DNA from: a virus
Strand: one strand, 5' to 3'
Length of the DNA stretch: 64,000 nt
IMG/VR virus record: IMGVR_UViG_3300040802_000094
Span: 20,956-84,955 of that record
The notes under the pieces: generated by a model
What the model saw: the letters and a program-made list of their open reading frames with translations, nothing else
Databases searched by the model: none
Told to the model about the DNA's origin: nothing
Translations under genes and position numbers: made by a program
Shown here: in pieces, positions 1-64,000 of the stretch
Layout of the letters: each line of letters starts with the position of its first letter
Numbering within the stretch: position 1 is the stretch's first letter

Positions 1-888
1 CAACTCCCGCACAACCATTTTTGGCTGCTGTCTACCTCTCTGAGACCCGGGTTTCCCTGGCCGTCCAGGTTTTTGCCCGGCTCTGTTGAAATTTTTCGGC
101 GAGCTGAAACTGCCTTTTATCCTACAACTTCTCCTGCCGTTTTGTCTCGCGGCCTCGTCCCGACTACGGAGTTTTATTCCAATACTTCGTGGGGAATGTA
201 TGCGGGGCGAGGGAAAGTGCAAGGAGAATCCACCGTCTTCGTGCCGACATGCGATCGCCCTGGACTGGCAAAAGCCTTTGAAACGTCCCACTGCACTCCG
301 TCGCGGCGATCGTTCGAGGCGGACGTTAAAAACAACCCCTCTCGATTCGAGAAAGGTCGGTGGGGAAACCTCTGGTATCGCGAGCGGTTTTTTGTTAGAG
401 GGGTATGGGGAGAAATACCCGGAAATTGTTGGACGGAGAGATCGCGGTATCCGACTTGCGGGATTTACAAACAATTTTCGCGACGACAAGTTCGCGGGTA
501 TTTCTACGAAACGATTGAAGAGAATTCGCCAAAAGAGCGATATCCTCAAATAAGAGAGATGGCAACGGTCTCTAACTGGGAAATCTTGCTTACTTTAGGT
601 GGAGGACATGCGATCGCCTATCCTTCGGCATTCTTCGGGATTGACGAATCTGGCAATCGCGTGTCCTTTTTCTCTCCCGCGATCTCGCGCGGTATCCTCG
701 AATTTTCTATATCGGTCGGCCAGCAAGAGTGGTGTTCGGGGATCTCGTTGCTTTATAAAAAAGGAAAAATCCGACTTCACAAAGGGTTCGACCGCCCGAT
801 CTGTCTCGCTCCAAAAACGATGGGAGTATTTAGGGCAACGATTGAAATCGATTATATGGAGATCGAATATGATTCTTTTGGAGGCTAA
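1..888 (+). CDS. Hypothetical phage protein, 5'-truncated (frame open from base 1)
   Basis: Frame +1 has no stop from base 1 to TAA at 886-888; its end overlaps the ATG at 869 of the next gene, as in an operon. Confidence 0.6.
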   Translation, partial: QLPHNHFWLLSTSLRPGFPWPSRFLPGSVEIFRRAETAFYPTTSPAVLSRGLVPTTEFYSNTSWGMYAGRGKVQGESTVFVPTCDRPGLAKAFETSHCTPSRRSFEADVKNNPSRFEKGRWGNLWYRERFFVRGVWGEIPGNCWTERSRYPTCGIYKQFSRRQVRGYFYETIEENSPKERYPQIREMATVSNWEILLTLGGGHAIAYPSAFFGIDESGNRVSFFSPAISRGILEFSISVGQQEWCSGISLLYKKGKIRLHKGFDRPICLAPKTMGVFRATIEIDYMEIEYDSFGG

Positions 889-1843
889 ATGCCTTGCTTG
901 CGAAACAGATTTGACGCGATTGATCGTTCTCGCGCTCGCAGCAGAGCCGGAGGCGACAAAACCCGGATCTGGAACCGTCGAAAAGTATGCTGCCGACTGG
1001 CTCGAAGGTGGGAAGACAATCTACCGCGACGCCTCCGGTCGTTTCGCTTCGGGGGTGAAGCGAGAAATCGCGAAGCAAGCGATCGAGGATACGGGAAGGA
1101 AGGTCGCCCGAACGGCGCAGGACTTAGGGGAGTCCGCCGGAATCGCGATCGTCTCCATTCCGATCCTTGCGGAAATCGGCTTGGACGCCGTACGAAATTT
1201 GGCGACGAACCCGGATTTTCGTCGGCGTGCCGGACTGATGGCCACTCAGGCGATGGGGAGCGCGATCGCCGCTTTCGCGAAAAAGCTGTCGGAGGACTCC
1301 AAGGTTGCCAAGATTGCGGGAGAATACGCGGCCAGGGCGCAAAAAGAACTAGAAAAAGAATACGGAGCCTACAACAATCCAGTCACCCAAGCGGTGTGGG
1401 AAGCGCGATCGCTTGTGGACTCTACCGTACTGAGTCGCCCCGAAGCTAGGCTGAGGGGAGTCAAAAAGCAGCTTACCCTCGGAATTTGTCAGTACGTGGC
1501 TCTAGAGCAGGCGCTCAAAAAGCCGAGAAAAATTTCCAAGGATATATTGGACGTTTCCAAGGCATCTCTTTACGGAATCGTCATTCCTGCCGTCCTGCTC
1601 GGCAGCCCGATCGCCGGAGTGGGAGTCGGAACTGCATTGCTCCTCCTGTCCGTACCGGGAATCGAGTTGGCGAAGTCCAATTTGCTCGCCTATTTTCGCG
1701 AGAAGCAGAAACAGGAGAAGGCGCTAAGGGAGGCGATCGCCTCCGGGACGAAGACGGTAGAAGACGGTTTCAAGTTATCGATGGAAATTGCTAAAAAATT
1801 CATTGACGAGACGCTAAAAGCTATCCAGTCAAAAGGTTCGTAA
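869..1843 (+). CDS. Paralog 1 of the 'YxADWL...RDxSGRFAS' family; putative head-packaged/internal virion protein with C-terminal hydrophobic hairpin
   Basis: ATG 869; EKYAADWLEGGKTIYRDASGRFAS; CQYVALEQALKKPR; hydrophobic GIVIPAVLLGSPIAGVGVGTALLLL. Function is inferred. Confidence 0.75.
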   Translation: MILLEAKCLACETDLTRLIVLALAAEPEATKPGSGTVEKYAADWLEGGKTIYRDASGRFASGVKREIAKQAIEDTGRKVARTAQDLGESAGIAIVSIPILAEIGLDAVRNLATNPDFRRRAGLMATQAMGSAIAAFAKKLSEDSKVAKIAGEYAARAQKELEKEYGAYNNPVTQAVWEARSLVDSTVLSRPEARLRGVKKQLTLGICQYVALEQALKKPRKISKDILDVSKASLYGIVIPAVLLGSPIAGVGVGTALLLLSVPGIELAKSNLLAYFREKQKQEKALREAIASGTKTVEDGFKLSMEIAKKFIDETLKAIQSKGS

Positions 1844-1858
1844 CCGGGAGGGTTGACA

Positions 1859-2749
1859 ATGTCTTTCAAAACCAGAATTTCTCCATATTCTTGCACGATC
1901 GCGCTTTCGCTATCTCAACTGAGTACGTCGATAGACCTTCGGTCGGCAGGGACGAAGGAATACGAGGCCGATTGGTTAAAAAGTGGCGTCAAGGTACTGC
2001 GGGACGCTTCCGGTAAATTTGCCTCCAAGGCGGGAGATGCCACTCAGGCGGTAGGGAGTGCGTTCGCGGCAGTTCCCCTGGGGCTGGTGATTTCCGAAAA
2101 AATCGTACTCGACCTCGCGACCGACCCCAAGGTAAGGAAGCGTTTGGGGTTGATGGCGGGACAAAGTACGGCCAAGGCAATATCGAAAGCTGTCGAAAAG
2201 ATAGACAAAGACTCTGCTTTCGCAAAGCGGATGGGGGAATATGCCACATCCTTGCAAACTATGCTTGAAAAAGAATACGGGGAACAGAAGAGTCCTCTAC
2301 TACAGTCGCTACACGAGGCCGCACTCATCACTGGCGGCGATCGCTCAAAAAAGACGAAGCTAAAAGATAAGATAGAGTTCGCCGTTTGCCAGTACGCGGC
2401 CTTCCACGAAGCGTTGAAAGATCCGAGGAATTTAAAAGAAGAGGACATCAATCCAAAGTTCCGCAAGGAGGTAATGAACTTCGGAACCCGCACTTATGTT
2501 GAGGGAGTAGCGGTCAGCATCCTATTTGGCAATCCCCTCTTCTTGATAACGGGACTTCCGGCATTGCACATCATGTTTCCCGAGATAAAATCCAAGGTTA
2601 AAAAAGCTCGCCTCGATCGCTACGCAAAAGGAGCAGGCGAGGCCGAAGGGCTGTCGAAACAAACCCAGGCGATCGCCGAAGACCAGCGCAAGGCAATTGA
2701 AAAATTGCTCGACGAGAGGAAAAAGGAAGCGTCGGCAACCCGCGATTGA
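1859..2749 (+). CDS. Paralog 2 of the 'YxADWL...RDxSGKFAS' family
   Basis: GGAGG RBS before ATG 1859; KEYEADWLKSGVKVLRDASGKFAS; CQYAAFHEALKDPR; clear similarity to the previous ORF. Confidence 0.8.
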   Translation: MSFKTRISPYSCTIALSLSQLSTSIDLRSAGTKEYEADWLKSGVKVLRDASGKFASKAGDATQAVGSAFAAVPLGLVISEKIVLDLATDPKVRKRLGLMAGQSTAKAISKAVEKIDKDSAFAKRMGEYATSLQTMLEKEYGEQKSPLLQSLHEAALITGGDRSKKTKLKDKIEFAVCQYAAFHEALKDPRNLKEEDINPKFRKEVMNFGTRTYVEGVAVSILFGNPLFLITGLPALHIMFPEIKSKVKKARLDRYAKGAGEAEGLSKQTQAIAEDQRKAIEKLLDERKKEASATRD

Positions 2750-2793
2750 CGACAAGACGGATTTCAAGTAGGGTATCCATAAAGGAGATTTTG

Positions 2794-3834
2794 ATGAATA
2801 CAGTTTTTGCCATAAAAGCCGTTTCCCTCCGTCACGATTTAAGACGTCTGCAACTGTGCTGCGCTTCCAGCAGGATCGAGGCGGCGGAACTCAAGGAGTA
2901 CGACGCAGACTGGCTCGATGGAAAGAAGGTAATGCGGGATAGCTCGGGACGGTTTGCTTCCAAAGTGGCCGACACCGCCAGCCAAGTCTCTAAGGCGGCA
3001 GGAGCGATCGCGGAAGGCGTCCGATCTCTCGCGGAAGATGTCGGTTACCTGTCTCAATATGCGGGTCCCCTCGCTACCGCCACGGCGCGAGGGGTAATGA
3101 ACGCCGTTTCCGACCCTAGATTCTTGAAAAATCTGGCTCTGGAGGTCGGCAGCCGTGCGGGAGATTTGTATTTGGCGATCGGCGAAATGATTGGAGCGAT
3201 AGACAACCCTGTCGCTCAAGCTGCCGCGATTCCTCCGTTCGTCGCCGGAACCTCGCTAAAGATGGCCTTCGGAGCTGGCTTGATGTCCGACTACGGCTCG
3301 GCTGGCAGCGCAACGCGGCAGGCGGACAAAGATGTTGCGGAATACATGAAGTCGAACAACAAGCCGGAAGATAAAAAGAAGAAAGTTAGAAATTTTCTAG
3401 AGAAGCAGATCCTGGGATTTATCGCTTTTGAAAAAGCACTGGAACACCCCAAGAATGTAGAAAAAGCGAAGGAAAACAAAGAAGAAAATAAGAAGGCGAA
3501 GTTGCTCGGACATGCGGCCTTCGGTGGCTTTTGTGGCGGGATGCTCGCGTTAACCGCGATTAAGAACGGACTGATGAGCGCCGCTCCCGCCACGTCGATC
3601 CCCGCAATCTTGATTCCGGCGATCGGCGCTTCGCTCTTCAAAGGACTCGATAAGGATACCAGTGCGAACCTGAAAGAGTTCCTTCAAAAATGGCAGAAGG
3701 AAGAAAAGGCTGCTAGGGAAGACGGCGTTTCGGAAGAAAAGATCCAGAAGCAATCCCTCGACTTCATGAAAAAGTTTTTCGCCCTCGGGAAAGGCGCGGT
3801 GGACAAGACGGTGGATGCCGCGATCGGCGCATAA
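2794..3834 (+). CDS. Paralog 3 of the 'YxADWL...RDxSGRFAS' family
   Basis: AAGGAG RBS before ATG 2794; KEYDADWLDGKKVMRDSSGRFAS; FIAFEKALEHPK; hydrophobic hairpin near the C-terminus. Confidence 0.8.
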   Translation: MNTVFAIKAVSLRHDLRRLQLCCASSRIEAAELKEYDADWLDGKKVMRDSSGRFASKVADTASQVSKAAGAIAEGVRSLAEDVGYLSQYAGPLATATARGVMNAVSDPRFLKNLALEVGSRAGDLYLAIGEMIGAIDNPVAQAAAIPPFVAGTSLKMAFGAGLMSDYGSAGSATRQADKDVAEYMKSNNKPEDKKKKVRNFLEKQILGFIAFEKALEHPKNVEKAKENKEENKKAKLLGHAAFGGFCGGMLALTAIKNGLMSAAPATSIPAILIPAIGASLFKGLDKDTSANLKEFLQKWQKEEKAAREDGVSEEKIQKQSLDFMKKFFALGKGAVDKTVDAAIGA

Positions 3835-3867
3835 AAAAACCACCCAAAGTCGGGTGGCCGTGGCTTT

Positions 3868-4290
3868 TCAGCATTGAATTCTTCTGGCGATCGCCAGACA
3901 TTCCGGGGTGGGTTTTCCGTCGCCGGGAATTTGCAGTAAATGGACGGGAACCTCGGTCTCCAAAATGCGGCGACGGATCTTGGGCTTGAGGTCTTCCCAC
4001 CTTTGCTTGTCGCTGAGGGGGAAGTCAAATTCAAGTCCCGTCAGTGCGAACTGGTTCGAGACGAATTCCTCGATCGCCCCCCAGCGCTTCCTTCCGTCGA
4101 ATATTTCCAACAAGTTGTCCGAAGAATACAGCCAAAATTGACCGATAGGGACTCGAATGGCGATCGATTCGATAAATCGGCTTTTCGCCTCCCGGCTCCA
4201 CCCCTCGCTTCCGGGGTTTCGAGCCGTTCTCAAAAGTTCGGCGATCGATATAAACCGACTTTCAATTCTAAGGGTAGTGGGATCCATCAA
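3868..4290 (-). CDS. DUF262 (ParB/Srx-fold, GmrS-like) domain protein
   Basis: WSREAKSRFIESIAIRVPIGQFWL and IFDGRKRWGAIEEF match the DUF262 W...S.LI.S...P and DGQQR motifs, in degenerate form. Confidence 0.75.
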   Translation of the reverse strand: MMDPTTLRIESRFISIAELLRTARNPGSEGWSREAKSRFIESIAIRVPIGQFWLYSSDNLLEIFDGRKRWGAIEEFVSNQFALTGLEFDFPLSDKQRWEDLKPKIRRRILETEVPVHLLQIPGDGKPTPECLAIARRIQC

Positions 4291-4448
4291 AATCTCCTTT
4301 GTGGATACCCCGCCTGAAATCTGCGATCCAGGCGGGGGTTATTGACATACTCTTTGATTCAGTCAACTCCATATCTGAAGTGCGAAACAGGTTATGGAAA
4401 TAATATATGGCGTAGTGTAATATTCGCAGTAAAATCAATTCATAGCAA

Positions 4449-4871
4449 ATGAAGGTAATTCATGCATCGCATCTTGGGGGCATAAAATCAGCCCCCGATG
4501 TTTTGTATATGCCCGAGTGTCCGGAAGGACCTATTGTTTCCTATTGGAGGTACAAGGCCCTTCGAGGTGAAAAGGGCAATCTCAAAGACATGATCGAGAA
4601 CCGTAAGGGGAGGGTCGTGTTCTTTACCCTGCCGGGGTGGGTCCCGTGGCCTTACGGCGACATTTACACGCTGGATCTTCCCGACGAACAAGAGTGTTTC
4701 GCCGGGATTGCGTGTTTGAAGCACGTTCGGACGACGTTAAAACGTGCCGAAGAAGCTATTTTTACTGCCAACCATCTCCATCCCCTTTTGTGGGACAACC
4801 TTCATCACTTGGAGATTGTCATTCCCTGCGAGTGGTTCGACAGCAAGGGAATAATATTCCCGAAGGAGTAG
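4449..4871 (+). CDS. Hypothetical protein
   Basis: 140-aa ORF after an AT-rich promoter-like region, followed by a terminator hairpin. Confidence 0.65.
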   Translation: MKVIHASHLGGIKSAPDVLYMPECPEGPIVSYWRYKALRGEKGNLKDMIENRKGRVVFFTLPGWVPWPYGDIYTLDLPDEQECFAGIACLKHVRTTLKRAEEAIFTANHLHPLLWDNLHHLEIVIPCEWFDSKGIIFPKE

Positions 4872-4900
4872 CGGCCATTAAGCTTAGGTCGGGTACTGAC

Positions 4901-4934
4901 AAAAGCCCCCATATCAATCGATATGGGGGCTTTT
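4901..4934. terminator. Bidirectional intrinsic terminator
   Basis: AAAAGCCCCCATATC-AATC-GATATGGGGGCTTTT. Confidence 0.75.
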
Positions 4935-5047
4935 GTCTTTAGGGGGGCGGTTCAAATTGAAGCGATCTTCCTTGTAAGTTGGATGGGTGCGGGACGATCG
5001 CGATCGCGCCGGAAAAGGAAGCCCCTGTGGTACGATTGGAGTCAATA

Positions 5048-7619
5048 GTGCGATTCGTTCGGGAATCAAATAGGGCTGAAATGCCCGAAATAACCTCCCG
5101 GTAGGGCTTTCATCCCCTTGGATGAATATAAGGGACACACCCCCTGACCAGCCTTATAACTATCCATAGGTTCCAAAGTTTGGTATCACAAGATACCAAA
5201 TGAGGTCGGAACTCTCAAGGTCAAAGGGAAAGTTGGAGAATCTTAACAATTCTTAACAATCCCCGAGAGAGGAGGCGATAGCCACCCCCAGTTTTGGGAC
5301 TCACAACCCCAGGATTGAAGCGGGGAACGGAAGGCATGAGGTGGAACCTGCCACCAATAACTGACCACTGCCAACCATCTATGATTAACCGAAAGGTGAA
5401 CGTCTGACATGAACCCTCGATACAATCGGGTATCCAAACCAGGTTGAAAGGATGCTGCTCGAATGAGCAAGTGGAAAGATGGGATGCTTGTTGCCATACC
5501 CATACAGACCTTCAAAGTACACCGGGGGAGAGGACGAATCTAAGGATGGAATACCCCTATGGATGGAACGAAGTAACCCCATAATGGCTCTTGTTAAATG
5601 GTCGATTAAGCAAGTAGTGACGGCAATAGCCAAAAGTGTAAGCGTATGCCATATGGGGGTGAGATGTGACCAGAAGCCAATGCCTGAATGTAATGTCCAG
5701 GATACGCTGACAGGTCACGGTTCAGTTGTAAGATATGAGGCTCCAGTAGCAATTTAATGACGAAATCTAGAACATCAAAAGGCTTTGGAAAACCAAAACC
5801 CAATGACACTAAGAATGTATGGAAAACTGTCAACTGGGCGAAAGTCCAACGACAAGTTTTCAAGTTGCAAAAGCGCATCTATCAAGCGGCTCAATCGGGG
5901 ACTGTTGCAAAAGCTAGAAGGTTGCAAAAACTCCTTTTAAAGTCATACTATGCAAGGCTCCTTGCGGTTAGGCGCGTAACCCAAGATAACCAAGGTAAGA
6001 AAACAGCCGGAGTAGACGGGGTAAAATCAATATCCCTGAAACAAAGGTTAGAACTAGCTGAGGAAATCAAAGGAAACTTCAAAGCCAAACCCCTTCGGAG
6101 AGTATGGATACCAAAACCTGGGCGGGAGGAAAAACGCCCCCTTGGTATCCCCACAATCCGAGATAGAGCCAAGCAAGCCTTGGTCAAGATGGCATTGGAA
6201 CCCTTTTGGGAACCATTATTTGAGGGAACAAGCTATGGGTTCCGACCCGGACGCTCAACTCACGATGCCATAGCAAGAATCTTCTTAAGCATCAACAATG
6301 GGAATTATTACGTTCTCGATGCTGACATTGCTAAGTGCTTCGACCAAATTGACCATGACTACCTACTATCCAAACTTCGTTGTCCAACGACCATCAGGCA
6401 TAATATCAAACAATGGTTAAAAGCCGGGGTCATGGATAATGGTGTATTTGACGATACGAAAACAGGGACACCCCAAGGAGGGGTAATTAGTCCACTCCTC
6501 GCCAACATTGCACTGGATGGAATGGTGAGGTACATCAATCAAATCTTCCCTAACAAAAAGGGGCAGAAGATTAAAGCAACTGTCGTCAGATATGCTGATG
6601 ATTTCGTGGTCATCTCACCGGAACGCGAAATCATTGAACAGTGCCAGATTGCCCTATCCGAATGGTTAAAGCCCATCGGACTCCAACTCAAACCAGAAAA
6701 GACAAGAATTTGTCACACCCTTCAAGAAATTGAAGTAAACGGCGAAATAGTCCCACCTGGTTTCGACTTTTTGGGGTTCAATATTAGGCAATTCCCAGCC
6801 GGAAAACACGTATCCGGAAAGAGCGGTGGCGCAGCCAGTAAATCACTAGGATTCGTCACCCACATGAAACCGAGTAAAAAGGCAATCAAAGCCCACACCG
6901 AAAAGGTTAAAGAGGTGATAAAGAAACACAGAACATCACCTCAAGCCGCCCTGATAAGAGACTTAAACCCTGTCATCAGAGGATGGTCGAATTATTACTC
7001 AGGGGTAGTCTCAAAAGAGATTTTCGGAAAACTGGATAATACCATCTGGTTACAACTTAGGGCATGGGTAGTATCGAGATGTGGAAAGGTAGGTTACGAC
7101 CAATTCAGTAATTATTTCCGACCAGGAACAGTAAAAATTGGGAACGGTCAGGAAAGACACGAAACATGGCTATTCCAGACAAAAGATGGACTAACACTCC
7201 ACAAACATAACTGGACACAAATAATCAGACACAAGCTGGTCAAACCTGAAGCATCACCGTATGACGGAAATTGGACGTACTGGGCAACTAGAAGGGGAAC
7301 CGCTATTGGAACCCCGCAGCGAGTAGCAAAACTGCTGAAAAAGCAGAAAGGAAAGTGCAACCATTGTGGTCAGTATTTTACAAGTACAGACTTATTGGAA
7401 ATCGACCACATCACTCCTCAAAGCCTCGGCGGAAAGGATGATTACAAGAATCTCCAATTGTTGCACCGTCACTGTCACGACCAAAAGACTGCCCTAGATG
7501 GTAGTCAAAGCCGTACCCATAACAATGGGACAAATGGACTAGGAGCCGTGTGAGGTGAAAGTCTCATGCACGGTTTTGAATGGGAGGGGGAGATGGTAAC
7601 ATCTCTCTCGACCCCTAAT
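5048..7619 (+). mobile_element. Group II intron (IIB, chloroplast-like/cyanobacterial class), apparently complete
   Basis: 5' end GTGCGATTCGTT at 5048; domain V GAGCCGTGTGAGGTGAAAGTCTCATGCACGGTTT at about 7543-7576; domain VI ends ...CCCCTAAT at 7619; encloses the RT ORF; more AT-rich than the flanks, with no HIP1 seen. Confidence 0.92.
5757..7553 (+). CDS. ltrA: Group II intron reverse transcriptase/maturase with HNH endonuclease
   Basis: RVT_N (W..VNW.KVQRQVFKLQKRIY), KTAGVDG, RPLGIPTIRDR, SYGFRPGRS, GTPQGGVISPLLANI, RYADD, X domain LNPVIRGWSNYY, C-terminal CNHC...EIDHI...NLQLLHRHCHD. Confidence 0.97.
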   Translation: MTKSRTSKGFGKPKPNDTKNVWKTVNWAKVQRQVFKLQKRIYQAAQSGTVAKARRLQKLLLKSYYARLLAVRRVTQDNQGKKTAGVDGVKSISLKQRLELAEEIKGNFKAKPLRRVWIPKPGREEKRPLGIPTIRDRAKQALVKMALEPFWEPLFEGTSYGFRPGRSTHDAIARIFLSINNGNYYVLDADIAKCFDQIDHDYLLSKLRCPTTIRHNIKQWLKAGVMDNGVFDDTKTGTPQGGVISPLLANIALDGMVRYINQIFPNKKGQKIKATVVRYADDFVVISPEREIIEQCQIALSEWLKPIGLQLKPEKTRICHTLQEIEVNGEIVPPGFDFLGFNIRQFPAGKHVSGKSGGAASKSLGFVTHMKPSKKAIKAHTEKVKEVIKKHRTSPQAALIRDLNPVIRGWSNYYSGVVSKEIFGKLDNTIWLQLRAWVVSRCGKVGYDQFSNYFRPGTVKIGNGQERHETWLFQTKDGLTLHKHNWTQIIRHKLVKPEASPYDGNWTYWATRRGTAIGTPQRVAKLLKKQKGKCNHCGQYFTSTDLLEIDHITPQSLGGKDDYKNLQLLHRHCHDQKTALDGSQSRTHNNGTNGLGAV

Positions 7620-7641
7620 CAATGACTCATTTTATTGCCCT

Positions 7642-7674
7642 ACCCCGGCTCGTTATTTTGCGAGCCGGGGTTTT
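7642..7674 (+). terminator. Terminator-like hairpin in the leader of the tail/lysis operon
   Basis: ACCCCGGCTCG-TTATTTTG-CGAGCCGGGGTTTT, 18 nt before ATG 7693. Confidence 0.6.
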
Positions 7675-7692
7675 GTCTTTGGATTTAAACTT

Positions 7693-9915
7693 ATGCCCGA
7701 CGACGCTTTAAACCTTTCGGACAACGACCTAGGGGTTTTTCCTATTCCGGCGCAATCGCCAGACGACGTGCGCGCCCTTCTCGCAGAAGAGCTGCAACTA
7801 GACCTACTGATCGCGCTGCGCAACCTACAGCAATCTCGTCCGCCCGCCGCCTGGATTCAAAGCCCCGGACTGCTCGAAGACGAAGGACTGGTATCCCTCA
7901 ACGGACGAGCCATTTTCCCGATTTACCCCGCAAGGGAAGTGGCGATCGATACTTCCGTCCAGATTCCCTTGCTTCCCGATGCGGTTGCCTCGGTCGTTCG
8001 AGAGGACTTCCTCTCCCTCGTGGCCGTCGTCGCAGAAGTAGGGGCGGAACAAGATCCCAACCTCGGCGACTTGACTTTTTACTACAACGTCGATCGCCCC
8101 GACGGATCGGTGGAGGTCGAGCAACGGACGAGTGAAAATGCCCGGAGACTTAGGGTCTTTCTGATCGTATTGCTATCCCCCCACTTTCCCACCAAGGAAA
8201 GTGTCAAGGCTTTGTTGAGGGCGCAGCACCCCGAAGACGTCGAAGACGCCTATCACCTGACGATCGCCAACAAAGAAAAAGAAGGGTTCGCGATCGCCGA
8301 TTCTCAGATATACGCTTTCGACCCGCACTTCCTCGAAAAGACCTATCGCATTTTCCCCGACTACTTAGAATTTTTGGGGATTTGCAAGGTTCGGCGATCG
8401 AAAAATCATTCTACTGGCGGCTACATCCCCGACGACGGAATCAGCATCCTCCCGTCGATCGAGCTGACGGATGACAATACGAACCTCATCGTCCGCCGAC
8501 GCTGGATCGAACTTGCCACGGGCATGAATTTGGCGGGGGATTACTTGCTTTCGGTCAAGAATCTGATCCCCGGAGCGATTTCTCAGCACCAAGGGGCGGA
8601 GGGGGAAACGGCCATTTCCCCGAACGGAGCCGGGGTACTGGCCAACGGCCAGAGGACCTCGTTTTCCAACCAGGCGATTTCGGATCGCCGTTCTTGTTTC
8701 AAGACGATCGCCACCAACGATGGGAACGATCGCCCGATCGTCGCGATCGAGGTCAAACCTAACTCTCCTGTCGGGACGAGGTTCAGCGATCGATCGGAAA
8801 TGCATCGAATTTACTCGATCGATGGAGTGGAGCAATCGAAGCTCGGTCGGTTCGCCCGTATTGGCGGGAGTCACGGCGTCCTTTCCTGGATCGGCGGCGA
8901 GTATTCGACGATCCGCCCGGGAGATCCGTGTTACTTCGCGCCTTGCATCAACTATCCTGCCGGATCCGGATTTTCCACTGCATTCAAGTCGGTCGAAAAA
9001 GTATGGTTTCACCTTCAAGAAATCCATTCCGACAATATTAGAGATGCAAGCAAAAACGACGTCCTAGAATACGAAGATCCGGCTGGCGACGAAGACTACA
9101 TCGTCGTCTGGTCTTGGGATCGGTCTGCAATTCACTATATTTACAAAAAAATAGAATTAACTGCGAATAGTTTTGGTGTTATTTTTGCGCCTTCCGAGAT
9201 CGGAGGAAATATCGCTTTCATCGAGGGGATCCAGACCGACGGTCGGCATCGAATCGACGCCCCCGTGGCGAGGGGGCTGGTACCGAACCATACCTATCGA
9301 TGCTTAGTCTATTACCCACCCAAGCCGGAAGACCTCTGGCAATTTCTGTTGAAGTATCCAAGGTATGAAGGAATCGGGAGAGAGGAACCCGATTTTTTGA
9401 ACGGTGCGGAAATTATTTCCGATCCGATCCTGTTCGTCCATACCCAAGGGGGTGGCAATCTCGTCTATCGAGGGGATTCAACTTATCGGTATTCCCCGAT
9501 CGCCCGCTACCTTCCTCGTCTGTCGGAAAATATTCCCTACCCCGACCACTCGCTCTACGGGCCGATTCATTTCTTCGGTGCGAACTACCCGGGACCCGTT
9601 ACTTGGGACGAGGCGCAGATCCAGGCAGCACCCGGAGTCGCACTGCCGATGCTCGGCCAAACCTTGGCGACATTTTCAAGGCAAAACGTTCACGAGCGAT
9701 CGCTCAATGTCGCCCTCGCTTTCGGCGGCAACGTCTTGGGTTTCCGTACTCCCTCGATGGCGCACGACCATCCCTTTCAGAGCGTGCTGATCTTTGCGGT
9801 TAAGAAGGAAAATGCAGTGCGCGTGGCGATCGCCACGCACAATAACGTTGGGGGGCAGACGGCGAAGCTCGATACGGATCTCGGTACGGCTATTGATATC
9901 TTTAAATTGGTGTGA
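7693..9915 (+). CDS. Hypothetical phage structural (tail/baseplate-associated) protein
   Basis: 740-aa ORF, first of a tightly coupled operon; no family recognised. Confidence 0.7.
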   Translation: MPDDALNLSDNDLGVFPIPAQSPDDVRALLAEELQLDLLIALRNLQQSRPPAAWIQSPGLLEDEGLVSLNGRAIFPIYPAREVAIDTSVQIPLLPDAVASVVREDFLSLVAVVAEVGAEQDPNLGDLTFYYNVDRPDGSVEVEQRTSENARRLRVFLIVLLSPHFPTKESVKALLRAQHPEDVEDAYHLTIANKEKEGFAIADSQIYAFDPHFLEKTYRIFPDYLEFLGICKVRRSKNHSTGGYIPDDGISILPSIELTDDNTNLIVRRRWIELATGMNLAGDYLLSVKNLIPGAISQHQGAEGETAISPNGAGVLANGQRTSFSNQAISDRRSCFKTIATNDGNDRPIVAIEVKPNSPVGTRFSDRSEMHRIYSIDGVEQSKLGRFARIGGSHGVLSWIGGEYSTIRPGDPCYFAPCINYPAGSGFSTAFKSVEKVWFHLQEIHSDNIRDASKNDVLEYEDPAGDEDYIVVWSWDRSAIHYIYKKIELTANSFGVIFAPSEIGGNIAFIEGIQTDGRHRIDAPVARGLVPNHTYRCLVYYPPKPEDLWQFLLKYPRYEGIGREEPDFLNGAEIISDPILFVHTQGGGNLVYRGDSTYRYSPIARYLPRLSENIPYPDHSLYGPIHFFGANYPGPVTWDEAQIQAAPGVALPMLGQTLATFSRQNVHERSLNVALAFGGNVLGFRTPSMAHDHPFQSVLIFAVKKENAVRVAIATHNNVGGQTAKLDTDLGTAIDIFKLV

Positions 9916-9917
9916 TC

Positions 9918-11570
9918 ATGAGCGACATTCAAGAGTCAATTAATTTCGCGATCGCTGGAGGATCTCTCAGTCTGATCGGGGATTACAACCCGACGTTTTC
10001 TCGTCCGTCGGCAATTTTCATGGAGTTGGAGGTTGGGGCGGACACGTCATTTCTTCCAGTCCGTTCCGGAGAGCCTGCCGTCTACGACGACGGCTCGGTA
10101 CTGATCGAGCCGGAATCAAAAAATTTCTTACCTTGGAATATCGGACTGGAGCGCCCCAATTGGTACAAGGGGAGCAATATTATCGTCCGCGCCAACCTCA
10201 GCAACGACAGCACTTCCCGGAGGGAGGGCGATCGCATTGCCGCCCTTTCTCCGAGCTATCCGCCTTCGACCCCAGAAGAAAGAGCGCAGCAGTCGATCCG
10301 GCAAGAGATAGATCTTACGGCAGGGGTTTATACGATTTATGCCTCCCTTAGCTTGAAGAATGGGATGTTCGGTGTGGCGGACGCTCTACGCTTGGTTGCG
10401 GGAGAGCGGGTTCTCGGTTCCGTTCAGTTGAACGAATTGAACGACTACCTGGACAAAAATCGGATTGTCGAATTCCAGGCCGAGGTGTCGGAAGCCGATT
10501 CGGGACTGTACTTGGAACTGTATATCGAGAATGCAGTGACGCTCCACTGGCGAGGCGCGCAAGTTGAGAACAAGCCTTTCCGGTCTTCCTTGATTTACCA
10601 GCACGTCACTCCGGAGACGCGATCGCCGACGGTCCTTCGCTACAACCGCAACCCGATTTCCGGCCTCAATACTTTTGGACTGTTTTGTCACCTCAAGTAT
10701 TGGAGGGGCGACGGCAATATTGCCAAATTTGGCAATCTTCACGCTTACATTGAGGGCGATTACTTAAAAGTAAAGGCCGGATCTTTGACGATCGAGTGTC
10801 CGGAGATCTTGCCGAAAAAGGATCTCCGTTTTTTCGTTCAAGTATCGTCGGAAGCGCAAACGATCGCCCTGTACCTGAACGAAACACTCGTGGCAAAAGG
10901 GGCAATCCAGGGGTTCCGTCCCAGCCAGGATTCGGTAATCTTTGATTCGGAAGGGGTGCGCTGCCTGTCTTCCTGCTTCACGACGACTCGATTGATGAGT
11001 GACGGGCAAATCGCGATCGGCGAAGTTGCCTTGGAAGACGTCAAAAACCTATTCATTCCCGACATTATCTCGTTCGAGCTGATGTCGGTTCAGTCCTCGA
11101 TGCTGCTCCTGAATCCGATAACGATTCCGGCTGCCGCGACCGATCCGGACGTCGATCTCTTGATCCCCGGGTATGCGAGCGTTCGCCTGCCCTTTATCGC
11201 CAGCGACGCCCAGCCGATTCTCGACATTTTACCGGACGACAAAGTCAGAATTTCTTCGACTTTGAGTTTTGAGGTAGGGATGGCGATCGTTACGTCGCCA
11301 TCGTTTTCGATCGAGGTAGAGGTGGTCGAAAACGACAGGCTGTCCAACGTCCTGACGCTTTCCTCTGCAGCATTTTTGAATGTCGGCGACACGATCGCCC
11401 AAGCAAAAGCCCAGACGGAAGTAGAGGTCGATCCTCAAAATTACTACGTAGATCTGCTCGCTAGCGCCCCTGGAGTCAAGATTGCGCAAAAGTATATCAA
11501 CGGCTTCATTCTCTCGAATCAAAATACCGAACCCAAGACCGTTTCCCCTTCAATTTATATCAAGCACTAG
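9918..11570 (+). CDS. Putative tail fibre/spike protein with a LamG/concanavalin-like region
   Basis: GSVLIEPESKN resembles the 'GLLIE...TN' phage fibre motif; 'W.GAQVE...SSLI' motif; beta-rich 'IALYLNETLVA' segment. Confidence 0.6.
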   Translation: MSDIQESINFAIAGGSLSLIGDYNPTFSRPSAIFMELEVGADTSFLPVRSGEPAVYDDGSVLIEPESKNFLPWNIGLERPNWYKGSNIIVRANLSNDSTSRREGDRIAALSPSYPPSTPEERAQQSIRQEIDLTAGVYTIYASLSLKNGMFGVADALRLVAGERVLGSVQLNELNDYLDKNRIVEFQAEVSEADSGLYLELYIENAVTLHWRGAQVENKPFRSSLIYQHVTPETRSPTVLRYNRNPISGLNTFGLFCHLKYWRGDGNIAKFGNLHAYIEGDYLKVKAGSLTIECPEILPKKDLRFFVQVSSEAQTIALYLNETLVAKGAIQGFRPSQDSVIFDSEGVRCLSSCFTTTRLMSDGQIAIGEVALEDVKNLFIPDIISFELMSVQSSMLLLNPITIPAAATDPDVDLLIPGYASVRLPFIASDAQPILDILPDDKVRISSTLSFEVGMAIVTSPSFSIEVEVVENDRLSNVLTLSSAAFLNVGDTIAQAKAQTEVEVDPQNYYVDLLASAPGVKIAQKYINGFILSNQNTEPKTVSPSIYIKH

Positions 11571-11579
11571 GAGGTCGAG

Positions 11580-11999
11580 ATGCCCGATCAGAATCTAGAT
11601 CTGTATCCGGAGGACTTTCCAGATACTCTCAATACGGATTTAACAGTAGAACAAACCTTAATCCTCCACGCTTGGAGGATCCGTCGGCTGCAATCCTTTC
11701 GGATCCAGGGAGGGGCGATCGAGCTGTCTGCGTTGATCTCCGGACAGAACTTGAACGTCTATACCTCGAACGAGAGGCTCCCCTCCCTCCCCCAGATGAT
11801 TTCTGAAAATAACATCCTCGCGGGGGAGGAGGGCGATCGCCTCCTTCAGGAAAAAAGATACCTCTCCTTGCAGGAGAGCCAAGTAGGGACGGCAACTACC
11901 ATTTTGGAGATGCAGTCCACGATCGCCCAGATGAGTCAAGAGATTTCGGATCTGCGGACGTTGATTTACGAAATCACGGGTTCCGCCATCGATAACTAA
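11580..11999 (+). CDS. Hypothetical protein with C-terminal coiled coil
   Basis: GGAGG RBS; in operon. Confidence 0.7.
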   Translation: MPDQNLDLYPEDFPDTLNTDLTVEQTLILHAWRIRRLQSFRIQGGAIELSALISGQNLNVYTSNERLPSLPQMISENNILAGEEGDRLLQEKRYLSLQESQVGTATTILEMQSTIAQMSQEISDLRTLIYEITGSAIDN

Positions 12000-12015
12000 A
12001 GGATGCTGCGCCACC

Positions 12016-12231
12016 ATGGCACTAGAACAAAAAATTACAGAGTTGATCTCGGCGACCAGCCATCTTGTCGCCGACGGCAAGAAAAATCAAGAAGCGGCGA
12101 TGTCTAGCGCTCAAAAAGCACTGGCACAAATCACCGCACTGGAACGTAGAGTCAAGGCGATCGAGGAGGCGATCGACAAAGCCAAAACGATGGAAGAGTT
12201 GAAGCGAATGGTAGAAAAAGGAGGCGCGTAA
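12016..12231 (+). CDS. Small coiled-coil protein
   Basis: 71 aa with heptad pattern; directly upstream of the endolysin candidate. Confidence 0.65.
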   Translation: MALEQKITELISATSHLVADGKKNQEAAMSSAQKALAQITALERRVKAIEEAIDKAKTMEELKRMVEKGGA

Positions 12232-12234
12232 TCG

Positions 12235-13002
12235 ATGGGTATCTTTGTCGAACCCCTGCCGAAATCTCACTGTCTCTTCAAGAAAAGGCCGTTATCGAGC
12301 GTGTCGATTCCCGGGGAGACGGTAAGAATTGAGGAAAAGGTGGAAATCTCCGAGTACTCCCTTCCTCCCGAGCGAAAGCACATTCGTGTCCGATGGAAAA
12401 ATCTCGATTGGTTCGTTTTTGCCGAACATTGTCAGATCTTCGACGGAGGCAAAAAGGTTTGGCCGGAAGAGGTTCCGAGTAAGGTTTGCCTGGATCTCCC
12501 TTATTTGTCTCAGCTCGACAATTACGAAAATCCGACGGGTTCGTGCAACGTCACGAGCATGGCGATGTGCTTCCGCTACTTTGGGGTCGAGAGAGACCCG
12601 AATTATTCGAGATTTTCTCAGCTCGAAGACGAACTTTATAACGTGATGCTCGATTGCGGGCGATCGCGGCATTCGCCCCAAGATCTCAAGTGGCTTGCCG
12701 AGCGTTACGGCATCGACGATCGCTTTACGGTGAAGGCCACCCTCCAAGAAGTAAAAACCTGGCTGGCAAATGGAAACCCCGTCGTCGTCCACGGCTACTT
12801 TACGAGCTTCGGCCATATTATTGCCATCAAGGGGTATGACGACGTCCTCCAATCCTTCGTCGTCAACGATCCGTATGGCGAGTATTTCGATTCGGGATAC
12901 CGCACGGATCTCACTGGGGAATCTCTCAATTATTCGTACGATCTAATCCGAAGAACGTGCATGGATGACGGAGATTTCTGGGTTCATTTTTTATCCAAAT
13001 AG
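12235..13002 (+). CDS. C39-like (papain-fold) peptidase, probable endolysin
   Basis: LPYLSQLDN...GSCNVTSMAMC, HGYFTSFGHIIAIKGYD, VNDPYGE (Q/C/H/D catalytic set of Peptidase_C39_2). Lysis role inferred from phage context. Confidence 0.85.
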   Translation: MGIFVEPLPKSHCLFKKRPLSSVSIPGETVRIEEKVEISEYSLPPERKHIRVRWKNLDWFVFAEHCQIFDGGKKVWPEEVPSKVCLDLPYLSQLDNYENPTGSCNVTSMAMCFRYFGVERDPNYSRFSQLEDELYNVMLDCGRSRHSPQDLKWLAERYGIDDRFTVKATLQEVKTWLANGNPVVVHGYFTSFGHIIAIKGYDDVLQSFVVNDPYGEYFDSGYRTDLTGESLNYSYDLIRRTCMDDGDFWVHFLSK

Positions 13003-13031
13003 AATAATTACGATCGCAGAAAGGGTGCGAG

Positions 13032-15458
13032 ATGTTTCGACTGAAGTCTAATTTACATAATTCGAGATTCAGGCGATGGTTTCCCACCGTCTTTCGGTTG
13101 ATAGACGCGATCGACTACTGGCACTGGTGGCATTTTCGTCACGTCGAAGACATTAGGGCGGGGCTAGATACGGTTCCCGCCGTATTTGTTCTGTGGAGCA
13201 AAAACGAGGGCGTTCGACAATTAAATAACGAATACCTCGCCTCTTTTTCGGAAGAGTGGGGAACTCAGTTCTCCGAGTTATTTGATATCTCGGAACAAAT
13301 TCAGCAGTTTCGAGACTCGCCTCGCCAGGAAATTGTTTACGACGTTTCCTTTCCGATGAACGATGGCAAGTCAAAAGTCGATTATATTTTCTTCTTCCGG
13401 AAGTACGATCGCGGCAACAAGATCATTGCGGTAGGACTCGATATTTCCGATCAAAAAGTTGTCGAGCGGGAGCTTAAGAATGCCTATTCCCAGCAAAAAA
13501 CAATCCAAATTATTTTAAATCGCATCCGAACGTCTTTAGAGATAGAAGAAACGCTGCAGCTTGCCTGCGAAGAGGTTCGCAAGGAGTTGAGCTGCAGTCG
13601 CGTAGTGATCTATCAGTTCAACTCCAGTTATTCGGAGGGATGGGTATGTTCGGAATCGATCGACGACAAAATTGGCTCGATTCGCGGGAGGGATTTGGAA
13701 GACCCTTGTTTTAACAAGGTTGCCAAAGAATATATTCGGAAAGGCTTTGCCGTATGCAGCGACGTTCGGAATACGCAAAGTTGCTACAAAGAAATGCTGC
13801 TCGGACTCAACGCCAAGTCCAGTCTCACGGTGCCGATCATGGAGGAAGACAAGTTGTGGGGGCTGATGGCGTGCCACCAACAAGAGCCGTTCTATTGGGA
13901 CGAAAGGGCGATCGTTTTAGTTAGGGAAGTTTGTCGCCAGCTTCAAATTGCGGTACAGCAGCACAAGCTTTACGAACAATTGCGCTTGCGCGAGCAACAA
14001 CTCAAGGTAGATCTGCAGCGAGAGCAGCTTTTACTGGAAGACGGCTTGGTTGGAGTTTTGAGATTGAAGTGGAATAAATCTCAAGATTTCACGATCGGCT
14101 ACGTTCAAAATTCAGAGCAGTTTTTTCGCAGCTCTTCGAGCGCGATGTCCGGAAAGAATTTCTTGGACTTTATTCACCCCCAAGACCGAGATACTTTCCT
14201 CGCGGTTTGCGAGGCGATCGTTTCCGGGACGACGGGAAATGACGATATTTTTTACCGAGTTGTCGATGCGAACAGGCAAATAAAATGGGTTTATAACTTC
14301 GTTCGTGTCGCCAGAGCGCACGAAGCGGAAATTGAGATCGACGGCTACATCGTTGACGTGACGAGCTACAGGCAGGCCGAAGAACGGGCGAAACTACTCG
14401 TAAGCTCTTTACCCGTATTCATTTTCGCGATCGACAAAGAGAATCGATTCGCCCTTTGCGAAGGAAGGAATATCCGGGGAATCCCTTCTCAAATCGTCGG
14501 GCAAAACGTGATTGAGGTTTACGCCAATCTCAACTGCTTTGAGGTTGGCGAGGCGATCGAAGCGGCTAGGGCGGGAGATCCCCTCAAAAAGACCTTCAAC
14601 TTGAACGGTCAGTTTTATCGCCATTACTTTACGCGATCGGAAAACGAAGAATCCGTCTTGGGAGTCGCTTTCGACGTGACGGACTTGACGATCGCCCAGC
14701 TCGCCCTAGAGAAAGCGAGTCAAGAAATGGAGGCATTCTTGCATTTCACGTCTCACGACTTGCAGGCTCCCTTGCGAACCGTATCGAATTACCACAAGCT
14801 ATTTCTACGTCACCTTCAAAAGCAATACTCGCTGACGCCGGAGGCCGACCCCGTACTTTCGAGTCACACCGAAAAAATCCAAGCATCCCTGGAGCGGGAA
14901 CGTCGGTTGATCGAGGATCTCCTGGCTTTTTCGAGAATCAACCGGGTCGAGTCCGACATCGAACTTCTCGATCTGAACGAAATTTTAAACTCCGTAAAAG
15001 CCGTCCTCGCCGATCGCATTACCGAAAATAGAGCCACAATCTTTTGCAGGCAAACCCTGCCGACGCTGTGGGGCGATCGCACTCAAATCGAGTCGGTATT
15101 CCAAAACCTGTTAAGCAATGCGATTAAATTCCAAAGGCCGGATCTAGACCCCGAAATACGAATCGAATGCGAAGAAAGGCTTCTCGACGGGGAGCGCGCG
15201 TGGTACTTCCGGTGGATCGACAACGGTATCGGCATCGCCCCCTTGGACGGCAGCAAAACCTTCGAGGAAGCGGCGGAAGCTATCTTTTCCCCGTTCAAAA
15301 AAATGCATTCTTCCTCCTATTCTGGGACGGGGATAGGGCTTGCCGTCGTCAAAGCCGTCATCGAAAAACACCGAGGTAAGGTGTGGGCTTCGGAGAACCC
15401 TTCGGGGGGGACCATTTTTCACCTGCATCTCCCAGAAGGAAAGGGGAGGGAGGTATGA
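13032..15458 (+). CDS. Sensor histidine kinase with DXCF cyanobacteriochrome GAF, PAS domains, HisKA and HATPase
   Basis: IRTSLEIEETLQ...RVVIYQF...ES...LEDPCF...SCYKEML...SLTVPI...LWGLMACHQ...W (CBCR GAF); FIHPQDR (PAS); SHDLQAPLRTV (H-box); NLLSNAIKF, DNGIGI, GTGIGLAVVK (N, G1, G2 boxes). Confidence 0.93.
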   Translation: MFRLKSNLHNSRFRRWFPTVFRLIDAIDYWHWWHFRHVEDIRAGLDTVPAVFVLWSKNEGVRQLNNEYLASFSEEWGTQFSELFDISEQIQQFRDSPRQEIVYDVSFPMNDGKSKVDYIFFFRKYDRGNKIIAVGLDISDQKVVERELKNAYSQQKTIQIILNRIRTSLEIEETLQLACEEVRKELSCSRVVIYQFNSSYSEGWVCSESIDDKIGSIRGRDLEDPCFNKVAKEYIRKGFAVCSDVRNTQSCYKEMLLGLNAKSSLTVPIMEEDKLWGLMACHQQEPFYWDERAIVLVREVCRQLQIAVQQHKLYEQLRLREQQLKVDLQREQLLLEDGLVGVLRLKWNKSQDFTIGYVQNSEQFFRSSSSAMSGKNFLDFIHPQDRDTFLAVCEAIVSGTTGNDDIFYRVVDANRQIKWVYNFVRVARAHEAEIEIDGYIVDVTSYRQAEERAKLLVSSLPVFIFAIDKENRFALCEGRNIRGIPSQIVGQNVIEVYANLNCFEVGEAIEAARAGDPLKKTFNLNGQFYRHYFTRSENEESVLGVAFDVTDLTIAQLALEKASQEMEAFLHFTSHDLQAPLRTVSNYHKLFLRHLQKQYSLTPEADPVLSSHTEKIQASLERERRLIEDLLAFSRINRVESDIELLDLNEILNSVKAVLADRITENRATIFCRQTLPTLWGDRTQIESVFQNLLSNAIKFQRPDLDPEIRIECEERLLDGERAWYFRWIDNGIGIAPLDGSKTFEEAAEAIFSPFKKMHSSSYSGTGIGLAVVKAVIEKHRGKVWASENPSGGTIFHLHLPEGKGREV

Positions 15459-15520
15459 CAAACATCCCGATTCCTCCGAGGAAACGCAGATTCGATCGCT
15501 AGTTACTTGAGAGTCTCTTT

Positions 15521-15931
15521 ATGCTCAAAATTCTTTACATAGAAGACTCGGAGGACGACTATGAATTCTTCAAAATTGCCTTTGAAGGAAAGGCGGATGT
15601 CGAGTGGGAGGAAAGTGCGAGGTTCGCCCTCGACTCGCTCAAGCAAAGGAGAGTCGCGGACTATCCTGACTTGATCTTTCTCGATTTAAATTTAATCGGC
15701 ATTTCCGGACTTGAGTTCTTAGAACTGCTTCCCCGAGAAGCCCCTTACGTCCTCGCCAAAGTGCCGATCGTTATTTTTACCTCAAGCGCGTATTATAACG
15801 ATATCGACATGGCTTACCTACATCGAGTCTCCAGCTATATCAGAAAACCCCTGGACATAGACGAACTTTGCGATTGCGCTGAAGTGGTCTGCCAGTTTTA
15901 CGGGCAAACCTGCATTCTTCCCACAAAATGA
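15521..15931 (+). CDS. Single-domain response regulator (Rcp1-like)
   Basis: ILYIEDSEDD, PDLIFLDLNL, IVIFTSS...DIDMAY, SSYIRKP; pattern typical of phytochrome-partner receivers. Confidence 0.92.
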   Translation: MLKILYIEDSEDDYEFFKIAFEGKADVEWEESARFALDSLKQRRVADYPDLIFLDLNLIGISGLEFLELLPREAPYVLAKVPIVIFTSSAYYNDIDMAYLHRVSSYIRKPLDIDELCDCAEVVCQFYGQTCILPTK

Positions 15932-16833
15932 CCAATACTGAATCCGTAATTCACCTTATCGAAGATTCGGACAGCGATGCCGACGTTGCCGAAATACTTT
16001 TGAATGAGGCGGGGTTTAGGGTGTTTCGATATCCGACGCTTTCAAAGGAACGACTGATCCGCAATATCGAAAAATATCCGGAGACGAAGCACATCGTTTT
16101 GTTGGACTTATTCGGAGTTTCCCCGGAGTCGCCAAAGGAAATCATTGAAAACGTTCAAGGATGTTTCCAGTCGCGCCAGGATGTCGATATCGAAATTGTC
16201 GTCCTTTCTGGCGGATCGAGTCCCGAACTTGTTCAGATGGTGAAGTCCCACGGGTTGCAGTTTCTGTCGAAAAATGAAGCCCTCGACCCCGACACCGACA
16301 CCTTGGCGGTCAACCTCAAGCAAATCCAACAAGATCGGGGAATTGAAAAAAGTATATGGATACTGGAATCGAAGCTAGATCAACTGCATTTGAGGCACCA
16401 GATGGCGGTCGATCGCTTCTCTCAGGAAATCGGCTCGATTCAAACCGCCTACCAGGAAGTTCACCGACTGGTGTATAGCTTGGAAGCAAGACAGAATCGC
16501 GACGAAAGCGATCGCCTCGCCGGAGGGCAAAATGTCGAACGACACCTCAAAGGACTGGAGGTCAAAATTCAGGAACGAATCGATCGCATCCAGGAAAATT
16601 CCGAAGCGACGAAGGTTTTACAGTACCTCGTCCCTCTCGCCGCTCAATTCCGGCATAACCAAATTGGAGAAGACGAATTCAGGGCGATGGCTCAAGCCAT
16701 TCGCTCGATCGTATTGATCAAAAAAAATCCCAAAAAGGCGATCGGGTTGGCCCTCCTGTTCCTGACACTAATGGCGAGCGCCCAGGATCGAATTGTCGCC
16801 CTCCTTCGTATGGTATTTGAGATTTTTAAGTAG
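15928..16833 (+). CDS. Receiver domain plus coiled coil plus C-terminal transmembrane segment
   Basis: IHLIEDSDSD, IVLLDL, IVVLSG, FLSK (REC residues retained); long coiled coil; KKNPKK-AIGLALLFLTLMASA; ATGA overlap with the previous gene. Confidence 0.8.
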   Translation: MTNTESVIHLIEDSDSDADVAEILLNEAGFRVFRYPTLSKERLIRNIEKYPETKHIVLLDLFGVSPESPKEIIENVQGCFQSRQDVDIEIVVLSGGSSPELVQMVKSHGLQFLSKNEALDPDTDTLAVNLKQIQQDRGIEKSIWILESKLDQLHLRHQMAVDRFSQEIGSIQTAYQEVHRLVYSLEARQNRDESDRLAGGQNVERHLKGLEVKIQERIDRIQENSEATKVLQYLVPLAAQFRHNQIGEDEFRAMAQAIRSIVLIKKNPKKAIGLALLFLTLMASAQDRIVALLRMVFEIFK

Positions 16834-17150
16834 ACTTAATTTTGGGGACTTGTACTGTCTGTCCGGAATGGAGATCCCAAATTGTCGTGCGGTTGTAAAG
16901 CAAAAATCGTTTGTAGCGATCGCCGGGAAATTTATTTTTCTTCAAAAAAAGTGGAAGGGGATCTCGATACGATCGCAATTCCGCCTCTCGGTAGCGGGGA
17001 AGCTTGAAGGGAGGACGTCGATTTAATCGCTCCCAGAAAGGGGTTGAGGGGTTGGCCATTTTGTCGAGCTATCGTGCTATCCTAAAATCTGAGCGATCGC
17101 TATTCGAGCCGAGAGCGATCGCTCTTCACAAAATAGTATTACAAAACCGT

Positions 17151-17185
17151 AAAGCGCGGGGACGTTGCAGTCCCCGCGCTTTTTT
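17151..17185 (+). terminator. Terminator-like hairpin directly before the head operon
   Basis: AAAGCGCGGGGAC-GTTGCA-GTCCCCGCGCTTTTTT, 14 nt before ATG 17200. Confidence 0.65.
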
Positions 17186-17199
17186 GTTTGGAGCGAGTT

Positions 17200-18906
17200 A
17201 TGTCCGATCAATTCATCGAAGCCATCGGCAAAACCCTCAGCCAGAAAAATGTTTCGCGACTCAAGGAAATTTGGTCGTCGCTTACTGAGCTGCTGGCGAG
17301 TACGGGAAACCTCGAAATAGAAGATCTACCAAAAACTTTAATCGACCCGCAATCTCAATACGACCTTCACAATATGGAAGGAGAGATTGCCGCTTCCGGG
17401 CGAAAAGGTATTGATGTCGGCGCGCAACTCGAATGTACGGCGTGGGCTGCAAAAGTCAACAGGCTCGCCGACATTTTCGCTCTTTTGTTGCGTACTTATC
17501 CTAGGGTATTCAAATACGAACAAGAGGGTGAAGCCGAATTCGAGCCTCCCGAAGAACGGCTCAGCCGACTGCTGAAGGAGATAACGGACGCCGCTTTTTT
17601 GCTTTGTAAGGAAAAACCAGACACCCGCTCAAATGCGGATATTTATGCGAGTTCGGGAGAGGGAGAAAAAGAAGACTTCGGCGATCCTTCAATATCCAAG
17701 GCCGAAGGGGAAACGGAGTCCGAAAGTACTTCGGATGTCGAGACCGAAACCTTGATGGCAAGAGATCTCGCGGAAGCCGAAGGCGAGGTTCGCGAAGTTT
17801 TCAATATTGAAATTGCCGCGCGAGCGATGCCGACCGCCAAGAAGGCCGCCAACGAAAGGCCGATCGACGGAATCCTCTTCCAGGTCGATCGGCCCAGCGA
17901 GGCAATTCCGGAAGTGGGGCCCGGCTTGCCCCTGTTGATTCCGAAAGAGGTCGCCCTGGCGGCGATCGCGGACATCACCCCCGGGAAACCAAAACCCTTG
18001 GACGCGCACGACACCTTCGCCCGCCATTCCAACCGAGATATTGTCGGCGCCATGACCAGCGCCTACCTCGAAGGAGACGACCTCGTCGTCCAGGGAGTCC
18101 TTTGGGATTACAACCAGCCGGACAAGATTCAGGCGATCGGCCAGGAGACACAGCGTCTCGGCATGTCCGTCAATGCGACAGCCGACGGACATGTCGCCGA
18201 GTGGGGCGGAACGAAAGTCTGGCAGGTAGATCGCCTGCAGATCTTGGGTGCAAACATCTTGTTTTCGGATAAAGCGACTTTCAAGCGGACGCGGATTATT
18301 CGCGCGATCTCGAAATCTTCTTTGGGGGATTTCGAGCAGCCGATCGCGGCGCGGGCGGAAGATTCGCCGGACTCGGAAGACCTGCCTTTAAACAAAACCT
18401 TCGACCCAGAAGAGGACACCATGAGTAACGAAGCAATTTCACAGCAAATACAAGTGATCGCAAGCTCAGTCAAGGAAGTTCAGACGATCTTCGCCCAGGA
18501 ACTGGAAGCGTTGCAGGAAGCCGTCCGAGACCTGAGTACGCAAGTCTCGGATATCCAGTACGAACGGGAGCAAAGTCAGAGTTCGATCCAGGCTGCCGCG
18601 CAAGAAGAAGCCAAGCAGAAAGAAAGAGAGGATTTGCTGGCATCGATCGCCGAAGTCGTTGACGCAAAACTGGCGAATCTTCCCGGTCCTCGGCGAGCGG
18701 GCTACAGCATTCCACTTGCCGCGTCGAGTCCGCCTTCGGCAACGGCTGGCGATCGGAAAATGGAAATCCAACTGCAATTGAGCAAGTTAAACGGACAGAT
18801 TGAGGTAATGCAGCGAGATCCCAATATGTCCGGCTCTCCAGAAATCATTTCGTTGATCGACAACCGTCGCCAGCTCGTCGCCCAACTAGAATCCTTCGCC
18901 AACTAA
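17200..18906 (+). CDS. Prohead protease/scaffold fusion protein
   Basis: Central protease-like core (FARH...IVGAMTSAYLEGDDLVVQGVLW...LGMSV...ILGANIL), acidic linker, C-terminal coiled coil; lies immediately upstream of the MCP. Confidence 0.75.
   Translation: MSDQFIEAIGKTLSQKNVSRLKEIWSSLTELLASTGNLEIEDLPKTLIDPQSQYDLHNMEGEIAASGRKGIDVGAQLECTAWAAKVNRLADIFALLLRTYPRVFKYEQEGEAEFEPPEERLSRLLKEITDAAFLLCKEKPDTRSNADIYASSGEGEKEDFGDPSISKAEGETESESTSDVETETLMARDLAEAEGEVREVFNIEIAARAMPTAKKAANERPIDGILFQVDRPSEAIPEVGPGLPLLIPKEVALAAIADITPGKPKPLDAHDTFARHSNRDIVGAMTSAYLEGDDLVVQGVLWDYNQPDKIQAIGQETQRLGMSVNATADGHVAEWGGTKVWQVDRLQILGANILFSDKATFKRTRIIRAISKSSLGDFEQPIAARAEDSPDSEDLPLNKTFDPEEDTMSNEAISQQIQVIASSVKEVQTIFAQELEALQEAVRDLSTQVSDIQYEREQSQSSIQAAAQEEAKQKEREDLLASIAEVVDAKLANLPGPRRAGYSIPLAASSPPSATAGDRKMEIQLQLSKLNGQIEVMQRDPNMSGSPEIISLIDNRRQLVAQLESFAN
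18421..18906 (+). CDS. Probable nested in-frame scaffold protein (internal start)
   Basis: AGAGGA-CACC-ATG in frame at the start of the coiled-coil region; same arrangement as lambda C/Nu3. Confidence 0.5.
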   Translation: MSNEAISQQIQVIASSVKEVQTIFAQELEALQEAVRDLSTQVSDIQYEREQSQSSIQAAAQEEAKQKEREDLLASIAEVVDAKLANLPGPRRAGYSIPLAASSPPSATAGDRKMEIQLQLSKLNGQIEVMQRDPNMSGSPEIISLIDNRRQLVAQLESFAN

Positions 18907-18911
18907 GAACT

Positions 18912-20024
18912 ATGGGTATTTCTTTTGCCTCGCCACAAATGGCGCAAAGGCTGGATTCGTTCGGATTCCAGCGCTCTTACGACTTACAAGCAGCCGCAAC
19001 TCGACTCGACGGATCTTTTCTGACCCATCGGGACGACTTCATGTCAACGATCGGACACTATATCAGAAACAGTCAGGACGTCCGGCTGTGGAAGATGATC
19101 CGGAAGGAGTTGGCGGAAGCGGATCTGAACAGAGAGGCTATCGAGGGACAGGATCCCGAGTCCGGCTTCATGAGCAAGAACAACATGAACCCTCCCGTCA
19201 ACGACGTCGCAAATCCGGCGTCGCACGATTTAAGCGATCCGGGTCAACTCAATAAAGCGATCGGAGGAATCATCCAGACCGGGCATTATACCGAAAGTAT
19301 GTGGAGGCAGCAGGGCAAGCCCTACGGAAATCAGCTCTCCGATCGCACGATGAAGCTGATCAGCTCGATGGTCAAGAATGTCGAGCGCGCTTTATTTCGG
19401 GGCAATGCCACGACAAACCCCCTCGAATTTAACGGACTGGAGCAGCAAATGGATCCCACCCATTTGTTCGAGGCGGATATTACGGCAGGTGACTCGGTAG
19501 TCAAGAAGTTGCGAGGGATCGTCCGCCTGTCAATATCCGACGAAACGATCCTGAGATCGGTCACGCACATCTTCACGACAGCGTTGGGCGTCCAGCTTCT
19601 CGAAGACGAGACAGACATGAAGCTGGAATACCACAACCTCGATCGCGTTTCTCCGGGGCTGTCGGTTCCGTCGATCGTCACACATCGCGGGCTGATGCCT
19701 ATCGTGGACTCCCCCTTCCTTCGGGACGAGAAAGGGGCGACCGACGCCGACCCCGACTATATTGACTACTGGCTGCTCGACATTAATTCGCTGTGCTGGA
19801 AAGGGGTTATTCCGAAAGGGGCGAACGTATCCAATCCCAACAGCCCTTCCCCGTCGGATTTCGACCCGCAGATTTTCGACATCACGCGATACACCGGAAT
19901 GGGCGACTTGATGGTCGAAACCCGTATCGGCCTGATGTATGGCACGCTATATGCCAAAAACAGAGGACAGGGGATTTGGAAATTGAGAGTTAAAGTTCCG
20001 CCGCTAACCGTCGCTTCAATTTAA
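18912..20024 (+). CDS. Major capsid protein (HK97 fold)
   Basis: 370 aa after the protease/scaffold; VERALFRGNATTNPLEFNGL matches the E.A.F.G.....EFDGL MCP motif. Confidence 0.8.
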   Translation: MGISFASPQMAQRLDSFGFQRSYDLQAAATRLDGSFLTHRDDFMSTIGHYIRNSQDVRLWKMIRKELAEADLNREAIEGQDPESGFMSKNNMNPPVNDVANPASHDLSDPGQLNKAIGGIIQTGHYTESMWRQQGKPYGNQLSDRTMKLISSMVKNVERALFRGNATTNPLEFNGLEQQMDPTHLFEADITAGDSVVKKLRGIVRLSISDETILRSVTHIFTTALGVQLLEDETDMKLEYHNLDRVSPGLSVPSIVTHRGLMPIVDSPFLRDEKGATDADPDYIDYWLLDINSLCWKGVIPKGANVSNPNSPSPSDFDPQIFDITRYTGMGDLMVETRIGLMYGTLYAKNRGQGIWKLRVKVPPLTVASI

Positions 20025-20028
20025 GTAA

Positions 20029-20505
20029 ATGTCTCTCGTCCGATCGACGCCCAAGTGGGCTGCCAACCAAATCCAAGTTCCGGGAGTCGGGAGGGTTTTT
20101 CGCCCGGTCTCCAACGCCATCGTTACGATGCCCGACGAAGTTGCCGCGTGGCTGGCGGAAAATGGGTTCGTCGAAATTGTCGGCGGCCTCCCGTCACCCC
20201 CTCCGGGGATACCCCGCTCCGTCAAAAAGGAAGGAGGGCGATCGCCGGATCCTCCTCTCGGTTCGTCACCTCCACCTTCCCCCATGCAAGAAGGATCCGG
20301 CGAGGAGACGTGGAAGTCTCTTTTGTTGGAGTATCTAGAACGGTCTCCCGCAGAGGAGATCATTGAGAATGTTCGGGGAATCGGTCGGGAAACGGCGGAA
20401 GCGATCGCCGACCTCCCAAGGCCGCTAACCTGGGAATCGGTCGAGTCCGTGCTGAAACCCGCACAAATCCGAAACTTGAAAAAATTCTTAGGAGAGGAGG
20501 AGTGA
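20029..20505 (+). CDS. Head-associated protein with Pro-rich linker and helix-hairpin-helix motif
   Basis: ENVRGIGRETAEAIA (HhH); follows the MCP. Confidence 0.65.
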   Translation: MSLVRSTPKWAANQIQVPGVGRVFRPVSNAIVTMPDEVAAWLAENGFVEIVGGLPSPPPGIPRSVKKEGGRSPDPPLGSSPPPSPMQEGSGEETWKSLLLEYLERSPAEEIIENVRGIGRETAEAIADLPRPLTWESVESVLKPAQIRNLKKFLGEEE

Positions 20506-21041
20506 TGCCACTCATTACGTCTCACGTCAGCCAGTCCCTCGGGGCGATCGCTCAGTCCTTGATCGAAACGAAACCCAAATTAATCGCCGCGACGGTTCGG
20601 AGGAAGGCGGAAGCTTTCTCCTACGAGGCCGGACAGGCGGTTGTTCCGTCGGAAGCGAAACTCCTGACTTTTGCGCGGTGTATCCCCGAAGGGGGGAACT
20701 CGCTCCTTCTTTCAGCTCAGTTAATTTCCAAGAAGGGGTTTTCCGGAAAGCTGCTCTTGTTTTCTGGATGCCCGTCGCCCCCCGAAGACGGGAAGGCGGT
20801 TGACCCTTCCCGGGACGACATTCGGAAGTTCCTATTTTCTGTCGATTTCTCCGACCCTCTCGCCAAGGTAGAAGAGATCGGAGAGTTTCAGTCAATTGAG
20901 GTCGTTTCCCACAAAATTGCGGAAAGCGCCGATCGAAACTTGTACGGAATTCTCGTCGCGAAAGAGCCTTACGCGGCGATCGCCGAAGAAGAGTTCCTCA
21001 TCCGGCTTGGCTTCTTTCCCAGAGAACTCAGGATGATCTGA
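20502..21041 (+). CDS. Hypothetical virion protein
   Basis: Coupled ORF with GAGGAG RBS in the head operon. Confidence 0.65.
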   Translation: MMPLITSHVSQSLGAIAQSLIETKPKLIAATVRRKAEAFSYEAGQAVVPSEAKLLTFARCIPEGGNSLLLSAQLISKKGFSGKLLLFSGCPSPPEDGKAVDPSRDDIRKFLFSVDFSDPLAKVEEIGEFQSIEVVSHKIAESADRNLYGILVAKEPYAAIAEEEFLIRLGFFPRELRMI

Positions 21042-21047
21042 TTTGTT

Positions 21048-21683
21048 ATGCCTTACCTAACCCCAGAAGAAGCCCGAGATCGCCTGCTCTCGTCGGGGAG
21101 GTACGAAGAAAGTACCCTCCCCGACGCAGGCGTACTCGGGCTTTTGCTGGAGGATATCGAAGAACGCATCGATACTTGGCTGGGATACCACGCGCCTCTA
21201 ACGGATTACGTAGAAGAATACCGAGTCGATCCGAAAGGGGTCGTCGTCCTGTCTGGCTTCCCCGTCGCCTCAGTACGACAAGTAGAAATACTTTACGGGA
21301 TCGAGACGAACAATGCGGAGCAGTCTCCAACCGAAATAGTCACTTCCGGCTATTGGCTTCGCGGCAATATCGTCGGACTCGGGGGCTGTCCCGGCGATCG
21401 CGTCCGGATCTCCTATTCCGCAGGACTAGATCCGCTACCCACCCGTTTTAAATTGGCCGCGTACAGGCTGTTGCTCGAAGTTTTGGAGAAAGACGGGACG
21501 AGTGGCTCTACCGATTCTTTGGACGCGATCGCCCGTCCCGTCACTTCGCTGTCCGTCCCCGGAATTTCCAAATCTTTCCAGCTCGGGAAAGACCCCGATA
21601 GCGGCAAGCCTTTTGGCGAATTCAAGCGGATCGACGAAATCTTGAGTCGGCTCAAAACCGATCGGAGAAAATTCTTATGGTAA
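21048..21683 (+). CDS. Head-tail connector/adaptor (gp6/gp15-like)
   Basis: MPYLTPEE...IDTWLG...PVASV...VRISYSAG.DPLP.RFKLAA pattern; position in the head module. Confidence 0.7.
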   Translation: MPYLTPEEARDRLLSSGRYEESTLPDAGVLGLLLEDIEERIDTWLGYHAPLTDYVEEYRVDPKGVVVLSGFPVASVRQVEILYGIETNNAEQSPTEIVTSGYWLRGNIVGLGGCPGDRVRISYSAGLDPLPTRFKLAAYRLLLEVLEKDGTSGSTDSLDAIARPVTSLSVPGISKSFQLGKDPDSGKPFGEFKRIDEILSRLKTDRRKFLW

Positions 21684-21964
21684 AAGAAAAGTCAATTTTT
21701 AAATCTAAAACCTTATGGGTTTCGGTTCTTACTTTTTGTTACGGGATCATGCCCGTCCTTCAGGATGCCTCCGCGACAGAAAAATTTACGCCCGCCCACC
21801 TTTTCGAGATTTTCAATTTTGCCGTACTGATGGGCGCGACGATTTTGACGCGATACCAGGGGAACAGTTCCGTCCTCTTTACACCAAAGGGGTTGCCCGG
21901 GATCGACCCGGAGCAGGCCAAGTACATGGCCGAAGTTTTCAATCAATCCATGAAAAATGAGTGA
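21677..21964 (+). CDS. Holin-like small membrane protein (2 TM)
   Basis: KSIFKSKTLW followed by two hydrophobic segments; 95 aa. Confidence 0.5.
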   Translation: MVKEKSIFKSKTLWVSVLTFCYGIMPVLQDASATEKFTPAHLFEIFNFAVLMGATILTRYQGNSSVLFTPKGLPGIDPEQAKYMAEVFNQSMKNE

Positions 21965-22388
21965 TTTGATTTCCTCGGAAGACTTTCTCGAACTCGCAAA
22001 AGAGATGAACCACGACATTCGGATTTATCAACGTCGCGAGACAAAGTCCGGCGATCGCCGATTGGGATTTCGCGACGACTACGAAGTTCGAGGGCGATCG
22101 ATCCGAGGATTCATTTCTCCCCGAAAAGAAATAGGCGTCGCGATCCTCGGAGGCATCGAGTCTTCGACAGATTTGACGGCATACGTTACGGATCTCGACT
22201 TCCGGAGTTCCGACGTCACTCCGGAAACGAGAATTGCGGAACACAACGTCTACGGCGGCCAGCTATTTCGGGTCAAGTACAAAGGGTACAAGAATGCGGC
22301 AAAATACCACGAATTGGAGTTGCTGCAATTGCCAGAAGAATCCGACTTCACCAGCGATCGTGCGGGTGAAGTCCTTCATTTAGGCTAG
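21957..22388 (+). CDS. Head closure/stopper-like protein
   Basis: Size (143 aa), beta-rich pattern ending YHELEL, position after the adaptor. Confidence 0.55.
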   Translation: MSDLISSEDFLELAKEMNHDIRIYQRRETKSGDRRLGFRDDYEVRGRSIRGFISPRKEIGVAILGGIESSTDLTAYVTDLDFRSSDVTPETRIAEHNVYGGQLFRVKYKGYKNAAKYHELELLQLPEESDFTSDRAGEVLHLG

Positions 22389-22397
22389 GAGGAGTAC

Positions 22398-23957
22398 GTG
22401 GCAGAGGAAGAAACCAAACCGATCGAGGCAGAAGAGGAAGAGGAAGAAAAAGAGGAGGGCGAAAAAGAAGGCGAAACGGATGCCGTCGAAGAAATGCAGG
22501 AAGAATCGGAAGACGGAGAAGAGGAAGATGTCGAACCCGAATACGAAGGGCCTCCGGGGCCGCGATACAAAACCTTAATCGAAGTCAAGATCGGCAAAGA
22601 TACTTTTTCCAATGTCAACGGAGATTTCCTCGACTATCCGACGTGCAAAATCGTACTGTCAACTTGGTTATTTTCTAACGCACAGTTCGTCTTGAACGAC
22701 CCGGATGGGGAGATTTTTGAGAAGATCGACGATAGCTCCGAGGTCGTAATTTCCTTGGGGTTTGCCGGAGCCGAAAAGAAAAAGAAGCTGACGGGAAAGA
22801 TTTATTCGATCGGACGCATTCTCCCTATCGGTACCGTCGTTAGTATTGCCGACGCTACGGCCACGATGAACCGCCCGACAACTTCCGTCAATTCGGACTC
22901 GGATGGGACGGCGCCGTCCCCCGAAGACACCCCCGAACCTTGGGACGATGTCGTTTACACCACGGGAAGTCTGCTATTTAAAAAATTCAAAGAGATGGCC
23001 GACAAGCACAAGGAAGAAGGGGGATCCCTCCCCGTCGTCAACGAAGACGGGGAGGAAGGGCAGAAAGAGGAAAAGAGCTTTGACGATATTGTCAAAACTT
23101 CCGAAAAAGTAAGCGCGCAAATGCTCGAAGAAGGAACGGCACCCAATAGGACGACGGCGAGGATGGCGGCTCTGTTTAAAGGGGTTGGCGGCCAACTCAA
23201 GGCCAAAGACCGAACCATCGCCAATCCCTCGAAAGGAGGAGAGGTCTTGGCGATGGCGTCGAGTATGAATGCGGCGATCGTCGAGTCGATCATGAAAGGG
23301 AACGTTATCGTAACGGAAGGGAACCAGGTAAAAGAGGTCTCTGCAGGAAAAGAAGAAAAAAGTAAAATTACGATCGACGTTGCCAACCACACGTTTTACG
23401 GCAATCCTCAAATTATCAAAAAAGGTCCCGTCCAACTGGCAAGGGCTTTCGTCAACGTCAGCAGTCCCGACGCGATCAACAAAACCGTACACAGCGCCAC
23501 GGTGGGAACGAAGCCTTCCGTTATCGACGCGAGCGGTCCGGTCAACGTCCCCGAATGGGGGGAGATCAACCTAGAAGATCCGATCGTCGAAGGCTCTCAG
23601 TACACCTGGAGCGACGCGACGGCGGGAGGCGCGCGCGTTCCGGAATCCAAGTCCGTGATGGAGGGGATCGCGCGCGTTTGCAAGTGGCTCGATAAATGGA
23701 CGAACGAAGAAAATGGCGGCGAGAAGTTTTTGATTACTTCGTGGTACCGCGAACCTGCCTATAATATGCAAGTGGCGTCGTCGGGGGCGAACGGCCCCCA
23801 CACGACGGGCAACGCCGTCGATTTTTGGTTCGAGAATTATCTGGATTTGTGCGACAAGTTGGATCCGGAGTGGGATGGCGGCCTTGCCTGGAGCCTCAAC
23901 TCCGAATTCATGCATGTCGATCTCGGCGCGCACGGGAGGTGGAGCTACGACCACTGA
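22398..23957 (+). CDS. Baseplate hub (gp27/gpD-like) fused to a Peptidase_M15 Zn cell-wall hydrolase
   Basis: Glu-rich N-terminus; FVLNDPDG...VVISLGFAG...LTGKI hub pattern; ITSWYR...YN...H..GNAVDF...FMHVDLG (M15). Confidence 0.8.
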   Translation: MAEEETKPIEAEEEEEEKEEGEKEGETDAVEEMQEESEDGEEEDVEPEYEGPPGPRYKTLIEVKIGKDTFSNVNGDFLDYPTCKIVLSTWLFSNAQFVLNDPDGEIFEKIDDSSEVVISLGFAGAEKKKKLTGKIYSIGRILPIGTVVSIADATATMNRPTTSVNSDSDGTAPSPEDTPEPWDDVVYTTGSLLFKKFKEMADKHKEEGGSLPVVNEDGEEGQKEEKSFDDIVKTSEKVSAQMLEEGTAPNRTTARMAALFKGVGGQLKAKDRTIANPSKGGEVLAMASSMNAAIVESIMKGNVIVTEGNQVKEVSAGKEEKSKITIDVANHTFYGNPQIIKKGPVQLARAFVNVSSPDAINKTVHSATVGTKPSVIDASGPVNVPEWGEINLEDPIVEGSQYTWSDATAGGARVPESKSVMEGIARVCKWLDKWTNEENGGEKFLITSWYREPAYNMQVASSGANGPHTTGNAVDFWFENYLDLCDKLDPEWDGGLAWSLNSEFMHVDLGAHGRWSYDH

Positions 23958-24034
23958 TCGCCACAGTTGAAAAATAGCAATACAAAAGCCTACCCCGCCT
24001 TTTCGGTGGAGTAGGCTTGTCTTTTGAGGAAAAT

Positions 24035-25375
24035 ATGGACCATCAAGAACTAACGATCCGCGCCCAGCAGATCAAGCAAAACACGCTCGAAGAATTGCAG
24101 GCGATCGAGTCGCGGGTCTGCGAACTCGAAAAACTCCACCTACTCCCCAAGCCGTTGAGACCGTTCGAGTCGATCGACCTAACCTGGCCCGCCGATCCGA
24201 AGGTCGAGGTCGTCAACTTGTCCGAAATCGACGACGGACTGGGAGGAGTTCTCCAGCCTTGCGCGATCGGGGACGACCGGATCGGCTTCGGAACCTACTT
24301 TTACGGTTACGAAGGGATGAAAATGGCGGTCTTGAACGTCAACGATCCGAGTCTTTCTTCTGTTTTCAACATCAAAGCCTCCACCCCCGACGATATCTAC
24401 CGGGTCAATAAGACGGTTTTTGACGGACGTTACTTGTACGCGATCGGGGATATCAATACCAAGACGAAGTACGACTCCCCCCAAAAGCTGATCCGCGTCG
24501 ATACGACGACCGGATCGGTTTCCTCTTTGGATTTTGGTGCGCCTCGGGGATTCGCTGCCGCCGTTTACGACGGCAGCCGCTTCCTTTACGCTTTCAGCCG
24601 ATACCACTATCGAACGAAGCCATATCAGACGATCGCGGAAGGGTACGTTACTAAAATCGATACGTACAACTTTTCTCTGGAGTACGTGGAAGAGATCGAT
24701 TTGAGGGCGATCGACGAATCCCTGACTGGATTCGCGGACGTCGTCAAAGTGGGGCGGTTTTTATTCGCAATTTCTTTATTGAATCAGCCTAACGGCGCTT
24801 ATTTTAATCGATTGGTCAAAATCGACACTTCGCTGTTTCCGATGCGGAAATCGGTCGAGTGGATCGACTGCCTCGAAATCGATAAGAAGCTGGGGGGGAT
24901 TGACTCGATCGCGACCGACGGAGAATACCTCTACTGTCCCGCCTACTATCGATACCATCTCAAAAAAGAAGATGACGGGAATTTCATGAGCTATCGCTCG
25001 GGACTCCTTTGGAAGATCTCAATTCAGGACTGGAAGGACAGAAAGGGGTACGAATGCTTGGATCTAGAGGCAGTTTCCCCGCGATTTCGAGGCCACATCT
25101 CGATCGCAATCGTCGGAAATAGGCTCTACATCCCGAGTTACCACAACCAGTCCGGCGACAATTACGATCCTGGGTGGGTTTTGTCTGTCGATAAAAACGA
25201 GTTTTCTTTGAAATCTCTTAAAAAATTAGAACTCGGCAAAATCGCGGGGCGGGGAGCGCAATTTCACGGGAACGGAATCGCGATCGGCGATCGCCTGTAT
25301 TTGTTCTCGTATTATTCGGCTGGTTCGCACGACAATCGAGTTATTTCATTTGAGGTGTTGAAAGATAATGGATAG
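24035..25375 (+). CDS. Beta-propeller protein 1 (FDGRYLY-type repeats)
   Basis: GAGGA RBS; repeats FDGRYLY, YDGSRFLY, TDGEYLY, GNRLY, GDRLY. Confidence 0.75.
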   Translation: MDHQELTIRAQQIKQNTLEELQAIESRVCELEKLHLLPKPLRPFESIDLTWPADPKVEVVNLSEIDDGLGGVLQPCAIGDDRIGFGTYFYGYEGMKMAVLNVNDPSLSSVFNIKASTPDDIYRVNKTVFDGRYLYAIGDINTKTKYDSPQKLIRVDTTTGSVSSLDFGAPRGFAAAVYDGSRFLYAFSRYHYRTKPYQTIAEGYVTKIDTYNFSLEYVEEIDLRAIDESLTGFADVVKVGRFLFAISLLNQPNGAYFNRLVKIDTSLFPMRKSVEWIDCLEIDKKLGGIDSIATDGEYLYCPAYYRYHLKKEDDGNFMSYRSGLLWKISIQDWKDRKGYECLDLEAVSPRFRGHISIAIVGNRLYIPSYHNQSGDNYDPGWVLSVDKNEFSLKSLKKLELGKIAGRGAQFHGNGIAIGDRLYLFSYYSAGSHDNRVISFEVLKDNG

Positions 25376-26738
25376 CCAGCAATTAGAAGCAATTCTCGAT
25401 CGGATCGAACGCTACGCAATTTCCAAAACAGGAAGTATCGAGCGAGAGGCCGAGGGAGCGGACGAATTCACTACCTTTTTCTGGGGGACAAAACCAGCAA
25501 ATTTGACTGTCGATGCTCGTTGGCCGGACAAAAGCGCGATCCGCCTTTACGACATCGATCGCCAAACCCCCACCGACATAAAGGGGAGCGCCTTGGCTTG
25601 CTTGCCCCTGCCCGACGGAAGAGTCGCGATTTCCTACTACTATTCGATGAAGTCGGCGTACGACAACGGGTTCCTACTTTTCGATCCCAACGCACCCGAC
25701 AACTCGAAGACCGCACACCCCAAAGCGATCCGGCCCGATTCGGGGGCGGGATATAACAAGCTTGCCTTTGACGGACGCTACCTTTATTCCGGAGTTCACT
25801 ACTCGGGCAACAATACGGATTCTAATCCACTGGTACTGACGCGAGTAGACGTCAATACGCAACAGGTCGAATTTTGCGACATCCCTTCCGAGGAAAAGTC
25901 GCTATCAGATGTTTTGTCTCCCGTATACGACGGACAGCAATATATCTACTACCCCGTTTACAGCCCGAGAACAATAAGTGGAGGTCTGGTGACTTACCAT
26001 CCTTCGGGAAGCGTATATCGAATTGATAAAAATAATTTCAGTTGGGATACCGTCACGATTCGTCGGTGGGAAGGAAGCACCTTCCCTGCCTTTCACAATT
26101 CGTTCCGCATTGGCGAATGGATCTACTTATCCAGCCCGAGGTCGCAGCAAGGCGCGGGCGCCCGTGCCAAAATCTACCGATTTAGACACCGGGATTTCAG
26201 CGAATCCGTCGAGATGGAGTCCGTCGATATTGGCGAAGCGTCGCGGTACGGAGGGGTTTATGGAATGTGGGGCGACGAAAACGCGCTCTACGGGGTTGGC
26301 GGGCGAGAGGGGATCGCCTCTGGCGACCAAACGCAAAAAAGGGCGATCCGGATCGACCTTTCGCTTGAGTTTGGGAACCCGGAAGCGGTCTCTTTCCTCG
26401 ACCTGGAAGACGTCGATCCGAGGTTGGGTGGGGGGATGTCGATTTCGGGCAACGATCGCCACGTCTACTTGGCCACGAATGTGAGGAGCGGGAGAAAGGG
26501 GGTGTCTGGCAAAAATATCGTATTTCCCAGGCACAGGGCCACGAATGGAACCGTTGTCGCCATCGATCGCCACAATTTCAGCCCGTCCGGCGTAAAGTTT
26601 TTGGAAATGGAGGAGATTCACCCGAGATTTAAAAATATTTATTCGATCGAGGCGACCGATTCCGACGTATGGACGTTGAGCTATACGGACGGAAAGGGAT
26701 CTTATCTCAGCTATCTGGCAAAAATTCCGGCACTATAA
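25368..26738 (+). CDS. Beta-propeller protein 2
   Basis: FDGRYLY, YDGQQYIY, GEWIY, NDRHVY repeats; paralog of its neighbours. Confidence 0.75.
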   Translation: MDSQQLEAILDRIERYAISKTGSIEREAEGADEFTTFFWGTKPANLTVDARWPDKSAIRLYDIDRQTPTDIKGSALACLPLPDGRVAISYYYSMKSAYDNGFLLFDPNAPDNSKTAHPKAIRPDSGAGYNKLAFDGRYLYSGVHYSGNNTDSNPLVLTRVDVNTQQVEFCDIPSEEKSLSDVLSPVYDGQQYIYYPVYSPRTISGGLVTYHPSGSVYRIDKNNFSWDTVTIRRWEGSTFPAFHNSFRIGEWIYLSSPRSQQGAGARAKIYRFRHRDFSESVEMESVDIGEASRYGGVYGMWGDENALYGVGGREGIASGDQTQKRAIRIDLSLEFGNPEAVSFLDLEDVDPRLGGGMSISGNDRHVYLATNVRSGRKGVSGKNIVFPRHRATNGTVVAIDRHNFSPSGVKFLEMEEIHPRFKNIYSIEATDSDVWTLSYTDGKGSYLSYLAKIPAL

Positions 26739-26751
26739 CGCGAGCGAGCAA

Positions 26752-28185
26752 ATGTCTTTTGAGATTATTTCGGCAGTCAACGCAACGAAAGACGCGATCG
26801 ACGAATACGAACGCAATTTAACCGAGAGGATTTCGGCGATCGTCGCCGAAAATAACGAAAATTTTGACGTGACGACTCCCGCAACGTGGCAGTCGTACGA
26901 CGACAACTTCTTCGAGCGCTACTACAAAGGACTGTGGCATTACGGGATAAACATTTTTGAAGCGAGAAAACTCAACCCTCGGACGTGGGACCTTACCGAC
27001 CTGCATCCTCGACTGGAGGGGAATTACTCGATCGCCTCGGCAGGCGATCGCCTGATCGTCGGCAATTACTACAACGAAGGATCCTACCGCTACCCCGTCT
27101 TGGCGAAGATCGATCCCAAGAACTTCCACGACGGCAGCAGCGTTCTCGCGCTTTACCAACTGAGTTCCAACTATCCCGTCTGCGGGGGCGAGTTCGCTTT
27201 CGACGGGAACTGGATCTACTTGTCTCCGTGGTACCAATTGGGCGGATCGGGGAGCTACTCGGGGTTGTTCCTGCGCGTCCGGTACGACGACTTTTCTACG
27301 GTGGAGTATATAAACCTCCCCGGAATTGACACGAAGTATCGAGGGTTTCGCTCCGTCGCCTGCGTCGGAAATTACGTTTACCTCCTCGGCGGCTACCATT
27401 CTTCCGCCGATATGGGCGCCACCATCCACGCATACCATCAGTCCTTGGTGATTCGCGCGGACGTCAATAACTTTACCGCCGACGGGGTTGTGGCGATCGA
27501 TTGCAAGGAGATTCTCAACAATCCTCGGGTTTCACGCCTCCATGGCAGCACGACGCACCGAGGTAGGATTTACGCGATCGCCTACCAGCCCGGAGAAAGT
27601 GGAATCGTCGAAATCGATCCGGCCAAATTTCCCGATCCGGACTGCATTCGCTACCTTTGCCTCGACGACATCTGCGAAGAAAAAATTCAGGCGCTCGGGT
27701 TGACGAGTCTCGACCCCTACGAGAATGCCTTGGCCTTGGGAAGCTACCTCAGCAATTTCCTCGCCAAAGTCAACCTAGACGATTTTCCTTCGCCGGATTG
27801 CGTTAAATTAATGCGAATGCCGATGCCTCTGGCGGGGTTTGGGGATTCGCCACGCAGTGCGGGCGTTTGGAACAATCGGAACCCCGTATTGGCGACACTC
27901 CCGATCGTCGGCGGTAGCAGCGACTGGGGAGTGTATTGGCTGCCCAGTCAAGCTCGCCCGGGGTTCCTGGTGCGACACCGCCTCAACAACCATCCCAGTG
28001 GCTACTACAACGCCCCTTTCAACTGGGCCAGAGGATTTAGCAACCTGGCCATCAGCGACCTTTCGGAAATAAACGGGTTCTCTGGGTGCGGCGGTGGCGC
28101 CGTCTATCTCGACGGATATATCTACGGTTTGGGCTACAGCGACAGTACGCCAAGTTCGATGTTGTTACAACTGACTCCGTTTTAG
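26752..28185 (+). CDS. Beta-propeller protein 3
   Basis: FDGNWIY, GNYVY, RGRIY, LDGYIY repeats. Confidence 0.75.
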   Translation: MSFEIISAVNATKDAIDEYERNLTERISAIVAENNENFDVTTPATWQSYDDNFFERYYKGLWHYGINIFEARKLNPRTWDLTDLHPRLEGNYSIASAGDRLIVGNYYNEGSYRYPVLAKIDPKNFHDGSSVLALYQLSSNYPVCGGEFAFDGNWIYLSPWYQLGGSGSYSGLFLRVRYDDFSTVEYINLPGIDTKYRGFRSVACVGNYVYLLGGYHSSADMGATIHAYHQSLVIRADVNNFTADGVVAIDCKEILNNPRVSRLHGSTTHRGRIYAIAYQPGESGIVEIDPAKFPDPDCIRYLCLDDICEEKIQALGLTSLDPYENALALGSYLSNFLAKVNLDDFPSPDCVKLMRMPMPLAGFGDSPRSAGVWNNRNPVLATLPIVGGSSDWGVYWLPSQARPGFLVRHRLNNHPSGYYNAPFNWARGFSNLAISDLSEINGFSGCGGGAVYLDGYIYGLGYSDSTPSSMLLQLTPF

Positions 28186-28186
28186 T

Positions 28187-28408
28187 ATGAAGGTTAAAGT
28201 TACTGCCGAAGGCAGAATTTACTACTCCGGCCCCAACGGGGATAAAACGATTCCCCCCGAACTTTTGGGGTACCCCACGGACGACCTTCGTTACGACGAA
28301 GGTTCGAGCCAATTTATTTACGACCCAATTCCAAAAGACCGATTTCCCCGACAACCCATTTCACCCTCGGAGATCGATCCGGCCCTCCACCCAGAAGGAC
28401 TGCCATGA
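28187..28408 (+). CDS. Small hypothetical protein (possible fibre chaperone)
   Basis: 73-aa ORF coupled to the genes on both sides. Confidence 0.55.
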   Translation: MKVKVTAEGRIYYSGPNGDKTIPPELLGYPTDDLRYDEGSSQFIYDPIPKDRFPRQPISPSEIDPALHPEGLP

Positions 28409-29187
28409 CTTCAATCGTCCCGCTCCCTTTTTACGAAGTGGGAGGATCTCGTCCCTCCCCTTCTCGGCTGCTGGAGACGGCGATCGCCCTTCTCGCGCTC
28501 CAGCAGCCGAGACCGCGCCCTCCCGCCAGGAAAGAAGACGATCGCCTTTGCATTCCCGTCAAAACGATCGAAGCCATCCCTCAATTTAGCGGGGTATCGC
28601 TTGCCGGAACCGACGGCAATTACCTTACCGCCAAGAAAAGGAGCAACCTTTCCGAAATCGTCTTGGGGATTAACGAGCGCCCTCTCGAAGAGAACCAAAT
28701 CGGAGAAGTTGTTCGAGAAGGGTTGTTGTGGGAGGAAGTCACCCCTCCTCAAGATGGGAAGATCGGTGCTTACGTCATGGTTGACGAAGCGGGTCTTCTC
28801 AACTACGACCGGGGGGTGGTCGTGGGAATGTACCTCGGGAAAAACCGCATTTTTATCGACCCGTCGCTCAAATCCGACGATCGCGCCATTAAAGAATTGT
28901 TAGAAAATCCCCCCGAAGGCTTTTCAGGGGACAGCCTTCGGGCTATCTTGGATCAGATGGCTGCGGCGATCGCCAAAGGACAGACCTACGTCTACGAGTT
29001 TGCTTCCCCCGCGCAAACCTGGATGATCGACCATCCCCAGAAGGAATATCCTTCGGTCGAGGTGTATCTCTGGAATCCACTTTCGGAATCCTTTGAACAT
29101 ACGATGGCAAATATCGAGCAGCCTTCTTCGACCTCGACAGTGATTTTGCTGTCGTCCCCAGAATCGGGAAAGGTCCACCTTACCTGA
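28405..29187 (+). CDS. Virion structural/fibre-associated protein
   Basis: C-terminal 'W.IDH....PSVEV...VILLSSP.SG' beta domain resembles the C-terminus of the next gene. Confidence 0.6.
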   Translation: MTSIVPLPFYEVGGSRPSPSRLLETAIALLALQQPRPRPPARKEDDRLCIPVKTIEAIPQFSGVSLAGTDGNYLTAKKRSNLSEIVLGINERPLEENQIGEVVREGLLWEEVTPPQDGKIGAYVMVDEAGLLNYDRGVVVGMYLGKNRIFIDPSLKSDDRAIKELLENPPEGFSGDSLRAILDQMAAAIAKGQTYVYEFASPAQTWMIDHPQKEYPSVEVYLWNPLSESFEHTMANIEQPSSTSTVILLSSPESGKVHLT

Positions 29188-29260
29188 TTCCTCAATAAAC
29201 AAGAACCAGTAACGACGGCTCGATCGCTTTTGCGATGAGCCGTTTTCTTTGGAGAAAAAG

Positions 29261-30550
29261 ATGCTACTACGAACGCACTTAGTTGGCGACAACACCGTCG
29301 AGCTGCGCAACCTAAAAATTCGAGAGTCGGTAACGCTAGAGAGCGATCCGACGGGAACTCCCGCTAACGGGTCGATCTTTTTCCGCAGTGGGGTCTTAAT
29401 GGCCGCGCATCCCGATACCGGAGTGGAGTCCGCAGTGGATGCCGGGATTACGTCGATCGACGTTTCTCCGGCAGGCGGCGCCCTTTCCGCAGAACAAACG
29501 GGAAGGGCCGTCACTTTGACGATCCGCGACGCCTCGACGACGGAAAGCGGCGTGATGTCCTCCGCGTTTTACAATCTACTCAACGACGCGACCGAACTCG
29601 CCACTGCCGGAACCTTGGCCATTCGAGACGGATCCGGCAACGTCGCATTCAACGAAGTAACGAGCGTCAGAGTTACCGGGCTGAGTTCGCCGAGCGAGGC
29701 GAGCGACGCGACCAGCAAGGATTACGTCGATACCCAGCTTTCGACTGCCGTCTCCGGACTGGCGCAAGGTCTCGCCGTCAAGCAGGCCGTCCGGGCAGTC
29801 GCCACGACGAACATCACCTTGAGCGGACTACAAACAGTCGATAGCGTCGTCCTGGCCGCAGGCGATCGCGTTTTGGCTGCGGGGCAAACCGACGCAACGA
29901 CAAACGGTATTTATACCGTCGTCGATGGGGGAGCTTGGACGCGCTCTACGGATTTTGACGAGGATAGCGAAGTCGCGTCGGGAATCGTGGTCGCCGTGAC
30001 GGAAGGTTCGACCTCCAACGCCGACTCTTTGTATATCTTGCAGTCCGACGGAACGCTGACCGTCGGGACTTCGGAGCTGAATTTCACCCACCTGGCAAAG
30101 CTGACGGACATCGCCGTTGGGGACGGGCTGTACAAAGTCGATCCGACAACCTTGGCCGTGCAGGCTTACCACGGGATCGCGACGAGTGCCAATGGCGTTT
30201 CCGTTCAAGCGGCGGATTCGAGCCTCGTTGTCGATGCCTCGGGCGTGGCCGTCAACCCCACGTGGCTCGATACCCCGGCCAACTGGCTCTCCACGCCGAG
30301 CGCCCTCAACGACGCCCTTACCGACGAGTTTACCCAGGCGTTTGGCGACGGTACCAACACCGTCTACTCGATCGCTCACAACTTGAACGGCAATATCATC
30401 GATATGGACGTCGCGATCGTTCACGAATTGGCGACGCAAGAAGTGGTGATGTGCGACCTCGTTTCTACGGACGTCAACACGGTACAAGTGACGCTGACCT
30501 CCCCTCCCGCGAGCAATGCCTTTCGACTGAGACTCAAGAAAGCCAAATAA
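29261..30550 (+). CDS. Phage fibre protein
   Basis: DATSKDYVD; KQAVRAVATTNITLSGLQTVDSVVLAAGDRVL..GQTD...NGIY....AWTRSTDFD, a widespread tail-fibre motif; C-terminal HNLN domain. Confidence 0.8.
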   Translation: MLLRTHLVGDNTVELRNLKIRESVTLESDPTGTPANGSIFFRSGVLMAAHPDTGVESAVDAGITSIDVSPAGGALSAEQTGRAVTLTIRDASTTESGVMSSAFYNLLNDATELATAGTLAIRDGSGNVAFNEVTSVRVTGLSSPSEASDATSKDYVDTQLSTAVSGLAQGLAVKQAVRAVATTNITLSGLQTVDSVVLAAGDRVLAAGQTDATTNGIYTVVDGGAWTRSTDFDEDSEVASGIVVAVTEGSTSNADSLYILQSDGTLTVGTSELNFTHLAKLTDIAVGDGLYKVDPTTLAVQAYHGIATSANGVSVQAADSSLVVDASGVAVNPTWLDTPANWLSTPSALNDALTDEFTQAFGDGTNTVYSIAHNLNGNIIDMDVAIVHELATQEVVMCDLVSTDVNTVQVTLTSPPASNAFRLRLKKAK

Positions 30551-30633
30551 AATGAAAGGGCGAGCGGATCGAATCGATCCGCTCGCCCTTTCATGAGCGT
30601 CGGGAACATATTTCGCTTCTAAGGAACAGGGCA

Positions 30634-31167
30634 ATGCCTATTTTCCCAAACGATTTAAAATTTCAAAACGGAACCACCCATTACAGGCAGGAAACCGAAC
30701 CCGCTTCGCCCCAAGCCCAAGACGAGTGGCTGGATACGACACTCTCTTCACTGTTTAAGCGGTGGTACTGGGATGGAACCGACTGGCTGAGTTTAGATCC
30801 TTTTTTAATCAAAGAACACCTTCTGGTTTACGACGAGCTGAGTGCGGCGATGCTCGCACCGATCGCGAACCAAGCTTGCGCCTTGCAACGCATGGATCTG
30901 CGCTGGAATCTAGGGGGCGCCACGGATGCGAGCAATTATTGGAACGTACGCGCAAAATCTTTTAAAGACGACGTCGAAACGACTCTCGGAACGGGAATCG
31001 CGATCGCCGACCAGCCTTCGGGGTGGGGGTCTTCCTCCGACTCCTTCTCGGGGGTGTTGGAGCCGGGAAATTTCGACCTCGTCACCGTGGAAATCTCTCC
31101 CGTAGGATCGCCTCCGGCTCCTCTGGAGATCTTTTGTACGCTGTTGTATCGAATCGTGAGGAGATAG
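30634..31167 (+). CDS. Fibre-associated protein, paralog A
   Basis: WYWDGTDWLS and ASNYWNV motifs shared with the next ORF. Confidence 0.7.
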   Translation: MPIFPNDLKFQNGTTHYRQETEPASPQAQDEWLDTTLSSLFKRWYWDGTDWLSLDPFLIKEHLLVYDELSAAMLAPIANQACALQRMDLRWNLGGATDASNYWNVRAKSFKDDVETTLGTGIAIADQPSGWGSSSDSFSGVLEPGNFDLVTVEISPVGSPPAPLEIFCTLLYRIVRR

Positions 31168-31171
31168 GGAG

Positions 31172-31699
31172 ATGGCTAGAATTGCAAAAACGGCGGCAAA
31201 AAGGGACTACTACGGAGCGGACGCCAGGCAAGATACCGCTCCCGCCAGCCCCGGACTTTGGGATACCTGGGAATCGACTCAAGCGGGAGAGGCGATCCGA
31301 CGGTGGCGATGGGACGGAACCGACTGGATTTCGGAAGGACACGCGACGACGGAAACGCTGGAGATTTACTACGATACGGAGATCGACCTCGTCGATCCCA
31401 CTACGGCCTACGACGTAGGAATGTCCGCCTGCTCTTTAGTCGTGACGACGGAGTCCGCATCGGATGCCAGCAACTATTGGACGGTCGAAGTCTCTTCGGA
31501 AACTGCGGCAAACGGAACGCAATCGATCGCCGCCATTTCGACACAAAACCAAGGAGCGGGGACGCAGACGGGGGATTCGACCCCTTCAACTCGACTGACT
31601 GGAAGCGATCGCGTATTCCTTTCCGTCGTACAAACTGGGTCTCCCCCAACCCCAGTAAAAGTCAAAGTCACCAATATATATCACTGGATTCATGGCTGA
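31172..31699 (+). CDS. Fibre-associated protein, paralog B
   Basis: WRWDGTDWIS, ASNYWTV, GSPP.P shared with the previous ORF. Confidence 0.7.
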   Translation: MARIAKTAAKRDYYGADARQDTAPASPGLWDTWESTQAGEAIRRWRWDGTDWISEGHATTETLEIYYDTEIDLVDPTTAYDVGMSACSLVVTTESASDASNYWTVEVSSETAANGTQSIAAISTQNQGAGTQTGDSTPSTRLTGSDRVFLSVVQTGSPPTPVKVKVTNIYHWIHG

Positions 31700-34600
31700 T
31701 TATATTTGCGCTCCTGACGGACTGGCGACGAACTCGGGAACCCTTGCCAGCCCCTGGAGCTTGACCAAAGGACTGACCGACGCGCAAGCCGGAGATCGCC
31801 TTCTTTTGAGGGGTGGGAAGTATTTCGAGGAACCGAGGCCGAGCAACTTCGGGACGTCCGGCAATCCGATAACGATCGAGTCCTATTCCGGAGAGCGCGC
31901 GCGAATTACCAGTTTCGAGGAACTCGACAATCAAAACTGGACGGTTCATAGCGGAAATATTTACAAAATTCAGCTAGACGCGAGCTACTCTCCAGGACTG
32001 GGATACGAGCAGGTCGTCTGCGACGGCGTGTTGATGCCGGAGGCGCGATATCCCAGCCTTCCCGTCGGGCAGAGTGCGGCCAAAATGTATCGCGGCCTGA
32101 TGGCGTTCATGGACGGGGCGACTTTCGACGACCAGCAAACGCCGGATGGCGAAGGTTACTATTCGGTCACGATCCAAGATGCCAACTTAAACCAGTCGGC
32201 AGGATTTTGGGTGGGCGCGCAAGGAGTGATCGTCCCGGGACACGAATGGCACGCTTACGAAATGTTCGTGACGGCCTCCGCTCCGGGATCGATTACGGCA
32301 AAGTACAAGTGGAACGGACTGAATACCGCGATCGCCAAGGCGGGCAATCCTTTTTGGCTGTGGAACAAACTCGAAATCCTCGATACGGAAGGGGAGTGGT
32401 ACTTCGATCGCGACGGCGTCTACGGCCCCGCATACACCTTGTATTTTTATCCCCCTGGAGGCGCGATCGGAACCCAGGTTGTCGAGGTCAGAAAAAGTGC
32501 CTTTTTCCTAAACATTCCCGCGAACGCCGCCTATTGGGAATACAAGCACCTCGATTTTTACGGGATGGGGGTCGAGGTCCACGATACCGCGTCGAATATG
32601 TACTTTGAAGACATATTGATGCGGCTCCCGGCACACAACCTCGGAGGAACGAGCGACTGGAAGCGATCGGGAATCCGACTGAAAGGAAGCGATCACGTTT
32701 TCAAAAATTCTTCGGTTTTGGAATCGGCTTCGACGGCGATCGAAATCAATTCTTCCAATTGCTTGATCGAGAATTGCGCGGTAGTGGATACGGGATACCT
32801 CGCCTTAAACGTAGAAGGGATTCAGTCCGGCGCCCTCTCGATCGCGAGTACGATTCGCTATTGCAGCGTCGCCCATTCTTCGGGTATCGGAATTTCTTGC
32901 TTGGGCGAAGACCTGACCGTCGAAAACTGTTACGTGACTGACTGCGGACGACAAAAAACCGATATCGGCGTGTTCAACGTTTACGGCGGCGGACACAGCA
33001 ATAACGAGATCGCTTACAACTTCGCCAACGCGAACTCTATTTATAACGAGTACAATCCCGACGAATCGAAGTGGGGTATTGTTTGCTACCGCATCGATAA
33101 CGGCGGCGCCACGGAAGCCGGAAGTGGCTACAACTTTCACCATAATTTAGGGATGTCGGCGACCACGGGCAAGCACGAAGGGTTTACCCTGTGGACGCTG
33201 CCCTCGACCGATCCTTACTACGGCAATTCCGGCAATAAAATTTACAACAATACTATCTTCGGAACGTTTAATTTTCGCGATGGCGACGCGAACGGCCACG
33301 GCGGAACGGAGGTGAAAAATAATATTTTTAGCGGGTATGCCAACTTTGGCTCCGGGGAAATTCCGACGGGGGCGATCGTCGAAGACAACTTCTTTGCCGA
33401 CACCGCAGTGACTGGGAACTTCACGGGGGATCCGGGATGGATCAGTCCGTGGGAAGGCAACTTCTTACTCAGAAGCGACGCTGCGGCGATCGACGCGGGA
33501 CAGGTCCTCGCCGGATGGACGGACGGCTACTCGGGTTCGGCTCCGGACGTGGGGGCGATCGAATATGGCGCCTACCCCCCTTCTTACGGCGCTTACGAAA
33601 TCGATATCGACCCGTCGTCCCTCACCTACGAAATCGATACGTCGGCAAAATCGAAAGTCAAGGTAACTGGCTTCGCGGAGGGACGGGGGTTGCCGCCGAC
33701 GTTCCGGATAAAAGTGGGTGCCGGAGGGACGGCCAGCGATCGCTACTACAACGTCCTCGAAGACTCCTACGCGATCCTGGATTTCGATCTGACGGGAGTA
33801 ACTCAGCCCACGAATATCTTCGTCAGTGCGGATTCCGGTTCGACGTGGCACGACACGGGACTGGCGATCGATCCCAACCGCATTCAATCCACAGCATCCA
33901 CCCCCAACGGAGATCCTCCCCCGATCGGAAGAGTAATCTCGCGTCCGGCCAAAAGCTTCGACGTGATTTGCCACGGTTCGCGATCGATCGCCCTCAATTT
34001 CAACGGAGACGGGACGTATACCCTCCAAATCCTGGGTAGGGGATTTCAGACAATCCCCGAACAACGGGTTCCTGTCACCGGATATTTCGAGGGATACTCC
34101 GACAAGTCCCCCTACCCTGCCCAAAACCCTCCCATCCTGCTGCGGCTCGATTCGACGCTGGCGGCGAGTGCCGGAATCAATGCAGAGGGGAGCAACGTCC
34201 GCGTTTTTTCGGAACACAAAGAATTCGATTACTGGGTGGAAACTCCTCCGGGGCGAGGAGGGGAATGCTTGATTTGGTTTAAAGAGAAAGCACTTAAAGA
34301 TGCCAGCCTGGGGTATCCGACGTTTGAAGGCGAATCGGCAGGGGTTTGGTTGTCGATCCTCGACAGCCCGATTTCCGAAAGCAACGTTGACAACCTCTTT
34401 CCGATCTTCAATCGAGCCTCCCTGCGATCGTGGCTCAAGGGACACGAGATGGATTTGGGATCGCTGGAAACCTGGAGTTCGGCCAAGCACCCGGGAACGA
34501 ACGCGACGCTGAACGACGCAACCCAGCCCCTCGTTGCCAGCAGACCTTCGGTGGTCGAGGGGGCGCTTAACGGCTTCCGCGAAGTCAGCTTTGACGGGAG

Positions 34601-35195
34601 TGACGATTGGCTCGACTTTGGAGACGTCATGGGCTTGGCAACGGATATCACCGTCGCCCTAGTGTACCGAAATCCAGACCCGGGAACGCAGCTCTACCAG
34701 CGCATGTATTCCGCGAGCAGCGACTCTACCAGCGATTCTACCGGGATCGCTGGATATACTAGTATGACGAGCGGCACGTCCAACGCCTACCCTGGAGGAG
34801 CCGTGCATATCGGTCGATATACGGCAAAAGATTGTGAAAATTTCATCATCGGCGCCAGGAATAACGCCACGCACAGCAACGCTTACAAAGGAGCCTTTCC
34901 CGAGATCGTCATCTTTCAAGAACGTCTCGACGATACGGGGCGAGACGCCTTGTACAGCTATTTAAGACCGAAATACGGGGTGGATGCGACACCTTTCGGG
35001 GAGGCTGGAGCGGATTTTTCTGGAGCGCGATCGCCTATCGAGGTAAAAGTCGGAGCGCAAGTCGTCCCCGTTGATTCAGTTTCCGGCGATTCGATCCAAT
35101 CGACCTTCACTCCGACGGGGAGTGGAACGTTTGACGTGACGGTAACGATGCCGGATGGGGAGGTTCTCGTGTATCAGGACGCGGTCTCGATTTAA
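31692..35195 (+). CDS. Tailspike/depolymerase: right-handed beta-helix plus DUF2341-like and LamG-like domains
   Basis: N-terminal G.D.NSGT..SPW...AGD.LLLRGG.Y; Asn-ladder repeats (YNNT, KNNIF); AIDAG...APDVGAIEYG; C-terminal VSFDGSDDWL...EIVIF...YL..KYG. Confidence 0.8.
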   Translation: MADYICAPDGLATNSGTLASPWSLTKGLTDAQAGDRLLLRGGKYFEEPRPSNFGTSGNPITIESYSGERARITSFEELDNQNWTVHSGNIYKIQLDASYSPGLGYEQVVCDGVLMPEARYPSLPVGQSAAKMYRGLMAFMDGATFDDQQTPDGEGYYSVTIQDANLNQSAGFWVGAQGVIVPGHEWHAYEMFVTASAPGSITAKYKWNGLNTAIAKAGNPFWLWNKLEILDTEGEWYFDRDGVYGPAYTLYFYPPGGAIGTQVVEVRKSAFFLNIPANAAYWEYKHLDFYGMGVEVHDTASNMYFEDILMRLPAHNLGGTSDWKRSGIRLKGSDHVFKNSSVLESASTAIEINSSNCLIENCAVVDTGYLALNVEGIQSGALSIASTIRYCSVAHSSGIGISCLGEDLTVENCYVTDCGRQKTDIGVFNVYGGGHSNNEIAYNFANANSIYNEYNPDESKWGIVCYRIDNGGATEAGSGYNFHHNLGMSATTGKHEGFTLWTLPSTDPYYGNSGNKIYNNTIFGTFNFRDGDANGHGGTEVKNNIFSGYANFGSGEIPTGAIVEDNFFADTAVTGNFTGDPGWISPWEGNFLLRSDAAAIDAGQVLAGWTDGYSGSAPDVGAIEYGAYPPSYGAYEIDIDPSSLTYEIDTSAKSKVKVTGFAEGRGLPPTFRIKVGAGGTASDRYYNVLEDSYAILDFDLTGVTQPTNIFVSADSGSTWHDTGLAIDPNRIQSTASTPNGDPPPIGRVISRPAKSFDVICHGSRSIALNFNGDGTYTLQILGRGFQTIPEQRVPVTGYFEGYSDKSPYPAQNPPILLRLDSTLAASAGINAEGSNVRVFSEHKEFDYWVETPPGRGGECLIWFKEKALKDASLGYPTFEGESAGVWLSILDSPISESNVDNLFPIFNRASLRSWLKGHEMDLGSLETWSSAKHPGTNATLNDATQPLVASRPSVVEGALNGFREVSFDGSDDWLDFGDVMGLATDITVALVYRNPDPGTQLYQRMYSASSDSTSDSTGIAGYTSMTSGTSNAYPGGAVHIGRYTAKDCENFIIGARNNATHSNAYKGAFPEIVIFQERLDDTGRDALYSYLRPKYGVDATPFGEAGADFSGARSPIEVKVGAQVVPVDSVSGDSIQSTFTPTGSGTFDVTVTMPDGEVLVYQDAVSI

Positions 35196-35309
35196 ATGCC
35201 AATCGACCCCTTGGCATTTTGTCGGCATCGATCTAAAATGATTCAAGATAAAAGAGAAAGTTAAATAAAAATTTAGAACTTTTCTTTCATTGTTCTCCTT
35301 TCTTGAACT

Positions 35310-35337
35310 AAAAGCCCGCCCCAAAAGGCGGGCTTTT
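35310..35337. terminator. Intrinsic terminator ending the structural operon
   Basis: AAAAGCCCGCC-CCAAAA-GGCGGGCTTTT. Confidence 0.75.
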
Positions 35338-35395
35338 GCTTTTGCAAGGATATAGAGAAAGAATAAAAATGGAACCTGAAGTAAAAAAGTGAACG

Positions 35396-35704
35396 ATGAC
35401 AATAACGATAGAAGAGAAAAGAGCAAAATGTAAGGAGCTCATTGTACGGATCCTTTCCAAAGGTGAGGAGATGACCGAAAAGGAAGTTTTCGATCGCCTA
35501 AAAGAAACCCATTTTTATGGGGAAAAGCGTCATCCCATATATGGAAAAGCGCTGGTAATCCGATCGCTAGAAGCATTAGAGGTCAAAGGAGTCGTTGCGG
35601 TCAGAAATGGAGATACCTATCGTGCAGGAAAAAGGTATTCCTTGATTGAGTCTCGGAATCGGCAATGTTCTAACATATTGGAGTCGGGTAAATCGAGAGA
35701 ATAA
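35396..35704 (+). CDS. Putative winged-helix DNA-binding protein
   Basis: ILSKGEEMTEKEVFDRL...VIRSLEALEVKGVV...RYSL pattern. Confidence 0.55.
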   Translation: MTITIEEKRAKCKELIVRILSKGEEMTEKEVFDRLKETHFYGEKRHPIYGKALVIRSLEALEVKGVVAVRNGDTYRAGKRYSLIESRNRQCSNILESGKSRE

Positions 35705-35828
35705 AGAAACTTCTTGACGGAAATCCCGTATCCTCAAAAGGAAAATGCCGGGAAAGAAATGGCATCCTAATATTTTTTGTGAACGAGGTAAAAGAATCTA
35801 CAATAAGGAGGTAGTAACAAAAAAAAGA

Positions 35829-36149
35829 ATGAAAACCCCACACTTGCTGAGCAGACTGGACGGGAAAGAGAAGCGCCTTCTCTCGAAGGCAGAGGAAGAA
35901 TTTCACCGGGATGACGCTAACAGGTGCAACATCAATGACTACCCGGAAAAGACGGGACTCCTTTGGCTCGCCAAAAGGCGGGTAGAGGAGGTTGTTGACT
36001 CATTCCTGAAAAGAGAGGGAAGCTGCCTGTATGTTTACAGACAGCTAAACCCTCTGGGGTCTTCTTTGTACGTGGGGCTAACGCCCCTCGACGACCAAAA
36101 CTACGACACGGAAGGAATTTCGTGTCATGGTCTCGCAACCAATGATTAG
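35829..36149 (+). CDS. Hypothetical protein
   Basis: ORF with upstream AAGGAGG; start uncertain. Confidence 0.5.
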   Translation: MKTPHLLSRLDGKEKRLLSKAEEEFHRDDANRCNINDYPEKTGLLWLAKRRVEEVVDSFLKREGSCLYVYRQLNPLGSSLYVGLTPLDDQNYDTEGISCHGLATND

Positions 36150-36152
36150 TAA

Positions 36153-36198
36153 TTAAGCACAAACGCCGCACAGTCAACTGTGCGGCGTTTGTGCTTAA
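36153..36198. repeat. Perfect 21-bp inverted repeat with a 4-nt loop
   Basis: TTAAGCACAAACGCCGCACAG-TCAA-CTGTGCGGCGTTTGTGCTTAA. Confidence 0.9.
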
Positions 36199-36215
36199 GC
36201 GGAAAATCCCAGAGA

Positions 36216-36623
36216 ATGGACGAAACAAAAGAAGACCAGACCAAGCCTATGAAGGGTAAAATTAAAGACATATCCTATTACCAGAAACACCCCTTACTGC
36301 CCTTGATACAAAAAGCAGTAAAAGGCGTCACACTTGCTAGAAAAACGGCAGGCAAGCCTTCGTTCACGGCGACCGAGTTCGGAGCGATCGTCCTCATCGA
36401 ATTGGTTGATGCAGAGTTCGACGAGAACTCCAGATTCTTTCACGTACTCAAAACAGCGTGGGAGTCTGCAACAGGGGAAGAGATAAACGCTCAGTACCTC
36501 AAATCTCTGAAACGGGCAATCCAGTCCAACCAAAAGCCAAATATCGTTGCTTCGGCGATCGCGATGATCGCGCAAAGCTACCGCCAACGGCGCAAGCCCT
36601 GGTTGCGGCGACGGGCTATATGA
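36216..36623 (+). CDS. Hypothetical basic helical protein
   Basis: 135-aa ORF directly upstream of the structured ncRNA; Arg-rich C-terminus. Confidence 0.6.
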   Translation: MDETKEDQTKPMKGKIKDISYYQKHPLLPLIQKAVKGVTLARKTAGKPSFTATEFGAIVLIELVDAEFDENSRFFHVLKTAWESATGEEINAQYLKSLKRAIQSNQKPNIVASAIAMIAQSYRQRRKPWLRRRAI

Positions 36624-36631
36624 TGTATAAT
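36603..36631 (+). promoter_or_regulatory. Sigma70-type promoter of the ncRNA
   Basis: TTGCGG-N17-TATAAT. Confidence 0.7.
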
Positions 36632-36636
36632 TAAAG

Positions 36637-36832
36637 CATAGAAACCGGGGTGGCGCCCGGTAGACCAAAAACGCCACTCCCGCAAGGGAGGTGTTACCAG
36701 GCTGAGCAACCTGAAAGCAAAACTGCTCTTTGCGCGCAAAATAGAAACGATAATAAAATATTTTGCACCGGGGTAGCGCCCGGTAGACCAAAAACGCCAA
36801 AGAGTCGTAGCATTCGCTGCGGCTCTTTTTTT
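36637..36832 (+). ncRNA. Structured ncRNA with three tandem H-type pseudoknots
   Basis: Own promoter and U-tailed terminator (36799-36832); 33-nt direct repeats at 36644-36676 and 36767-36799; a third pseudoknot at 36698-36728. Confidence 0.65.
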
Positions 36833-36840
36833 GTGTCAAC

Positions 36841-36864
36841 CAAATTGCAGACGTCTGCAATTTG
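36841..36864. repeat. Perfect 24-bp palindrome, core TTGCAGACGTCTGCAA (copy 1)
   Basis: CAAATTGCAGACGTCTGCAATTTG. Confidence 0.9.
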
Positions 36865-36865
36865 A

Positions 36866-38092
36866 CTAACGGGCAACTACCCTCAAAGATCCTTGGACTT
36901 CGAGAAGGGCATACGGGGGAATTTCTATTTCGCTTAAAGGCTTTTGGGTCTCGGAGTGCTTGAGAGACATCTGCGGAACGCTGTAAATACCTTCCGCTTT
37001 TTCGAGTGCCGTCGCCAAAGTTTTCTCAAACCCCCGATCGCCCCAAATTCCGTGAGGGGGATTGACTCCGGACTGAATCGCCCTGGCAACGAGATTGAAG
37101 GCTTCCCGATTCGGATCGATCCCGAAAGGCTGGCGGACGAGGCCGACCTCGACGACCCCATTGATGGGAACGATCTCGGCCTGTCGGACGCGCAAAATAT
37201 GGCCGCAGGGGCTGAGGTCGGCAAGCTGCTGGCGGATTTCGCTAAGGATGGGGGAGTCCTCCGATACTCCCGGGAACCAAACGGCGATCGTCACCCCCGG
37301 GGCAACATGCCCGGGGAGTCCGTAACTGCTAGTCAAAATCAACGTTTTTTGGCTTCCCATTGCCCGAGCGGCTTCGTAGTAGTCGGAAGGCGTCACCAGT
37401 CGCCCGAAAGGACGGTTCTCACGATCGCGTGCGTTCCCCCTCCTCAGTCCGTCCCTGGCTCGTTCGACGACTTCGATCAGTGTCTCTACGGGGCGCCCCG
37501 GAGAAATCACCTTGCCGTCGTTGTAGATCTGAGCGAGATAGGGAATGAATGGAGCGTCGGAAATTTCGCCGACTCTGATTTTGGAGACGAGGCGAGGGTC
37601 TCCCGCGAACCTGGCGGCAACTGTCGCCGATTCATCCGACCCCTCAATCGTTACGTCGGAAAGCGTGTAACAAAATATGGACGGATCGACGATCGATCGC
37701 ACTTGAGTATGGATCGGAACTTCGAGGGGGAGACGCCGCGCGATCGCTTCCCGCGATCGTTTGACGACCAAGTTGAGGATCGGAGACTCGGCAGGGTTAC
37801 GCTCGACCCCTAGCAATCTCAAGTGTCCGACCAGATTGGCGTCGGGGAGAAGATTGAGTTCCTGCCCGAAGTACCCTAGATGTCGGACGAAAATGGAGGC
37901 CAGCACCGCATGGGCGGACGTCGGAGTCAGGGAAGAGAAAGGACTAGGACTCCCATCCGGCAAGGGCTTGGCCGCAGCGACCAGAAAGCGCTTCAGCATT
38001 TCTTGCTCGTCTACCGCCCACAGCTCGGGAGACTCGATCAATCGAGTTTGGGTTTCGAGCCATTCCATCAACTGGTAAAAATCCTCGTACAT
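36866..38092 (-). CDS. Baseplate J-like (gp47/gp6 wedge) protein
   Basis: LRLLGVERNPA, VAARFAG, GRPVETLIEVVERA, LVTPSDYYEAA, PGVTIAV match Baseplate_J motifs; follows a gp25-like gene. Confidence 0.75.
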   Translation of the reverse strand: MYEDFYQLMEWLETQTRLIESPELWAVDEQEMLKRFLVAAAKPLPDGSPSPFSSLTPTSAHAVLASIFVRHLGYFGQELNLLPDANLVGHLRLLGVERNPAESPILNLVVKRSREAIARRLPLEVPIHTQVRSIVDPSIFCYTLSDVTIEGSDESATVAARFAGDPRLVSKIRVGEISDAPFIPYLAQIYNDGKVISPGRPVETLIEVVERARDGLRRGNARDRENRPFGRLVTPSDYYEAARAMGSQKTLILTSSYGLPGHVAPGVTIAVWFPGVSEDSPILSEIRQQLADLSPCGHILRVRQAEIVPINGVVEVGLVRQPFGIDPNREAFNLVARAIQSGVNPPHGIWGDRGFEKTLATALEKAEGIYSVPQMSLKHSETQKPLSEIEIPPYALLEVQGSLRVVAR

Positions 38093-38625
38093 CAGAAAAG
38101 AGGCTCCCGGTTCAATTCAACGGTAAGAAAAAAGTCGTTCAACAGGGAAGTGTCGGCAAGCCCTTCAACGTAAGAAGACCAGCTAAACAGCAGGTTCTGC
38201 CGTCCGATCGCGGAATATTTCGCAATATCTCGATCTTTCCCGCCGGGGGCGATCGTCTTGGGAACGAAATCAATTTCGGCGATCAATTGATTTTCGGCGT
38301 CGAGGCGATCGTGGGGGATTTCCACCGTCAGGCTCTCGATCCCGACCACCCACTGAAGAATTTCTCTTTGCGCATTGTACGCCCAATACTGGGCTTCGCT
38401 CCGACTCAGGGGATCGAACAGTTCCGGAGCGATACCCAGGGCGTAGTGCGGCACCTCTCCGGGCTGGATGAGTAAGACGCTGATAATATCGTGAGCGATC
38501 TTTCTCTCTCCCGCGACTAAATTGAGGTGGCCGCGATCGTCGTAAGGAGGCCAAAAGCTCAACCCCCGACCGAGGTATTCGAGTCCCAAATTCATGGGTG
38601 AATTCAAAATGAACGACGCCCACAT
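38092..38625 (-). CDS. gp25/W-like baseplate wedge protein
   Basis: LGRGLSFWPP...GHL.LV.GE..I...I..VLL..PGE.P...LG....LFDP is the GPW_gp25 pattern. Confidence 0.8.
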   Translation of the reverse strand: MWASFILNSPMNLGLEYLGRGLSFWPPYDDRGHLNLVAGERKIAHDIISVLLIQPGEVPHYALGIAPELFDPLSRSEAQYWAYNAQREILQWVVGIESLTVEIPHDRLDAENQLIAEIDFVPKTIAPGGKDRDIAKYSAIGRQNLLFSWSSYVEGLADTSLLNDFFLTVELNREPLF

Positions 38626-38685
38626 TTTATCTCCTCACATGCAGGAATAAAGAAAGCCCCGGCTAAATACTGCCGGGGCTTTTTT

Positions 38686-39159
38686 TTATTTGATGCGGAC
38701 AAACTTAAATTTATGATGCCTCCACTCTGGATAGGCTTTCATCATTTCGGACAGAAAAGTCAACGCGACAGGCACTGATTTTAGCCTGACAATTTGGAAT
38801 TTAAATCGGTTGAAATCTTGAGTCTTCCAACTGTAAACCGGAAGAGACGTCCCCAACAATTGCTTTTGAAGATCTTTTGCTTCGACCAAATACAACAACC
38901 TTCGATCTTTGCCGTAAACCGCGATCGCCACTTCGCTCGTCCAACGTTTTTGAGCATTATTGAACTCCCCGTAATTCAGAGTGATGTCAAAGGGGAGGGC
39001 GGTAAGCCCATCGGAAACGTAATACGCTCCTCCTAAGTAGAAGACGGAGCCGATTTCCGAGTAGGCAACGATCGCCCGAGGTGAGTCGTGAAACCGAATC
39101 TGTTTTGCACCCATTTTCCCTAGAAAGGAGGATAAGCTTTCCTTGATTTCAAAGTTCAT
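38686..39159 (-). CDS. Hypothetical protein
   Basis: ORF with GAGGA RBS, followed by a hairpin at 38653-38687. Confidence 0.6.
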   Translation of the reverse strand: MNFEIKESLSSFLGKMGAKQIRFHDSPRAIVAYSEIGSVFYLGGAYYVSDGLTALPFDITLNYGEFNNAQKRWTSEVAIAVYGKDRRLLYLVEAKDLQKQLLGTSLPVYSWKTQDFNRFKFQIVRLKSVPVALTFLSEMMKAYPEWRHHKFKFVRIK

Positions 39160-39282
39160 CCGATCGTCCTCAAGTAAAACCAAAATTACTTTACAAGTAG
39201 CTATACAAGACAGCAAATACTGTTGACGTTATACATCATCAAGAAATATAATAAAGGTGTAGTTAAAGGAAGAAAATAAAAT

Positions 39283-39504
39283 ATGCTACAGCAGATCGTG
39301 CTTCAACTCCCCGGGGAACTCCTCGGGGAGTTAGCCGCAGCCACAGTTATGTGGTTAGTTTTGTCTGGTTTTCGGGAGATCCGAAAACCAGACAAAACTA
39401 AGGAGAAGGAGATCGATGCCCTGGCCTTCCTCAGACAAGTGACATTGTCCGAGGAAGACCAAAAAATTCTCCGCCAAATGGCGGAGAAATATAAAAAAGA
39501 CTAA
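39283..39504 (+). CDS. Small membrane protein (1 TM)
   Basis: LLGELAAATVMWLVLSGF; preceded by TTGACG...TATAAT-like promoter elements. Confidence 0.65.
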   Translation: MLQQIVLQLPGELLGELAAATVMWLVLSGFREIRKPDKTKEKEIDALAFLRQVTLSEEDQKILRQMAEKYKKD

Positions 39505-39558
39505 AAGGAAGAAGCCCCGGATAGAGTGTGTATCTATCCGGGGCTTCTTCCTTTTAGT
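39500..39558. terminator. Long bidirectional terminator (26-bp arms) between convergent genes
   Basis: ACTAAAAGGAAGAAGCCCCGGATAGA-GTGTGTA-TCTATCCGGGGCTTCTTCCTTTTAGT. Confidence 0.8.
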
Positions 39559-39841
39559 ATGAAATACAGGCGATCGCGCGATCGCGAATCAGAATCTCAA
39601 AATCCTCTTGAGATTCTATCTTTAGACCGTCTATTGCTTCCGCCATAAAATAGATCGTCTTCCTTTCGGGAAACCAATCCATTCTGACCAATAACTCATC
39701 CGTTATCGGATCGATAGTTTTCGAGATTTTTACGAAAACCCCGAAAGCTCTCAAATGGCTTTCTAGTTCGGAGAAAGCTTTTTGCATTTCTCCTTCTAGC
39801 AAATAAAGAGCGGAGATTTTCTCCGCCAAAGAGACTTCCAT
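39554..39841 (-). CDS. Hypothetical protein
   Basis: 95-aa ORF with AAGGA RBS. Confidence 0.6.
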   Translation of the reverse strand: MEVSLAEKISALYLLEGEMQKAFSELESHLRAFGVFVKISKTIDPITDELLVRMDWFPERKTIYFMAEAIDGLKIESQEDFEILIRDRAIACISY

Positions 39842-39937
39842 GATGTATTTTCCTTAACTACATTTATAGATTACAAAACAAAATATCTTTTACATAAAAA
39901 AAGGGAAGGCGTGAAATCGTATCACGCCTTCCCTTTT

Positions 39938-40192
39938 TTAGGTTTCTACCTCAGCTCGACATTCCCTAAGCAGTGACACGAGTCGGATATAATTCTCCTC
40001 CTCGTCGTCGCAGAGAGGAACACAGCTCTGGCGATCGAGAAGCATCGCCAGATCGCAGGTAAAGAGATCTCCTCCCCCCAAAGAGATGACAATCACGTCA
40101 TCTCTTTGGGGAGGGATAAAACATTCCGTTTCACCCAAAATGACGTCCAGGAATGCCTTGATTTTGTCAATCATTTGTTTACAATCGCTCAA
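39938..40192 (-). CDS. Hypothetical protein
   Basis: 84-aa ORF followed by a terminator at about 39896-39939. Confidence 0.55.
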   Translation of the reverse strand: MSDCKQMIDKIKAFLDVILGETECFIPPQRDDVIVISLGGGDLFTCDLAMLLDRQSCVPLCDDEEENYIRLVSLLRECRAEVET

Positions 40193-40278
40193 CTTTTAAC
40201 TATCAAAAGAATAACAGCATGATACTTTTTCGGAAAAAAAAGAGTACCGCAGTACATTATTTAAAACAGGAGAAGCGT

Positions 40279-40866
40279 ATGTATAAGCATCAATACATCA
40301 ATTTTGACAATGGTGGAGAAATGCATTCCCTGCCCTTTTGCGGGGAGTTCGATCGAACTGCAAAAACAATCGTAGTGCAAGGGAATCCCCCCTTGCTTTA
40401 CTTCAGACTTCGAGCCGTTTTTGACGGTGAAGAATGGATCGTAACGGAGAGTACCCTCCGTTTCTTGGCGAAAGAAATGCAAGGTTTTCACTCGATCGCC
40501 CTAAGCAAAGAAGCACCACCAAAAGCTTCTTTCTTGAAAGCACAATTGGACATGCTTTCTGAGGGTACCGTAAATGGCTGGGTGCCTCAGAGCGTTCCTC
40601 CGGGGCTTCCAGAAAAACTGGAAAAGCTTCCACTCAGGGAAGGCTACCTGTGGACGAGAGGGAAAATCCCAAAGAGCTTTCGCTTTAGAGCGGGGGAGAA
40701 GAGAAAAATAGTTCTAGCCCCCCCAGGAACTTATGTGGCGATCGTTCATACCCCGAAGGATCCCCTGGTTCCGTCGGGAGTGGCCTTCTACTGTAGGGAG
40801 TACTGCAGACCGGAGACATGGAGAGTTGCTCCCATGTCTCGGCACTACATGTGGAAATACATGTAA
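40279..40866 (+). CDS. Hypothetical protein
   Basis: CAGGAG RBS before ATG 40279; terminator at 40888-40925. Confidence 0.6.
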   Translation: MYKHQYINFDNGGEMHSLPFCGEFDRTAKTIVVQGNPPLLYFRLRAVFDGEEWIVTESTLRFLAKEMQGFHSIALSKEAPPKASFLKAQLDMLSEGTVNGWVPQSVPPGLPEKLEKLPLREGYLWTRGKIPKSFRFRAGEKRKIVLAPPGTYVAIVHTPKDPLVPSGVAFYCREYCRPETWRVAPMSRHYMWKYM

Positions 40867-40946
40867 TGTGGGGACTCCTTAAATAATAAAAAAGCGACGT
40901 CATATTTACATGACGTCGCTTTTTTGTTGGCTATTGTTGGTTTTTG

Positions 40947-42752
40947 CTAGCTAGCAAAAGTTCCTTCCTTCGCCGACTTGAGGGCGAAAATCATCTTTTG
41001 CTCGTTAGGGGTCAAACCCTCCCATATCGCCTTTTTGATTTCATCCACGATCGCCCCCTGGCGATTGCCGACGATCGACTCGACATGGTGGACGACTTCC
41101 TCGTAAAGGGGGTGAGACTGACTTAATAAGCGAGAAAGATCCAGGATCTCCTGCTGGTAAGTCTTGACGTCTTCATTCCCAAAATAGCGTTCGTATTCGA
41201 CCCACTTTTGGAAGGCTGTCGTTTCTCGTTTGTAGCCGATCGCCTGACACAAAAATCGAAAGTCTCCGAGAGACAGGCGAAACCTAGGATCGCTCGACCG
41301 CCTGTCGATCAGTCGATAGAAAATCCAGTTCGACTGATACCCTCGTTGCTTCGCTTCGTGCAACAGATCCAGAGCGTAAGAGAGATACGGGCGTTTCGGG
41401 ATTGCCTCCCCGCGTCGCGGGACGACGACGGGGGATAGAGAGATGCGCTGACGATCGCGCCGCAACTCTCGCAAGAAAGAAGCGGGAAGGATTTTTCCTT
41501 CTCCTGAAGGAGGAGACTTCTTTCTGGGAGGGGAGACGGGAACCATGGTGCCGCACTCGGGACACTCAGCCAGTAACCTTTGGCGATCTTCTGGCGTCGG
41601 AACGATCGCGTACCCGCACTCGGGGCATTGGAGCGCCCGGCGCGATTTATTCTTAGGCTGACCTTTGAGACTCCAGGATTCAACATCTTGCGGCCAGGGT
41701 AAGGTACTAAACGTCCTGGTGAAATCGACGACGACTAAGTGATCCTTCCCCTGCCAAGGGCGAAGCCCGCGCCCGAGAAGCTGGTGGGCAATTCGGAGCG
41801 ACTTTGTCGGACGACAACACAGAATCGCGTCGATCCAGGGGATATCGAGTCCTTCTACGGCAATTTCGTATTGGAATAAAACTTGAATCTCTCCATCGCG
41901 AAATTGCTGCAAAGTATTATGACGATCGTCTTTTGGGGTCGATCCATCCAAATGGGCGGCAGCGATCCCTTTCGAGACGAATAAGTCGGTCAAGGATCGG
42001 CTGTGTTCGACCCCTGCTGCAAAAACCAGGGTTCGACGATCGCTACAGTACTGCTGCCAGCCCGCAAAAACCTCTTCGTCTTGGAGGTGCGATCGGACAA
42101 AATCCTGTAGCATGGCCTGACTGTAATCAGCCCCGGAACCTCGTTTGTCCGGATCGGGAATCAGATCCCGGGAGACGAATACCTTGAAAGGACAAAGAAA
42201 CCCCTGAGATTTCAGTTCCTCGAAGGAAGGTCCCTGAATTAGCTCCTGATATCCTTCGACTCCTCCAGACAAAAGATCCAGCCCCTCACCATCCGTGCGA
42301 CACGGCGTAGCCGTAACGCCGAGGATTCGACTGTAGGGGTATTCGAGGAAGATCCTCGCGTACTGCCCGGCAAAGGTGCGATGGGCTTCGTCGATGACAA
42401 TCAGACCGACCTTCGGTAGAGATCCGTTTCTGAAATAGCCTTGCAGCGTACCGACGGAAACTACCTGAATCGGCGCCTCCAAATTTGGCTTGATGCCGCT
42501 TTTGATCACTCCAATCTCGGTTCCTTCGGGGAGGAAGGCTTGGAGTTTGTCGTGAGCCTGCTGGATCAATTCCTCTCGGTGGGCGACGATCGCGATCCTT
42601 TCTCCCGCTTCGTAGGCGATTCGACAAACCTCGGAAAGGATTACAGTCTTTCCGCCCCCGGTGTAAAGCTGGACGAGTACGTTCTTGATTCCCCTGTTCC
42701 AGGAATCTAGGATTTTCTCGACCAAATCGACTTGGTAATCTCTTAATTTCAT
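40947..42752 (-). CDS. SF2 DEAH-box helicase (RadD/UvsW-like) with Zn ribbon
   Basis: LRDYQ, TGGGKT, DEAH, TATP, QLLGRGLR, CPEC...CPECG. Confidence 0.93.
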   Translation of the reverse strand: MKLRDYQVDLVEKILDSWNRGIKNVLVQLYTGGGKTVILSEVCRIAYEAGERIAIVAHREELIQQAHDKLQAFLPEGTEIGVIKSGIKPNLEAPIQVVSVGTLQGYFRNGSLPKVGLIVIDEAHRTFAGQYARIFLEYPYSRILGVTATPCRTDGEGLDLLSGGVEGYQELIQGPSFEELKSQGFLCPFKVFVSRDLIPDPDKRGSGADYSQAMLQDFVRSHLQDEEVFAGWQQYCSDRRTLVFAAGVEHSRSLTDLFVSKGIAAAHLDGSTPKDDRHNTLQQFRDGEIQVLFQYEIAVEGLDIPWIDAILCCRPTKSLRIAHQLLGRGLRPWQGKDHLVVVDFTRTFSTLPWPQDVESWSLKGQPKNKSRRALQCPECGYAIVPTPEDRQRLLAECPECGTMVPVSPPRKKSPPSGEGKILPASFLRELRRDRQRISLSPVVVPRRGEAIPKRPYLSYALDLLHEAKQRGYQSNWIFYRLIDRRSSDPRFRLSLGDFRFLCQAIGYKRETTAFQKWVEYERYFGNEDVKTYQQEILDLSRLLSQSHPLYEEVVHHVESIVGNRQGAIVDEIKKAIWEGLTPNEQKMIFALKSAKEGTFAS

Positions 42753-42808
42753 CTAAGGCTCTCCTTTTCAAACGAGATCATTATCGGCCATGCCTACTCG
42801 AATCAAAA

Positions 42809-42832
42809 ATAATTGCAGACGTCTGCAATTAT
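42809..42832. repeat. Perfect 24-bp palindrome, core TTGCAGACGTCTGCAA (copy 2)
   Basis: ATAATTGCAGACGTCTGCAATTAT, upstream of the helicase. Confidence 0.9.
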
Positions 42833-43189
42833 GTTGACTTTTTAGTCAAGCCCAGGGGGATCTTATCTGAGGAGAGCGGGTGGGAAGAGGCCAGCCAGGA
42901 GAGGGGATGCTCTCGGTTCTCGGGTCTCCCCTTTCGCTTACCTCCCCTCTTTCCTTGCTCGCCTGATCGCGCGTGCGCGTACACACATGGATTTAGATTT
43001 TTGTTAAAGAGATTTGATATTGACCAAAATTGTGCAATGGATTGCCCAATCGAGTGCAATGGATTGCACCACGACAAGAATGGACGACTTCGGCATCCGG
43101 TCGCAGTTTTTACAACATAGGGCAATGGGCTTTACTGTCGGCCATAAAAAAAGACCGTAGCGCAATGCTACGGTCTGACGGCCATGTAA

Positions 43190-43255
43190 TGGGCAATGCG
43201 GGAGTCGAACCCGCCATGGGTGTTACCGCCCGATCCTCCACTCGGTCGATCGCCC
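43190..43255 (-). ncRNA. tRNA-like RNA lacking a canonical anticodon arm
   Basis: GGGCGAT/ATTGCCC-A acceptor stem; GCGGG-TTCGACT-CCCGC T arm; CCGAGTGG D-loop-like segment; 66 nt; TAGAAT -10 upstream; terminator at 43147-43176. Confidence 0.7.
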
Positions 43256-43330
43256 GAATTCATTCTATACGGAAAAGTCGATTTGCATCGTGGTATCGTA
43301 AACCTGCCGTAGAATCCGAATAACTCTGCA

Positions 43331-43714
43331 ATGGATTTAGTGCAATTTTTTGTGTTTTCCGCGCTCGCCTCTGGCAAGTGTCAGTTCGACCCGATTGAAG
43401 GAGCCTACACTTTTCGAGACGCGGAAGGGGAAAACGTCTTTGTCACGATCTCCGACGACGGATTCTTCCTTGGGGAGGATGGCGCGATCGTGGAAGTGAA
43501 AAAGGTCGGCGACCTGTTGGCGGCACTCAATCCAAGGAAGCATCGAGAAGAAAGGATCCTTTCCGCTTACCACTTGTTGAGCAGAAACAACCCTTGCGTA
43601 TTGTTTGCCGACCTCGAAGCAAAAGTTGGCAAAAAAGATGCCTGGTGGAGTATTTCCACCAGCCCGCCACTCCTTGTACTTTCCGAAGAAAAAACGGTAC
43701 GAAGAATCCGCTAA
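43331..43714 (+). CDS. Hypothetical protein
   Basis: 127-aa ORF convergent with the methylase. Confidence 0.55.
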   Translation: MDLVQFFVFSALASGKCQFDPIEGAYTFRDAEGENVFVTISDDGFFLGEDGAIVEVKKVGDLLAALNPRKHREERILSAYHLLSRNNPCVLFADLEAKVGKKDAWWSISTSPPLLVLSEEKTVRRIR

Positions 43715-44835
43715 AAGAGGGATAGCTGCTTGACGCCACTCTCCCGCTTTCGGACAAGGAGAACTTCTTGTTTTCGAGGGCGACGCTCGACCTTACTACT
43801 CCCGCCAGCATTCCCCGTGGAAACCGTTACAGTCTTGTAGTGGATCTCCCAATCCTTTTCGCTGTAGAAACGAAGGATCTCCGGGTCGGGGTAGTAACTC
43901 AGCACGATCGCCCCTTTCAGTTGGTGCAGGCACGAGGCAAGGCGCTCGTGGTCTTCCATCGTGAAATTCCCCCCTCCGTAGTATCGCTCCTTCCCAAAAT
44001 AGGGAGGATCGCAATAGTGTAGGGCAACTGGAGAATCCCATCGCTTCAATACTTCCTCGAAGTCGCCGTTTTCGATATAACAGCCTTTGAACGACTTCGC
44101 CGTTTCGAGTAACTTGCTCGACAGCGAATCCCATTGCTGAGGCTTGTCCGAGGAAGGGTGGCTGACACCCGTCGAAGCCGACCACCCCGAGTCGCCAATC
44201 GTTCCCGTAAACCCTTGATTGGCGCAAGTGAGATAGCGCCTTGCTTTTTCCGTGCTAGAAGCAGAGATTGCCCTAAAGAACTGGCGGCCTGCCTCGTTGA
44301 GGAAGGCGGGGGAGTCTATTGGCGATCGCCTCAATACTGTGGAAGCTTTTAAGATCCTTTCGGGCAGCGTCTCCCATTCGTGAACCAGGTGGTCTTTAGG
44401 GCGATCGCCTCCATTTTTGGCAATCCTCCAACTCTGCCGGGGATCTCCCTTGAAAGACTGCGTGCAAGCGATCGCGTACTTGCGGGCGCGATCGATGTCT
44501 CCGAGTTCGAGAGAGCCAAAATCTTTACAAAGGGCATGTTCTTCTCGACTGTACGGGGTTAGGGCGATCGCTCTTGCCAAATGCTCGGGCAAATCTCGAC
44601 ATACCCGAAATAGGTTGACAATATTGGAGTCGCGATCGTTGAGGACGATCCGAGGTAGTCCGTTTTTCCTATTTCCTCTTTCAAAGAAGCCTTGAGATTG
44701 TAGGTAGAAAAAAACGGCTGCCGATCCGCAGAAAGGTTCGGTATAAACCTCAAAAGAAAAGCGACCGATTTGCTCCGAAATCCATGGAGCGAGTCGTCTT
44801 TTCCCTCCAATTATATTGATAATAGGTTTGGCCAT
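43711..44835 (-). CDS. DNA adenine methyltransferase (Dam/D12 class) with a duplicated internal segment
   Basis: GGKRRLA, EPFCGSAAV, LND, YCDPPY, F..EDHERL, VLSY. Confidence 0.9.
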   Translation of the reverse strand: MAKPIINIIGGKRRLAPWISEQIGRFSFEVYTEPFCGSAAVFFYLQSQGFFERGNRKNGLPRIVLNDRDSNIVNLFRVCRDLPEHLARAIALTPYSREEHALCKDFGSLELGDIDRARKYAIACTQSFKGDPRQSWRIAKNGGDRPKDHLVHEWETLPERILKASTVLRRSPIDSPAFLNEAGRQFFRAISASSTEKARRYLTCANQGFTGTIGDSGWSASTGVSHPSSDKPQQWDSLSSKLLETAKSFKGCYIENGDFEEVLKRWDSPVALHYCDPPYFGKERYYGGGNFTMEDHERLASCLHQLKGAIVLSYYPDPEILRFYSEKDWEIHYKTVTVSTGNAGGSSKVERRPRKQEVLLVRKRESGVKQLSLF

Positions 44836-44922
44836 AACTATCTCTTGATAACATTGCTTTCATTATCCCTAAAAGGCTTAAGAAACAAAAAAAAGACCCG
44901 CCATCATGGCGGGCCTTTTACT

Positions 44923-45738
44923 CTACCAAACTACAGGAAGTAAGAAAACCTCATCTTCCTCGGTCTTTACCATCAGGTGATGGTAGTCTAACCCGAGGGA
45001 GATGTCTTCGGCTTCCAAGCCTAGTGATATCCCTGGCTTAAGAGAAAACCACGGGGTTTCTCTTAAGCCAGGGAGGCAATTCTTCAGACGAAAGAATCGC
45101 TTCTCCTCGGAGGACAGGAGGATTCTTCCCTCCTGCCTTTTGACCTTGACCTCTCCCTGAAGTAGATACCTCAGAAAAGAAGCATCTACTTCCCCGAAGG
45201 GCGGGGGGAACGGGGGGCGCAAGCTATCCCCATAGAAGGGGAGGGTTACGATCCTCCGCCTCCCCTCTCTCCAGTCGCCGACAAAGGCGAGAGTCCCTTC
45301 TCGAAGGAGGACGGATACCCTCTCTCCTCCTTCGGTCGCCCAACCCAGAACGCTGGGGTCGGGTAAGGAGATAGACGGCCAGGAGGCTGGCCAATCTTCG
45401 ACTGACCAGAAACTCCAAGTTCCGTGCTTTCGGAACCCGGTCCAGGGGCCGAGAACCCCTGCCTCTCCGGAAAAGAGGCACTTTAGTCTCTCGTCCTGTA
45501 TATACAGGCGAGGTGGGGAGGAATTCCCCGAAGAACGGGGGAAATCCTCCCCAAACTCTTCAAGCTTTTCAATCTCGGCGACGTCGATATTATCGATGTC
45601 GGGGACATCTTCATCCCCGACGTATTTCCCGTCGTTGAGGGACGCAATCGACGCAGGGATCTGCGTCGATTGCGTTTTGAATACGTAATCACCCTCTTCC
45701 TTGGAGAGGGTGATTACGCCTGCTTTTAGCGTTATCAT
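44923..45738 (-). CDS. Hypothetical protein, possible divergent beta-clamp-like fold
   Basis: VDASFLRYLLQGEVKV...ILLSS and C-terminal VFLLPV; weak resemblance only. Confidence 0.55.
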   Translation of the reverse strand: MITLKAGVITLSKEEGDYVFKTQSTQIPASIASLNDGKYVGDEDVPDIDNIDVAEIEKLEEFGEDFPRSSGNSSPPRLYIQDERLKCLFSGEAGVLGPWTGFRKHGTWSFWSVEDWPASWPSISLPDPSVLGWATEGGERVSVLLREGTLAFVGDWREGRRRIVTLPFYGDSLRPPFPPPFGEVDASFLRYLLQGEVKVKRQEGRILLSSEEKRFFRLKNCLPGLRETPWFSLKPGISLGLEAEDISLGLDYHHLMVKTEEDEVFLLPVVW

Positions 45739-45855
45739 CTCTGTCCTTTGATATACATAAATTCAGTCTACCATATATTCGGCACGCTAAAAATATTAAT
45801 TATATTGGCATACGTAATCATTGTATAATAATTGTATGCAATCAAAAGAAGTAAG

Positions 45856-47256
45856 ATGAACACACACATTAAAATGGACACAGAGGATCTAAAAAAGATC
45901 TTCTTTTTGGCGAAACAGGGGGGACTCTACTCCCGACTAGGAGTAGAGTCCTGCCGCATGTACAGCAGGACTCTACTCAGCAGAGTGGAGATCCCGATCG
46001 AGGCGGCAGATCCGGCGGTGTCCACCTCGATCGCCTTATCGCAAAAGCAGACCTCTCTGCTTTTGCGATACCTACAAAAGCAGAGAGGAGAGGTGACGGT
46101 CTGGTTTTGTCCAGATCGTCTCCGCCTCTCCTGGGATGAGGGGCGATCGTCGATCGCCCTCATCCCAGGAGAGGAAGCAGCCTCCTCCCCCGACTTGAGG
46201 GGGTCAAAGAGGCTTCCCTTGGGAGAGTTCGACGGCTACGCGATCGTCGAACTCTTTCGCGAAAGCCCCCTGGACGGGGGGGAAGATTTCCTCCTCTTCA
46301 AGGAAGAGAAGATCTTCCATGTCCAGGCTTCCGGCAATACAATTGCCCGGAAGCGTGGGATCAGGAGAATAGGGTCTCACCGGAAGCCCCTTCCGGTGAG
46401 ACCTCTAAAGGTACACCTCCCTAAAAAGAGCTTCTGGGGAGGTGTTAAACGCTTCCTCCCCACGGAAAGAGAGGTCGGAAGGGGTGCCGACGTGAGGTGC
46501 TTCCTCTCGCTCCTTTCCACGGAGGGGGCAAAGTATATGGAGATCCTCCTCTCCCGACTTCAGTCGGAAGAGATTGAGGTGGAGGGGAGGATCCTCCTCC
46601 CCATTGGAGCGGAAGAACCCTCTCTTCCACCAGTAATGCCCTGGACGGGGGGGATCGACTTTTCTACCGTCCAGGGTAAAGGCTCCGGCTTTGCCTCGAT
46701 CGCAAGGATGCGAGAAGGGGCATGGTTGGAGTTCTCCGAAGGAGCCTGCCTCCTTTTTTCGGAAAGAGGTAGCGTCACCCAGGAGATCCCAGCAGGCAAA
46801 GCCTGGGGAAAGATCCCCGGGAGGTCTTTCTTACCTTTTTGGGAGGTAAGAGAGATTGCTCGGGAGGACGTAGTCTCCTTGAGGTTCGCGTCCGAGGACG
46901 CGAACTCTATCGTTGCAGTCGAAACGCCGACTGCAACGATAGAGTTTTGGCACGCCGACGAACACACATTCCCCCCTCTTCCCGAGGAAGAGGTCTTGGC
47001 GGTCGAATTCCTCGACGAAAAGGGATGGATCGCACTATCCCCCAATGGGGAGATCCTTTGTTGGAAGGGGGAAGGATACCCCGTCGAAAGGGGGGCATGG
47101 CTCCAGTCCCCGACTCATTTCTCGATCGCGATGCACCTCGTCAAGATCGCGATCGAGGCAGGGCAAGAGGGAGAAATCCCTTACGACCTCCTCGAGGTCC
47201 TCAAAAGAAAGGTTTCTTTTGAGAAAATAGAAGATTTTCTCATTTTTGAGACCTAG
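45856..47256 (+). CDS. Hypothetical protein, possible divergent beta-clamp-like fold
   Basis: N-terminal EIPIEA...LLRYLQKQRGEVTV...LRLSWDEGRSSI; FPPLP linker; TATAAT upstream. Confidence 0.6.
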   Translation: MNTHIKMDTEDLKKIFFLAKQGGLYSRLGVESCRMYSRTLLSRVEIPIEAADPAVSTSIALSQKQTSLLLRYLQKQRGEVTVWFCPDRLRLSWDEGRSSIALIPGEEAASSPDLRGSKRLPLGEFDGYAIVELFRESPLDGGEDFLLFKEEKIFHVQASGNTIARKRGIRRIGSHRKPLPVRPLKVHLPKKSFWGGVKRFLPTEREVGRGADVRCFLSLLSTEGAKYMEILLSRLQSEEIEVEGRILLPIGAEEPSLPPVMPWTGGIDFSTVQGKGSGFASIARMREGAWLEFSEGACLLFSERGSVTQEIPAGKAWGKIPGRSFLPFWEVREIAREDVVSLRFASEDANSIVAVETPTATIEFWHADEHTFPPLPEEEVLAVEFLDEKGWIALSPNGEILCWKGEGYPVERGAWLQSPTHFSIAMHLVKIAIEAGQEGEIPYDLLEVLKRKVSFEKIEDFLIFET

Positions 47257-47335
47257 TTTCGCAAGCCCGGCGGCACAACATCATCGTGCCGCCGGGCTTT
47301 TGGTATAATATAAGTAATCTTTATATTAAAAATGT

Positions 47336-48652
47336 ATGGAAGACTTATTAGTTTGTGAGTCCTGGAGCTTTCTGTTTTCAGCAAAAACGCTGGAAACAGC
47401 ATTCAGGGCAATTCCTTTCCCTACAGATGTACTGATAGGGAACGACAGTATCGCCTTTGCTAAAGGCGGTACTGTCGCTATTGCCCACGGGAGTGGGATG
47501 AGTCCAGCCACAATCTGGTCTCAACTCACGCAAGGAAGCCGCTTCCCTTTGCTCGCGTATTCCCAGTTTTTTGAAACGGGAATACGAGAGCAAGATGACT
47601 CCGAGACCCAAATCGACTGCTACTGGATCGATTCGGGTCTCGGGGAGGGACTGGTATTCCTTCCCCAAAATGAGAATCCTATCGTCGAGGAAGAAATCGC
47701 GAGCCTGGGAGTAGGCTCACAAAAGAAAATGCCGAACTTCTCCTCGATCAAAAAGCTAGGGAAACGGCTCCCTAGCGAAACAAAGGAAGTCGTACCCTTG
47801 TTGAGAAAGATCTGGTTTCCGGCCTCGTCGGAAACCTCAAGCGATTCAAGGGTGATTTTGTCGATAGGCAAAAAAATCACCCTCCATCTGGGATGGGGGA
47901 AAATCAGTATTCCTTGCTCCGACTGGAGGTCGGATCCAGAAGACCGGACAGAGGAATGGGAGGTTGTCGATCCCATTCCTCTGAGTTACCCCGAGATGGA
48001 GGAAGTTTTCGTTTTTGGCTACAATGTTGTGGCCTCGGGGGAAAATCTGACGGTCGCAAAGGAAGCGATAAAAACCCGTTCCTTTACGACAAAAGAATAT
48101 CTTTTTGAGTGGGAAGACTATCAGAGGTTCTCCCTCGAAAAGGTGTGGGAGGCGATCGCCGAACTCCCGGGAGACGAAGTCGAAGTCTCGTTTTCCTCCC
48201 GAGGCCACCTCCTCCTCACCTCGGAGGGGGAACAAAAAAAGATTCGATCGAATCTTCGACCGGGCAAGCCCTTTATCCTTCCGGAGGGCAAAGCCCGGAT
48301 CGACTCTATTGCAATAGAGTCGCTATCGGAATGCGATTTCGGAGAAAACCCGGAAATTGCATTCCACCCAGACAAAAGTCTGTATTTTCGGATCTTTGCC
48401 GAAAGCACAGACTTTGATGGAGAATTTTACCCCCCTCTGCCTGACAGCCCGTTCCAGATCTACGTAGATCGGGGACTCCTCGACGGAACGGGGGGGTCGC
48501 AAGCTTTGGTCTCGAAAATGGAGGCAAGGTTGGCGGATGCCCCGCCTTCGAGATGGAAAGAGAGCATCGAGATGGCTCTCGAAGGAAACCCCGAAGGCTG
48601 GAAGGATATACAGGATTTTTACTGCGATTGCAGACGCCTGCAATCGCAGTAA
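47336..48652 (+). CDS. Hypothetical protein, possible divergent beta-clamp-like fold
   Basis: VWEAIAELPGDEVEVSFSSRGHLLL, YPPLP; TGGTATAAT extended -10 upstream. Confidence 0.6.
   Translation: MEDLLVCESWSFLFSAKTLETAFRAIPFPTDVLIGNDSIAFAKGGTVAIAHGSGMSPATIWSQLTQGSRFPLLAYSQFFETGIREQDDSETQIDCYWIDSGLGEGLVFLPQNENPIVEEEIASLGVGSQKKMPNFSSIKKLGKRLPSETKEVVPLLRKIWFPASSETSSDSRVILSIGKKITLHLGWGKISIPCSDWRSDPEDRTEEWEVVDPIPLSYPEMEEVFVFGYNVVASGENLTVAKEAIKTRSFTTKEYLFEWEDYQRFSLEKVWEAIAELPGDEVEVSFSSRGHLLLTSEGEQKKIRSNLRPGKPFILPEGKARIDSIAIESLSECDFGENPEIAFHPDKSLYFRIFAESTDFDGEFYPPLPDSPFQIYVDRGLLDGTGGSQALVSKMEARLADAPPSRWKESIEMALEGNPEGWKDIQDFYCDCRRLQSQ
48619..48652. repeat. 34-bp near-perfect palindrome with core TTGCAGACGCCTGCAA (copy 3)
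   Basis: TTACTGCGATTGCAG-ACGC-CTGCAATCGCAGTAA. Confidence 0.85.
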
Positions 48653-48739
48653 CCGAAAGACACCACTGAAGTCAGTGGTGTCTTTTTTTGTACCGACTCT
48701 GCTAAGATCTGCCTTGGACTGAACAGCATAAATATCTTT

Positions 48740-48784
48740 AAGCCCGCACCCCGGCATTACTGGGGTGCGGGCTTTCTTTTTTTT
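48740..48784 (+). terminator. Terminator-like hairpin abutting the tape measure start codon
   Basis: AAGCCCGCACCCCGG-CATTA-CTGGGGTGCGGGCTTTCTTTTTTTTGT-ATG. Confidence 0.65.
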
Positions 48785-48786
48785 GT

Positions 48787-51700
48787 ATGGCGGATCAATA
48801 CGGTATCCAGGCAACTTTTCTCTTTGACGTCCCGACCGAAGCGTTTTCGACGATCGATCGGGTCATTTCTCAGTTGCAGGAACTAGATCGCGTCGTCCGC
48901 CAGATCGAAGGAGGGATGTCGGGCGGCGGTTTCGGCCAACAGCTCAAAAAGTCCATGGCTACCGCATCGAAGTCGGTGACAGGCGTGGGTCGAGCCGTCG
49001 GCACGATCGCGGACGAAGCCAAAGAAGCCAAGAAGCGACTGAAACCCCTCAAAGAAGAGTTTGCCGCGATCCGTGCGGAAGCGCGCAATGTCGAGTTCGG
49101 CGAAGACATTTTCGACGAGAAGAAGATAAAACAGGCGGAACGAGCGATCCGGCAGTACAAGAGATCCCTCGATCGCCTCGGAGAGTCCGTCCGGGGATCG
49201 AGTGCGCCGGAGCGAAAATTTTTAGCCGACCTGCAAAAACAGAAGCAGGTTATGGATTCGCGAGTAGAAATGCAGCGAACCCAGCGTACGGCGGCGCGTG
49301 CGTCGCAAAGGATAGGAGAATTCGCGGCGCTAGAAGGTGCCGGAAAGGCGATCGCCGCACCCCTTACCGCGATCGCCAAAGACGCGATCGCGGTATTTGC
49401 AGGTTTCGACGCGAAGATGGCCGGAGTCGCCGCAGTGAGCGGAGCGAAAGGCGAAGATCTGAAAGCGCTGCGATCGCTCGCCAAAAAAATGGGCGCTTCC
49501 ACCAAATTTTCAGCCTCCCAGGCGGCGGAAGCTCAATCTTTTCTAGGGATGGCCGGATTCAAGACCAATCAAATCCTGGAAGCGCTACCCGCAACGTTGG
49601 ACTTGGCTGCAGCCGGGAACTTGGATTTGGGGCAGGCTGCGGACATCGCCTCCAACGCTATTTCCGCCTTCGGCCTGAAAGCGGAAGAGACGCGCCGGGT
49701 TGCCGACGTGATGGCGAAGGTCGCGGCGAGTGCGAATACCAGCGTTTCCCAGCTCGGCGAAGCCTTCGCCTACGCCGCACCTGCGGCGCACGATTTTGGG
49801 ATGCGGATGGAGGAAGCGACTGCCCTGCTCGGCGTGGCGGGAAATATCGGCATTCAGGCTAGTGCGGCAGGGACTGCCCTACGGGCGGGGGCAATCGAGC
49901 TGACTAAAGCCGACAAGCAAAATATGCTGTTGGAAAAGCTCGGCGTAACGGTCGTAGACGCGGAGACAGGAGTCGCGCGGAATATTATCTCGATCGTCGG
50001 GGATATCCGCGATTCCATGCGGACTCGTTTTAGGGGAGAGAACTTCCTGGCAGAGATGGAGGCGATCCAGGAAAAAGTTAAAACCCAAGGCGGGAATATC
50101 GAAGAAGAGTTGAAAAAACTGGAGGAGAAATACCCGCAACAGGCCGAAGGCTTGACGACCCTCGCCAATGTATTCGGCAAAACGGCGGTGTCGTTTTGGA
50201 GCGGCCAGGTTTCTCAATATGAAGTTCTCGTTCACGACTCCCTCCAAGCCCTGGCGGCAACGGTGGATACGAACGCCCTCGAAGAGGTGATGTACGCTTC
50301 GATCGAAGGATTGCGCGAGGCCGAAGGCAAGGATCTGTTTGGGAAGCTTGCGACCCAGGCCGGATCCTACGAAGGAGCCGTCAAGCTTTTACAGGTCGGA
50401 CTGAGGGGACTGTCCGAGTCCGGAAGGGAGACGACGGGCGCCGCCGAGGCTATGGCGAAAATCATGAGCAACAACCTCGAAGGCGCTTTCGTTTCCCTCG
50501 GATCGGCGATCGAGGGATTCAAGATCGCTTATATCGAGCCAATTTCTCCTTTAATTGCGGGGGTCGTCAACGGAATTACGGAGATCGTCCGCTTCCTGAC
50601 GCAACTGCCCGCTCCAATTCGCTTTTTGATCGGGATTGCCGGAACCCTGGCCGTGACGCTCAGTGCCTTGGCGATCGCCGTCGGGGGAATGGGTATCGTT
50701 CTCTTCGGATTCTCGAACGCAATGGCGACGGCCAAGGCGGCGACGATCGCCCTCAACGGCGCCGCCATCCCCCTGACGGGATTCTTTGAGAAAGCGATGG
50801 GAGCCTGGGAAGGAACTTCACCGATCGAGACGGCGTTGAAAACGTCGAGTTTTGCCGTCGAAGACTTTCAGGAGGCCGCCACTCTCGCCTTCTCTGAGGT
50901 ATGGTCGGGACTGAAGACCTTCGCCGTGCGGACGAAAGCGGCGACCTTCGCAATGGCTCAGAATTTCTTGATGGTTTCGCGAGCTTTTGCGACGTCTCCC
51001 CTGGGTATCAGTATTATCTCGATAATCGCGCTCAACGAATTGATGCGGCGGGCAGTTCCCGGAGTCAACCTGTTCGCCGCCGCCGCCAGCGCCTTGGGGG
51101 GAGTTCTCGGTTTTGTTTCGGGGATCTTCCAAGGACTCGGGGACGTTGTAATGGAGGTAATCGGAGATAACCTGAAAGCCGTTTTTGCGGTATTTTCGAC
51201 TCCCCTGTTGCAAGCGGAAGACTCGATCGTTTCCTTTTTGTCAGCTTTTCGGGACTTGAGTACGGTTGGGCGAAAAATCGGGCGAGACTTGGGGCGAATC
51301 ATCCTCTCTCCATTCACGTTGCTGAAAAATACGATCTCCGGCGTCCTCGGGATCGGACTCGATTTCATCTCGGACAGGCTGAGCCTGATCGCGAGCGTCA
51401 TCAAATTGTTCACCGACTTCATGACGGGACGGATGGCGGGTCCCGAAGATTTCGTCAAGAATCGCTGGAATGTCGTCGGACAGATGGCAATGCACGTCCT
51501 CGCCTCGTGGCGAATTGCCGTCGGCATTATCCAAGGGCTGTGGAACTTTCTCGTTTCGATCGCCATTCGAGTGGGGGGCGCGATCGTCGGCGCCCTCAAT
51601 CACGGCGCCGCCGACGTCACCCGGATAGCCTGGCAGAAGACCGCGATCGCCGTCCTCGAATATATGAAACAGATGGCGATCGCGGCGTGGGAATTCGGCA

Positions 51701-54700
51701 GGCAAATTGCCATTACCCTTGCCGGACGCGCGGTCGGTTTCGCGATCGCGGCGTGGGACGCCCTTTCCGAGAAACTGAAAGTTGTTGCCGCGATCGGACG
51801 TAACGCGATCGCGGGGCTGGAGATGCCAGATTGGGTCGCTTCCGCGTGGACGGCGATCGCGACTTCCATTTCTTTAGTCGTGGAGTCGTTTAGATCGCTC
51901 AAGATTCCGGACTTGGAAGGAATTGATTTTTCGAGTCTGGGGTTTTCTCTTTCCGGAGTGGGGCTGAGTTCCAAGGCGTTCCTCGACTGGGTTGCCAATG
52001 CCGCTTCCGAAAAGTTTGCCCTCTTGGAAAGTGCGGCGATCTTCGGGTGGTCGCAAATGCAACGAGCCGGGTCGCTGACTGCGGATGCGTGGCGGTCGGT
52101 CGAGGCTACGCTATTTTCGGTGTGGCAAAACATCGCGAATTTTGCGTCTCGGATAGGAGAGGCGATTGTCGGCGCCCTCAATCACGGTGCCGCCGACGTC
52201 ACCCGAGCGGCCTGGCAAAATGCCGCGATCGCCGTCATCGGATACATGAAGCAGATGGCGATCGCGGCGTGGGATATGGCGATGGAAATCGTCGCGCCGA
52301 TCGCGACGATCGTCGTTACGGAGGTTCAAAAGTCCTGGGCGGAAATCGCTCGGAATTTTGGGGATATAGGGAAAGTCGTCGAATCCGCCCTGCCGGGAAT
52401 CGGGATTCCGACTTGGATTGTCAACGGATGGAAGGCGGTCTCCACGGCGATCGCCTCGGTCGGCGACACCCTGGCATCCCTCCGCGTCCCCAGCTTCGGA
52501 GGTCTCGATTTTTCTCGGGCCAGCGTTTCTTTGGCGGGAGTGGGACTGAGTTCCAACGCCGCCAAAGACGCGATCGCGGCAACGGCGTCGGAAGGCTTCG
52601 ACAAAATGCGCGGCGCCGCCATCTCAAGCTGGGAAGAAATGGATCGGGCGGCGGAAAGAACCGCTCAAGCGTGGAAGGATACCCGCGACTCCTTCCTGTC
52701 GGTTTGGCAGTTCGTCGCCGGATTCGCTTCTCGGATCGGAGGGGCGATCGTCAACGCCCTCAATCACGGCGCCGCCGACGTCACCGAGGCGGCATGGATT
52801 CGTGCTACTGCGGCGATCGTCGAAAGCATAAAAGGGATCGTAGGGACGGCGATCGCGGCGAGTTCGGCAATTGTCGGTTCGATGGCGATCGCCGTTTCGG
52901 AGCGACTCGGAGATGCCTGGACGTTCGCCTCGACGAAGGCAGGAGATCTGTCGGCTGTCGCGACTTCGGCTGTCGCGGCGATGGAAGTCCCCCAATGGAT
53001 TCTCGACGTATGGCACGCGATCGCCGACGCCATCTCTTCGGCGGGGCAGGCGTTGAAGGCGATCGAGATGCCCAATTTCGGGGGTCTCGACTTTTCCGCG
53101 ATCGGTTCGTCGCTACTGGCAAGCATTGCGGGACTTCGATCGAATCTCTCTCCGATAACTGCGGGAATCGCCCCGACTCCGTCCTCGACCCTCGTCGCCT
53201 GGGGGGCGAAGGATGTCATCGAGGAGGGCTGGGATCGTCCTCATCGAGCGATTGACGCGATCGAATCCCGAAAAGTCACCTACTCGAAAAACTTCAACCC
53301 CGAAACGGGAGCCATCATTATCCCGTCGAACCCTATCGGGGACAAGCTGTGGGAATTTCGGGAGAAGCTTTCCAACTTCCCCGCCTGGCTCGAAGGACAA
53401 AAAAGGCAACTGGAGGAAGAGAAACGGATCGAGGCGGAACGCAGGGAGGCCAATCGCTTGAAGCGAGAGATGGCCAAACAACAGGCGGCGGAAGAGCGGG
53501 CGAACTCTCCCAATTTTTTCCAAAAAATGTGGATTCGGGCGGTGGGGGCGATCGAAGTCAAAGCGCGGGCGGTGGGCGATCGCGTCTCGAACTTTATCTC
53601 CGAAGCGGCCTTGGGACTGTTCGGGCAGGGGACGATCGATTTCTGGACGACGCAATTCGACCTGTACGGACAGGCGATCGACAACGGAGTCGCCAAGTAT
53701 CGAGAAATTATCGACGTCGCGCAAGGGGTCGAGGGGGCGACTGCCTCCTGGCAACAGAAGTTGGTGGCGATCGTCCTCGCGATTAAAGAGATCTTTACGT
53801 CCCTCAACCAGGTTCGCAAAAACTTCATGGCGGCAGAAGAAAGCTTTATCGAGAAGTATTTCGAGCATTTCTCCGTTTCCGCCATGATGGCGTCCGTCGC
53901 CGCTTCGATGCCGATGGGGTTGCTCGGCGCGAAGCTGCCGGGACTGAAGATTCCGGGAGGACTCGACAAGATGGCCAGCGAGACCGTCCGCAAGGTCGGC
54001 ATGGGAGAATTCTCCCCGATCTTCGAGGCGATCGAGTCTCCCGGCATCCCTACGGGACTCATGCGAATGCTGCCGGGCATCGTCGCGATCGCCACCTCCC
54101 AAGGATTCTTCGACGGACTGAATCAAGGGGTCTCTCACTTCCTGGAAAATAGCGAGATCCACGCGAAGGCATTTGCAAATAATTTCTTCAACGCCCTCGG
54201 TCCCGGACTGTCCCAGGTCCTCGACCAACAATTCGGGCTAACCCGGGAAAAGGTAGACACCTTCCTCACGGATCTGTTCCAAGGGGGGCTGTTTACCTGG
54301 AAGGAAGGGGGAGAAGGCTGGGAGGCCGAGTACTCGGTTATGACGAGCGGCTTGCTGGAATACTTCCAGGGGGTCGGCGAAACCCTCAACGACGTATCGG
54401 AAGGATTCAAGCCCATTTTCCACGCTTTTGCCACGTGGAAGCCTATCCCGTTCCTGCCCCCGATCGCGGAACTGCTCGTAGTCGAAAGCTTTATTGCGGG
54501 CATCGGAGATTTGCTGCAATCTCCGGCGCTGAGGGGGATTGGGAAATTCGTCCTCGTCACCCTTCCCGGCTCGATCCTCGCCGTAGTCGGAGCGATCTCC
54601 GGCATGGTGCTGGCGGCGATCGCCCTGATCGGGAAATTGGCCATTTCTGCCCTCAAGGCGCTCGGAATCCTCAAGGATCAAACGAAGGAAGCCGGGGGGG

Positions 54701-57700
54701 TTTTCGTTCGGGCGATCGGAGTCGCCTTCACTTGGATAGAAAAACTGATGGCACGAATCCCCTACGTCGGCAAGCATCTCGCAAAGGCGATGCGATGGTC
54801 GTTCGACCTGTTGGGGAGGGTGTTCGACTACCTCGGGCAGAAAATGCCGATCGTTTTCGGCCAAGTCCAAAAATATGGCGGCATCGTCTGGAACGTTTTT
54901 CAGACGTCGATTTTTCCCGTCATCAAAAACTTGACCGACGAGATGTTCTCCGGGGCGAGATACTTGTTCGACAAAGGATTCCTCCCTTTGTTTAAGTTTT
55001 TGCAGCTCATTCTCGGCCCCAAGCTGTGGTTGCTGTACATCCGAACGAAAGGACTGAAGGGGGTCACGAAAGGAATCAATCCGATCGATATCGGCATTAC
55101 CCTCGGAGAGGGAATTATCAACGGCATCAGCCATGTCCTGACGGGGAGACCCGCGAATTTGATTCGCACGCTGATCGGGGCGATCGTCGGCGAAGCCTTC
55201 CCGATGGACGTCCTCCAGAGCAAGATGCGAAGCGCCAACATGATTTTGGCAACCGTGCAGCAGCAAAAGCAATTTATGCGTACGGGGAAAGTGCCAAAGA
55301 TCGAAGGAATTACCGTTCAGGTTCTCAACACCTTGCGACTGATCTCCCCCCTCACGCAGATCGCGGCGCGGCTGACTCTGACTCTGTCCATGTGGTACAG
55401 CCTACTCAAGCCAATTACTCCGGGGATGCTCTTGGCGATCCGCCACTGGGAAGAAATTCACTACAAGATTTCGGTAATCTCTCCGGCGTTGGGGATCCTT
55501 CGCTTTATCTTCGTCGATACGATCGACTTGGCGATCGCGGCAGGCAAGGCATTTTACCAAGCCTTCCAGTTTATCGGCTGGGCGGTCGGCGGTGCCACGA
55601 CCCAAATTGTCAAAGGGATCCAACTGGTCATTTGGGGAATGACGATCGCGGCGCGGGCGGCGACACTCGCGATCCTCGTCCCGATCCGCGCCCTCCTGGA
55701 GGGACTGCGACTGGGGATGCTGGTGTTCCGCGAGCTGACAAAAACGGTCGGGTCGGTCGTGCTGGATATCAAGAACAACCTAGACGCGATCGTCAAGGAT
55801 ATCGGAGAAGGATTTTGGACCTTCTTTAAAGAAGGGGATATTCGCCCGTTTGCGAAGGCGATTTTCACTGCGATATTTCGGATCGGCAAGATCTCCTTAG
55901 ATATGGCGTTCCTCTATTTCGGGATCCTTCGCCGCGAATTTATCATTTGGGCTTTCATTACGGGGAAAGCGCTGTTCTCGACTTTGGTCAAAGAAGGCCC
56001 CACGATCGTCTGGAGGACGCTCAAGTTTATCGTCAGCTTGACTTTCGAGGCGATCTCTTGGGTCGGGAGACAGATCGCGTCCGCGATCGATCGCGCGTTC
56101 GCGGCGATCCGAAACCGCATCGTCGCTCCGACGATCGCCGCCGTCCTCCACTTCCACAAAACACTTACGGATACGATTCAAGCATTGCAGGGAGCGAGCC
56201 GACCCGCCGCCGCCTTGCAGGCCATCATCCTCGAAACGCTCGCCGCCGTCGCCGCCGTCGCCCTGTTATTTCCGAAGTACGGCTTGCTCTCAAAAACGGG
56301 AGCTTACGCCTGGGCGCAATCGCTATTCGCGCAAAAAATGAGCCTCCTGACCTTGCTCAAGATCGGGGGGCCGATCGGGTTTTTTGCCTTTGCCGCCTAC
56401 GAAGCCCTGACTGGATTCAAGGAGATCGACGCCGTCCTCAACAAGATCGGCCTGAGCATCAAAGACGTCGAGAACCTGTTTCTTCGCCTGCTCAACAACT
56501 TGACGGCAAAACCGGACTTCGGCCTTGCCGAAAGGATCGGCGGATTTTTGAAAGGCGCCATTCAGATTTTCCCCATCGTCCTGGGAGCGCTCACCGTCTT
56601 CGGGGCGCTGATCAAGAAGGATATTTTCTTCGGAGTCAAACTCGTTTTTACGGCGATCGGGAAGACAATCAACGCCGTTTCCCATTTGGTATTTCTGTTC
56701 CGATCGATCAAGGAATTGATCTTCTCGATCTCCCTCAAACCTCAAGTCCTCAAAGGGATTCACGTCGCGCGATCGCTGACCGGGACTTACGGCAGCGAGG
56801 AAGAGAAGCAGACCCGAGGCGCGGAAGCGGCGATGGCCAAAGACGCACTGAAGCTCCAAAAAATAGTGCGTAGAAACCAAGACCGACTCGACACGCAGAA
56901 GATAATCCAGCAAGCAAAACAGCATCCCGAACTGTTTGGAGACCTCACCCGACGGGAGCGAGTTCGCAAGGGAGGGTTCCTCGGCTTCGGGGCTTCCTTG
57001 AGAGAAGAAACGGTCTTGTCGAACAAGGGTCACCAACTGCTGGCCAAAATGCGCCAAGGCGCCTACGAAACGGGATCGGGAGAATTTGCGGATGCTTCGC
57101 TAATCGGCCACGCGAGCAAAATTGGCGGCACGCTGATCGGCCTCGCCCCCGAACGATTGAGGGAGCTGGCGAAAGAAGCTTCCCCGGATCTCGAAGACCT
57201 CTCGAACGCACTCGAACGGATGAAATTGCAAAAAGTTTCAAAATCCGAAGTGCAGAAAATGTACGTCGCCAACTTGGTGGGATTCGGGGGGCAGGGGAGA
57301 TCGGGGGAAACCCTCAACAAAGAACAGATCGTATCCAGGCTGGTGCAAGGCGAGAAGTCGCCACTCTTCGTTCGGGAAGGACAAAAGTTGTCGCGCAAAA
57401 AGTTTTTGAGGTCTCAAGGGGTCGATTTGGGCGACGAACCGTATGGCGAACACGGTCCTTATACGGGGATTCCCGAAGCAACGATCGAAAAAACCGAGCC
57501 TTACGAGCGACTTTACGCTTATTTAAAAAATGCGAGCGGGATCCCCCTACAGTACGAATCGACTTTTTCGGCGATTCAGGATCAAATACAGCAGGGAGGC
57601 GCGATCTCCAACTGGAAATTCCAAACGCAAGATACAATCCTCGACATGATCTCCGACCCGCAGGAGAAAGGAAAGATCGTCGGGGCGATCGATCGCGCAC

Positions 57701-60700
57701 TCGCTCGTATCAAAGAAGCGAACTTATACCAAAGTTCGCCGACGCTCATCCCTGCGGGAGATGAATCGACTGGTATTGCAATGGGCTTCCTCGCGGAAGA
57801 GGTGTCGAAAGCGTACAAAGATCTCTCGATCGAGGAGATGGGGCGGATGACTCCCGCTCACTTCGAGAATCTCAAGAAACAAGTCGAGCAAACGATCGCG
57901 CAGGATGTCACTCAAGCTACAAATCGGGCTTTTTCCTCGCACAAAGTCGATCCGGAATTCATCGCGATCGTCAAAAGCTCCAAGGTAAAGCCCGGGATTC
58001 TGGGGATTTTCGACCCCGTATTCAAGACGCTCAAAAAATCTTTAGGTGGGGCGCTAGACTCCGTCATCGATACCGTCCCCTTCCTCGCCCAAATCGTCCG
58101 AGGAAAAGAAGCTCGCTTGAACGCCCAAAGGGCAGATTCGATCAACGCCCGTATCAAGGCACTTCGAGACGAAAAGAGGATAGGGAGAAAAGACGTCGAT
58201 CGCATCCGCGCCTTGCAGCGCGAAGCCAATTTATCCAAGGATCGATCACGGCAGTCCCGCTCCTATCGCGGTATCGCCCAAATCCTCGAAGTCGATCCCG
58301 CAGCGATCGCCAATCCCTCCTTATCCTTGGAGGACATGACCTACGTCAAAGAGCGTCGCAACGAGATGATCCGCGAATTTCGCAGGCAGCAGGGCAGCAT
58401 CCAGACCGCCTTCACCCACGAAGACCTGACGATCCCGTTCGACGACGAGAAACTTTCGGCGATCGACAAGCTGATCGAAACGGGGTACTTCGATCCGAAG
58501 GCGTCTTACGTTACCAAAAAAGTCGGCAACAAATCCATCTCGGAAAAGTGGCTGACCAGTCTCTCCAAGGCATCCAGCCTCCGGGAATCGGAATTAATCG
58601 AGATGTTTTCCGCAGAGGCGATTCTGAAATCGAGACAGAGAAGCCTGAAAGAGCAGATCTTGATTTTCACGGGACTCAAAAAAAGCGAAATCAACTACGG
58701 CAGACAACTCAAAGAACTGACCAACAACCTCCAGCGACTGCAACGCCTCCACGAAACCAAGCAACTGAAAGCGAGGGAGCGGGAGCGAACCTTACTCCTC
58801 CAACGCGAGAAGGCATTTTCGGAGCATTTCAGAAAGCTCGGAATCGGGGAACAGTCCTTCTTTGCAGGACTCGAACGAATTCAAAGAGAGCGACTGCTCG
58901 ACTTTAAGCGAACCGGAAACCTCGAAAAGGCGGTTCCCAAAGGGGAACGGCAGCAGTTCAATCAAATCATCCAGCAGTTGAGCGGACACGGCACCGCCAA
59001 AAGCTTCATGGCAGCCCTGGCGGAGAAAAAAGCTACGGCAAGCCCCGAAGTCCTCAAAAGTATCAAGGAGATCGAAGAGCAGTTCGCCGCGATCGATGTC
59101 AACCCGCAGATATTTCAAAAGCAGAAGAATCGTAACAGACTGATTGAAACCCTGCGCCAAGAAATCTCCGACGCAGGGCTGACGACGGGGCCACAGCAAA
59201 ATCTGCAGGCAGCACAGCAGACAATAGCAAGAATAGTTACAGGTTGGGGCGACGTCAGCGAGCAAAAAGAATACTCGCGGCTGTTTTATCAATTCGCGGT
59301 CAAGGGAAAAGAAACGATGGCGATGGCCGACGCCGAACTGGCGGAAATGGCCAAGAACTTGAAACTCGTCGATAACTTGGCCGACGAAGCGGATGCGGCG
59401 GACGCAATGAGGGAATTCGGAACTCGCAGTCTGAGGTCGTATCCGAAAACCTTTGCGGATAGCTTGGTCGATTTCCAGAAATCGGTACAAAAGATCTTCA
59501 TCACTGCCGACCTGAGCGTCAAGCGCATCTTCAAGGAGATGTCAAACGTCAACATGCTCGGGTTTCACCCCCTCCGAAAAGTCTCGGACTTAATCCGCCA
59601 CCAGTTTTACAGTCCGATCCACAATTTATTCGTCGGGGTCAATCGCCAATTCGAGAGCGCGATCGCCAAGATCGGACAGCTCAATATCGAATCCAAGCGA
59701 AAAACAAAAGACTTCTTCGTCAATTTGCCCGGCGTCAAGCAAGTACTGGACGTGCGGAAGAGTCACGAGCAGGAAGCGGGCAGGAGCCTCGAAGCCTTAA
59801 TCAAAAAGGTGGGGGTCGGCAGCTTGGGCGAGTTCGAGCGTAACTTCACCAACGCCCTAAAGGATCCGAATGTCGGCGACAAGAAATTCAAGTCGCGGCA
59901 GGTGAGCGAGATACTGAGATCGATGTTTTTGTCGGGAGACAGGGGGATCGCGGAAGAAATTAGAGGATCCTCCGACGCGGAAGTCAGTGGATCTCTAGAC
60001 GCGGTCGTGAAAGCTTTTGCCCGAACTCTCGAAATCAGCGAAACGGAAGCGCGGCAATTGTTTGGCAAAGACGAGAATACCAAGCTGCTGACAAAGCCAC
60101 TCAAAAGTCTCGGACGAAAATACCTCGAAGCCGTCACGGTCGAGCCGATCAAATGGCTTTTCCATGCGATTCCCAAAATTCCCGGACAGATTATGGCGGC
60201 TCCGTCGAAAATCAAGGCGGGAATCGAAGAGATCAAAGCAATCCCCGATCGCACCACGTCGTGGATGACGGGAATCGCGGACTCGATTTCGTCCGCCTTC
60301 CGAAAGCTGTCGGAAAACGTCAACAAATCCGTCAGTAAGGTGCAAGGGGCGACTCGGATTAGTTGGGGCGATCGCCTCAAAAACTTTTTTATCGGAATCG
60401 GCGACTTTTTCCTATTCGGCAAAACGGCTTCGACGCTGAAGACACGACTCTCCCGACTCCAGAAGATCAACAAAAAGGTCGAAACGAGTACCCGAGCCGC
60501 ACTCGTTGACGGAAAAATCCAGAAAATCCCGCGCTTTCAACCACGGAGGGCAGAGCAGTATCGACAAATCCCGCCGACATACGCGCTTAAAAGTGGACTG
60601 GATCCCCGTTCCGTCTCTCCGGAGGTATTGCGCGCGCTGCAACCTCAACCCACCGCGATCGCGCCCGGACTAGCCCCTCCATCCCCGGGAGGGGCGATCG

Positions 60701-63700
60701 CGCCGGGATTCAAGGTCGTCGCCCCGATGGAAACGATCGGCCTCGCGAAGGGAAGTGTCCTTTCGGGGGGGGAGGTGGTCAAAGGTCGCTACATGCGATT
60801 GTTCGAGGAACAGCAACGGGTCGGCGAACGACTCAAGGCCGCACGCGAGTCGTCGGCGGCGTGGAAAGTCGGAGTTGCCGCGAAGTCCTTGGCGGGAATT
60901 CAAACTGCATGGAAGCAGGAGGCGGCGGGAATCTCCGATCGCGCCCAAATCGAGGCGATCGCCGCGAAATACAAAGAGCAAATGGCGCGAGCGCTCGAAC
61001 CCCTCGACGGAAAAATGCAGGCGATCGCCCGCGTCAGCGCCACGGTTTTGCGAGTGTCGATCGCCGCAGGTCGGGGCATGGGGCGAGTAGCCAAAACCTT
61101 ATTCGGCATGGTTCGAGACCGCGTTCGCGGCATCGGCGAAGTCGTCAACCTCTCCAAGTTTCAATTGCTGCTCGCCAAGCAACGGCAAAAACTTGAAGGA
61201 TTGAAGCACAAAAGGGAAGGCGAACTGCAACTGCGGCGAAGCGGGCGCAACATCACTCCTTTGATCGAAATGGCATCCGCCGCGATCGCGAAACTCGAAC
61301 AGGATATCGAGGGGACGCAAAAGACGATCGCCCGTCTGAGCGAGCAGATGTCGGCAAGACAAAGGGCAGTAGCGACGTTTTTCTCTCAATCGGCGGCGAA
61401 GGTTCGCAGCGCGTGGAGATTCACGACCGGATTCGTCGGAAGCCTGTGGAATACCCTCGTAGGCTGGGCAGGCAAGATCGGTCCGAAGATCCGATCCTTT
61501 CTCAATCACGGCGCCGCCACGGCGACCAAGATCGCCTGGGACGACACGACGGGCGCCGTCAAGCAAGATATGGCCTCGATCGAAGCGCAAGCCAAAAAGT
61601 CGGGGCGGGCGACGGGCGCGGCGATGGTCAACTCCGCCGAACAAGTCAAGAGCAGCCAGTCGAAACTGCTACAGCATTCGATCGGCTTCGCCAATCGAGT
61701 GGGGGGTGCCATCTCCCACGTCGGGAGGGCGGGTTTCGCGGTTGGTTCGGCGATTTCTGCCGTATCTTTCGGCGCCCAACAGGCGGCTTCTTCGTTGGGA
61801 TCCATGGGGATTATTTCGGAGGAGTCGGCAGCGCGATTTTACAAACTTTCCGAAATAACGATGATTTTTGGGGGTATCGGCAGCGCGATCGTCCCGATCT
61901 TCGGAGCGCTGGGGGCGTCGCTGACTGCGTTTGGAAGCCTTGCGGCAGTCGTTTTTTCTCCCTTATCGCTGACGATCGTCGCGGTCGTTGCGGGCTTGCT
62001 CCTACTCAATAAAGCGGTCGAATCGCTGTTTGGCATCAACGTCTTAGGAACGGCGCTCGACAGTGCGATTGCGCCGTTCGGGAGTCAGATCGACTGGGTG
62101 AAAGAAAAATGGGCGTCGCTACAAAACTGGATCGGCGGCATTTGGGCGAGCAAATTCGGCGAAGTCATGCGTCCCTATACGAGACAGATCGTTGGAGCGT
62201 GGCAGTGGGCATCCTCGGCAATCCAAAGCAGCCTGGGTTGGCTGATCCGTCCGGCGACCAGGATCGCGGAAATGTTGGTCAACCTGCTCAACCATAACCC
62301 TACCGAGCGGATTCCGAATGCTTGGGAACATGCCGTCGAACGAATCAAGGACGCCCTGTTCGGGCTTCCGGTCATCGGGGCGCTCGTCGGTGGCATACTT
62401 CGGCATAAACTCGGATTTCTGACGGCGATTCCCCTGACGATCGCCTTCAGGGGGGCGTTGTGGGGACTCGCCAAGACTTTCGTCGGACTCGGAGCCAAAG
62501 CCCTCCCCGTCGTCGGGTGGATTTTTGCCATTTTTAGTGGGATTCGGCTTCTCAATGCCGCGATCGCCAAACTGACGGGGTACGACGCACTGGGTGCGTT
62601 GGGGGCGAAGATGGCTCCTGCGCTGACGGCGATCTCGGAGAGAATTGCGCGATTGAGGTACGACGTCGTCGCGACGTTCGGAGGGATAGCCAGGCAGGTC
62701 GAAAATGCTTTGGGTTGGATTCCGGCTTTCGCCGAAAATGTGAAAAGCGTGCTGTCGAAACTATTTTCGGGGGCGGTACTCGGTGCGGGAGTTACGGCGA
62801 TCGCCTTTGGGGTGAGTCAGCTCTTCAGGCACGCCAATTTGCTGATCGGGTTGATTTCCAAGCTGGGTTTTATCGTCCCCCTCGTCTTCAATCCCTTTGT
62901 TGGAGCCGTGACGGGTATCGTCACGGCGGTAGAGTTGGCCAACGCCGCCATTCGTCACTTTTTCGGAGCCGACTTGCTCCAAGGAATCCACGCCCGGATC
63001 GGCAGCGCCATCGAGCGCGCCGCGATCGCGCCCGTCGAATGGCTTCGCGCGGCTTGGAGTACGACCGTCGAAGCGATCGCGGCCAAAATTGTGGGGCTGG
63101 CGGACTTTATCGAAATCAAAGTTGGAGGCGTCCTCGAATTTCTGTTCTCTCCCGGACGGTGGGTTGCGGGGATTGCCGGAGCGATCGGAGGAGCATTGGG
63201 CTTTGGGGGCGGCAGTGCGGGGGAAGGCGAGGCGCAAAACCACGGAGCAACCGCTTCAGGAATTGCAGACGTCTACAATTTTGCCGCCGCCCGCGTCGTG
63301 AGGGCTTGGTTTGCCACCTTCGACGGCATCAGGCAGGGAATGATGTGGTTGGTGCAACCCGCTCTCGACGTCGCCACGATGTTGATCGACGCGCTCAACC
63401 ACAACCCTACCGAACGCATCCCCGAAGCGTGGAACGGGGCGATCGCCAACATCAAGGAATCGATTTTGGGGCTGCCGTTGATCGGCGGGGCGGTGGGCTT
63501 GGCGATGGGCGAATCCTTGAAGCCCCCGCAGTGGCTCGGAGAAGCTTGGGGTTCGGTCGCGGGATTCTTCGATAAAAAAGAGCAGCCCGAGGTTTCGATT
63601 CCCGAGCCGATAAAAGCGGTAACCGAAGTGGTGACGGAACCCAAGCCCATCGACAGCAAGCCCTTTTGGAGCAATTGGTTCGGCGGGGCGCAGGCCGCGA

Positions 63701-64000
63701 TCGCCGAGAAGGGCGGCTGGTTTGGGGACGCGATCGCGGGGTTCTTCGGCGGCACGAAAGAAGCGAGTAGCCTTCCCGTCCCCGAAATCCCTGCCGTCTC
63801 CTTCGACTGGAGCGATCGCCTGCGAGAGCAGCAGGCGAAGGCGGGCAGTCCGGAGCTGGCTAATTTCTACCAACGTCTAATTGACAGTGGCGCGAGCGAT
63901 CGCCTCTCTAGCGCCGACCTCGCCAACTTGAGCGTGGGCAACTTTACGGAAGTGTCGGGGGTGCGGCAGCAACTGCAAGCCTACCAATCCGAGATCGAAC
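48787..64000 (+). CDS. Giant tail tape measure protein (TP901-family core), 3'-truncated, >5,070 aa
   Basis: Frame +1 from ATG 48787 (MADQYGIQATF); core FDAKMAGVAAVSGA...TKFSASQAAEAQSFLGMAGF...LPATLDLAAAG...ANTSVSQLGEAF...GIQASAAGTALR; Ala/Ile/Trp amphipathic repeats. No stop was seen in spot checks and the track lists no closed frame +1 ORF here. Confidence 0.9.
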   Translation, partial: MADQYGIQATFLFDVPTEAFSTIDRVISQLQELDRVVRQIEGGMSGGGFGQQLKKSMATASKSVTGVGRAVGTIADEAKEAKKRLKPLKEEFAAIRAEARNVEFGEDIFDEKKIKQAERAIRQYKRSLDRLGESVRGSSAPERKFLADLQKQKQVMDSRVEMQRTQRTAARASQRIGEFAALEGAGKAIAAPLTAIAKDAIAVFAGFDAKMAGVAAVSGAKGEDLKALRSLAKKMGASTKFSASQAAEAQSFLGMAGFKTNQILEALPATLDLAAAGNLDLGQAADIASNAISAFGLKAEETRRVADVMAKVAASANTSVSQLGEAFAYAAPAAHDFGMRMEEATALLGVAGNIGIQASAAGTALRAGAIELTKADKQNMLLEKLGVTVVDAETGVARNIISIVGDIRDSMRTRFRGENFLAEMEAIQEKVKTQGGNIEEELKKLEEKYPQQAEGLTTLANVFGKTAVSFWSGQVSQYEVLVHDSLQALAATVDTNALEEVMYASIEGLREAEGKDLFGKLATQAGSYEGAVKLLQVGLRGLSESGRETTGAAEAMAKIMSNNLEGAFVSLGSAIEGFKIAYIEPISPLIAGVVNGITEIVRFLTQLPAPIRFLIGIAGTLAVTLSALAIAVGGMGIVLFGFSNAMATAKAATIALNGAAIPLTGFFEKAMGAWEGTSPIETALKTSSFAVEDFQEAATLAFSEVWSGLKTFAVRTKAATFAMAQNFLMVSRAFATSPLGISIISIIALNELMRRAVPGVNLFAAAASALGGVLGFVSGIFQGLGDVVMEVIGDNLKAVFAVFSTPLLQAEDSIVSFLSAFRDLSTVGRKIGRDLGRIILSPFTLLKNTISGVLGIGLDFISDRLSLIASVIKLFTDFMTGRMAGPEDFVKNRWNVVGQMAMHVLASWRIAVGIIQGLWNFLVSIAIRVGGAIVGALNHGAADVTRIAWQKTAIAVLEYMKQMAIAAWEFGRQIAITLAGRAVGFAIAAWDALSEKLKVVAAIGRNAIAGLEMPDWVASAWTAIATSISLVVESFRSLKIPDLEGIDFSSLGFSLSGVGLSSKAFLDWVANAASEKFALLESAAIFGWSQMQRAGSLTADAWRSVEATLFSVWQNIANFASRIGEAIVGALNHGAADVTRAAWQNAAIAVIGYMKQMAIAAWDMAMEIVAPIATIVVTEVQKSWAEIARNFGDIGKVVESALPGIGIPTWIVNGWKAVSTAIASVGDTLASLRVPSFGGLDFSRASVSLAGVGLSSNAAKDAIAATASEGFDKMRGAAISSWEEMDRAAERTAQAWKDTRDSFLSVWQFVAGFASRIGGAIVNALNHGAADVTEAAWIRATAAIVESIKGIVGTAIAASSAIVGSMAIAVSERLGDAWTFASTKAGDLSAVATSAVAAMEVPQWILDVWHAIADAISSAGQALKAIEMPNFGGLDFSAIGSSLLASIAGLRSNLSPITAGIAPTPSSTLVAWGAKDVIEEGWDRPHRAIDAIESRKVTYSKNFNPETGAIIIPSNPIGDKLWEFREKLSNFPAWLEGQKRQLEEEKRIEAERREANRLKREMAKQQAAEERANSPNFFQKMWIRAVGAIEVKARAVGDRVSNFISEAALGLFGQGTIDFWTTQFDLYGQAIDNGVAKYREIIDVAQGVEGATASWQQKLVAIVLAIKEIFTSLNQVRKNFMAAEESFIEKYFEHFSVSAMMASVAASMPMGLLGAKLPGLKIPGGLDKMASETVRKVGMGEFSPIFEAIESPGIPTGLMRMLPGIVAIATSQGFFDGLNQGVSHFLENSEIHAKAFANNFFNALGPGLSQVLDQQFGLTREKVDTFLTDLFQGGLFTWKEGGEGWEAEYSVMTSGLLEYFQGVGETLNDVSEGFKPIFHAFATWKPIPFLPPIAELLVVESFIAGIGDLLQSPALRGIGKFVLVTLPGSILAVVGAISGMVLAAIALIGKLAISALKALGILKDQTKEAGGVFVRAIGVAFTWIEKLMARIPYVGKHLAKAMRWSFDLLGRVFDYLGQKMPIVFGQVQKYGGIVWNVFQTSIFPVIKNLTDEMFSGARYLFDKGFLPLFKFLQLILGPKLWLLYIRTKGLKGVTKGINPIDIGITLGEGIINGISHVLTGRPANLIRTLIGAIVGEAFPMDVLQSKMRSANMILATVQQQKQFMRTGKVPKIEGITVQVLNTLRLISPLTQIAARLTLTLSMWYSLLKPITPGMLLAIRHWEEIHYKISVISPALGILRFIFVDTIDLAIAAGKAFYQAFQFIGWAVGGATTQIVKGIQLVIWGMTIAARAATLAILVPIRALLEGLRLGMLVFRELTKTVGSVVLDIKNNLDAIVKDIGEGFWTFFKEGDIRPFAKAIFTAIFRIGKISLDMAFLYFGILRREFIIWAFITGKALFSTLVKEGPTIVWRTLKFIVSLTFEAISWVGRQIASAIDRAFAAIRNRIVAPTIAAVLHFHKTLTDTIQALQGASRPAAALQAIILETLAAVAAVALLFPKYGLLSKTGAYAWAQSLFAQKMSLLTLLKIGGPIGFFAFAAYEALTGFKEIDAVLNKIGLSIKDVENLFLRLLNNLTAKPDFGLAERIGGFLKGAIQIFPIVLGALTVFGALIKKDIFFGVKLVFTAIGKTINAVSHLVFLFRSIKELIFSISLKPQVLKGIHVARSLTGTYGSEEEKQTRGAEAAMAKDALKLQKIVRRNQDRLDTQKIIQQAKQHPELFGDLTRRERVRKGGFLGFGASLREETVLSNKGHQLLAKMRQGAYETGSGEFADASLIGHASKIGGTLIGLAPERLRELAKEASPDLEDLSNALERMKLQKVSKSEVQKMYVANLVGFGGQGRSGETLNKEQIVSRLVQGEKSPLFVREGQKLSRKKFLRSQGVDLGDEPYGEHGPYTGIPEATIEKTEPYERLYAYLKNASGIPLQYESTFSAIQDQIQQGGAISNWKFQTQDTILDMISDPQEKGKIVGAIDRALARIKEANLYQSSPTLIPAGDESTGIAMGFLAEEVSKAYKDLSIEEMGRMTPAHFENLKKQVEQTIAQDVTQATNRAFSSHKVDPEFIAIVKSSKVKPGILGIFDPVFKTLKKSLGGALDSVIDTVPFLAQIVRGKEARLNAQRADSINARIKALRDEKRIGRKDVDRIRALQREANLSKDRSRQSRSYRGIAQILEVDPAAIANPSLSLEDMTYVKERRNEMIREFRRQQGSIQTAFTHEDLTIPFDDEKLSAIDKLIETGYFDPKASYVTKKVGNKSISEKWLTSLSKASSLRESELIEMFSAEAILKSRQRSLKEQILIFTGLKKSEINYGRQLKELTNNLQRLQRLHETKQLKARERERTLLLQREKAFSEHFRKLGIGEQSFFAGLERIQRERLLDFKRTGNLEKAVPKGERQQFNQIIQQLSGHGTAKSFMAALAEKKATASPEVLKSIKEIEEQFAAIDVNPQIFQKQKNRNRLIETLRQEISDAGLTTGPQQNLQAAQQTIARIVTGWGDVSEQKEYSRLFYQFAVKGKETMAMADAELAEMAKNLKLVDNLADEADAADAMREFGTRSLRSYPKTFADSLVDFQKSVQKIFITADLSVKRIFKEMSNVNMLGFHPLRKVSDLIRHQFYSPIHNLFVGVNRQFESAIAKIGQLNIESKRKTKDFFVNLPGVKQVLDVRKSHEQEAGRSLEALIKKVGVGSLGEFERNFTNALKDPNVGDKKFKSRQVSEILRSMFLSGDRGIAEEIRGSSDAEVSGSLDAVVKAFARTLEISETEARQLFGKDENTKLLTKPLKSLGRKYLEAVTVEPIKWLFHAIPKIPGQIMAAPSKIKAGIEEIKAIPDRTTSWMTGIADSISSAFRKLSENVNKSVSKVQGATRISWGDRLKNFFIGIGDFFLFGKTASTLKTRLSRLQKINKKVETSTRAALVDGKIQKIPRFQPRRAEQYRQIPPTYALKSGLDPRSVSPEVLRALQPQPTAIAPGLAPPSPGGAIAPGFKVVAPMETIGLAKGSVLSGGEVVKGRYMRLFEEQQRVGERLKAARESSAAWKVGVAAKSLAGIQTAWKQEAAGISDRAQIEAIAAKYKEQMARALEPLDGKMQAIARVSATVLRVSIAAGRGMGRVAKTLFGMVRDRVRGIGEVVNLSKFQLLLAKQRQKLEGLKHKREGELQLRRSGRNITPLIEMASAAIAKLEQDIEGTQKTIARLSEQMSARQRAVATFFSQSAAKVRSAWRFTTGFVGSLWNTLVGWAGKIGPKIRSFLNHGAATATKIAWDDTTGAVKQDMASIEAQAKKSGRATGAAMVNSAEQVKSSQSKLLQHSIGFANRVGGAISHVGRAGFAVGSAISAVSFGAQQAASSLGSMGIISEESAARFYKLSEITMIFGGIGSAIVPIFGALGASLTAFGSLAAVVFSPLSLTIVAVVAGLLLLNKAVESLFGINVLGTALDSAIAPFGSQIDWVKEKWASLQNWIGGIWASKFGEVMRPYTRQIVGAWQWASSAIQSSLGWLIRPATRIAEMLVNLLNHNPTERIPNAWEHAVERIKDALFGLPVIGALVGGILRHKLGFLTAIPLTIAFRGALWGLAKTFVGLGAKALPVVGWIFAIFSGIRLLNAAIAKLTGYDALGALGAKMAPALTAISERIARLRYDVVATFGGIARQVENALGWIPAFAENVKSVLSKLFSGAVLGAGVTAIAFGVSQLFRHANLLIGLISKLGFIVPLVFNPFVGAVTGIVTAVELANAAIRHFFGADLLQGIHARIGSAIERAAIAPVEWLRAAWSTTVEAIAAKIVGLADFIEIKVGGVLEFLFSPGRWVAGIAGAIGGALGFGGGSAGEGEAQNHGATASGIADVYNFAAARVVRAWFATFDGIRQGMMWLVQPALDVATMLIDALNHNPTERIPEAWNGAIANIKESILGLPLIGGAVGLAMGESLKPPQWLGEAWGSVAGFFDKKEQPEVSIPEPIKAVTEVVTEPKPIDSKPFWSNWFGGAQAAIAEKGGWFGDAIAGFFGGTKEASSLPVPEIPAVSFDWSDRLREQQAKAGSPELANFYQRLIDSGASDRLSSADLANLSVGNFTEVSGVRQQLQAYQSEIE
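63261..63280. repeat. Palindrome copy 4 (one mismatch), inside the tape measure gene
   Basis: AATTGCAGACGTCTACAATT. Confidence 0.7.

Follow-up and report, generated by a model that had tools for sequence, protein, structure and literature searches.

Whether a phage could sense light by itself, rather than only through the cell that it infects, is the question raised by a three-gene locus of an uncultured cyanophage from a microbial mat. Light shapes the adsorption, replication, and lysis of cyanophages, an effect that has been ascribed to host physiology. The window, a stretch of 64,000 nucleotides analysed here, is part of the 85-kb IMG/VR phage record IMGVR_UViG_3300040802_000094, a fragment of about 45% of the genome. 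On its + strand, it carries a C39-like peptidase gene, genes for a sensor histidine kinase and two receiver proteins (REC1 and REC2), and then a strong terminator. A first-pass annotation had read these genes as a complete, late-expressed light-sensing circuit within a lysis cassette. We consider the locus to be the cyanophage version of a signalling cassette that recurs among phages, in which a GAF sensor of the DXCF lineage would drive a bilin-based light relay to a membrane-held REC2, and assign this reading a probability of about 0.5. The timing of lysis is just one possibility for what such a relay might control.

The phage origin of the cassette is supported by the IMG/VR record, by an ORF for a tape-measure protein longer than 5070 aa (PHROG, 4e-87) and virion proteins on the same record, and by a single DNA contig covering 7546–18039, which includes the cassette and both flanks at equal depth. 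The HIP1 motif (GCGATCGC) occurs 91 times versus 3.4 expected, and the 80 tblastn matches of the C39 peptidase in INPHARED are every one from a cyanophage; together, they support a cyanobacterium as the predicted host. All four reading frames lie where the first-pass annotation had placed them (12235–13002, 13032–15458, 15521–15931, and 15928–16833), with a gap of 29 nt between the peptidase and kinase genes and a 4-nt overlap between the REC1 and REC2 genes. The sequence supports its view of a phage-borne and complete circuit with all catalytic residues present, as far as gene content, catalytic residues, and phage location are concerned.

The kinase (13032–15458, + strand) is an apparently soluble protein of 808 aa, in which hydropathy analysis found no hydrophobic segment. 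Pfam assigns a PAS-like N-terminus, a GAF domain (aa 171–308, 9e-15), two PAS domains (PAS_3), HisKA (5e-07), and HATPase_c (2e-22), with the three PAS-like domains flanking the GAF domain. The HisKA dimerisation and phospho-acceptor domain (14730–14942) contains H575 (14754–14756) in an SHDLQAPLRT motif conserved with other phage kinases. In the HATPase_c catalytic domain (15072–15437), the QNLLSNAIKF, DNGIGI, and GTGIGL motifs are invariant or near-invariant across phage kinases. The H-box (SHDLQAPL) and the N (QNLLSNAIKF), G1 (DNGIGI), F (FSPF), and G2 (GTGIGL) boxes are all intact, as previously noted, and the protein has the H-box histidine together with the N, G1, F, and G2 boxes of a HisKA-type kinase. 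The best solved relatives of its core are bacteriophytochrome kinase modules (5e-29). No close cellular relative of the kinase was found, the next cluster being 31% identical over 21% of the length. A 700-aa cluster member, P0120, was rejected as a variant, since it is this protein with its start called further downstream.

The GAF domain (aa 171–308; 13542–13955, + strand) is supported by sequence as a domain of cyanobacteriochrome lineage. Its phmmer matches in the PDB include 6oap (1e-20), NpR6012g4 (9e-18), miRFP670nano, and TePixJ (7e-15), and every PDB match listed is a GAF protein of the cyanobacteriochrome or knotless-phytochrome (Cph2) type. Among 1.84 billion representatives, 7918 relatives were found at E<=1e-3, with 41% as the highest per-domain identity computed. 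The DPCF motif (D224–F227; 13701–13712), with C226 as the candidate second cysteine, aligns with the Asp-motif (EDTHL) of NpR6012g4 in a column where 183 of 485 related GAF domains have DxCF. The triplet S250-C251-Y252 (13779–13787) places C251, the candidate canonical bilin-binding residue, on the canonical cysteine of NpR6012g4, a column occupied by cysteine in 360 of the 485. Both cysteines claimed by the first-pass annotation thus stand in the right columns relative to NpR6012g4 and to DXCF GAF domains.

The residue after the canonical cysteine is Tyr252 in place of the histidine that is usual for DXCF domains. Cys-Tyr is found in 91 of the 485 related domains and in 80 of the 183 with DxCF, including the best single-domain match, and DxCF with Cys-Tyr is, judged by these alignments, a common natural subtype. 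Our literature search found no report characterising any DxCF/Cys-Tyr domain. When histidine was replaced by tyrosine at the equivalent site by engineering (H87Y), the bilin of miRFP670nano stayed covalently bound (PMC6336887). The two cysteines are 25 residues apart. This spacing is 28 in 155 of 174 aligned DxCF domains with Cys-His or Cys-Tyr, and 25 is absent among the spacings tabulated for those 174. The GAF domain agrees with the consensus at 27 of the 40 positions conserved at >=70%; it departs at five sites conserved at >=88% (D189S, A263S, N264S, R287F, and A301C) and, with E293A, at a site conserved at 81%. Because of the 25-residue spacing and the substitutions at conserved sites, we put bilin binding, and hence the predicted bilin-based light sensing by this domain, at roughly even odds.

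The same features could also be read as those of a sensor of another kind, whose GAF domain lost or never had bilin binding, and whose kinase would read a metabolite, redox, or energy cue through the GAF or PAS domains. The shortened spacing, the substitutions at highly conserved sites, and the three PAS-like domains around the GAF domain favour this explanation, and we regard it as a serious contender, though one we would not bet on. Against it, both cysteines, the aspartate of the Asp-motif, the phenylalanine, Y233, H282, and W289 are kept in the right columns, which would be unexpected after bilin binding had been lost, and Cys-Tyr is common in natural DxCF domains. Against light sensing, a search of the 85-kb fragment turned up no bilin reductase, a result of little weight because the record is only about 45% complete.

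REC1 (15521–15931, + strand; 136 aa) is a single-domain receiver of the phytochrome-response-regulator type (Pfam Response_reg, 6e-13). Its closest solved relative is RcpB (1e-15), followed by a bacteriophytochrome-linked receiver, RcpA, and Rcp1, in agreement with its earlier description as Rcp1-like. The receiver residues E8/D9, D55 (15683–15685), T87, and K109 are intact, so that the protein shares with Rcp1, RcpA, and RcpB the stand-alone organisation, the acidic pair, the phospho-accepting aspartate, the threonine, and the lysine. By sequence, it clusters with REC1 of other phage cassettes (33%, 2e-15).

The third protein was more difficult to assign. The first-pass annotation had described it as a receiver followed by a coiled coil and a C-terminal transmembrane segment. 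A Pfam search detected no receiver domain, and a search of 5.8 billion clusters returned no homologue of the protein. A single-sequence model was poor (pLDDT 49), and Foldseek matches to that model were suggestive only. An AlphaFold2 model of the N-terminal domain built with a 6-row alignment reached a pLDDT of 79 and has (beta-alpha)5 topology; Foldseek with this model gave 138 PDB matches at E<=1e-3, the best of which are all receivers. The domain (REC2, aa 1–118; 15928–16281, + strand) keeps D13, D60 (16105–16107), S94, and K115, aligned with other phage REC2 proteins, to which it is weakly similar and with which it groups. The model and this similarity indicate that the third protein has a receiver fold with the phospho-acceptor residues. 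The following region (aa 124–265; 16297–16722) is predicted at low confidence as continuous, coiled-coil-like helices. The hydrophobic C-terminal tail (aa 270–301; 16735–16830) could be a membrane anchor, with a marginal Kyte-Doolittle maximum of 1.6, whereas counterparts in other phages have clear C-terminal transmembrane helices (3.4 in contig L015 and 1.9 in Microcoleus phage My-WqHQDG). The receiver part of the earlier description therefore stands, whereas its transmembrane segment is marginal by hydropathy. Similarly, of the claim that the output is membrane-anchored and does not bind DNA, the second half agrees with our analysis, as no DNA-binding output domain was detected in the cassette, and the first depends on the marginal tail. 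The HPt domain consensus is H-x-x-K-G, and an HPt-like motif (H-L-K-G) in the REC2 helices was rejected for that reason.

Is this arrangement unique to one phage? We defined the cassette as adjacent, co-oriented genes in one viral contig that encode a HisKA kinase whose N box is of the QNLLSNAIKF type, a REC1 resembling Rcp proteins, and a divergent REC2 extended at its C-terminus, a definition that includes the studied locus. By this sequence-based definition, the cassette recurs in at least six other viral contigs: Microcoleus phage My-WqHQDG, L009, L011, L012, L013, and L015. Across the cassettes, the REC1 proteins form one group and the REC2 proteins another. In a tree of kinase cores (116 rows), the nearest rows include the phage kinases, and no supported clade contains them. 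Related-locus searches with the whole kinase, the putative capsid protein, and a two-row alignment returned zero relatives. Three sister cassettes have membrane-anchored REC2 outputs; REC2, the coil, and the transmembrane segment form one fused gene in L015 and two genes in My-WqHQDG. The sister sensors are PAS-PAS, transmembrane, or an unrelated GAF_2, from which it follows that light is not the general input of the cassette family. These PAS, transmembrane, or GAF_2 inputs, and the retention of the cassette in My-WqHQDG, whose GAF domain lacks both cysteine motifs, add to the case for a metabolite, redox, or energy cue, which the cassettes with PAS or transmembrane sensors presumably read.

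The recurrence also bears on whether the genes are passengers, recently captured from the host and having no role in the phage cycle. Their GC3 of 0.56–0.60 is slightly under the 0.61–0.69 of most neighbours, and the domain types are typically cyanobacterial, as such a capture would predict. However, no close cellular homologue turned up in searches covering 5.8 billion clusters and 1.84 billion representatives, the catalytic residues are all intact, the three-gene architecture recurs in unrelated phages, and no flanking repeats or transposase were found around the cassette, where the repeats present are of the HIP1 type only. We therefore consider a passenger origin very improbable. The first-pass annotation had been prepared to abandon a phage circuit if homologues existed only in host chromosomal loci lacking phage synteny; the related cassettes described here are in viral contigs. 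We hold with high confidence the gene content, domain families, intact catalytic residues, phage location, and recurrence of the cassette.

The proposal that the relay times lysis starts from the gene upstream. The C39-like papain-fold peptidase (12235–13002, + strand; 255 aa) matches Pfam Peptidase_C39_2 (7e-21) and PHROG 10051 'endolysin' (4e-19), and is 49% identical to its homologue in Leptolyngbya phage Lbo402-yong5 (tblastn, INPHARED). Its closest lysin relatives are from phages of filamentous cyanobacteria, and homologues are annotated as 'endolysin' in several Synechococcus phages. A PDB sequence search with the peptidase gave nothing useful; from these relatives, the protein is probably a cyanophage endolysin-type enzyme. 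The cassette genes share their orientation with the flanking structural genes, in line with the earlier placement of the cassette between tail and head genes, although the tail and head calls themselves derive from weak matches. The downstream head genes were called from a weak PHROG major-head match (7e-05), the upstream tail genes solely from a language-model lead to lectin-like fibre proteins, and PDB sequence searches with the neighbours at 7693–9915 and 9912–11570 and with the capsid candidate gave nothing useful.

The transcription unit appears to end ahead of the scaffold and capsid genes at a strong bidirectional intrinsic terminator (17151–17182; a 13-bp stem, 9 of whose pairs are G-C, followed by a T-run on the + strand), and no terminator-like site of comparable strength was seen upstream of it. 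One RNA-library contig bridges the junction between the peptidase and kinase genes, for which carry-over DNA is a possible source. Contigs from RNA libraries cover the flanking genes at a depth of 11–16 and 13.2–17.1 kb as low-depth scraps, in two runs of one sample, where absent cover does not mean low expression. Late expression, as had been proposed, is weakly supported by the co-orientation and the position of the terminator, and by a bridging contig that may be carried-over DNA.

If phosphorylated REC2 were a membrane regulator of a holin, antiholin, or lysin, the burst would follow light or time of day. The start of the kinase gene 29 nt past a peptidase with 'endolysin'-annotated homologues, the shared orientation without a comparable terminator before 17151, the hydrophobic end of REC2 with true transmembrane helices in its counterparts, and a 160-aa four-transmembrane protein encoded two genes 3' of REC2 in L009 would all fit. 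However, no holin-like ORF was found between 11.5 and 17.3 kb, and the + strand ORFs examined at 11580–17288 have no hydrophobic segment except the marginal REC2 tail. No similarity of the REC2 extension to holin or spanin families was detected. The proximity to a lysin gene is not conserved either. Among the five sister cassettes whose flanks were examined (My-WqHQDG, L009, L011, L012, and L015), none lies beside a recognisable lysin, the neighbours being primase and helicase genes, portal or head genes (two cassettes), or unknowns, and in My-WqHQDG, the C39 homologue is on a different genome fragment from the cassette, with the lysins also far away. The synteny expected by the first-pass annotation thus divides: kinase, REC1, and REC2 stay together in at least six other viral contigs, but a lysin was recognised next to none of the five examined. 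With neither a holin-like neighbour nor a conserved lysin, the assignment to a lysis cassette is not supported, and the coupling of lysis to light is speculative; we consider it unlikely.

The relay might instead be directed at the behaviour of the host, with REC1 or membrane-bound REC2 acting on the type IV pilus, the phototaxis machinery, or two-component partners of the host, such that infected filaments move towards, or remain in, light conditions beneficial to phage production or to spread in the mat. REC1 is a stand-alone receiver of the CheY/Rcp type that must act through protein contact, no DNA-binding output was detected, and such a role would suit a phage from a microbial mat whose nearest lysin relatives belong to phages of filamentous cyanobacteria. 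Nevertheless, the cassette has no linked genes for pili or chemotaxis, and phages whose composition is not cyanobacterial (GC 0.55–0.66, no HIP1) also carry sister cassettes, which leaves this explanation improbable in our estimation.

The preferred reading, a bilin light relay, combines features of several known systems. With DXCF GAF domains such as TePixJ, the phage domain shares its lineage by sequence, the Asp-x-Cys-Phe motif, and a cysteine at the canonical position; it differs in being phage-encoded, in having tyrosine for histidine, 25- rather than 28-residue spacing, and several changed conserved sites, and in that its bilin binding is a prediction. The best solved GAF match is the dual-sensor kinase PPHK (PDB 6oap), in which the GAF domain is likewise tied to a HisKA kinase. 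In the Cph1-Rcp1 and CphA/B-RcpA/B pairs, an Rcp-like single-domain receiver is encoded directly downstream, as is REC1 here, whereas the phage kinase has neither a PHY domain nor the knotted PAS-GAF-PHY core, and the phage location and the additional, divergent receiver, extended by helices or a membrane segment, set the present locus apart.

To our knowledge, the viral cyanobacteriochrome-like proteins published so far are limited to divergent GAF-fold proteins of small size that lack a kinase. CrV-01T ORF 65, the founding example, was recognised via fold comparison; together with P-SS2 ORF 97, it is a small single-GAF protein with an N-terminal transmembrane helix and no kinase or receiver, and bilin-binding cysteines are not reported for either in the section consulted (PMC12481020). 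Both resemble the present protein as cyanophage-encoded, cyanobacteriochrome-related GAF proteins, and in the possible membrane association of the system (PMC12481020). The GAF domain here, by contrast, is recognisable by sequence, has both cysteines, and comes with a full kinase and two receivers. The cassette of My-WqHQDG (OR578706.1, 88856–91946) has the same order of kinase, REC1, REC2, and coiled-coil/transmembrane module. Its kinase core is 30% identical to that of the studied kinase over 370 aligned residues (query aa 447–800), and it contains a degenerate relative of the GAF domain (29% over 99 aa) in which both cysteine motifs are missing. That kinase is membrane-anchored, whereas the one here is soluble; its REC2 and coiled-coil/transmembrane protein are separate genes, fused here; and the cassette sits between primase and PIF1 helicase genes, not after a lysin-type C39 gene. 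The deposited record (OR578706.1) labels the kinase 'hypothetical', and the preprint describing the phage does not mention it. We found no paper describing a phage cyanobacteriochrome kinase, and phrase searches for phage-encoded histidine kinases also returned none.

Beyond the genes themselves, we infer a mechanism that runs from bilin binding and colour, through the phosphotransfer partners, to membrane anchoring and a target. In an infected cyanobacterium, phycocyanobilin of the host would attach to the GAF domain via C251, with C226 as the second linkage, and the bilin-loaded domain would report short-wavelength light, namely violet/blue versus green/teal. The light state would set autophosphorylation at H575, from which the phosphoryl group might be transferred to D55 of REC1 and D60 of REC2. 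The tail would hold REC2 at the membrane, where it could alter a protein-protein or membrane event rather than act as a transcription factor.

In summary, a phage photoreceptor relay is plausible, and the related kinase-receiver-receiver cassettes in other phages suggest that the phage may sense light itself. More tentatively, the phage might sense the colour of light by its own bilin photoreceptor kinase and relay it via a phage-specific, membrane-tethered receiver that times a late infection event (for example lysis, release, or a change at the membrane), as one member of a wider, undescribed phage kinase-REC-REC family with interchangeable sensors. The locus is a directly testable candidate, as a single GAF domain can be expressed with phycocyanobilin. 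If the reading is true, a phage-encoded photoreceptor kinase would mean that a virus reads light itself, and the recurrent, unannotated kinase-receiver-receiver module with swappable inputs could be a general route by which large phages sense conditions in the infected cell.

The window covers bases 20956–84955 of an IMG/VR record that is 84,955 bp long and has a completeness rating of approximately 45%. The record derives from microbial-mat DNA and represents a phage, namely a cyanophage. It encodes virion proteins, head-decoration proteins, a helicase, a methyltransferase, and a tape-measure ORF (48787–64000) that stays open for more than 5070 codons up to the window end and matches PHROG 1533 (4e-87 for the first 1200 residues); the majority of the remaining proteins could be placed in no family. 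A tblastn search among 50,697 phage records with the C39 peptidase gave 80 matches, all 80 in cyanophages, including phages of Leptolyngbya, Arthronema, Microcoleus, Acaryochloris, and Synechococcus, and several matches carry the annotation endolysin. The cyanobacterial octamer palindrome HIP1 (GCGATCGC) is present in 91 copies over the 64 kb, compared with 3.4 expected, and these are dense within the tape-measure ORF; the pattern suggests that the phage has long been adapting to a host rich in HIP1. Because a single assembled DNA contig spans 7546–18039 at a depth equal to that of neighbouring contigs, the kinase cassette physically belongs to the phage genome. Upstream lies a group II intron (5757–7619) whose reverse transcriptase/maturase contains an HNH domain (PHROG 1423, 1e-95) and which has the Rfam Intron_gpII domain V/VI at 7541–7619. 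RNA-library contig depth over the intron is approximately 100–140, compared with 8–16 for the neighbouring genes, and several contigs part ways at 7539, suggesting further intron copies in the mat community.

The gene boundaries in the first-pass annotation proved exact. On the plus strand, a C39-like peptidase of 255 residues (12235–13002; Pfam Peptidase_C39_2, 7e-21) is followed after 29 nt by the 808-residue sensor histidine kinase (13032–15458; Pfam GAF, PAS_3, HisKA, and HATPase_c), the 136-residue receiver REC1 (15521–15931; Response_reg, 6e-13), and the 301-residue REC2 (15928–16833), which overlaps the REC1 gene by 4 nt and matches nothing in Pfam. The kinase H-box and its N, G1, F, and G2 boxes are all intact, and REC1 keeps the acidic pair, Asp, Thr, and Lys, as had been claimed. 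The kinase core is most similar to bacteriophytochrome kinase modules. REC1 is closest to RcpB, followed by a bacteriophytochrome-linked receiver, RcpA, and Rcp1, and its label as Rcp1-like stands. A structure model of the REC2 N-terminus, built with five distant relatives, adopts a (beta-alpha)5 receiver fold (pLDDT 79), for which the top Foldseek matches were all receivers, and D13, D60, S94, and K115 are kept. Beyond the receiver, predicted long helices precede a hydrophobic tail that is only marginal by hydropathy. No DNA-binding domain was detected in the relay proteins.

The GAF domain had been proposed to keep both bilin-binding cysteines of a DXCF cyanobacteriochrome. Searched alone against the PDB, it matched 6oap (1e-20), NpR6012g4 (9e-18), miRFP670nano, and TePixJ (7e-15), and the top matches listed are GAF proteins of either the cyanobacteriochrome or the knotless-phytochrome (Cph2) type. 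Alignment to NpR6012g4 places D224-P-C226-F on the Asp-motif and C251 on the canonical Cys, so that both cysteines occupy the correct columns. By sequence, the domain is of the cyanobacteriochrome lineage. Searching 1.84 billion representatives exhaustively yielded 7918 relatives, with a top per-domain identity of 41% among those computed. The best 149 proteins contributed 485 GAF domains, of which 183 have DxCF and 360 the canonical Cys; this Cys is followed by His in 233 domains and by Tyr in 91. The best single-domain match shares DPCF and Cys-Tyr with the phage GAF, and natural proteins (P0125 and others) have tandem GAF domains, up to eight in one protein, every one with DPCF and Cys-Tyr. 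This combination is an abundant two-Cys subtype among natural proteins, and we found no description of its photochemistry in the literature. Since Cys-Tyr is frequent in relatives, including the best single-domain match, the Tyr represents a natural subtype rather than a defect; in miRFP670nano, an engineered His-to-Tyr substitution at the same site leaves the bilin attached (PMC6336887). Counting against bilin binding, the Cys-Cys distance in the phage GAF is 25 residues, a spacing absent among those tabulated, with 28 in 155 of 174 comparable domains. The domain also deviates at five sites at least 88% conserved in relatives and at one 81% conserved. We consider the odds of bilin binding to be about even.

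The first-pass annotation had called for a search for lysin, kinase, and receiver synteny in viromes. The kinase/REC1/REC2 part recurs in at least six other viral contigs; no lysin was recognised beside it in My-WqHQDG, L009, L011, L012, or L015. In the draft genome of the Microcoleus phage My-WqHQDG, recovered from benthic mats sampled in the Wolastoq river (Canada), come in order a kinase (membrane anchor, degenerate relative of the window GAF, PAS, HisKA, and HATPase), REC1, REC2, and a 179-residue coiled-coil protein that carries a TM helix at its C-terminus. Because the last two genes are separate there, the REC2 protein of the window corresponds to their fusion. This cassette lies at OR578706.1 88856–91946 (11377–14467 of the stretch L004), where three of four genes are recorded as hypothetical. 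Motif and profile scans of IMG/VR identified five further contigs: L009 (TM kinase, REC1, REC2), L011 and L013 (PAS-PAS kinase, REC1, REC2), L015 (REC2 with a strong C-terminal TM helix, GAF_2-PAS kinase, REC1), and L012 (REC2-like, PAS kinase, REC1). The REC1s are alike across cassettes, and the REC2s are closer to one another than to the REC1s. The phages with this cassette are otherwise barely related, and the window phage has only five proteins in common with My-WqHQDG. A 4151-residue ORF of My-WqHQDG (69922–82377) precedes the kinase cassette of that phage by approximately 6.5 kb, and no tblastn link between it and the window tape-measure ORF was found.

That the relay serves as a lysis timer is speculative and is one output among several. 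The peptidase gene directly upstream of the kinase and a strong terminator (17151–17182) closing the unit only after REC2 would fit such a device, and one RNA-library contig crosses the peptidase–kinase junction, although contigs can neither show a single transcript nor exclude DNA carry-over. However, no holin-like ORF was found near the cassette, and the sister cassettes sit between primase and helicase (My-WqHQDG), between portal and MuF/capsid genes (L009), next to the portal (L012), or among genes of unknown function (L011 and L015). The lysins and C39 homologue of My-WqHQDG are also far from its cassette. Lysin adjacency therefore looks local rather than defining, and the assignment to a lysis cassette is not supported. 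In the unrelated contigs L009 (3327–9031) and L012 (3513–9472), the cassette is right beside the portal gene in the head-morphogenesis module, and that of the window is directly upstream of scaffold and capsid candidates; the cassette may insert preferentially at such sites or be tied functionally to head assembly. In the structural block, the C-terminus of a 519-residue protein (22398–23957) gives a weak match of Peptidase_M15/endolysin-like type (Pfam, 1e-3; PHROG 894, 1e-5); the protein is a possible second cell-wall enzyme, associated with the virion.

Published viral cyanobacteriochrome-like proteins (PMC12481020) are small, divergent, mostly TM-anchored, and without kinases, and an example is presented there as the first in viruses. 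The My-WqHQDG preprint nowhere mentions the kinase and receivers, phrase searches for phage-encoded histidine kinases gave no paper, and PHROGs contains unannotated kinase and receiver families. The original finding is real and was accurately described, and its interpretation is partly supported, in that the sensor is borne by a phage, complete, and of cyanobacteriochrome lineage. The main new result is the recurrence of the kinase/REC1/REC2 cassette in other phages. The kinases may share descent, although the kinase-core tree does not resolve those of phages into one clade, and the architecture supports a common module across phages.

Follow-up and report, generated by a model that had tools for sequence, protein, structure and literature searches.

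The DNA analysed here (the window, 64,000 nucleotides) is part of an 85-kb virus contig from IMG/VR, whose completeness is estimated at ~45% (CheckV) and whose sample of origin is a microbial mat. The HIP1 octamer, GCGATCGC, occurs at 91 sites where 3.4 are expected, an excess that points to a cyanobacterium as the almost certain host. The capsid protein is 37–38% identical to its counterparts in two viral contigs, G001 and G002, and finds no match among 50,697 GenBank phage records; the virus is a large cyanophage of an uncultured, little-known lineage. Both related contigs are 189 kb long, and the loci that correspond to the one described here are L002, on G001 (98% complete), and L003, on G002. 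Gene contexts were compared in these three contigs.

The locus belongs to a plus-strand unit delimited by the two strongest terminator-like hairpins of our scan, one at its start (7642–7671) and one, with a 13-bp stem followed by a T-run, closing it on the plus strand (17151–17182). The unit opens with two genes for large proteins (7693–9915 and 9912–11570) that match nothing in PHROGs or Pfam and whose tail-fibre role is assumed from position alone, followed by two small non-membrane open reading frames (11580–11999 and 12016–12231). Next comes a C39_2 papain-like peptidase (12235–13002), a possible lysin that matches PF13529 (7e-21) and the ‘endolysin’ family phrog_10051 (3.7e-19). Its gene ends 29 nt before the start of a gene (13032–15458) encoding a soluble histidine kinase of 808 residues with Pfam-assigned GAF, PAS, HisKA and HATPase domains. 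An Rcp-like single-domain receiver of 136 residues (15521–15931; PF00072, 6e-13) comes after the kinase, and then the subject of this report, a protein of 301 residues (15928–16833) that combines a receiver domain, a helical stalk and a putative C-terminal anchor. Two genes therefore separate the latter from the C39_2 peptidase gene. The ATG of the 301-residue protein overlaps the stop codon of the small receiver by 4 nt (ATGA), an overlap present both in the window and in L003. Scaffold and capsid genes lie further 3′, after a 354-nt spacer. Within the terminator-bounded unit, a membrane-type segment is confined to the 301-residue protein. In metatranscriptome data from the mat sample itself, long contig pieces cover 8851–13178 and 17167–20400; the kinase–receiver stretch is represented by short, low-depth RNA pieces only, with none over 16080–16947, and the uncovered parts are uninformative on expression.

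Receiver domain, helical stalk and hydrophobic tail

Residues 1–134 (15928–16329) form the receiver (REC) domain. The AlphaFold2 (AF2) model displays a (βα)5 fold over this region with pLDDT values of 73–90, strands and helices alternating over residues 7–134. The residues expected of a receiver are found where the fold places them: an acidic pair after β1 (E12/D13), the phospho-acceptor aspartate after β3 (D60, codon 16105–16107), a serine after β4 at the Ser/Thr position (S94) and a lysine after β5 (K115), in addition to an aromatic switch residue, F112. They sit in the motifs E12-D13-S-D-S-D, L58-L59-D60, L93-S94-G95 and S114-K115, and the family alignments A1 and A3 show no variation at D13, D60, G95 or K115. 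Among the matches listed by Foldseek against the PDB, all are receivers or receiver-containing proteins (E 9e-5 to 1e-3, TMt ≤0.78), and REC is likewise present in all ten structure matches listed from the ESM Atlas. A profile of the family searched against PDB sequences retrieved only receivers, NtrC1 being the best (1.6e-7), together with RpfC, Rcp1 and CheY.

In a Pfam search, the 301-residue protein yielded no receiver match (PF00072), even at E = 10. PF00072 is matched by eight of the ten aligned proteins at E < 0.01, with scores above the gathering cut-off of 30.2 bits for P0004 (37) and the architectural outlier P0009 (62.9), and below it for the L003 orthologue (27.5) and P0005 (27.3). 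Since Pfam is silent on the protein itself, the assignment rests on fold, profile and catalytic residues; all the motifs named in the original prediction of an intact REC domain are present. Judged from sequence and model, the receiver domain is real and looks phosphorylatable.

In nearly all response regulators, the last domain binds DNA or is an enzyme. The claim that the protein carries no standard output domain was borne out by Pfam searches of the 301-residue protein, which found neither a DNA-binding nor an enzymatic one. A Pfam match to CdvA is not significant (E 0.034, 14.6 bits against a 30-bit cut-off).

Downstream of the receiver, AF2 confidence is low across residues 135–301. Residues 138–264 (16339–16719) are modelled as three successive helices (138–189, 196–244 and 248–264; pLDDT 52–69), and a crude a/d heptad score is elevated over residues ~134–225 only. 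By these predictions, ~130 residues look helical and ~90 of them look coiled-coil-like. The ~130-residue coiled coil originally proposed thus stands as a helical region, modelled at low confidence, and shrinks to residues ~134–225 in its heptad-like part.

The C-terminal end was described from the outset as a KKNPKK motif, a hydrophobic helix and an amphipathic tail, and hydropathy and hydrophobic-moment values recover these elements at residues 265–270, 271–285 and 286–301. The KKNPKK motif, read directly from the sequence, makes a basic collar (16720–16737) on the N-terminal, presumed cytoplasmic, side of the hydrophobic helix (16738–16782), a candidate tail anchor with an Eisenberg <H> of 0.75 and a μH of 0.14. 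The last helix (16783–16830) is amphipathic (μH 0.54, <H> 0.10; AF2 helix 286–300) and has a low net charge. The segment lies within the ~30 C-terminal residues where a tail anchor would sit, behind a large N-terminal part and with the basic collar on its N side, and its hydrophobicity is borderline: the best Kyte–Doolittle windows reach 2.23 over 15 residues and 1.60 over 19, and a naive Hessa-type sum for the segment is positive, which counts against insertion.

What speaks most for an anchor is the comparison of relatives. Each of the nine members with this architecture has its overall hydrophobic maximum 5–32 residues from the C-terminus; the sequence of this segment is not conserved across the family, its character is, and the changes seen within it between close orthologues exchange one hydrophobic residue for another. 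AF2 models the L003 orthologue with the layout seen in the 301-residue protein. In some relatives, positive charge is greater on the C-terminal than on the N-terminal side of the hydrophobic segment, a distribution more in keeping with an in-plane or hairpin anchor than with a helix that spans the membrane. A soluble adaptor with a receiver and a coiled coil, following FrzS/AglZ-like logic, would instead pack the hydrophobic helix into a bundle or a protein interface, and could account for the short hydrophobic core with its borderline hydropathy, for the amphipathic character of the flanking helices, and for an AF2 model that shows just low-confidence helices. We regard this alternative as quite unlikely, because even highly diverged members all place the hydrophobic maximum at the very C-terminal end and because hydrophobic-for-hydrophobic changes preceded by a basic collar are the usual signature of a lipid-facing anchor. 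To judge from its sequence and that of its relatives, the greasy tail probably fastens the 301-residue protein to a host membrane.

An old phage module with a phytochrome-type kinase

The family is found on phage contigs and in metagenomes; it is rare and very divergent (identity about 20–25%; 20–28% among the nine members that share the architecture), conserved in architecture and not in sequence. An exhaustive phmmer search over 1.84 billion representatives returned seven distant proteins of 242–335 residues (E 6e-7 to 5e-4), which were aligned together with the two viral orthologues. The nearest neighbour in the ESM Atlas is a mostly viral cluster of 67 members (score 0.92), and the best structural match in BFVD is a 298-residue ‘response regulator protein’ from an uncultured myovirus, with the alignment spanning all of it. 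A word-based homologue search retrieved the 301-residue protein only. Neither tblastn, with this protein and its L003 orthologue against 50,697 phage records, nor megablast of the region gave any match. No further locus was confirmed in IMG/VR viral contigs with the 301-residue protein, P0004, P0005 and P0006 as queries, nor in metagenome contigs with alignment A2 and P0005. A search with the kinase-core alignment found no contigs beyond those of L002 and L003, and a scan of genome contigs yielded a single weak match, to the receiver part alone, in a Saprospiraceae MAG. Stand-alone copies of the stalk and anchor were sought among shorter proteins, and none was found.

Several candidate relatives were rejected. 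P0002 (1518 residues, E 6.5e-8) is a spurious match, a zf-PARP protein with 65-residue repeats in which weak similarities sum, and the ESM Atlas feature matches for the C-terminal half (DUF1515 and others; score 0.76) lie below the noise level. A KaiA-like reading, prompted by P0009, was dropped: the family C-terminal profile aligns with the C-terminus of P0009 at an hhalign probability of 1%, and the C-terminal fragment of the 301-residue protein has no PF07688 match at E = 10.

The kinase, the Rcp-like receiver and the anchored receiver occur as an orthologous trio, in the same order, in L002 and L003, where the anchored receiver is also 301 residues long. Identities to the window proteins are 27% for the kinase (2e-47 with the L003 orthologue), 34% for the Rcp-like receiver (L003 orthologue) and 22% for the anchored receiver. 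The conservation of the trio in these relatives marks it as an old module of the phage lineage.

The catalytic core of the kinase resembles bacteriophytochrome kinases. Its GAF domain matches the structures of cyanobacteriochrome GAF domains, namely 6oap (1e-20), NpR6012g4 (1e-17) and TePixJ (~1e-14), with further matches to AnPixJg2 and Slr1393g3; a cysteine lines up with the bilin-binding Cys, and D-P-C-F stands at the position of the DXCF motif. The kinase has no hydrophobic segment above the hydropathy threshold applied, and its GAF and PAS sensors are cytoplasmic. In the L003 orthologue, the aligned bilin-binding Cys is lost, so that light sensing may not hold across the lineage. The 136-residue receiver has its best PDB matches in RcpB (1e-15), a bacteriophytochrome response regulator, RcpA and Rcp1, and is by these matches of the phytochrome-partner type. 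BLASTP detects no similarity between it and the 301-residue protein, which argues that the two receivers of the operon are not recent duplicates. Taken together, the kinase and receiver matches describe a phytochrome-type kinase/Rcp pair supplemented by an extra, anchored receiver. From gene order, the kinase encoded at 13032–15458 is presumed to be the phospho-donor of the 301-residue protein.

With two translationally coupled receivers behind one kinase and no output domain in either, the tethered receiver might serve as a phosphate sink or decoy that drains phosphate from the phage kinase or a host kinase and thereby shapes signalling through the Rcp-like receiver. Neither the 130-residue stalk nor the anchor would be needed for such a role, yet the family retains the two of them, and we consider this reading highly improbable.

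A proposed membrane output and the question of lysis

The reading we favour, and hold to be the likelier one on balance, is that the 301-residue protein is a response regulator tethered to a membrane and serves as second acceptor in a phage-borne two-component system. The kinase would pass phosphate to D60; phosphorylated D60 would alter pairing at the α4-β5-α5 face; and the altered pairing would set a new register or oligomeric state of the coiled-coil stalk. The stalk would then relay this change to the tails, embedded in the plasma or thylakoid membrane at its cytoplasmic face, with KKNPKK inside. In receiver–coiled-coil proteins, phosphorylation controls dimerisation or helix register, and the profile and fold matches of the family include receivers that run on into coiled coils (NtrC1, DctD, DgcR and 6oap). 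The earlier suggestion that phosphorylation could control oligomerisation is reasonable by analogy with such regulators. The lack of a DNA-binding or enzymatic domain suggests that the output would be exerted at the membrane, as a membrane event or through a membrane-bound partner, and not in transcription. As to the nature of that event, lysis timing is the leading single candidate, at a rather low probability of its own; the alternatives are the pilus or phototaxis machinery, thylakoid functions and superinfection exclusion.

The case for lysis draws in part on cultured Alteromonas phages. In V22, the gene order is tail fibre, chaperone, papain-like amidase, ORF29, a receiver of 149 residues (ORF30) and a protein with an N-terminal transmembrane (TM) segment. 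The small ORF29 product has a coiled coil and, at its N-terminus, a hydrophobic segment; the gene for the N-terminal-TM protein overlaps an open reading frame with a lipobox (LTGC), the two forming a spanin-like pair, and a two-TM holin-like protein comes next. In R8W, the receiver gene, whose product G48 is annotated as PhoB, lies five genes past the endolysin and two past the holin (PMC8228385). V22 and R8W together make a receiver inside a phage lysis region a recurring arrangement, and the presence of the V22 receiver in a lysis cassette keeps lysis timing in place as the leading specific candidate. The similarity between the V22 receiver and the family (hhalign E 1.7e-4, probability 49%) is generic REC similarity, and no homology is detectable between the V22 amidase and the C39 protein of the window. 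In the literature searched, phage receivers (PhoB or CheY-like) are regarded as auxiliary metabolic genes (PMC8228385, PMC7289586).

The original prediction went further and proposed a phospho-switched holin or antiholin, in which the C-terminal helices would form or gate a lesion that frees the C39-like peptidase, at a time set by phosphorylation of D60. Its structural premises survive, as a receiver, a helical stalk and a C-terminal hydrophobic segment are indeed encoded downstream of a C39_2 peptidase, and the hydrophobic segment is the only membrane-type one in the terminator-bounded unit that also holds this peptidase. The trio in L003 adjoins another lysin-like protein, of GH19+M23 type, and further encouragement comes, by analogy only, from the stand-alone receiver of V22, flanked by a papain-like amidase on one side and spanin-like and holin-like genes on the other, and from R8W, with its endolysin (g43), holin (g46) and receiver (G48) (PMC8228385).

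The identification as a holin itself did not hold up at the level of families: searches of PHROGs and Pfam matched the 301-residue protein to no family of holins or lysis proteins, and its relatives gave no lysis-family match either. A lone marginal PHROG match to ‘hemolysin’ (E 0.009) in one aligned family member was not counted as a lysis family. A typical holin has fewer than 150 residues and one to four clear TM segments, and its C-terminus is charged and hydrophilic. The 301-residue protein is far over that size, offers one marginal segment of 15 residues and ends in a tail that is amphipathic and not charged.

Genomic context also weighs against a holin. In G001 and G002, the C39 orthologue closes the head operon, beside the capsid gene and ~60 kb away from the trio, and none of its neighbours has a TM segment; the GH19+M23 protein encoded next to the L003 trio has no homologue in the contig of the window. 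A lysin-like protein is encoded near the trio in both places, two genes off in the window (C39_2) and adjacent in L003 (GH19+M23), and neither pairing is kept by orthology. Two tandem proteins of 86 residues with two to three hydrophobic segments, encoded upstream of the window, are better holin candidates (these and a 95-residue open reading frame at 21677–21964 are also candidate small TM partners of the 301-residue protein), and the likeness of the V22 receiver to the family is of the generic kind only. We know of no holin or antiholin that bears a receiver domain. A phospho-switched holin or antiholin is hence unlikely, and the version of the lysis reading in which the protein itself forms the pore falls well below lysis timing as such.

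Returning to the membrane-tethered response regulator, a more specific elaboration would make it part of a light-gated lysis timer. A dual-Cys cyanobacteriochrome-type kinase would read light colour or day and night and phosphorylate the tethered receiver, whose stalk would release or block a lesion or the true holin, so that the host bursts at a set time in the diel cycle; we rate this scheme as very doubtful.

The unusual feature of the locus is a receiver with a stalk and a putative membrane anchor as its sole output, beside a virus-encoded kinase of photoreceptor type. If the proposal is true, phages own private signalling circuits that work directly at host membranes. Were the circuit to set lysis time, or to alter photosynthetic or pilus membranes, by light, it would provide a molecular basis for light- and diel-dependent cyanophage infection and supply a compact light-to-membrane switch. 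Membrane-anchored outputs of response regulators find mention only as rare, lineage-specific cases, such as archaeal MetOD3 (PMC5847659), and an exact-phrase literature search on membrane-anchored response regulators found no paper. A paper that reports cyanobacteriochrome-like folds in phages makes no mention of any kinase or receiver (PMC12481020).

Comparison with known systems

Five groups of known proteins invite comparison with the 301-residue protein. One is that of the KaiA3-like proteins, to which P0009 belongs by architecture; it ranks among the nearest receivers found. P0009 combines PF00072 (3.7e-17) with PF07688, the four-helix C-terminal domain of KaiA (8.8e-5), the latter found there only, and shares an SGN-type β4 motif with the family. 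It differs in having no hydrophobic tail, and the stalk and anchor of the family are unlike the KaiA C-domain.

Lysis proteins such as lambda S105/S107 and T4 T/RI/RIII have in common with the 301-residue protein a membrane segment, a place in a late unit with a possible lysin and the idea that oligomerisation is controlled. Size, the number and strength of TM segments and the charge of the tail all differ, and there is no family match. The receivers of V22 and R8W are phage receivers that, like the 301-residue protein, have no output domain and follow tail-fibre genes and a papain-like hydrolase. V22 also has a membrane-anchored coiled coil nearby, but as a separate neighbour, ORF29, and in both phages the receivers are separate small proteins with no phage kinase.

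In NtrC1, DctD, DgcR and Myxococcus FrzS/AglZ, the receiver likewise runs straight into a long helix. Their stalks lead to an ATPase, a cyclase or a polar-targeting coil, and in no case to a membrane anchor, and past the receiver they share no sequence homology with the 301-residue protein. Finally, Cph1/Rcp1 and the bacteriophytochrome pairs have the same class of kinase core, an Rcp-type receiver and no DNA-binding output. Pairs of the Cph1/Rcp1 type have one soluble receiver, whereas the phage set adds a second, stalked and anchored receiver that is translationally coupled to the first, and all of its components are phage-encoded.

Lysis- and membrane-type candidates of the contig

Two tandem paralogous ORFs of 86 aa lie upstream of the window (G000:C1:7104-7364 and 7488-7748, numbered on the whole source contig) and carry two to three strongly hydrophobic segments apiece; among the small membrane proteins of the contig, this pair is the most holin-like. 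Within the structural module, a 95-aa ORF (window 21677-21964) has two moderately hydrophobic segments and no PHROG match. The same module encodes a protein of 519 aa (window 22398-23957) whose N-terminus is acidic and whose final ~80 residues match the endolysin PHROG phrog_894 (1.4e-5) and display, as judged by eye, metallopeptidase-type His/Asp motifs. Because of its location in the structural module, this protein is probably a virion-associated wall hydrolase.

Receiver proteins comparable to the target

In the cultured Alteromonas phage V22 (L013, MN877442), the lysis region (24947-27038) includes ORF30, a stand-alone receiver of 149 aa that bears the annotation ‘hybrid sensor histidine kinase - response regulator’. 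The neighbours of ORF30 are an amidase, the membrane coiled-coil ORF29, the two-TM ORF32, and an N-terminal-TM protein overlapped by an unannotated lipobox ORF (26492-26791). Among the receivers nearest to that of the target (window 15928-16833) outside the target family is that of P0009, a metagenome protein of 262 aa in which a KaiA C-terminal domain (PF07688, 8.8e-5, exceeding the Pfam cut-off) is joined to the receiver. The architecture of P0009 is KaiA3-like, of the clock type.

Transcript cover and gene neighbourhood

Two metatranscriptome runs from the same mat sample as the virus contig were used to map assembled RNA contigs onto window 7400-20400. In both runs, the fibre/C39 genes, like the head genes, are covered by long RNA contigs, and the kinase-receiver stretch by just short, low-depth pieces; at window 7400-7567, RNA contig depth is about 100. 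Directly upstream of the tail/lysin/kinase unit lies a gene whose 598-aa product is a reverse transcriptase ending in an HNH domain (window 5757-7553; phrog_1423, 1e-95), a layout typical of group II introns. Window 48787-63999 is one open frame of >5071 aa that continues beyond the window end, and HIP1 sites are very abundant in it.

The receiver and kinase genes upstream of the target

The stop codon of a single-domain receiver gene (window 15521-15931; closest to RcpB, RcpA and Rcp1, which are response regulators of phytochromes) overlaps the target start codon, an arrangement also found in L003, a related viral contig. The GAF domain (about 13494-13985) of the histidine kinase encoded further upstream (window 13032-15458) matches cyanobacteriochrome GAF structures. 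Its canonical bilin position is occupied by Cys and its DXCF position by D-P-C-F; with this type of GAF domain, both features make the phage-encoded kinase a candidate dual-Cys photoreceptor kinase. The canonical Cys is absent from the L003 kinase orthologue. In the GAF domain of the window kinase, the residue following this Cys is Tyr, as in miRFP670nano.

What the first reader, a model, noticed from the sequence alone, without database searches (positions are those of the whole stretch)
36603..36832. Stand-alone ~195-nt ncRNA built from three tandem H-type pseudoknots separated by hairpins
Seen, in order: promoter TTGCGG-N17-TATAAT; PK1 ACCGGG-GTGGCG-CCCGGT-AGACCAAAAA-CGCCAC (loop pairs with tail); hairpin CTCCC-GCAA-GGGAG; PK2 CAGG-CTGAGCAA-CCTG-AAAGCAAAAC-TGCTC; hairpin GCAAAATA...TATTTTGC; PK3, a 32/33 copy of PK1; U-tailed terminator. 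PK2 differs in sequence but keeps the same architecture and a 10-nt A-rich linker, so the structure is conserved while the sequence is not. Established: type III antitoxins (ToxI, AbiQ, CptI) are arrays of ~35-nt pseudoknots, and phage phiTE uses pseudo-ToxI repeats to evade ToxIN. Inference: an RNA decoy against host defence (antitoxin mimic with two specificities), a protein sponge or a nuclease-resistant RNA. No ToxN-like gene was recognised nearby.
Basis: partly seen in the sequence, partly recalled or inferred. Interest (0 to 1): 0.85.

Follow-up and report, generated by a model that had tools for sequence, protein, structure and literature searches.

The report
Orphan cyanophage small RNA with pseudoknot modules
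A roughly 195-base non-coding stretch in an uncultured cyanobacterial virus looks like a small RNA gene made of knot-forming hairpin modules, but it has no relatives anywhere, no proof of expression, and no support for the proposed antitoxin-mimic role.

Summary
These are a unique TTGCGG-N17-TATAAT, PK1, a GNRA hairpin, PK2, an AU hairpin, PK3 and a strong U-tailed terminator. Loop-to-tail complementarity with a 10-nt A-rich linker is rare: 3 such candidates in 128 kb of window strands, 2 of them here.

The three knots are not equal. PK1 is convincing, with 6+6 Watson-Crick pairs. PK2 is marginal, with 4+5. PK3's single difference from PK1 breaks a stem-2 pair and is not compensated.

No Rfam family matches (ToxI, wcaG and preQ1 included). 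No homolog of the RNA was found in phage, viral, metagenome or cyanobacterial collections. The two upstream proteins searched have no informative relatives. Related phages lack the cassette, so covariation across species cannot be tested. Metatranscriptome contigs from the source sample do not cover it, which says nothing either way.

The defining features of type III antitoxins were tested and are not met: no contiguous tandem array, no toxin gene downstream, no ToxN in the record.

Best reading: an orphan phage small structured RNA, probably protein-binding. The mechanism is inferred. The scan noted this same stretch once before, and no copy on other DNA.

The parts
36603..36631 (+). Promoter-like site: TTGCGG (-35-like, 3 of 6 to TTGACA), 17-nt spacer, perfect TATAAT. 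It overlaps the last codons and the stop (36621-36623) of the upstream ORF.
   Evidence: Sequence. This is the only TTGNNN-N17-TATAAT in the window, and TATAAT occurs 13 times on both strands. The consensus scan does not list it because the -35 is below its 4-of-6 rule.
36644..36677 (+). PK1: stem 1 ACCGGG/CCCGGT; loop GTGGCG complementary to tail CGCCAC; 10-nt linker AGACCAAAAA.
   Evidence: The stem 1 hairpin is -11.5 kcal/mol and the stem 2 duplex -9.3 kcal/mol.
36677..36690 (+). Hairpin H1, CTCCC-GCAA-GGGAG, with a GNRA tetraloop. It abuts the PK1 tail. It can extend by pairing CGCC of the PK1 tail with the downstream GGTG, which competes with PK1 stem 2.
   Evidence: -7.8 kcal/mol for H1 alone, -13.2 for the extended form.
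36698..36728 (+). PK2: stem 1 CAGG/CCTG; GAGCA in loop CTGAGCAA is complementary to tail TGCTC; 10-nt linker AAAGCAAAAC, 7 of 10 identical to the PK1 linker.
   Evidence: Stem 2 duplex is -5.4 and stem 1 duplex -3.4 kcal/mol: a marginal knot.
36736..36766 (+). Hairpin H2: an AU-rich 8-bp stem with a 15-nt loop, directly abutting PK3.
36767..36799 (+). PK3: a copy of PK1 with one difference (G to A in the loop). Stem 2 is reduced to 4 of 6 pairs, 3 of them contiguous.
   Evidence: Stem 2 duplex is only -2.7 kcal/mol, and it fails the scan criteria.
36799..36835 (+). Intrinsic terminator: 13-bp stem (two G.U pairs that would be mismatches on the - strand), 4-nt loop, run of 7 T.
36841..36864 (.). 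Perfect 24-bp palindrome immediately after the stop of the convergent gene 36866-38092(-). It is part of the junction and probably serves the - strand gene.
   Evidence: I11.
36216..36623 (+). Upstream ORF P0006: 135 aa, pI 9.95, arginine-rich C-terminus RQRRKPWLRRR. It has no family and no relative of informative kind, and no terminator lies between it and the RNA.

Best explanation
The element is a small structured RNA of an uncultured cyanophage. It is read from the + strand and ends at the strong terminator at 36799-36835. It is either started at the TATAAT site (giving about 195 nt) or carried as the 3' end of the upstream accessory-gene transcript.

It folds into a row of short helices:
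- PK1 forms an H-type pseudoknot whose stem 2 stacks on the GNRA hairpin H1.
- PK2 is a weaker, diverged module of the same design.
- PK3 is a near copy of PK1 that stacks between hairpin H2 and the terminator.

Inferred, not shown: the repeated modules are binding sites for a protein of host or phage, so the RNA works in trans as a multivalent binder or sponge rather than by base-pairing with a target.
For: - All motifs are present and collinear on one strand.
- The promoter-like site is unique in the window and ends 12 nt before PK1.
- A strong terminator is found by the scan. Its two G.U pairs fit only the + strand.
- Folding z-score is -4.3 on + against -2.3 on -.
- Pseudoknot candidates with A-rich linkers are rare elsewhere and cluster here.
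- Against PK1, PK2 has 4 pairs changed on both sides, none broken, and 7 of 10 linker bases identical. It ranks third of 504 background candidates for overall similarity to PK1 and first of 53 for linker identity.
- No ORF in the region has a Pfam match.
- The position at the junction of two convergent genes suits a terminator-bounded RNA better than an operator.
- A second candidate small RNA gene (tRNA-like, 43191-43255 on the - strand) carries a similar terminator, 27 of 31 bases.
- No complementary target beyond chance was found in the window, which argues against a base-pairing role inside the phage.
Against: - No transcript has been shown.
- There are no homologs, so the only covariation is internal. 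PK2 was picked because it can fold this way, so its 'compensatory' changes are partly circular.
- PK3's only change breaks a stem-2 pair.
- Nested alternatives have similar energy: the PK1 tail can pair with GGTG, and PK1 can pair with PK3. By my rough estimate, using a pseudoknot penalty of about 9 kcal/mol recalled from memory, only PK1 is clearly stable.
- No binding partner is known. The protein-binding step is pure inference.
Confidence: 0.4

Rival explanations
1. The element is the cis-acting 3' end of the accessory operon. The hairpins and terminator end and stabilise the mRNA of ORF 36216-36623 and insulate the two convergent modules. There is no trans function, and the pseudoknot complementarity is incidental.
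For: No terminator lies between the ORF stop (36623) and the element. The site is a junction of convergent genes. The -35 is weak. The - strand also shows weak hairpin-plus-T-run sites.
Against: One 13-bp terminator would be enough. The unique TATAAT placed 12 nt before PK1 and the clustering of rare A-rich-linker pseudoknot candidates are then unexplained.
Confidence: 0.2
2. The element is an anti-defence RNA mimic. The repeated 33-nt module imitates a host RNA that a defence protein binds. That RNA could be a type III antitoxin (as pseudo-ToxI does in phage phiTE) or a CRISPR repeat (as in Racr solitary repeat units), so the RNA would titrate a toxin or Cas proteins.
For: The module is 33 nt long, forms a hairpin, and its first copy lies immediately downstream of a promoter-like site, as described for viral solitary repeat units (PMC10651486). 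It can form a pseudoknot, like type III antitoxins (PMC3401426). The phage carries it in a low-GC accessory cassette of orphan genes.
Against: - Tandem Repeats Finder finds no tandem array.
- No toxin gene is nearby and no ToxN is in the record.
- ToxN was not found in 61 genomes of the likely host family, though the controls were silent.
- Rfam ToxI does not match.
- No repeat-like copies occur in 401 cyanobacterial genomes (23-mer, up to 3 mismatches), nor in 144 genomes of the family of the nearest host-like MAG.
- The 15-nt tail after the hairpin is longer than the usual repeat handle (my own knowledge).
Confidence: 0.1
3. The element works at the DNA level or not at all. The two 33-bp direct repeats, each holding the palindrome ACCGGG-N6-CCCGGT and lying 123 bp apart, are binding sites for a dimeric DNA-binding protein (operator or looping), or a recent non-functional duplication.
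For: The palindromic half-sites and near-identity of the copies. The first copy lies just downstream of the promoter-like site, where a repressor would act. PK3's uncompensated change argues against selection on RNA stem 2.
Against: - The site is a convergent gene junction, not a divergent control region.
- Conservation extends 15 nt beyond the palindrome into the A-rich linker and tail.
- PK2 has the same design in a different sequence.
- The fold and the G.U pairs are strand-asymmetric.
Confidence: 0.12
4. The modules are small ligand-sensing aptamers (a riboswitch-like switch). The PK1 tail alternates between the loop and the GGTG strand, and PK3 is coupled to the terminator.
For: The pseudoknot and the extended H1 exclude each other and have similar energy. 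The size and A-rich linker resemble preQ1-I-type pseudoknots (my own knowledge).
Against: No + strand gene lies downstream to be controlled. No riboswitch family matches, even when each unit is searched alone at E <= 10. No homologs exist to show conserved ligand-contact bases.
Confidence: 0.05

Closest known systems
Type III antitoxin RNAs (ToxI, CptI, TenpI) and phage pseudo-ToxI
   Same: Short modules of about 33 nt that can form pseudoknots, repeated in one transcript that starts at a constitutive-type promoter and ends at a terminator. Phage-borne copies are known as counter-defence.
   Different: The repeats are not contiguous: two copies lie 123 nt apart and Tandem Repeats Finder finds nothing. 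No toxin gene follows the terminator, and no ToxN is in the record. Rfam ToxI does not match. No similar host sequence was found.
wcaG RNA motif (Rfam RF01761; Weinberg et al. 2010, PMC2864571)
   Same: A cyanophage-borne RNA built from small pseudoknot modules in tandem, of unknown function. This was a lead from earlier scan note e1-5668828.
   Different: The covariance model does not match here or in the two related phages (best 7.5-9.3 bits against a cut-off of 42). wcaG lies in 5' UTRs of T4-like marine cyanophage genes. This element lies at the junction of two convergent genes with nothing downstream.
RNA anti-CRISPRs (Racr; solitary repeat units; PMC10651486)
   Same: A hairpin-forming repeat of CRISPR-repeat length directly downstream of a promoter in a phage, with no cas genes recognised nearby.
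   Different: No similarity to any repeat in the 401 and 144 cyanobacterial genomes searched. There are two copies separated by 90 nt of structured RNA, which is not a spacer-sized gap.
Small H-type pseudoknot aptamers (preQ1-I, SAM-II) and luteovirus-type frameshift pseudoknots
   Same: GC-rich stem 1, short stem 2 and an A-rich linker that could lie in the stem 1 minor groove; about 34 nt in size (my own knowledge).
   Different: No Rfam match. No gene downstream. It lies after the stop codon, and the -1 frame closes at 36634, so no recoding product is possible.

Membership tests
Type III toxin-antitoxin antitoxin RNA (ToxI/CptI/TenpI) | Contiguous tandem array of short nucleotide repeats detectable with Tandem Repeats Finder (criterion of Blower et al. 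2012, PMC3401426) | tested here: not met
   TRF at minimum score 30 finds nothing in 36400-37000. There are two copies 123 nt apart, and the flanks are not similar.
Type III toxin-antitoxin antitoxin RNA (ToxI/CptI/TenpI) | Terminator followed by a toxin endoribonuclease gene (ToxN/CptN/TenpN) | tested here: not met
   The next gene is convergent and baseplate-wedge-like. PF13958 is absent from the 85-kb record. The neighbours have no Pfam, PHROG or PADLOC toxin hit. CptN and TenpN models were not searched by accession.
Type III toxin-antitoxin antitoxin RNA (ToxI/CptI/TenpI) | Match to the Rfam ToxI model | tested here: not met
   No ToxI hit at E <= 10 in the region or in single units.
Phage antitoxin mimic (pseudo-ToxI type) | Sequence similarity to an antitoxin RNA of the host | tested here: inconclusive
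   No similar sequence in 401 cyanobacterial genomes or in 144 genomes of the likely host family, but the true host is unknown.
Racr / viral solitary repeat unit | Similarity in sequence and fold to a CRISPR repeat of the host | tested here: inconclusive
   No repeat-like multi-copy matches. The host is unknown, and arrays are often missing from MAGs.
Racr / viral solitary repeat unit | Repeat lies directly downstream of a promoter and is not linked to cas genes | tested here: met
   The TATAAT box ends 12 nt before PK1. None of the ten ORFs scanned with Pfam and PHROGs between 31692 and 42752 hits a Cas family; PADLOC, run on seven of them, gives only one weak match to a candidate defence family.
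wcaG RNA (RF01761) | Score at or above the family's gathering threshold | tested here: not met
   The best score in the own record is 7.5 bits, elsewhere in the genome. Nothing is found at this locus.
Riboswitch (any small pseudoknot class) | Aptamer in the 5' leader of a controlled gene, and a match to a known class | tested here: not met
   No + strand gene lies downstream. No Rfam class matches at E <= 10.
Intrinsically terminated bacterial-type sRNA gene | Sigma-70-type -10 element, structured body, GC-rich hairpin plus U tract, and no coding capacity | tested here: met
   Transcription itself could not be tested with these tools (one search was uninformative).

The most novel reading that the evidence does not exclude
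A new family of phage counter-defence RNA. It would be a multivalent scaffold carrying two kinds of pseudoknot module (PK1/PK3 and PK2). It would trap a cyanobacterial RNA-binding immune nuclease or another RNA-binding host factor, without sequence similarity to any catalogued antitoxin, CRISPR repeat or riboswitch.
Probability: 0.1. Interest if true: 0.8.

Novelty: new variant of a known kind. Interest (0 to 1): 0.4.

Why it matters
Phage small RNAs built from pseudoknot modules (ToxI mimics, wcaG, Racr-like repeats) are few, and most have no known function. Phages of filamentous, mat-forming cyanobacteria are almost unstudied. If this RNA is made and binds a host protein, it would add a new RNA-based way for a phage to handle its host, and it offers a compact, easily mutated test object. 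As it stands, it is a single orphan locus without expression or comparative support, so its value is that of a well-defined candidate rather than a discovery.

Tried and rejected
- **Expression.** Metatranscriptome contigs from the source sample (run X4) cover 35916-36075 and 36219-36372 but not the element. Contigs cannot show absence, so this counts neither way.
- The 8 contigs that carry P0006 could not be fetched to look for population variants.
- **Homolog searches for the RNA.** All were negative:
  - GenBank phages by blastn
  - three viral contigs patterns
  - a metagenome pattern, with one hit inside a high-GC coding region, judged chance
  - 401 and 144 cyanobacterial genomes, with only chance hits in coding DNA such as a Walker A motif.
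- **Synteny.** Relatives of the convergent baseplate gene (about 45% identity) carry different DNA downstream. They lack both the RNA and P0006.
- **Upstream proteins.** P0006 and P0007 have no relatives by word-indexed search. The exhaustive search of P0006 hit only a 27-40-residue stretch resembling PKD repeats in giant surface proteins. Repetition inflated the score, and the hit says nothing about RNA binding. The ESM Atlas gave nothing.
- **Internal second promoter.** The repeat extends to 50 nt including ATAAT, but flank similarity is not significant and the TTGCGC-to-GATAAT spacing is 13 nt. Rejected.
- **Recoding.** PK1 lies 20 nt after the stop codon, and the -1 frame closes at 36634. 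Rejected.
- **Hidden peptide.** A 24-codon frame after the Shine-Dalgarno-like GGGAGG starts only with CTG and has no canonical start codon (sequence). Rejected.
- **Base-pairing targets in the phage.** None beyond chance.
- **A PK1-like candidate in relative G003** (L038 near 14948). It is single, lies in a divergent intergenic region and is judged chance.
- **CRISPR mini-array reading.** A 90-nt gap is not a spacer, and PK2 is not a repeat copy.
- **phi29 pRNA-like packaging RNA.** Only a loose analogy (loop-loop pairing). The phage type does not fit.

Full report
**Context.** The window is part of an 85-kb IMG/VR virus record, linear and estimated 45% complete. The octamer GCGATCGC (HIP1) occurs 91 times against 1.2 expected from base composition. 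The gene next to the element (36866-38092, - strand; weak PHROG hit to baseplate wedge) has its only relatives, at about 45% identity, in three places: a Microcoleus genome, a MAG labelled Richelia, and two complete 190-200-kb IMG/VR phages. The element therefore belongs to a large tailed phage of a HIP1-rich, probably filamentous, cyanobacterium from a microbial mat.

It sits at the end of a low-GC cassette (35200-36620, GC 0.36-0.50 against 0.55-0.60 around it). The cassette holds three small ORFs, none of which matches a Pfam or PHROG family. Of the two searched further, P0007 has no relative, and P0006 has only a repeat-inflated match to a PKD-like stretch. The cassette lies between the + strand structural module and a convergent - strand module.

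**The observation.**
- TTGCGG at 36603-36608 and TATAAT at 36626-36631, 17 nt apart
- PK1 at 36644-36677
- GNRA hairpin H1 at 36677-36690
- PK2 at 36698-36728
- AU-rich hairpin H2 at 36736-36766
- PK3 at 36767-36799
- a terminator with a 13-bp stem and seven T at 36799-36835.

The repeat core occurs exactly twice in the record and matches 31 of 32 bases. Formally the repeat extends to 50 nt at 82% identity, including an ATAAT before each copy. Similarity outside the core is not significant, however.

**Is it more than chance?** I scanned for H-type candidates with Watson-Crick pairs only: stem 1 of at least 4 bp, loop 5-9 nt, linker 6-12 nt, stem 2 of at least 5 bp.
- PK1 (6+6 pairs) and PK2 (4+5 pairs) pass. 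PK3 does not.
- Dinucleotide shuffles of the 200 nt give a mean of 0.079 candidates, and two or more in 0.2% of shuffles.
- The whole window holds 99 candidates on both strands. Only three have a linker with at least 60% A, and two of those are PK1 and PK2, 54 nt apart.
- Two related phages (389 kb) hold 21 such candidates, none clustered.
- TTGNNN-N17-TATAAT occurs only here in the window.
- The + strand folds with z = -4.3 and the - strand with z = -2.3. The terminator has two G.U pairs that would be mismatches on the - strand.

The thresholds were chosen after seeing PK2, so these figures are indicative. Even so, the design is clearly unusual and strand-specific.

**How good are the three knots?**
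- **PK1** is convincing. The stem 1 hairpin is -11.5 kcal/mol and the stem 2 duplex -9.3 kcal/mol.
- **PK2** is marginal (-3.4 and -5.4 kcal/mol).
- **PK3** differs from PK1 by one base, in the loop strand of stem 2. The change is not compensated (A.C), and the sixth pair is lost too. Stem 2 drops to -2.7 kcal/mol.

Nested alternatives compete. The PK1 tail CGCC can pair with the downstream GGTG and extend H1 (-13.2 against -7.8 kcal/mol). The two quasi-palindromic repeats can also pair with each other. With a pseudoknot penalty of about 9 kcal/mol (a figure recalled from memory, so rough), only PK1 is clearly favoured.

Compared with PK1 in a structure-aware register, PK2 keeps every pair. 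One stem 1 pair and three stem 2 pairs are changed on both sides, and 7 of 10 linker bases are identical. PK2 ranks third of 504 background candidates for overall similarity to PK1 and first of 53 for linker identity. This fits an old duplication held to the same fold. The argument is partly circular, because PK2 was recognised by its fold.

**Comparative evidence: none is available.**
- Rfam gives nothing at gathering thresholds, nor at E <= 10 for the region or for single units. That includes ToxI, wcaG, preQ1 and ykkC-III.
- The RNA has no match in GenBank phages, in IMG/VR patterns or in 401 cyanobacterial genomes. In 144 genomes of the family of the nearest host-like MAG there are only chance hits in coding DNA.
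- One metagenome hit lies inside a high-GC coding region and is chance.
- The related phages have other DNA at the syntenic place and lack both the RNA and the upstream protein.
- P0006 and P0007 are found only as themselves in 5.8 billion proteins. The exhaustive search of P0006 adds only a PKD-repeat-like stretch.

Covariation across species, the test that would settle the structure, therefore cannot be run.

**Expression.** A metatranscriptome of the same sample exists. Its contigs touch the neighbouring ORFs but not the element. Contigs cannot show absence, and small structured RNAs are easily lost, so this is not evidence either way.

**What it most likely is.** The junction of two convergent genes, the unique -10 box ending 12 nt before the first module, the strong terminator, the lack of any coding signal and the strand asymmetry all point to an RNA element on the + strand. 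Whether it starts at its own promoter or is the 3' end of the P0006 transcript is open, because no terminator separates them.

The modules abut their neighbouring hairpins with no spacer: PK1 tail against H1, H2 against PK3, and PK3 tail against the terminator. Coaxial stacking into two short rods is therefore plausible (inference). I found no complementary target in the phage and no gene downstream to regulate. I therefore favour a trans-acting, protein-binding role for the repeated modules, at about 0.4 for the whole statement. The binding step is pure inference.

A second candidate small RNA gene exists in this phage: a tRNA-like element at 43191-43255 on the - strand (22 bits to tRNA-Sec, below threshold). 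It has a terminator 27 of 31 bases identical to this one. This mildly supports the idea that the phage carries terminator-bounded small RNA genes.

**Comparison with known systems.**
- **Type III antitoxins.** These are defined by a contiguous tandem array, then a terminator, then a toxin gene (PMC3401426). None of these holds here.
- **Pseudo-ToxI-type or Racr-type mimics.** Such a mimic would need similarity to a host RNA. None was found, but the host is unknown.
- **wcaG.** This cyanophage RNA made of small pseudoknot modules came up as a lead from an earlier scan note. It does not match and sits in 5' UTRs.

The element works like these RNAs only in the loose sense of being built from small pseudoknot modules. 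It is a member of none of them.

**Verdict.** This is a real, unusual and well-delimited candidate small RNA with one convincing pseudoknot module, one marginal one and one degraded copy. It is an orphan and its function is unknown. The antitoxin-mimic idea is unsupported. Interest is moderate.

Noticed in passing
window 43147-43270 (- strand): A tRNA-like element at 43191-43255 scores 22 bits to Rfam tRNA-Sec (E = 0.029, below threshold), and ARAGORN calls no tRNA. TAGAAT lies just upstream. Its U-tailed terminator matches the terminator of the studied RNA at 27 of 31 bases. It may be a second small RNA gene with a shared terminator module.
   Followed up: partly
window 36153-36198: Perfect inverted repeat with two 22-nt arms 2 nt apart, between ORFs 35745-36149 and 36216-36623. 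No T run follows on either strand, so it may be a protein-binding or RNase III-type site rather than a terminator.
   Followed up: no
window 46037-46088: A 13-bp hairpin whose loop is complementary to a segment 12 nt downstream. It is the strongest pseudoknot-type candidate in the window by pair count.
   Followed up: no
window 7541-7619: Group II intron 3' domain (Rfam RF00029, 58 bits) inside the + strand gene block, directly before a 740-aa ORF (7693-9915).
   Followed up: no
window 48787-63999: Open frame of more than 5,071 codons running off the window end.
   Followed up: no
window 36216-36623 (P0006): Residues 25-64 resemble a stretch of PKD-type repeats of giant surface proteins (38-49% identity over 27-40 residues). 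The C-terminus is an arginine-rich motif, RQRRKPWLRRR.
   Followed up: partly
whole window: HIP1 octamer GCGATCGC occurs 91 times against 1.2 expected. This marks a phage adapted to a HIP1-rich cyanobacterial host.
   Followed up: partly
window 35310-35337: GC-rich hairpin AAAAGCCCGCC/GGCGGGCTTTT with A and T runs on both sides, after the 1167-aa structural gene. It is probably a bidirectional terminator that opens the low-GC accessory cassette.
   Followed up: no

Follow-up and report, generated by a model that had tools for sequence, protein, structure and literature searches.

Frame +1 at the end of the window, which is the whole stretch of 64,000 nucleotides of viral DNA analyzed here, carries a giant gene that is truncated in this record and encodes a protein of 6,706 residues. 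The DNA was derived, probably and on sequence grounds, from an uncultured ~190-kb cyanophage of a microbial mat. In our estimate (probability roughly 0.6), the protein is a genuine tape measure protein (TMP) of this phage and acts as a ruler over its whole length, including a long charged block. Every residue would then count towards tail length, from which we infer a micrometre tail. The whole-length ruler is favoured over folded cargo, though not proven, because no enzyme signal was detected, the charged block is predicted with low confidence to be helical, its length is conserved within a clade, and the family grows in length mostly by hydrophilic sequence.

The giant reading frame and its full-length protein

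An earlier note on this DNA had described a frame open over more than 5,070 codons to the window end. When open ends were allowed in the ORF listing, frame +1 was found to encode 5,071 aa from the ATG at 48787, stop-free to the window end. Since the record, of 84,955 bp, ends where the window ends, the ORF is truncated by the contig. Its omission from the ORF track, which had been pointed out as well, is explained by the frame running off the end and fits a track that drops such frames. The features are listed in Table 1.

Table 1. Features of the giant gene and the baseplate gene in the window
Feature	Position	Strand	Basis or remark
Tape measure gene, codons 1-5071 of 6,706	48787..63999	+	ATG start, cut by contig end
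PhageMin_Tail / TP901-type core, aa 230-412	49474..50022	+	Pfam PF10145, E 7.8e-43
Hydrophobic Ala/Gly/aromatic-rich blocks, aa ~600-2650	50584..56736	+	Hydropathy profile
Three tandem ~195-aa repeats, aa 857-1453	51355..53145	+	Self-BLAST, 30-44% identity
Charged hydrophilic block, aa ~2651-4300, predicted helical, main variable-length module	56737..61686	+	Hydropathy, model, alignments
Best-conserved family segment, aa ~4200-4950	61384..63636	+	28-46% identity to all giants compared
Baseplate wedge protein, gp6 / P2 gpJ / Mu gp47 type, 408 aa	36866..38092	-	phrog_6 E 9e-8, Foldseek

The continuation beyond the window was found on other contigs. The database protein P0002 (6,706 aa) is identical to the window ORF across residues 1-5071, and P0014, also of 6,706 aa and encoded on a 99-kb contig, is 99.96% identical. 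Two C-terminal fragments of the 6,706-aa protein are present on additional contigs. It was confirmed that the giant ORF is a real gene, which exists at full length on other contigs. An exact-pattern scan of viral contigs for the continuation of the ORF gave no match, and when aa 4072-5071 were used to search metagenome and viral contigs at the protein level, no close relative emerged. The full 6,706-aa protein possesses no Cys.

Homology to tape measure proteins at both ends

The TP901 core that the earlier note had placed near the N-terminus was detected by Pfam with 147 bits against a cut-off of 33.2. Furthermore, 20 or more PHROG tape-measure families align within aa ~30-1290, and the alignments of PHROG 1533 (E 3.6e-87), 1272, 167, 58 and 991 reach aa ~1,290. 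Past aa ~1,290, no homology to curated TMP families was found by PHROG and sequence searches, and the tblastn matches to the tape measures of cultured phages were confined to aa ~6-640. At the other end, aa ~6566-6615 of the full-length protein possess the motif GGLVTGPGSGTGDRIPALLSNGEFV, which is also present in the TMPs of the solved virions 8zdo and 8rk3. This C-terminal motif of the GGxxxGPGxGxxDxIPAxLSxGEFV type matched 8zdo_S with an E value of 2.9e-12 and 8rk3_A with 1.7e-4; it falls outside the window and is kept in all giants aligned. These matches show, at the level of homology, that the giant ORF encodes a TMP homologue at both ends. The entry 8zdo corresponds to gp16 of mycobacteriophage Douge.

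Between the two ends, the hydrophobic blocks are split by a charged linker at aa ~1500-1600, and this layout is common to all family members. Each of the ~195-aa repeats carries an LNHGAADVT...AW motif (positions 937, 1131 and 1325), and three further LNH[GN]...AW motifs (aa 4239, 4501 and 4870) lie in the best-conserved segment, which possesses invariant columns in alignment A2. In total, 17 strongly hydrophobic 19-mers were counted in the protein, and helical periodicity was detected across all regions (z = 8.6-17.9).

A collinear family in cyanobacterial phages

The protein and its relatives, which are collinear from end to end, make up a family with lengths of 2,674 to 8,170 aa. Most members are encoded on phage contigs of ~190-245 kb that had been binned with filamentous cyanobacteria, and one is encoded on the circular 223-kb pC052_F (NZ_CP040278.1) of the cultured Nostoc sp. 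C052. When the record was compared with a complete relative (G005), the identities were 49% for the capsid protein, 46% for the protease and 46% for the wedge protein. In GenBank phages, neither the J-like protein nor the capsid protein had a tblastn match. The literature searched contained no account of giant cyanophage tape measures, and a preprint about Microcoleus myophages of 239 kb is silent on tape measures. The phages appear to be tied to mat- and crust-forming cyanobacteria, the phage biology of which is, to our knowledge, almost unexplored.

Genes of a contractile tail

The presence of contractile-type baseplate genes, as had been proposed, was borne out: the window encodes a gp6/J-like wedge protein, and every relative checked has a sheath homologue. 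In the Foldseek search of the PDB with the wedge protein, for which the model had a pLDDT of 49, the top matches were nearly all baseplates of contractile systems. The leading match, obtained with this low-confidence model, was 8kea_d of cyanophage A-1(L) (E 1.4e-12), and further matches were the baseplates of phi812, Mu, diffocin, AFP and T4 gp6. The BFVD matches were named Baseplate J-like, and the wedge protein is present in five relatives with 38-47% identity. Pfam Baseplate_J did not match the window wedge protein. A wedge protein of the gp6/J type is a marker of a contractile-type baseplate.

All five viral relatives (G005-G009), as well as Nostoc pC052_F, encode a sheath homologue of ~1,000 aa. 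Its profile (A4) matched the PDB sheaths 9ezm_A (6.2e-13), 8bky_A (1.3e-9) and 8bl4_V (1.3e-8). A siphovirus-like reading was dropped in view of this sheath homologue in the relatives, and the misses of PF04984, PF17482 and phrog_165 were regarded as false negatives. A sheath match in a Stenomitos MAG was set aside, as it was located on a different contig. In the record itself (85 kb, 45% complete), no sheath or tube gene was found, and the contractility of this phage is predicted from its wedge protein and its relatives. As for the tube, PF06841 (gp19-type) gave a single match of 15 bits, to a 189-aa ORF located directly downstream of the sheath gene in G008. The profile of the candidate tube ORF (A5) retrieved nothing from the PDB, the A-1 tube used as query gave no match, and PF04965 (the gp25/GPW-type wedge initiator) had no match.

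The length rule and the predicted tail

In T4, gp29 has 590 aa and the tail is 92.5 nm long; in phage G, gp183 has 2,893 aa and the contractile tail is 450 nm long (PMC8570332). The ruler was calibrated on these two phages at 0.156 nm per residue, with which 6,706 residues predict a tail of ~1.05 µm. The ruler logic of the earlier note was kept, but its figure of more than 750 nm was too low, given the 6,706 residues of the full protein. The predicted length is roughly twice that of the longest contractile tail we found described, for a phage known from its genes alone. Because the family is known only in this way, the length rule is extrapolated more than two-fold past the longest described contractile tail.

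If the whole protein acts as the ruler, a few TMP copies would lie within the tail tube as extended, mostly α-helical chains, as in other long-tailed phages. The TP901-type core at the N-terminus would be proximal to the head, and the C-terminus would be located at the baseplate hub. Polymerization of the tube, and of the sheath around it, would halt at the end of the TMP. The charged block of ~1,650 aa would be an amphipathic-helical spacer, not a folded cargo enzyme, and the family would tune the ruler mainly by gain or loss of such hydrophilic sequence. Upon sheath contraction, the TMP would be ejected before the DNA, and entry into the host envelope would fall to the long hydrophobic blocks. 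We tentatively extend this reading to the family, at slightly less than even odds: its contractile tails would measure ~0.7-1.3 micrometres, and the block would serve them as an evolvable cassette for tuning length. A sheath of 1 µm built from ~1,000-aa subunits would be very costly. The thickness of the host sheath and wall in filamentous cyanobacteria is a possible driver of tail length.

Few virion dimensions can be read off a gene, and tail length is one of them. The length rule has been checked to ~5,000 residues in siphoviruses and to ~2,900 residues in contractile tails, and tape measures of 4,500-8,200 residues in sheath-bearing phages force a choice between two possibilities. If the ruler holds, contractile machines are built and fired at micrometre length, with assembly fidelity, stiffness and contraction energetics at issue; the tails would be two to three times as long as the longest described contractile tail (that of phage G), and those of the family would exceed the record siphovirus tail of P74-26. 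If the rule fails, most of the protein serves another role during infection of thick-walled, sheathed cyanobacteria.

The charged hydrophilic block

The charged block was found close to where the earlier note had put it (56750-61400). In 100-aa windows from ~2650 to ~4300, KD values were -0.1 to -1.04 and K/R/D/E made up 19-40%. Its amphipathic-helix periodicity (z = 10.8) is like that of the remaining protein. In the AlphaFold model of aa 2651-3850, 68% of the residues were helical, and neither strands of three or more residues nor a confident globular domain were seen; the result of all helix and no domain is weak because the mean pLDDT was 36.8. A domain-wise look at the block, which the earlier note had envisaged, yielded no Pfam, PHROG or PDB domain, and a fold prediction of low confidence.

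Over aa 1300-6706, no Pfam, PHROG or PDB match was obtained, and the same was the case for relatives of 8,060 and 7,615 aa. In the Pfam, PHROG and PDB searches with aa 1200-6706, only sub-threshold noise appeared (PGC7_Stella, PAS_8, Apolipoprotein and HBL). A motif scan of the 6,706 aa detected neither DxDxD nor HExxH. A fused virion RNA polymerase of the gp96 type was rejected, as there is no DxDxD, no similarity to gp96 and no predicted strand in the block. Among 1.84 billion representatives, the block had only two homologues, and profile methods therefore have no material for it.

Within the Microcoleus-type clade, the block shows 28-60% identity (72% in the first window) with 0-5% gaps, and the identity in the terminal regions is mostly 70-97%. 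In these alignments, the length of the block is held while its sequence drifts. The block is absent from the short family members (2,674-3,991 aa). Total protein length rises with hydrophilic content across the family (r = 0.88, slope 0.58); by this measure, hydrophilic sequence is the source of most length growth.

Of the two options in the earlier note, an exceptionally long tail and a polyprotein that carries ejected cargo domains, the long tail is now the better supported, and cargo is left without a domain, a catalytic motif or a predicted strand. A form of the cargo reading, which we regard as unlikely but by no means negligible, is retained in view of the low confidence of the fold model and of the enzyme carried by the P23-45 tape measure. 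The ends and the hydrophobic blocks would set the length, and the charged block would be compact or folded back on itself within the lumen or neck, so that the tail is well under 1 µm. Once ejected, the block could serve, for example, as a long conduit or anchor spanning the thick wall and sheath of filamentous cyanobacteria, or it could be a factor directed at the host. There are precedents in P23-45 gp96, the N-terminal part of which contains an active RNA polymerase (PMC10770324), and in phage G gp183, which has lysin domains (PMC8570332). As far as published figures indicate, however, both keep the usual ratio of length to residues with the enzyme parts included. The composition of the block is sharply unlike that of the remaining protein, the block is dispensable in short members, and it evolves fast, as host-interacting modules do; yet near-zero indels within a clade at low identity are more in keeping with a constraint on length than with an effector that evolves fast. 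The poor fold model leaves room for small domains, but no domain, motif or structural match was found in the block, and no beta structure was predicted.

Position of the giant gene

The position of the giant gene is not classical. Upstream of it are an ORF that resembles a sliding clamp and an orphan ORF of 438 aa, the latter without a lead from PHROG, Pfam or Atlas, and no frameshifted chaperone pair was recognizable upstream. In the relatives, the giant gene is tens of kb away from the sheath and tube genes. The non-classical position is typical for the family and not defining.

This arrangement, next to replication genes here, would suit a giant ejected or internal protein that is merely derived from a tape measure, with a separate, ordinary tape measure escaping detection and setting the length. 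Moreover, the sheath was overlooked by Pfam and PHROG in this lineage, and further tail genes could therefore be overlooked. We nevertheless consider such a protein improbable, since both tape-measure end features are kept in it and a second PF10145 match is absent from all six records (G000, the record itself, 45% complete, and G005-G009). In G000 and G007-G009, the PF10145 matches were confined to the giant ORF; in G005 and G006, PF10145 was silent genome-wide, and the giant ORFs are homologous by alignment. In G005, the sheath gene and the candidate tube gene are neighbours with no called gene in between, and no other TMP follows in this operon, which ends past a 344-aa ORF. In addition, one relative has small ORFs and a tail-fibre-like gene downstream of the giant gene.

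Integrity of the assembly

Neither an in-frame stop nor an assembly artefact, both of which had been considered, was seen. The contig terminates within the giant gene and Logan contigs break at internal repeats near 51.6-53.6 kb, but an artefact, a chimera or a decayed pseudogene that stays open is very improbable, given that the same 6,706-aa protein is encoded on several contigs and that intact ORFs of 2.7-8.2k codons are present in over 20 collinear relatives found in other samples, as well as on a finished circular replicon of Nostoc. Logan contigs of four runs (two samples of one study, a microbial mat metagenome) agreed letter for letter over 48000-64000, with no other letters, indels or joints; the depth was even, about 8x, in three of the four runs, and a single contig (53943-63182) crosses the entire charged block. 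In a look for expression, no RNA data set was listed as carrying this DNA. An open frame of 15 kb would not be expected by chance at 52-62% GC.

Comparison with known tape measures

The P23-45 tape measure has 5,002 aa, and the P74-26 tail, of almost 1 µm, is stated to be longer than that of all other known viruses (PMC10770324, PMC10034513). Like gp96 of these phages, the giant protein is a single-ORF tape measure of thousands of residues without Cys, and a micrometre-scale tail is implied here from genes alone. It has no detectable sequence similarity to P23-45 gp96. Whereas gp96 is mostly hydrophilic and includes both a metallopeptidase domain and a two-barrel RNA polymerase with a DFDGD motif, the giant protein has long hydrophobic blocks and neither enzyme motif. 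It is 34% longer than gp96, and the family reaches 8,170 aa. Furthermore, the Thermus phages are siphoviruses, whereas a sheath and a wedge protein of the gp6/J type are present in this lineage.

Phage G gp183 and T4 gp29 are likewise tape measures of contractile tails. In phage G, the order is classical (sheath, frameshifted chaperones, then TMP), and gp183 has lysin domains at its end. Unlike gp183, the giant gene is separate from the sheath and tube genes, has no lysin domain that we could find and is 2.3 times longer. Tape measures of the TP901-1 type (PF10145; PHROG 1533, 4704 and 1272, among others), which ordinarily have roughly 600-2,000 residues, are homologous to the N-terminal ~640-1,290 residues of the giant protein. 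The remaining ~5,400 residues had no match in 50,697 GenBank phage records.

The Nostoc protein WP_179070682.1 (8,170 aa) is collinear with the giant protein from residue 3 to the C-terminus, with 25-33% identity, an identical block layout and no Cys. It differs in being 1,464 residues longer and in a charged block without detectable similarity. Its name, phage tail tape measure protein, is an automatic annotation only, and no paper describing it was found. pC052_F also encodes the ~1,000-aa sheath homologue, and the presence of this relative in a cultured Nostoc strain makes the ruler question testable.

The Giant Reading Frame Is Intact

The tape measure ORF in frame +1 starts with an ATG at 48787 and stays open up to 63999, 5,071 codons with no stop (ORF listing with open ends allowed), and was correctly described in the earlier note as open to the window end. 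The frame is truncated there because the contig ends; the virus record has 84,955 bp (window, bases 20956-84955) and a CheckV completeness of 45%. In the protein database, residues 1-5071 of a 6,706-aa protein (P0002) are identical to the window ORF. A second 6,706-aa protein (P0014), 99.96% identical, is encoded on a contig of 99 kb, and other contigs carry two C-terminal fragments. Region 48000-64000 is covered by Logan contigs from four runs (two samples, a single microbial-mat study) with zero mismatches, indels or joints. One sample contributed three runs with a depth of ~8x; the depth of the fourth run was lower. A single contig bridges 53943-63182. Neither an in-frame stop nor an assembly artefact, the objections raised earlier, is present in the four runs and the 6,706-aa database copies. 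The gene is real and intact, and the artefact reading is dismissed. A 31-base word at 51591-51621, within the tandem-repeat region of the gene, has about twice the local depth, and contigs break at it in all three runs of one sample.

Features of the window (nucleotides) and segments of the 6,706-aa tape measure protein (aa)
Feature	Position	Strand	Remarks
Group II intron-type reverse transcriptase with HNH domain	5757-7553	+	phrog_1423, E 1e-95
Wedge protein, 408 aa	36866-38092	-	phrog_6 match, weak
474-aa ORF, second gene upstream of the tape measure	45832-47256	+	sliding-clamp-like predicted fold
Orphan ORF, 438 aa, directly upstream of the tape measure	47336-48652	+	
N-terminus, charged, helical-type	aa 1-200		
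Pfam PhageMin_Tail	aa 230-412		E 7.8e-43
Hydrophobic sequence rich in Ala/Gly/aromatics	aa ~600-2650		
Three tandem repeats, ~195 aa each	aa 857-1453		LNHGAADVT...AW motif in each
Charged hydrophilic block	aa ~2650-4300		K/R/D/E 19-40% in 100-aa windows
Segment of highest conservation	aa ~4200-4950		three further LNH[GN]...AW motifs
Alternating hydrophilic/hydrophobic stretches	aa 4950-6500		
GGLVTGPGSGTGDRIPALLSNGEFV motif	aa ~6566-6615		shared with the tape measures in the solved virion structures 8zdo (Douge gp16) and 8rk3

The Protein Belongs to a Family of Giant Tape Measures

The TP901 core noticed near the N-terminus was recovered as the PhageMin_Tail match, and PHROG tape-measure families align as far as aa ~1,290. 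Judged by the sequence criteria of the tape-measure family, the giant protein can with high confidence be regarded as functionally a tape measure. Its 6,706 residues include no cysteine, and the motif scan was empty for DxDxD, HExxH and Walker A.

Relatives, all collinear with the protein, were found by word-indexed and pattern searches. They lie on IMG/VR contigs, several of 188-200 kb, of which G005 has direct terminal repeats and a completeness rating of 100%, and in MAGs of filamentous cyanobacteria (Microcoleus, Stenomitos, Allocoleopsis, Crinalium, a 'Richelia' bin and others). One further relative (L007) is from an Acetobacteraceae bin, probably by mis-binning. This member, of 8,060 aa (8,062 aa if counted between stops), has the same ORF length and hydropathy profile as IMG/VR contig L016. 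In cultured Nostoc sp. C052, the circular 223-kb 'plasmid' pC052_F carries a CDS of 8,170 aa, labelled 'phage tail tape measure protein', that is collinear from residue 3 to the C-terminus. ORFs in the family vary continuously in length (2,674; 3,686; 3,991; 4,498; ~4,860; 5,848; 6,043; ~6,340; 6,706; at least 7,200; 7,615; 8,060 aa). The layout is common to all members, and the Cys count is 0-3 across members of 2,700-8,170 residues (the protein itself, P0003-P0011, L004-L021 and L045). The central charged block occurs in members of at least ~4,500 aa and is absent from the three shortest. The Stenomitos MAG JTS-RE299 carries two members on separate contigs, L004 and L006 (4,498 and 2,674 aa), and the 2,674-aa one is without the block. 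Relatives are already auto-labelled tape measures in RefSeq and IMG; no published description of these giants was found in the literature searched.

The Lineage Is Contractile-Tailed by Its Genes

Pfam models for sheath, Baseplate_J, gp25 and tube gave nothing usable in the virus record or its relatives. A siphovirus reading, favoured at first on these empty searches, was overturned by the wedge and sheath evidence.

The earlier note's contractile-type baseplate genes are supported by the wedge ORF. Its predicted model is poor globally (pLDDT 49). Nearly every significant PDB match in Foldseek is a baseplate protein from a contractile system: cyanophage A-1(L) 8kea (E 1.4e-12), phi812, phiCD508, Mu, diffocin, AFP and T4 gp6. 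Its BFVD matches carry the name Baseplate J-like. In the relative contig G009, a ~1,000-aa ORF is matched by a PHROG sheath profile derived from Nostoc phage A1. This ORF is conserved in G005-G009 and pC052_F, and its profile matches solved sheaths in PDB (9ezm_A, 6.2e-13; 8bky_A; 8bl4_V). It was entirely missed by Pfam sheath models and phrog_165. The candidate tube (189-193 aa) is the next same-strand ORF of at least 80 aa after the sheath; a weak gp19-type tube signal is confined to it. Proteins shared by the virus record and G005 include the capsid (49% identity), protease (46%), wedge (46%), portal-like protein (36%) and others, in scrambled gene order. PF10145 matches are confined to the giant ORFs in the records of relatives scanned, and in G005 no second tape measure was found after the sheath-tube operon. 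From the wedge, the sheath and the shared proteins, the lineage is taken to be contractile-tailed; the virus record itself, 45% complete, shows the wedge but no sheath gene, which is known from the relatives. By the PF10145 distribution, the giant ORF is the sole ruler candidate found.

At ~1,000 aa, the sheath is about twice the usual size (L040:1498-4485(-), L043:1453-4455(-), L046). A short VTGTGT.F..ELK.GD-type repeat occurs in it four times; this repeat also matches PHROGs of tail fibres and a PDB distal tail protein. In G006, rated 100% complete, the sheath homologue (L041, G006:C1:56940-59981) is interrupted by one in-frame TAA.

Predicted Tail Length

The predictions use 0.156 nm per residue, the ratio that follows from T4 (tail of 92.5 nm, 590 aa) and equally from phage G (450 nm; 2,893 aa) (PMC8570332). 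The figure of over 750 nm given earlier for a pure ruler agrees with the prediction for the 5,071 window residues (~0.79 um) and is too low for the full 6,706 (~1.05 um). The shortest member (2,674 residues) would give ~0.42 um and the pC052_F member (8,170 residues) ~1.27 um. By extrapolation of this rule, the tail would be about a micrometre long, with moderate confidence.

The Charged Block Fits a Spacer Better than an Enzyme

The charged block reported at about 56750-61400 is present. HMMER found only two homologues of it among 1.84 billion representatives, and neither aa 1501-4500 nor the last 1,854 residues gave a tblastn match in 50,697 GenBank phage records. Pfam, PHROG and PDB gave no match to the block, either here or in the relatives of 8,060 and 7,615 aa. 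By these searches, the block is almost an orphan. Modelled with AlphaFold from a 4-sequence alignment, aa 2651-3850 came out as 68% helix, with neither strands of at least three residues nor a confident domain (low confidence, pLDDT 36.8). With a period of 3.5-3.67 residues, the hydrophobic periodicity of the block lies far above that of shuffled sequence (z = 10.8), and the rest of the protein behaves likewise. Within the Microcoleus-type clade, block identity is 28-60% (first window 72%) against mostly 70-97% in the terminal regions, and indels are almost absent; block length is conserved while the sequence diverges. Family-wide, hydrophilic content correlates with total length (r = 0.88; 0.58 hydrophilic residues per extra residue). 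Taken together, the block data are better explained by an expandable helical spacer than by a folded enzyme.

Alternatively, the block may be a passenger carried in the tape measure. Such cargo has precedents in the RNA polymerase within gp96 of Thermus phage P23-45 (PMC10770324) and the lysin domains in the phage G tape measure (PMC8570332), but Pfam, PHROG, PDB and motif searches were empty here and the block keeps its length despite drift. Between the long tail and the ejected cargo offered in the earlier note, length conservation and helicity favour the long ruler, and the cargo side gained no domain or motif match. The protein has no sequence similarity to gp96. Unlike gp96, it is without polymerase or peptidase, has long hydrophobic blocks and stands in a contractile-tail context. 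Both proteins have zero Cys, gp96 although it contains an active enzyme.

Neighbouring and Other Genes

The predicted fold of the 474-aa ORF resembles beta-clamp clusters (Atlas TM 0.59/0.73); therefore, a replication gene would occupy a place expected for tail genes. The 438-aa ORF gave no PHROG, Pfam or Atlas leads (Atlas model pLDDT 0.32); it might take the place of the tail-assembly chaperone, which is missing here. A DarB-like methyltransferase-helicase of the antirestriction type, with 1,831 aa (L010:418-5913, +), precedes the tape measure by ~4 kb in the relative binned with Crinalium. The reverse transcriptase has a copy, 55% identical, in the complete relative G005.
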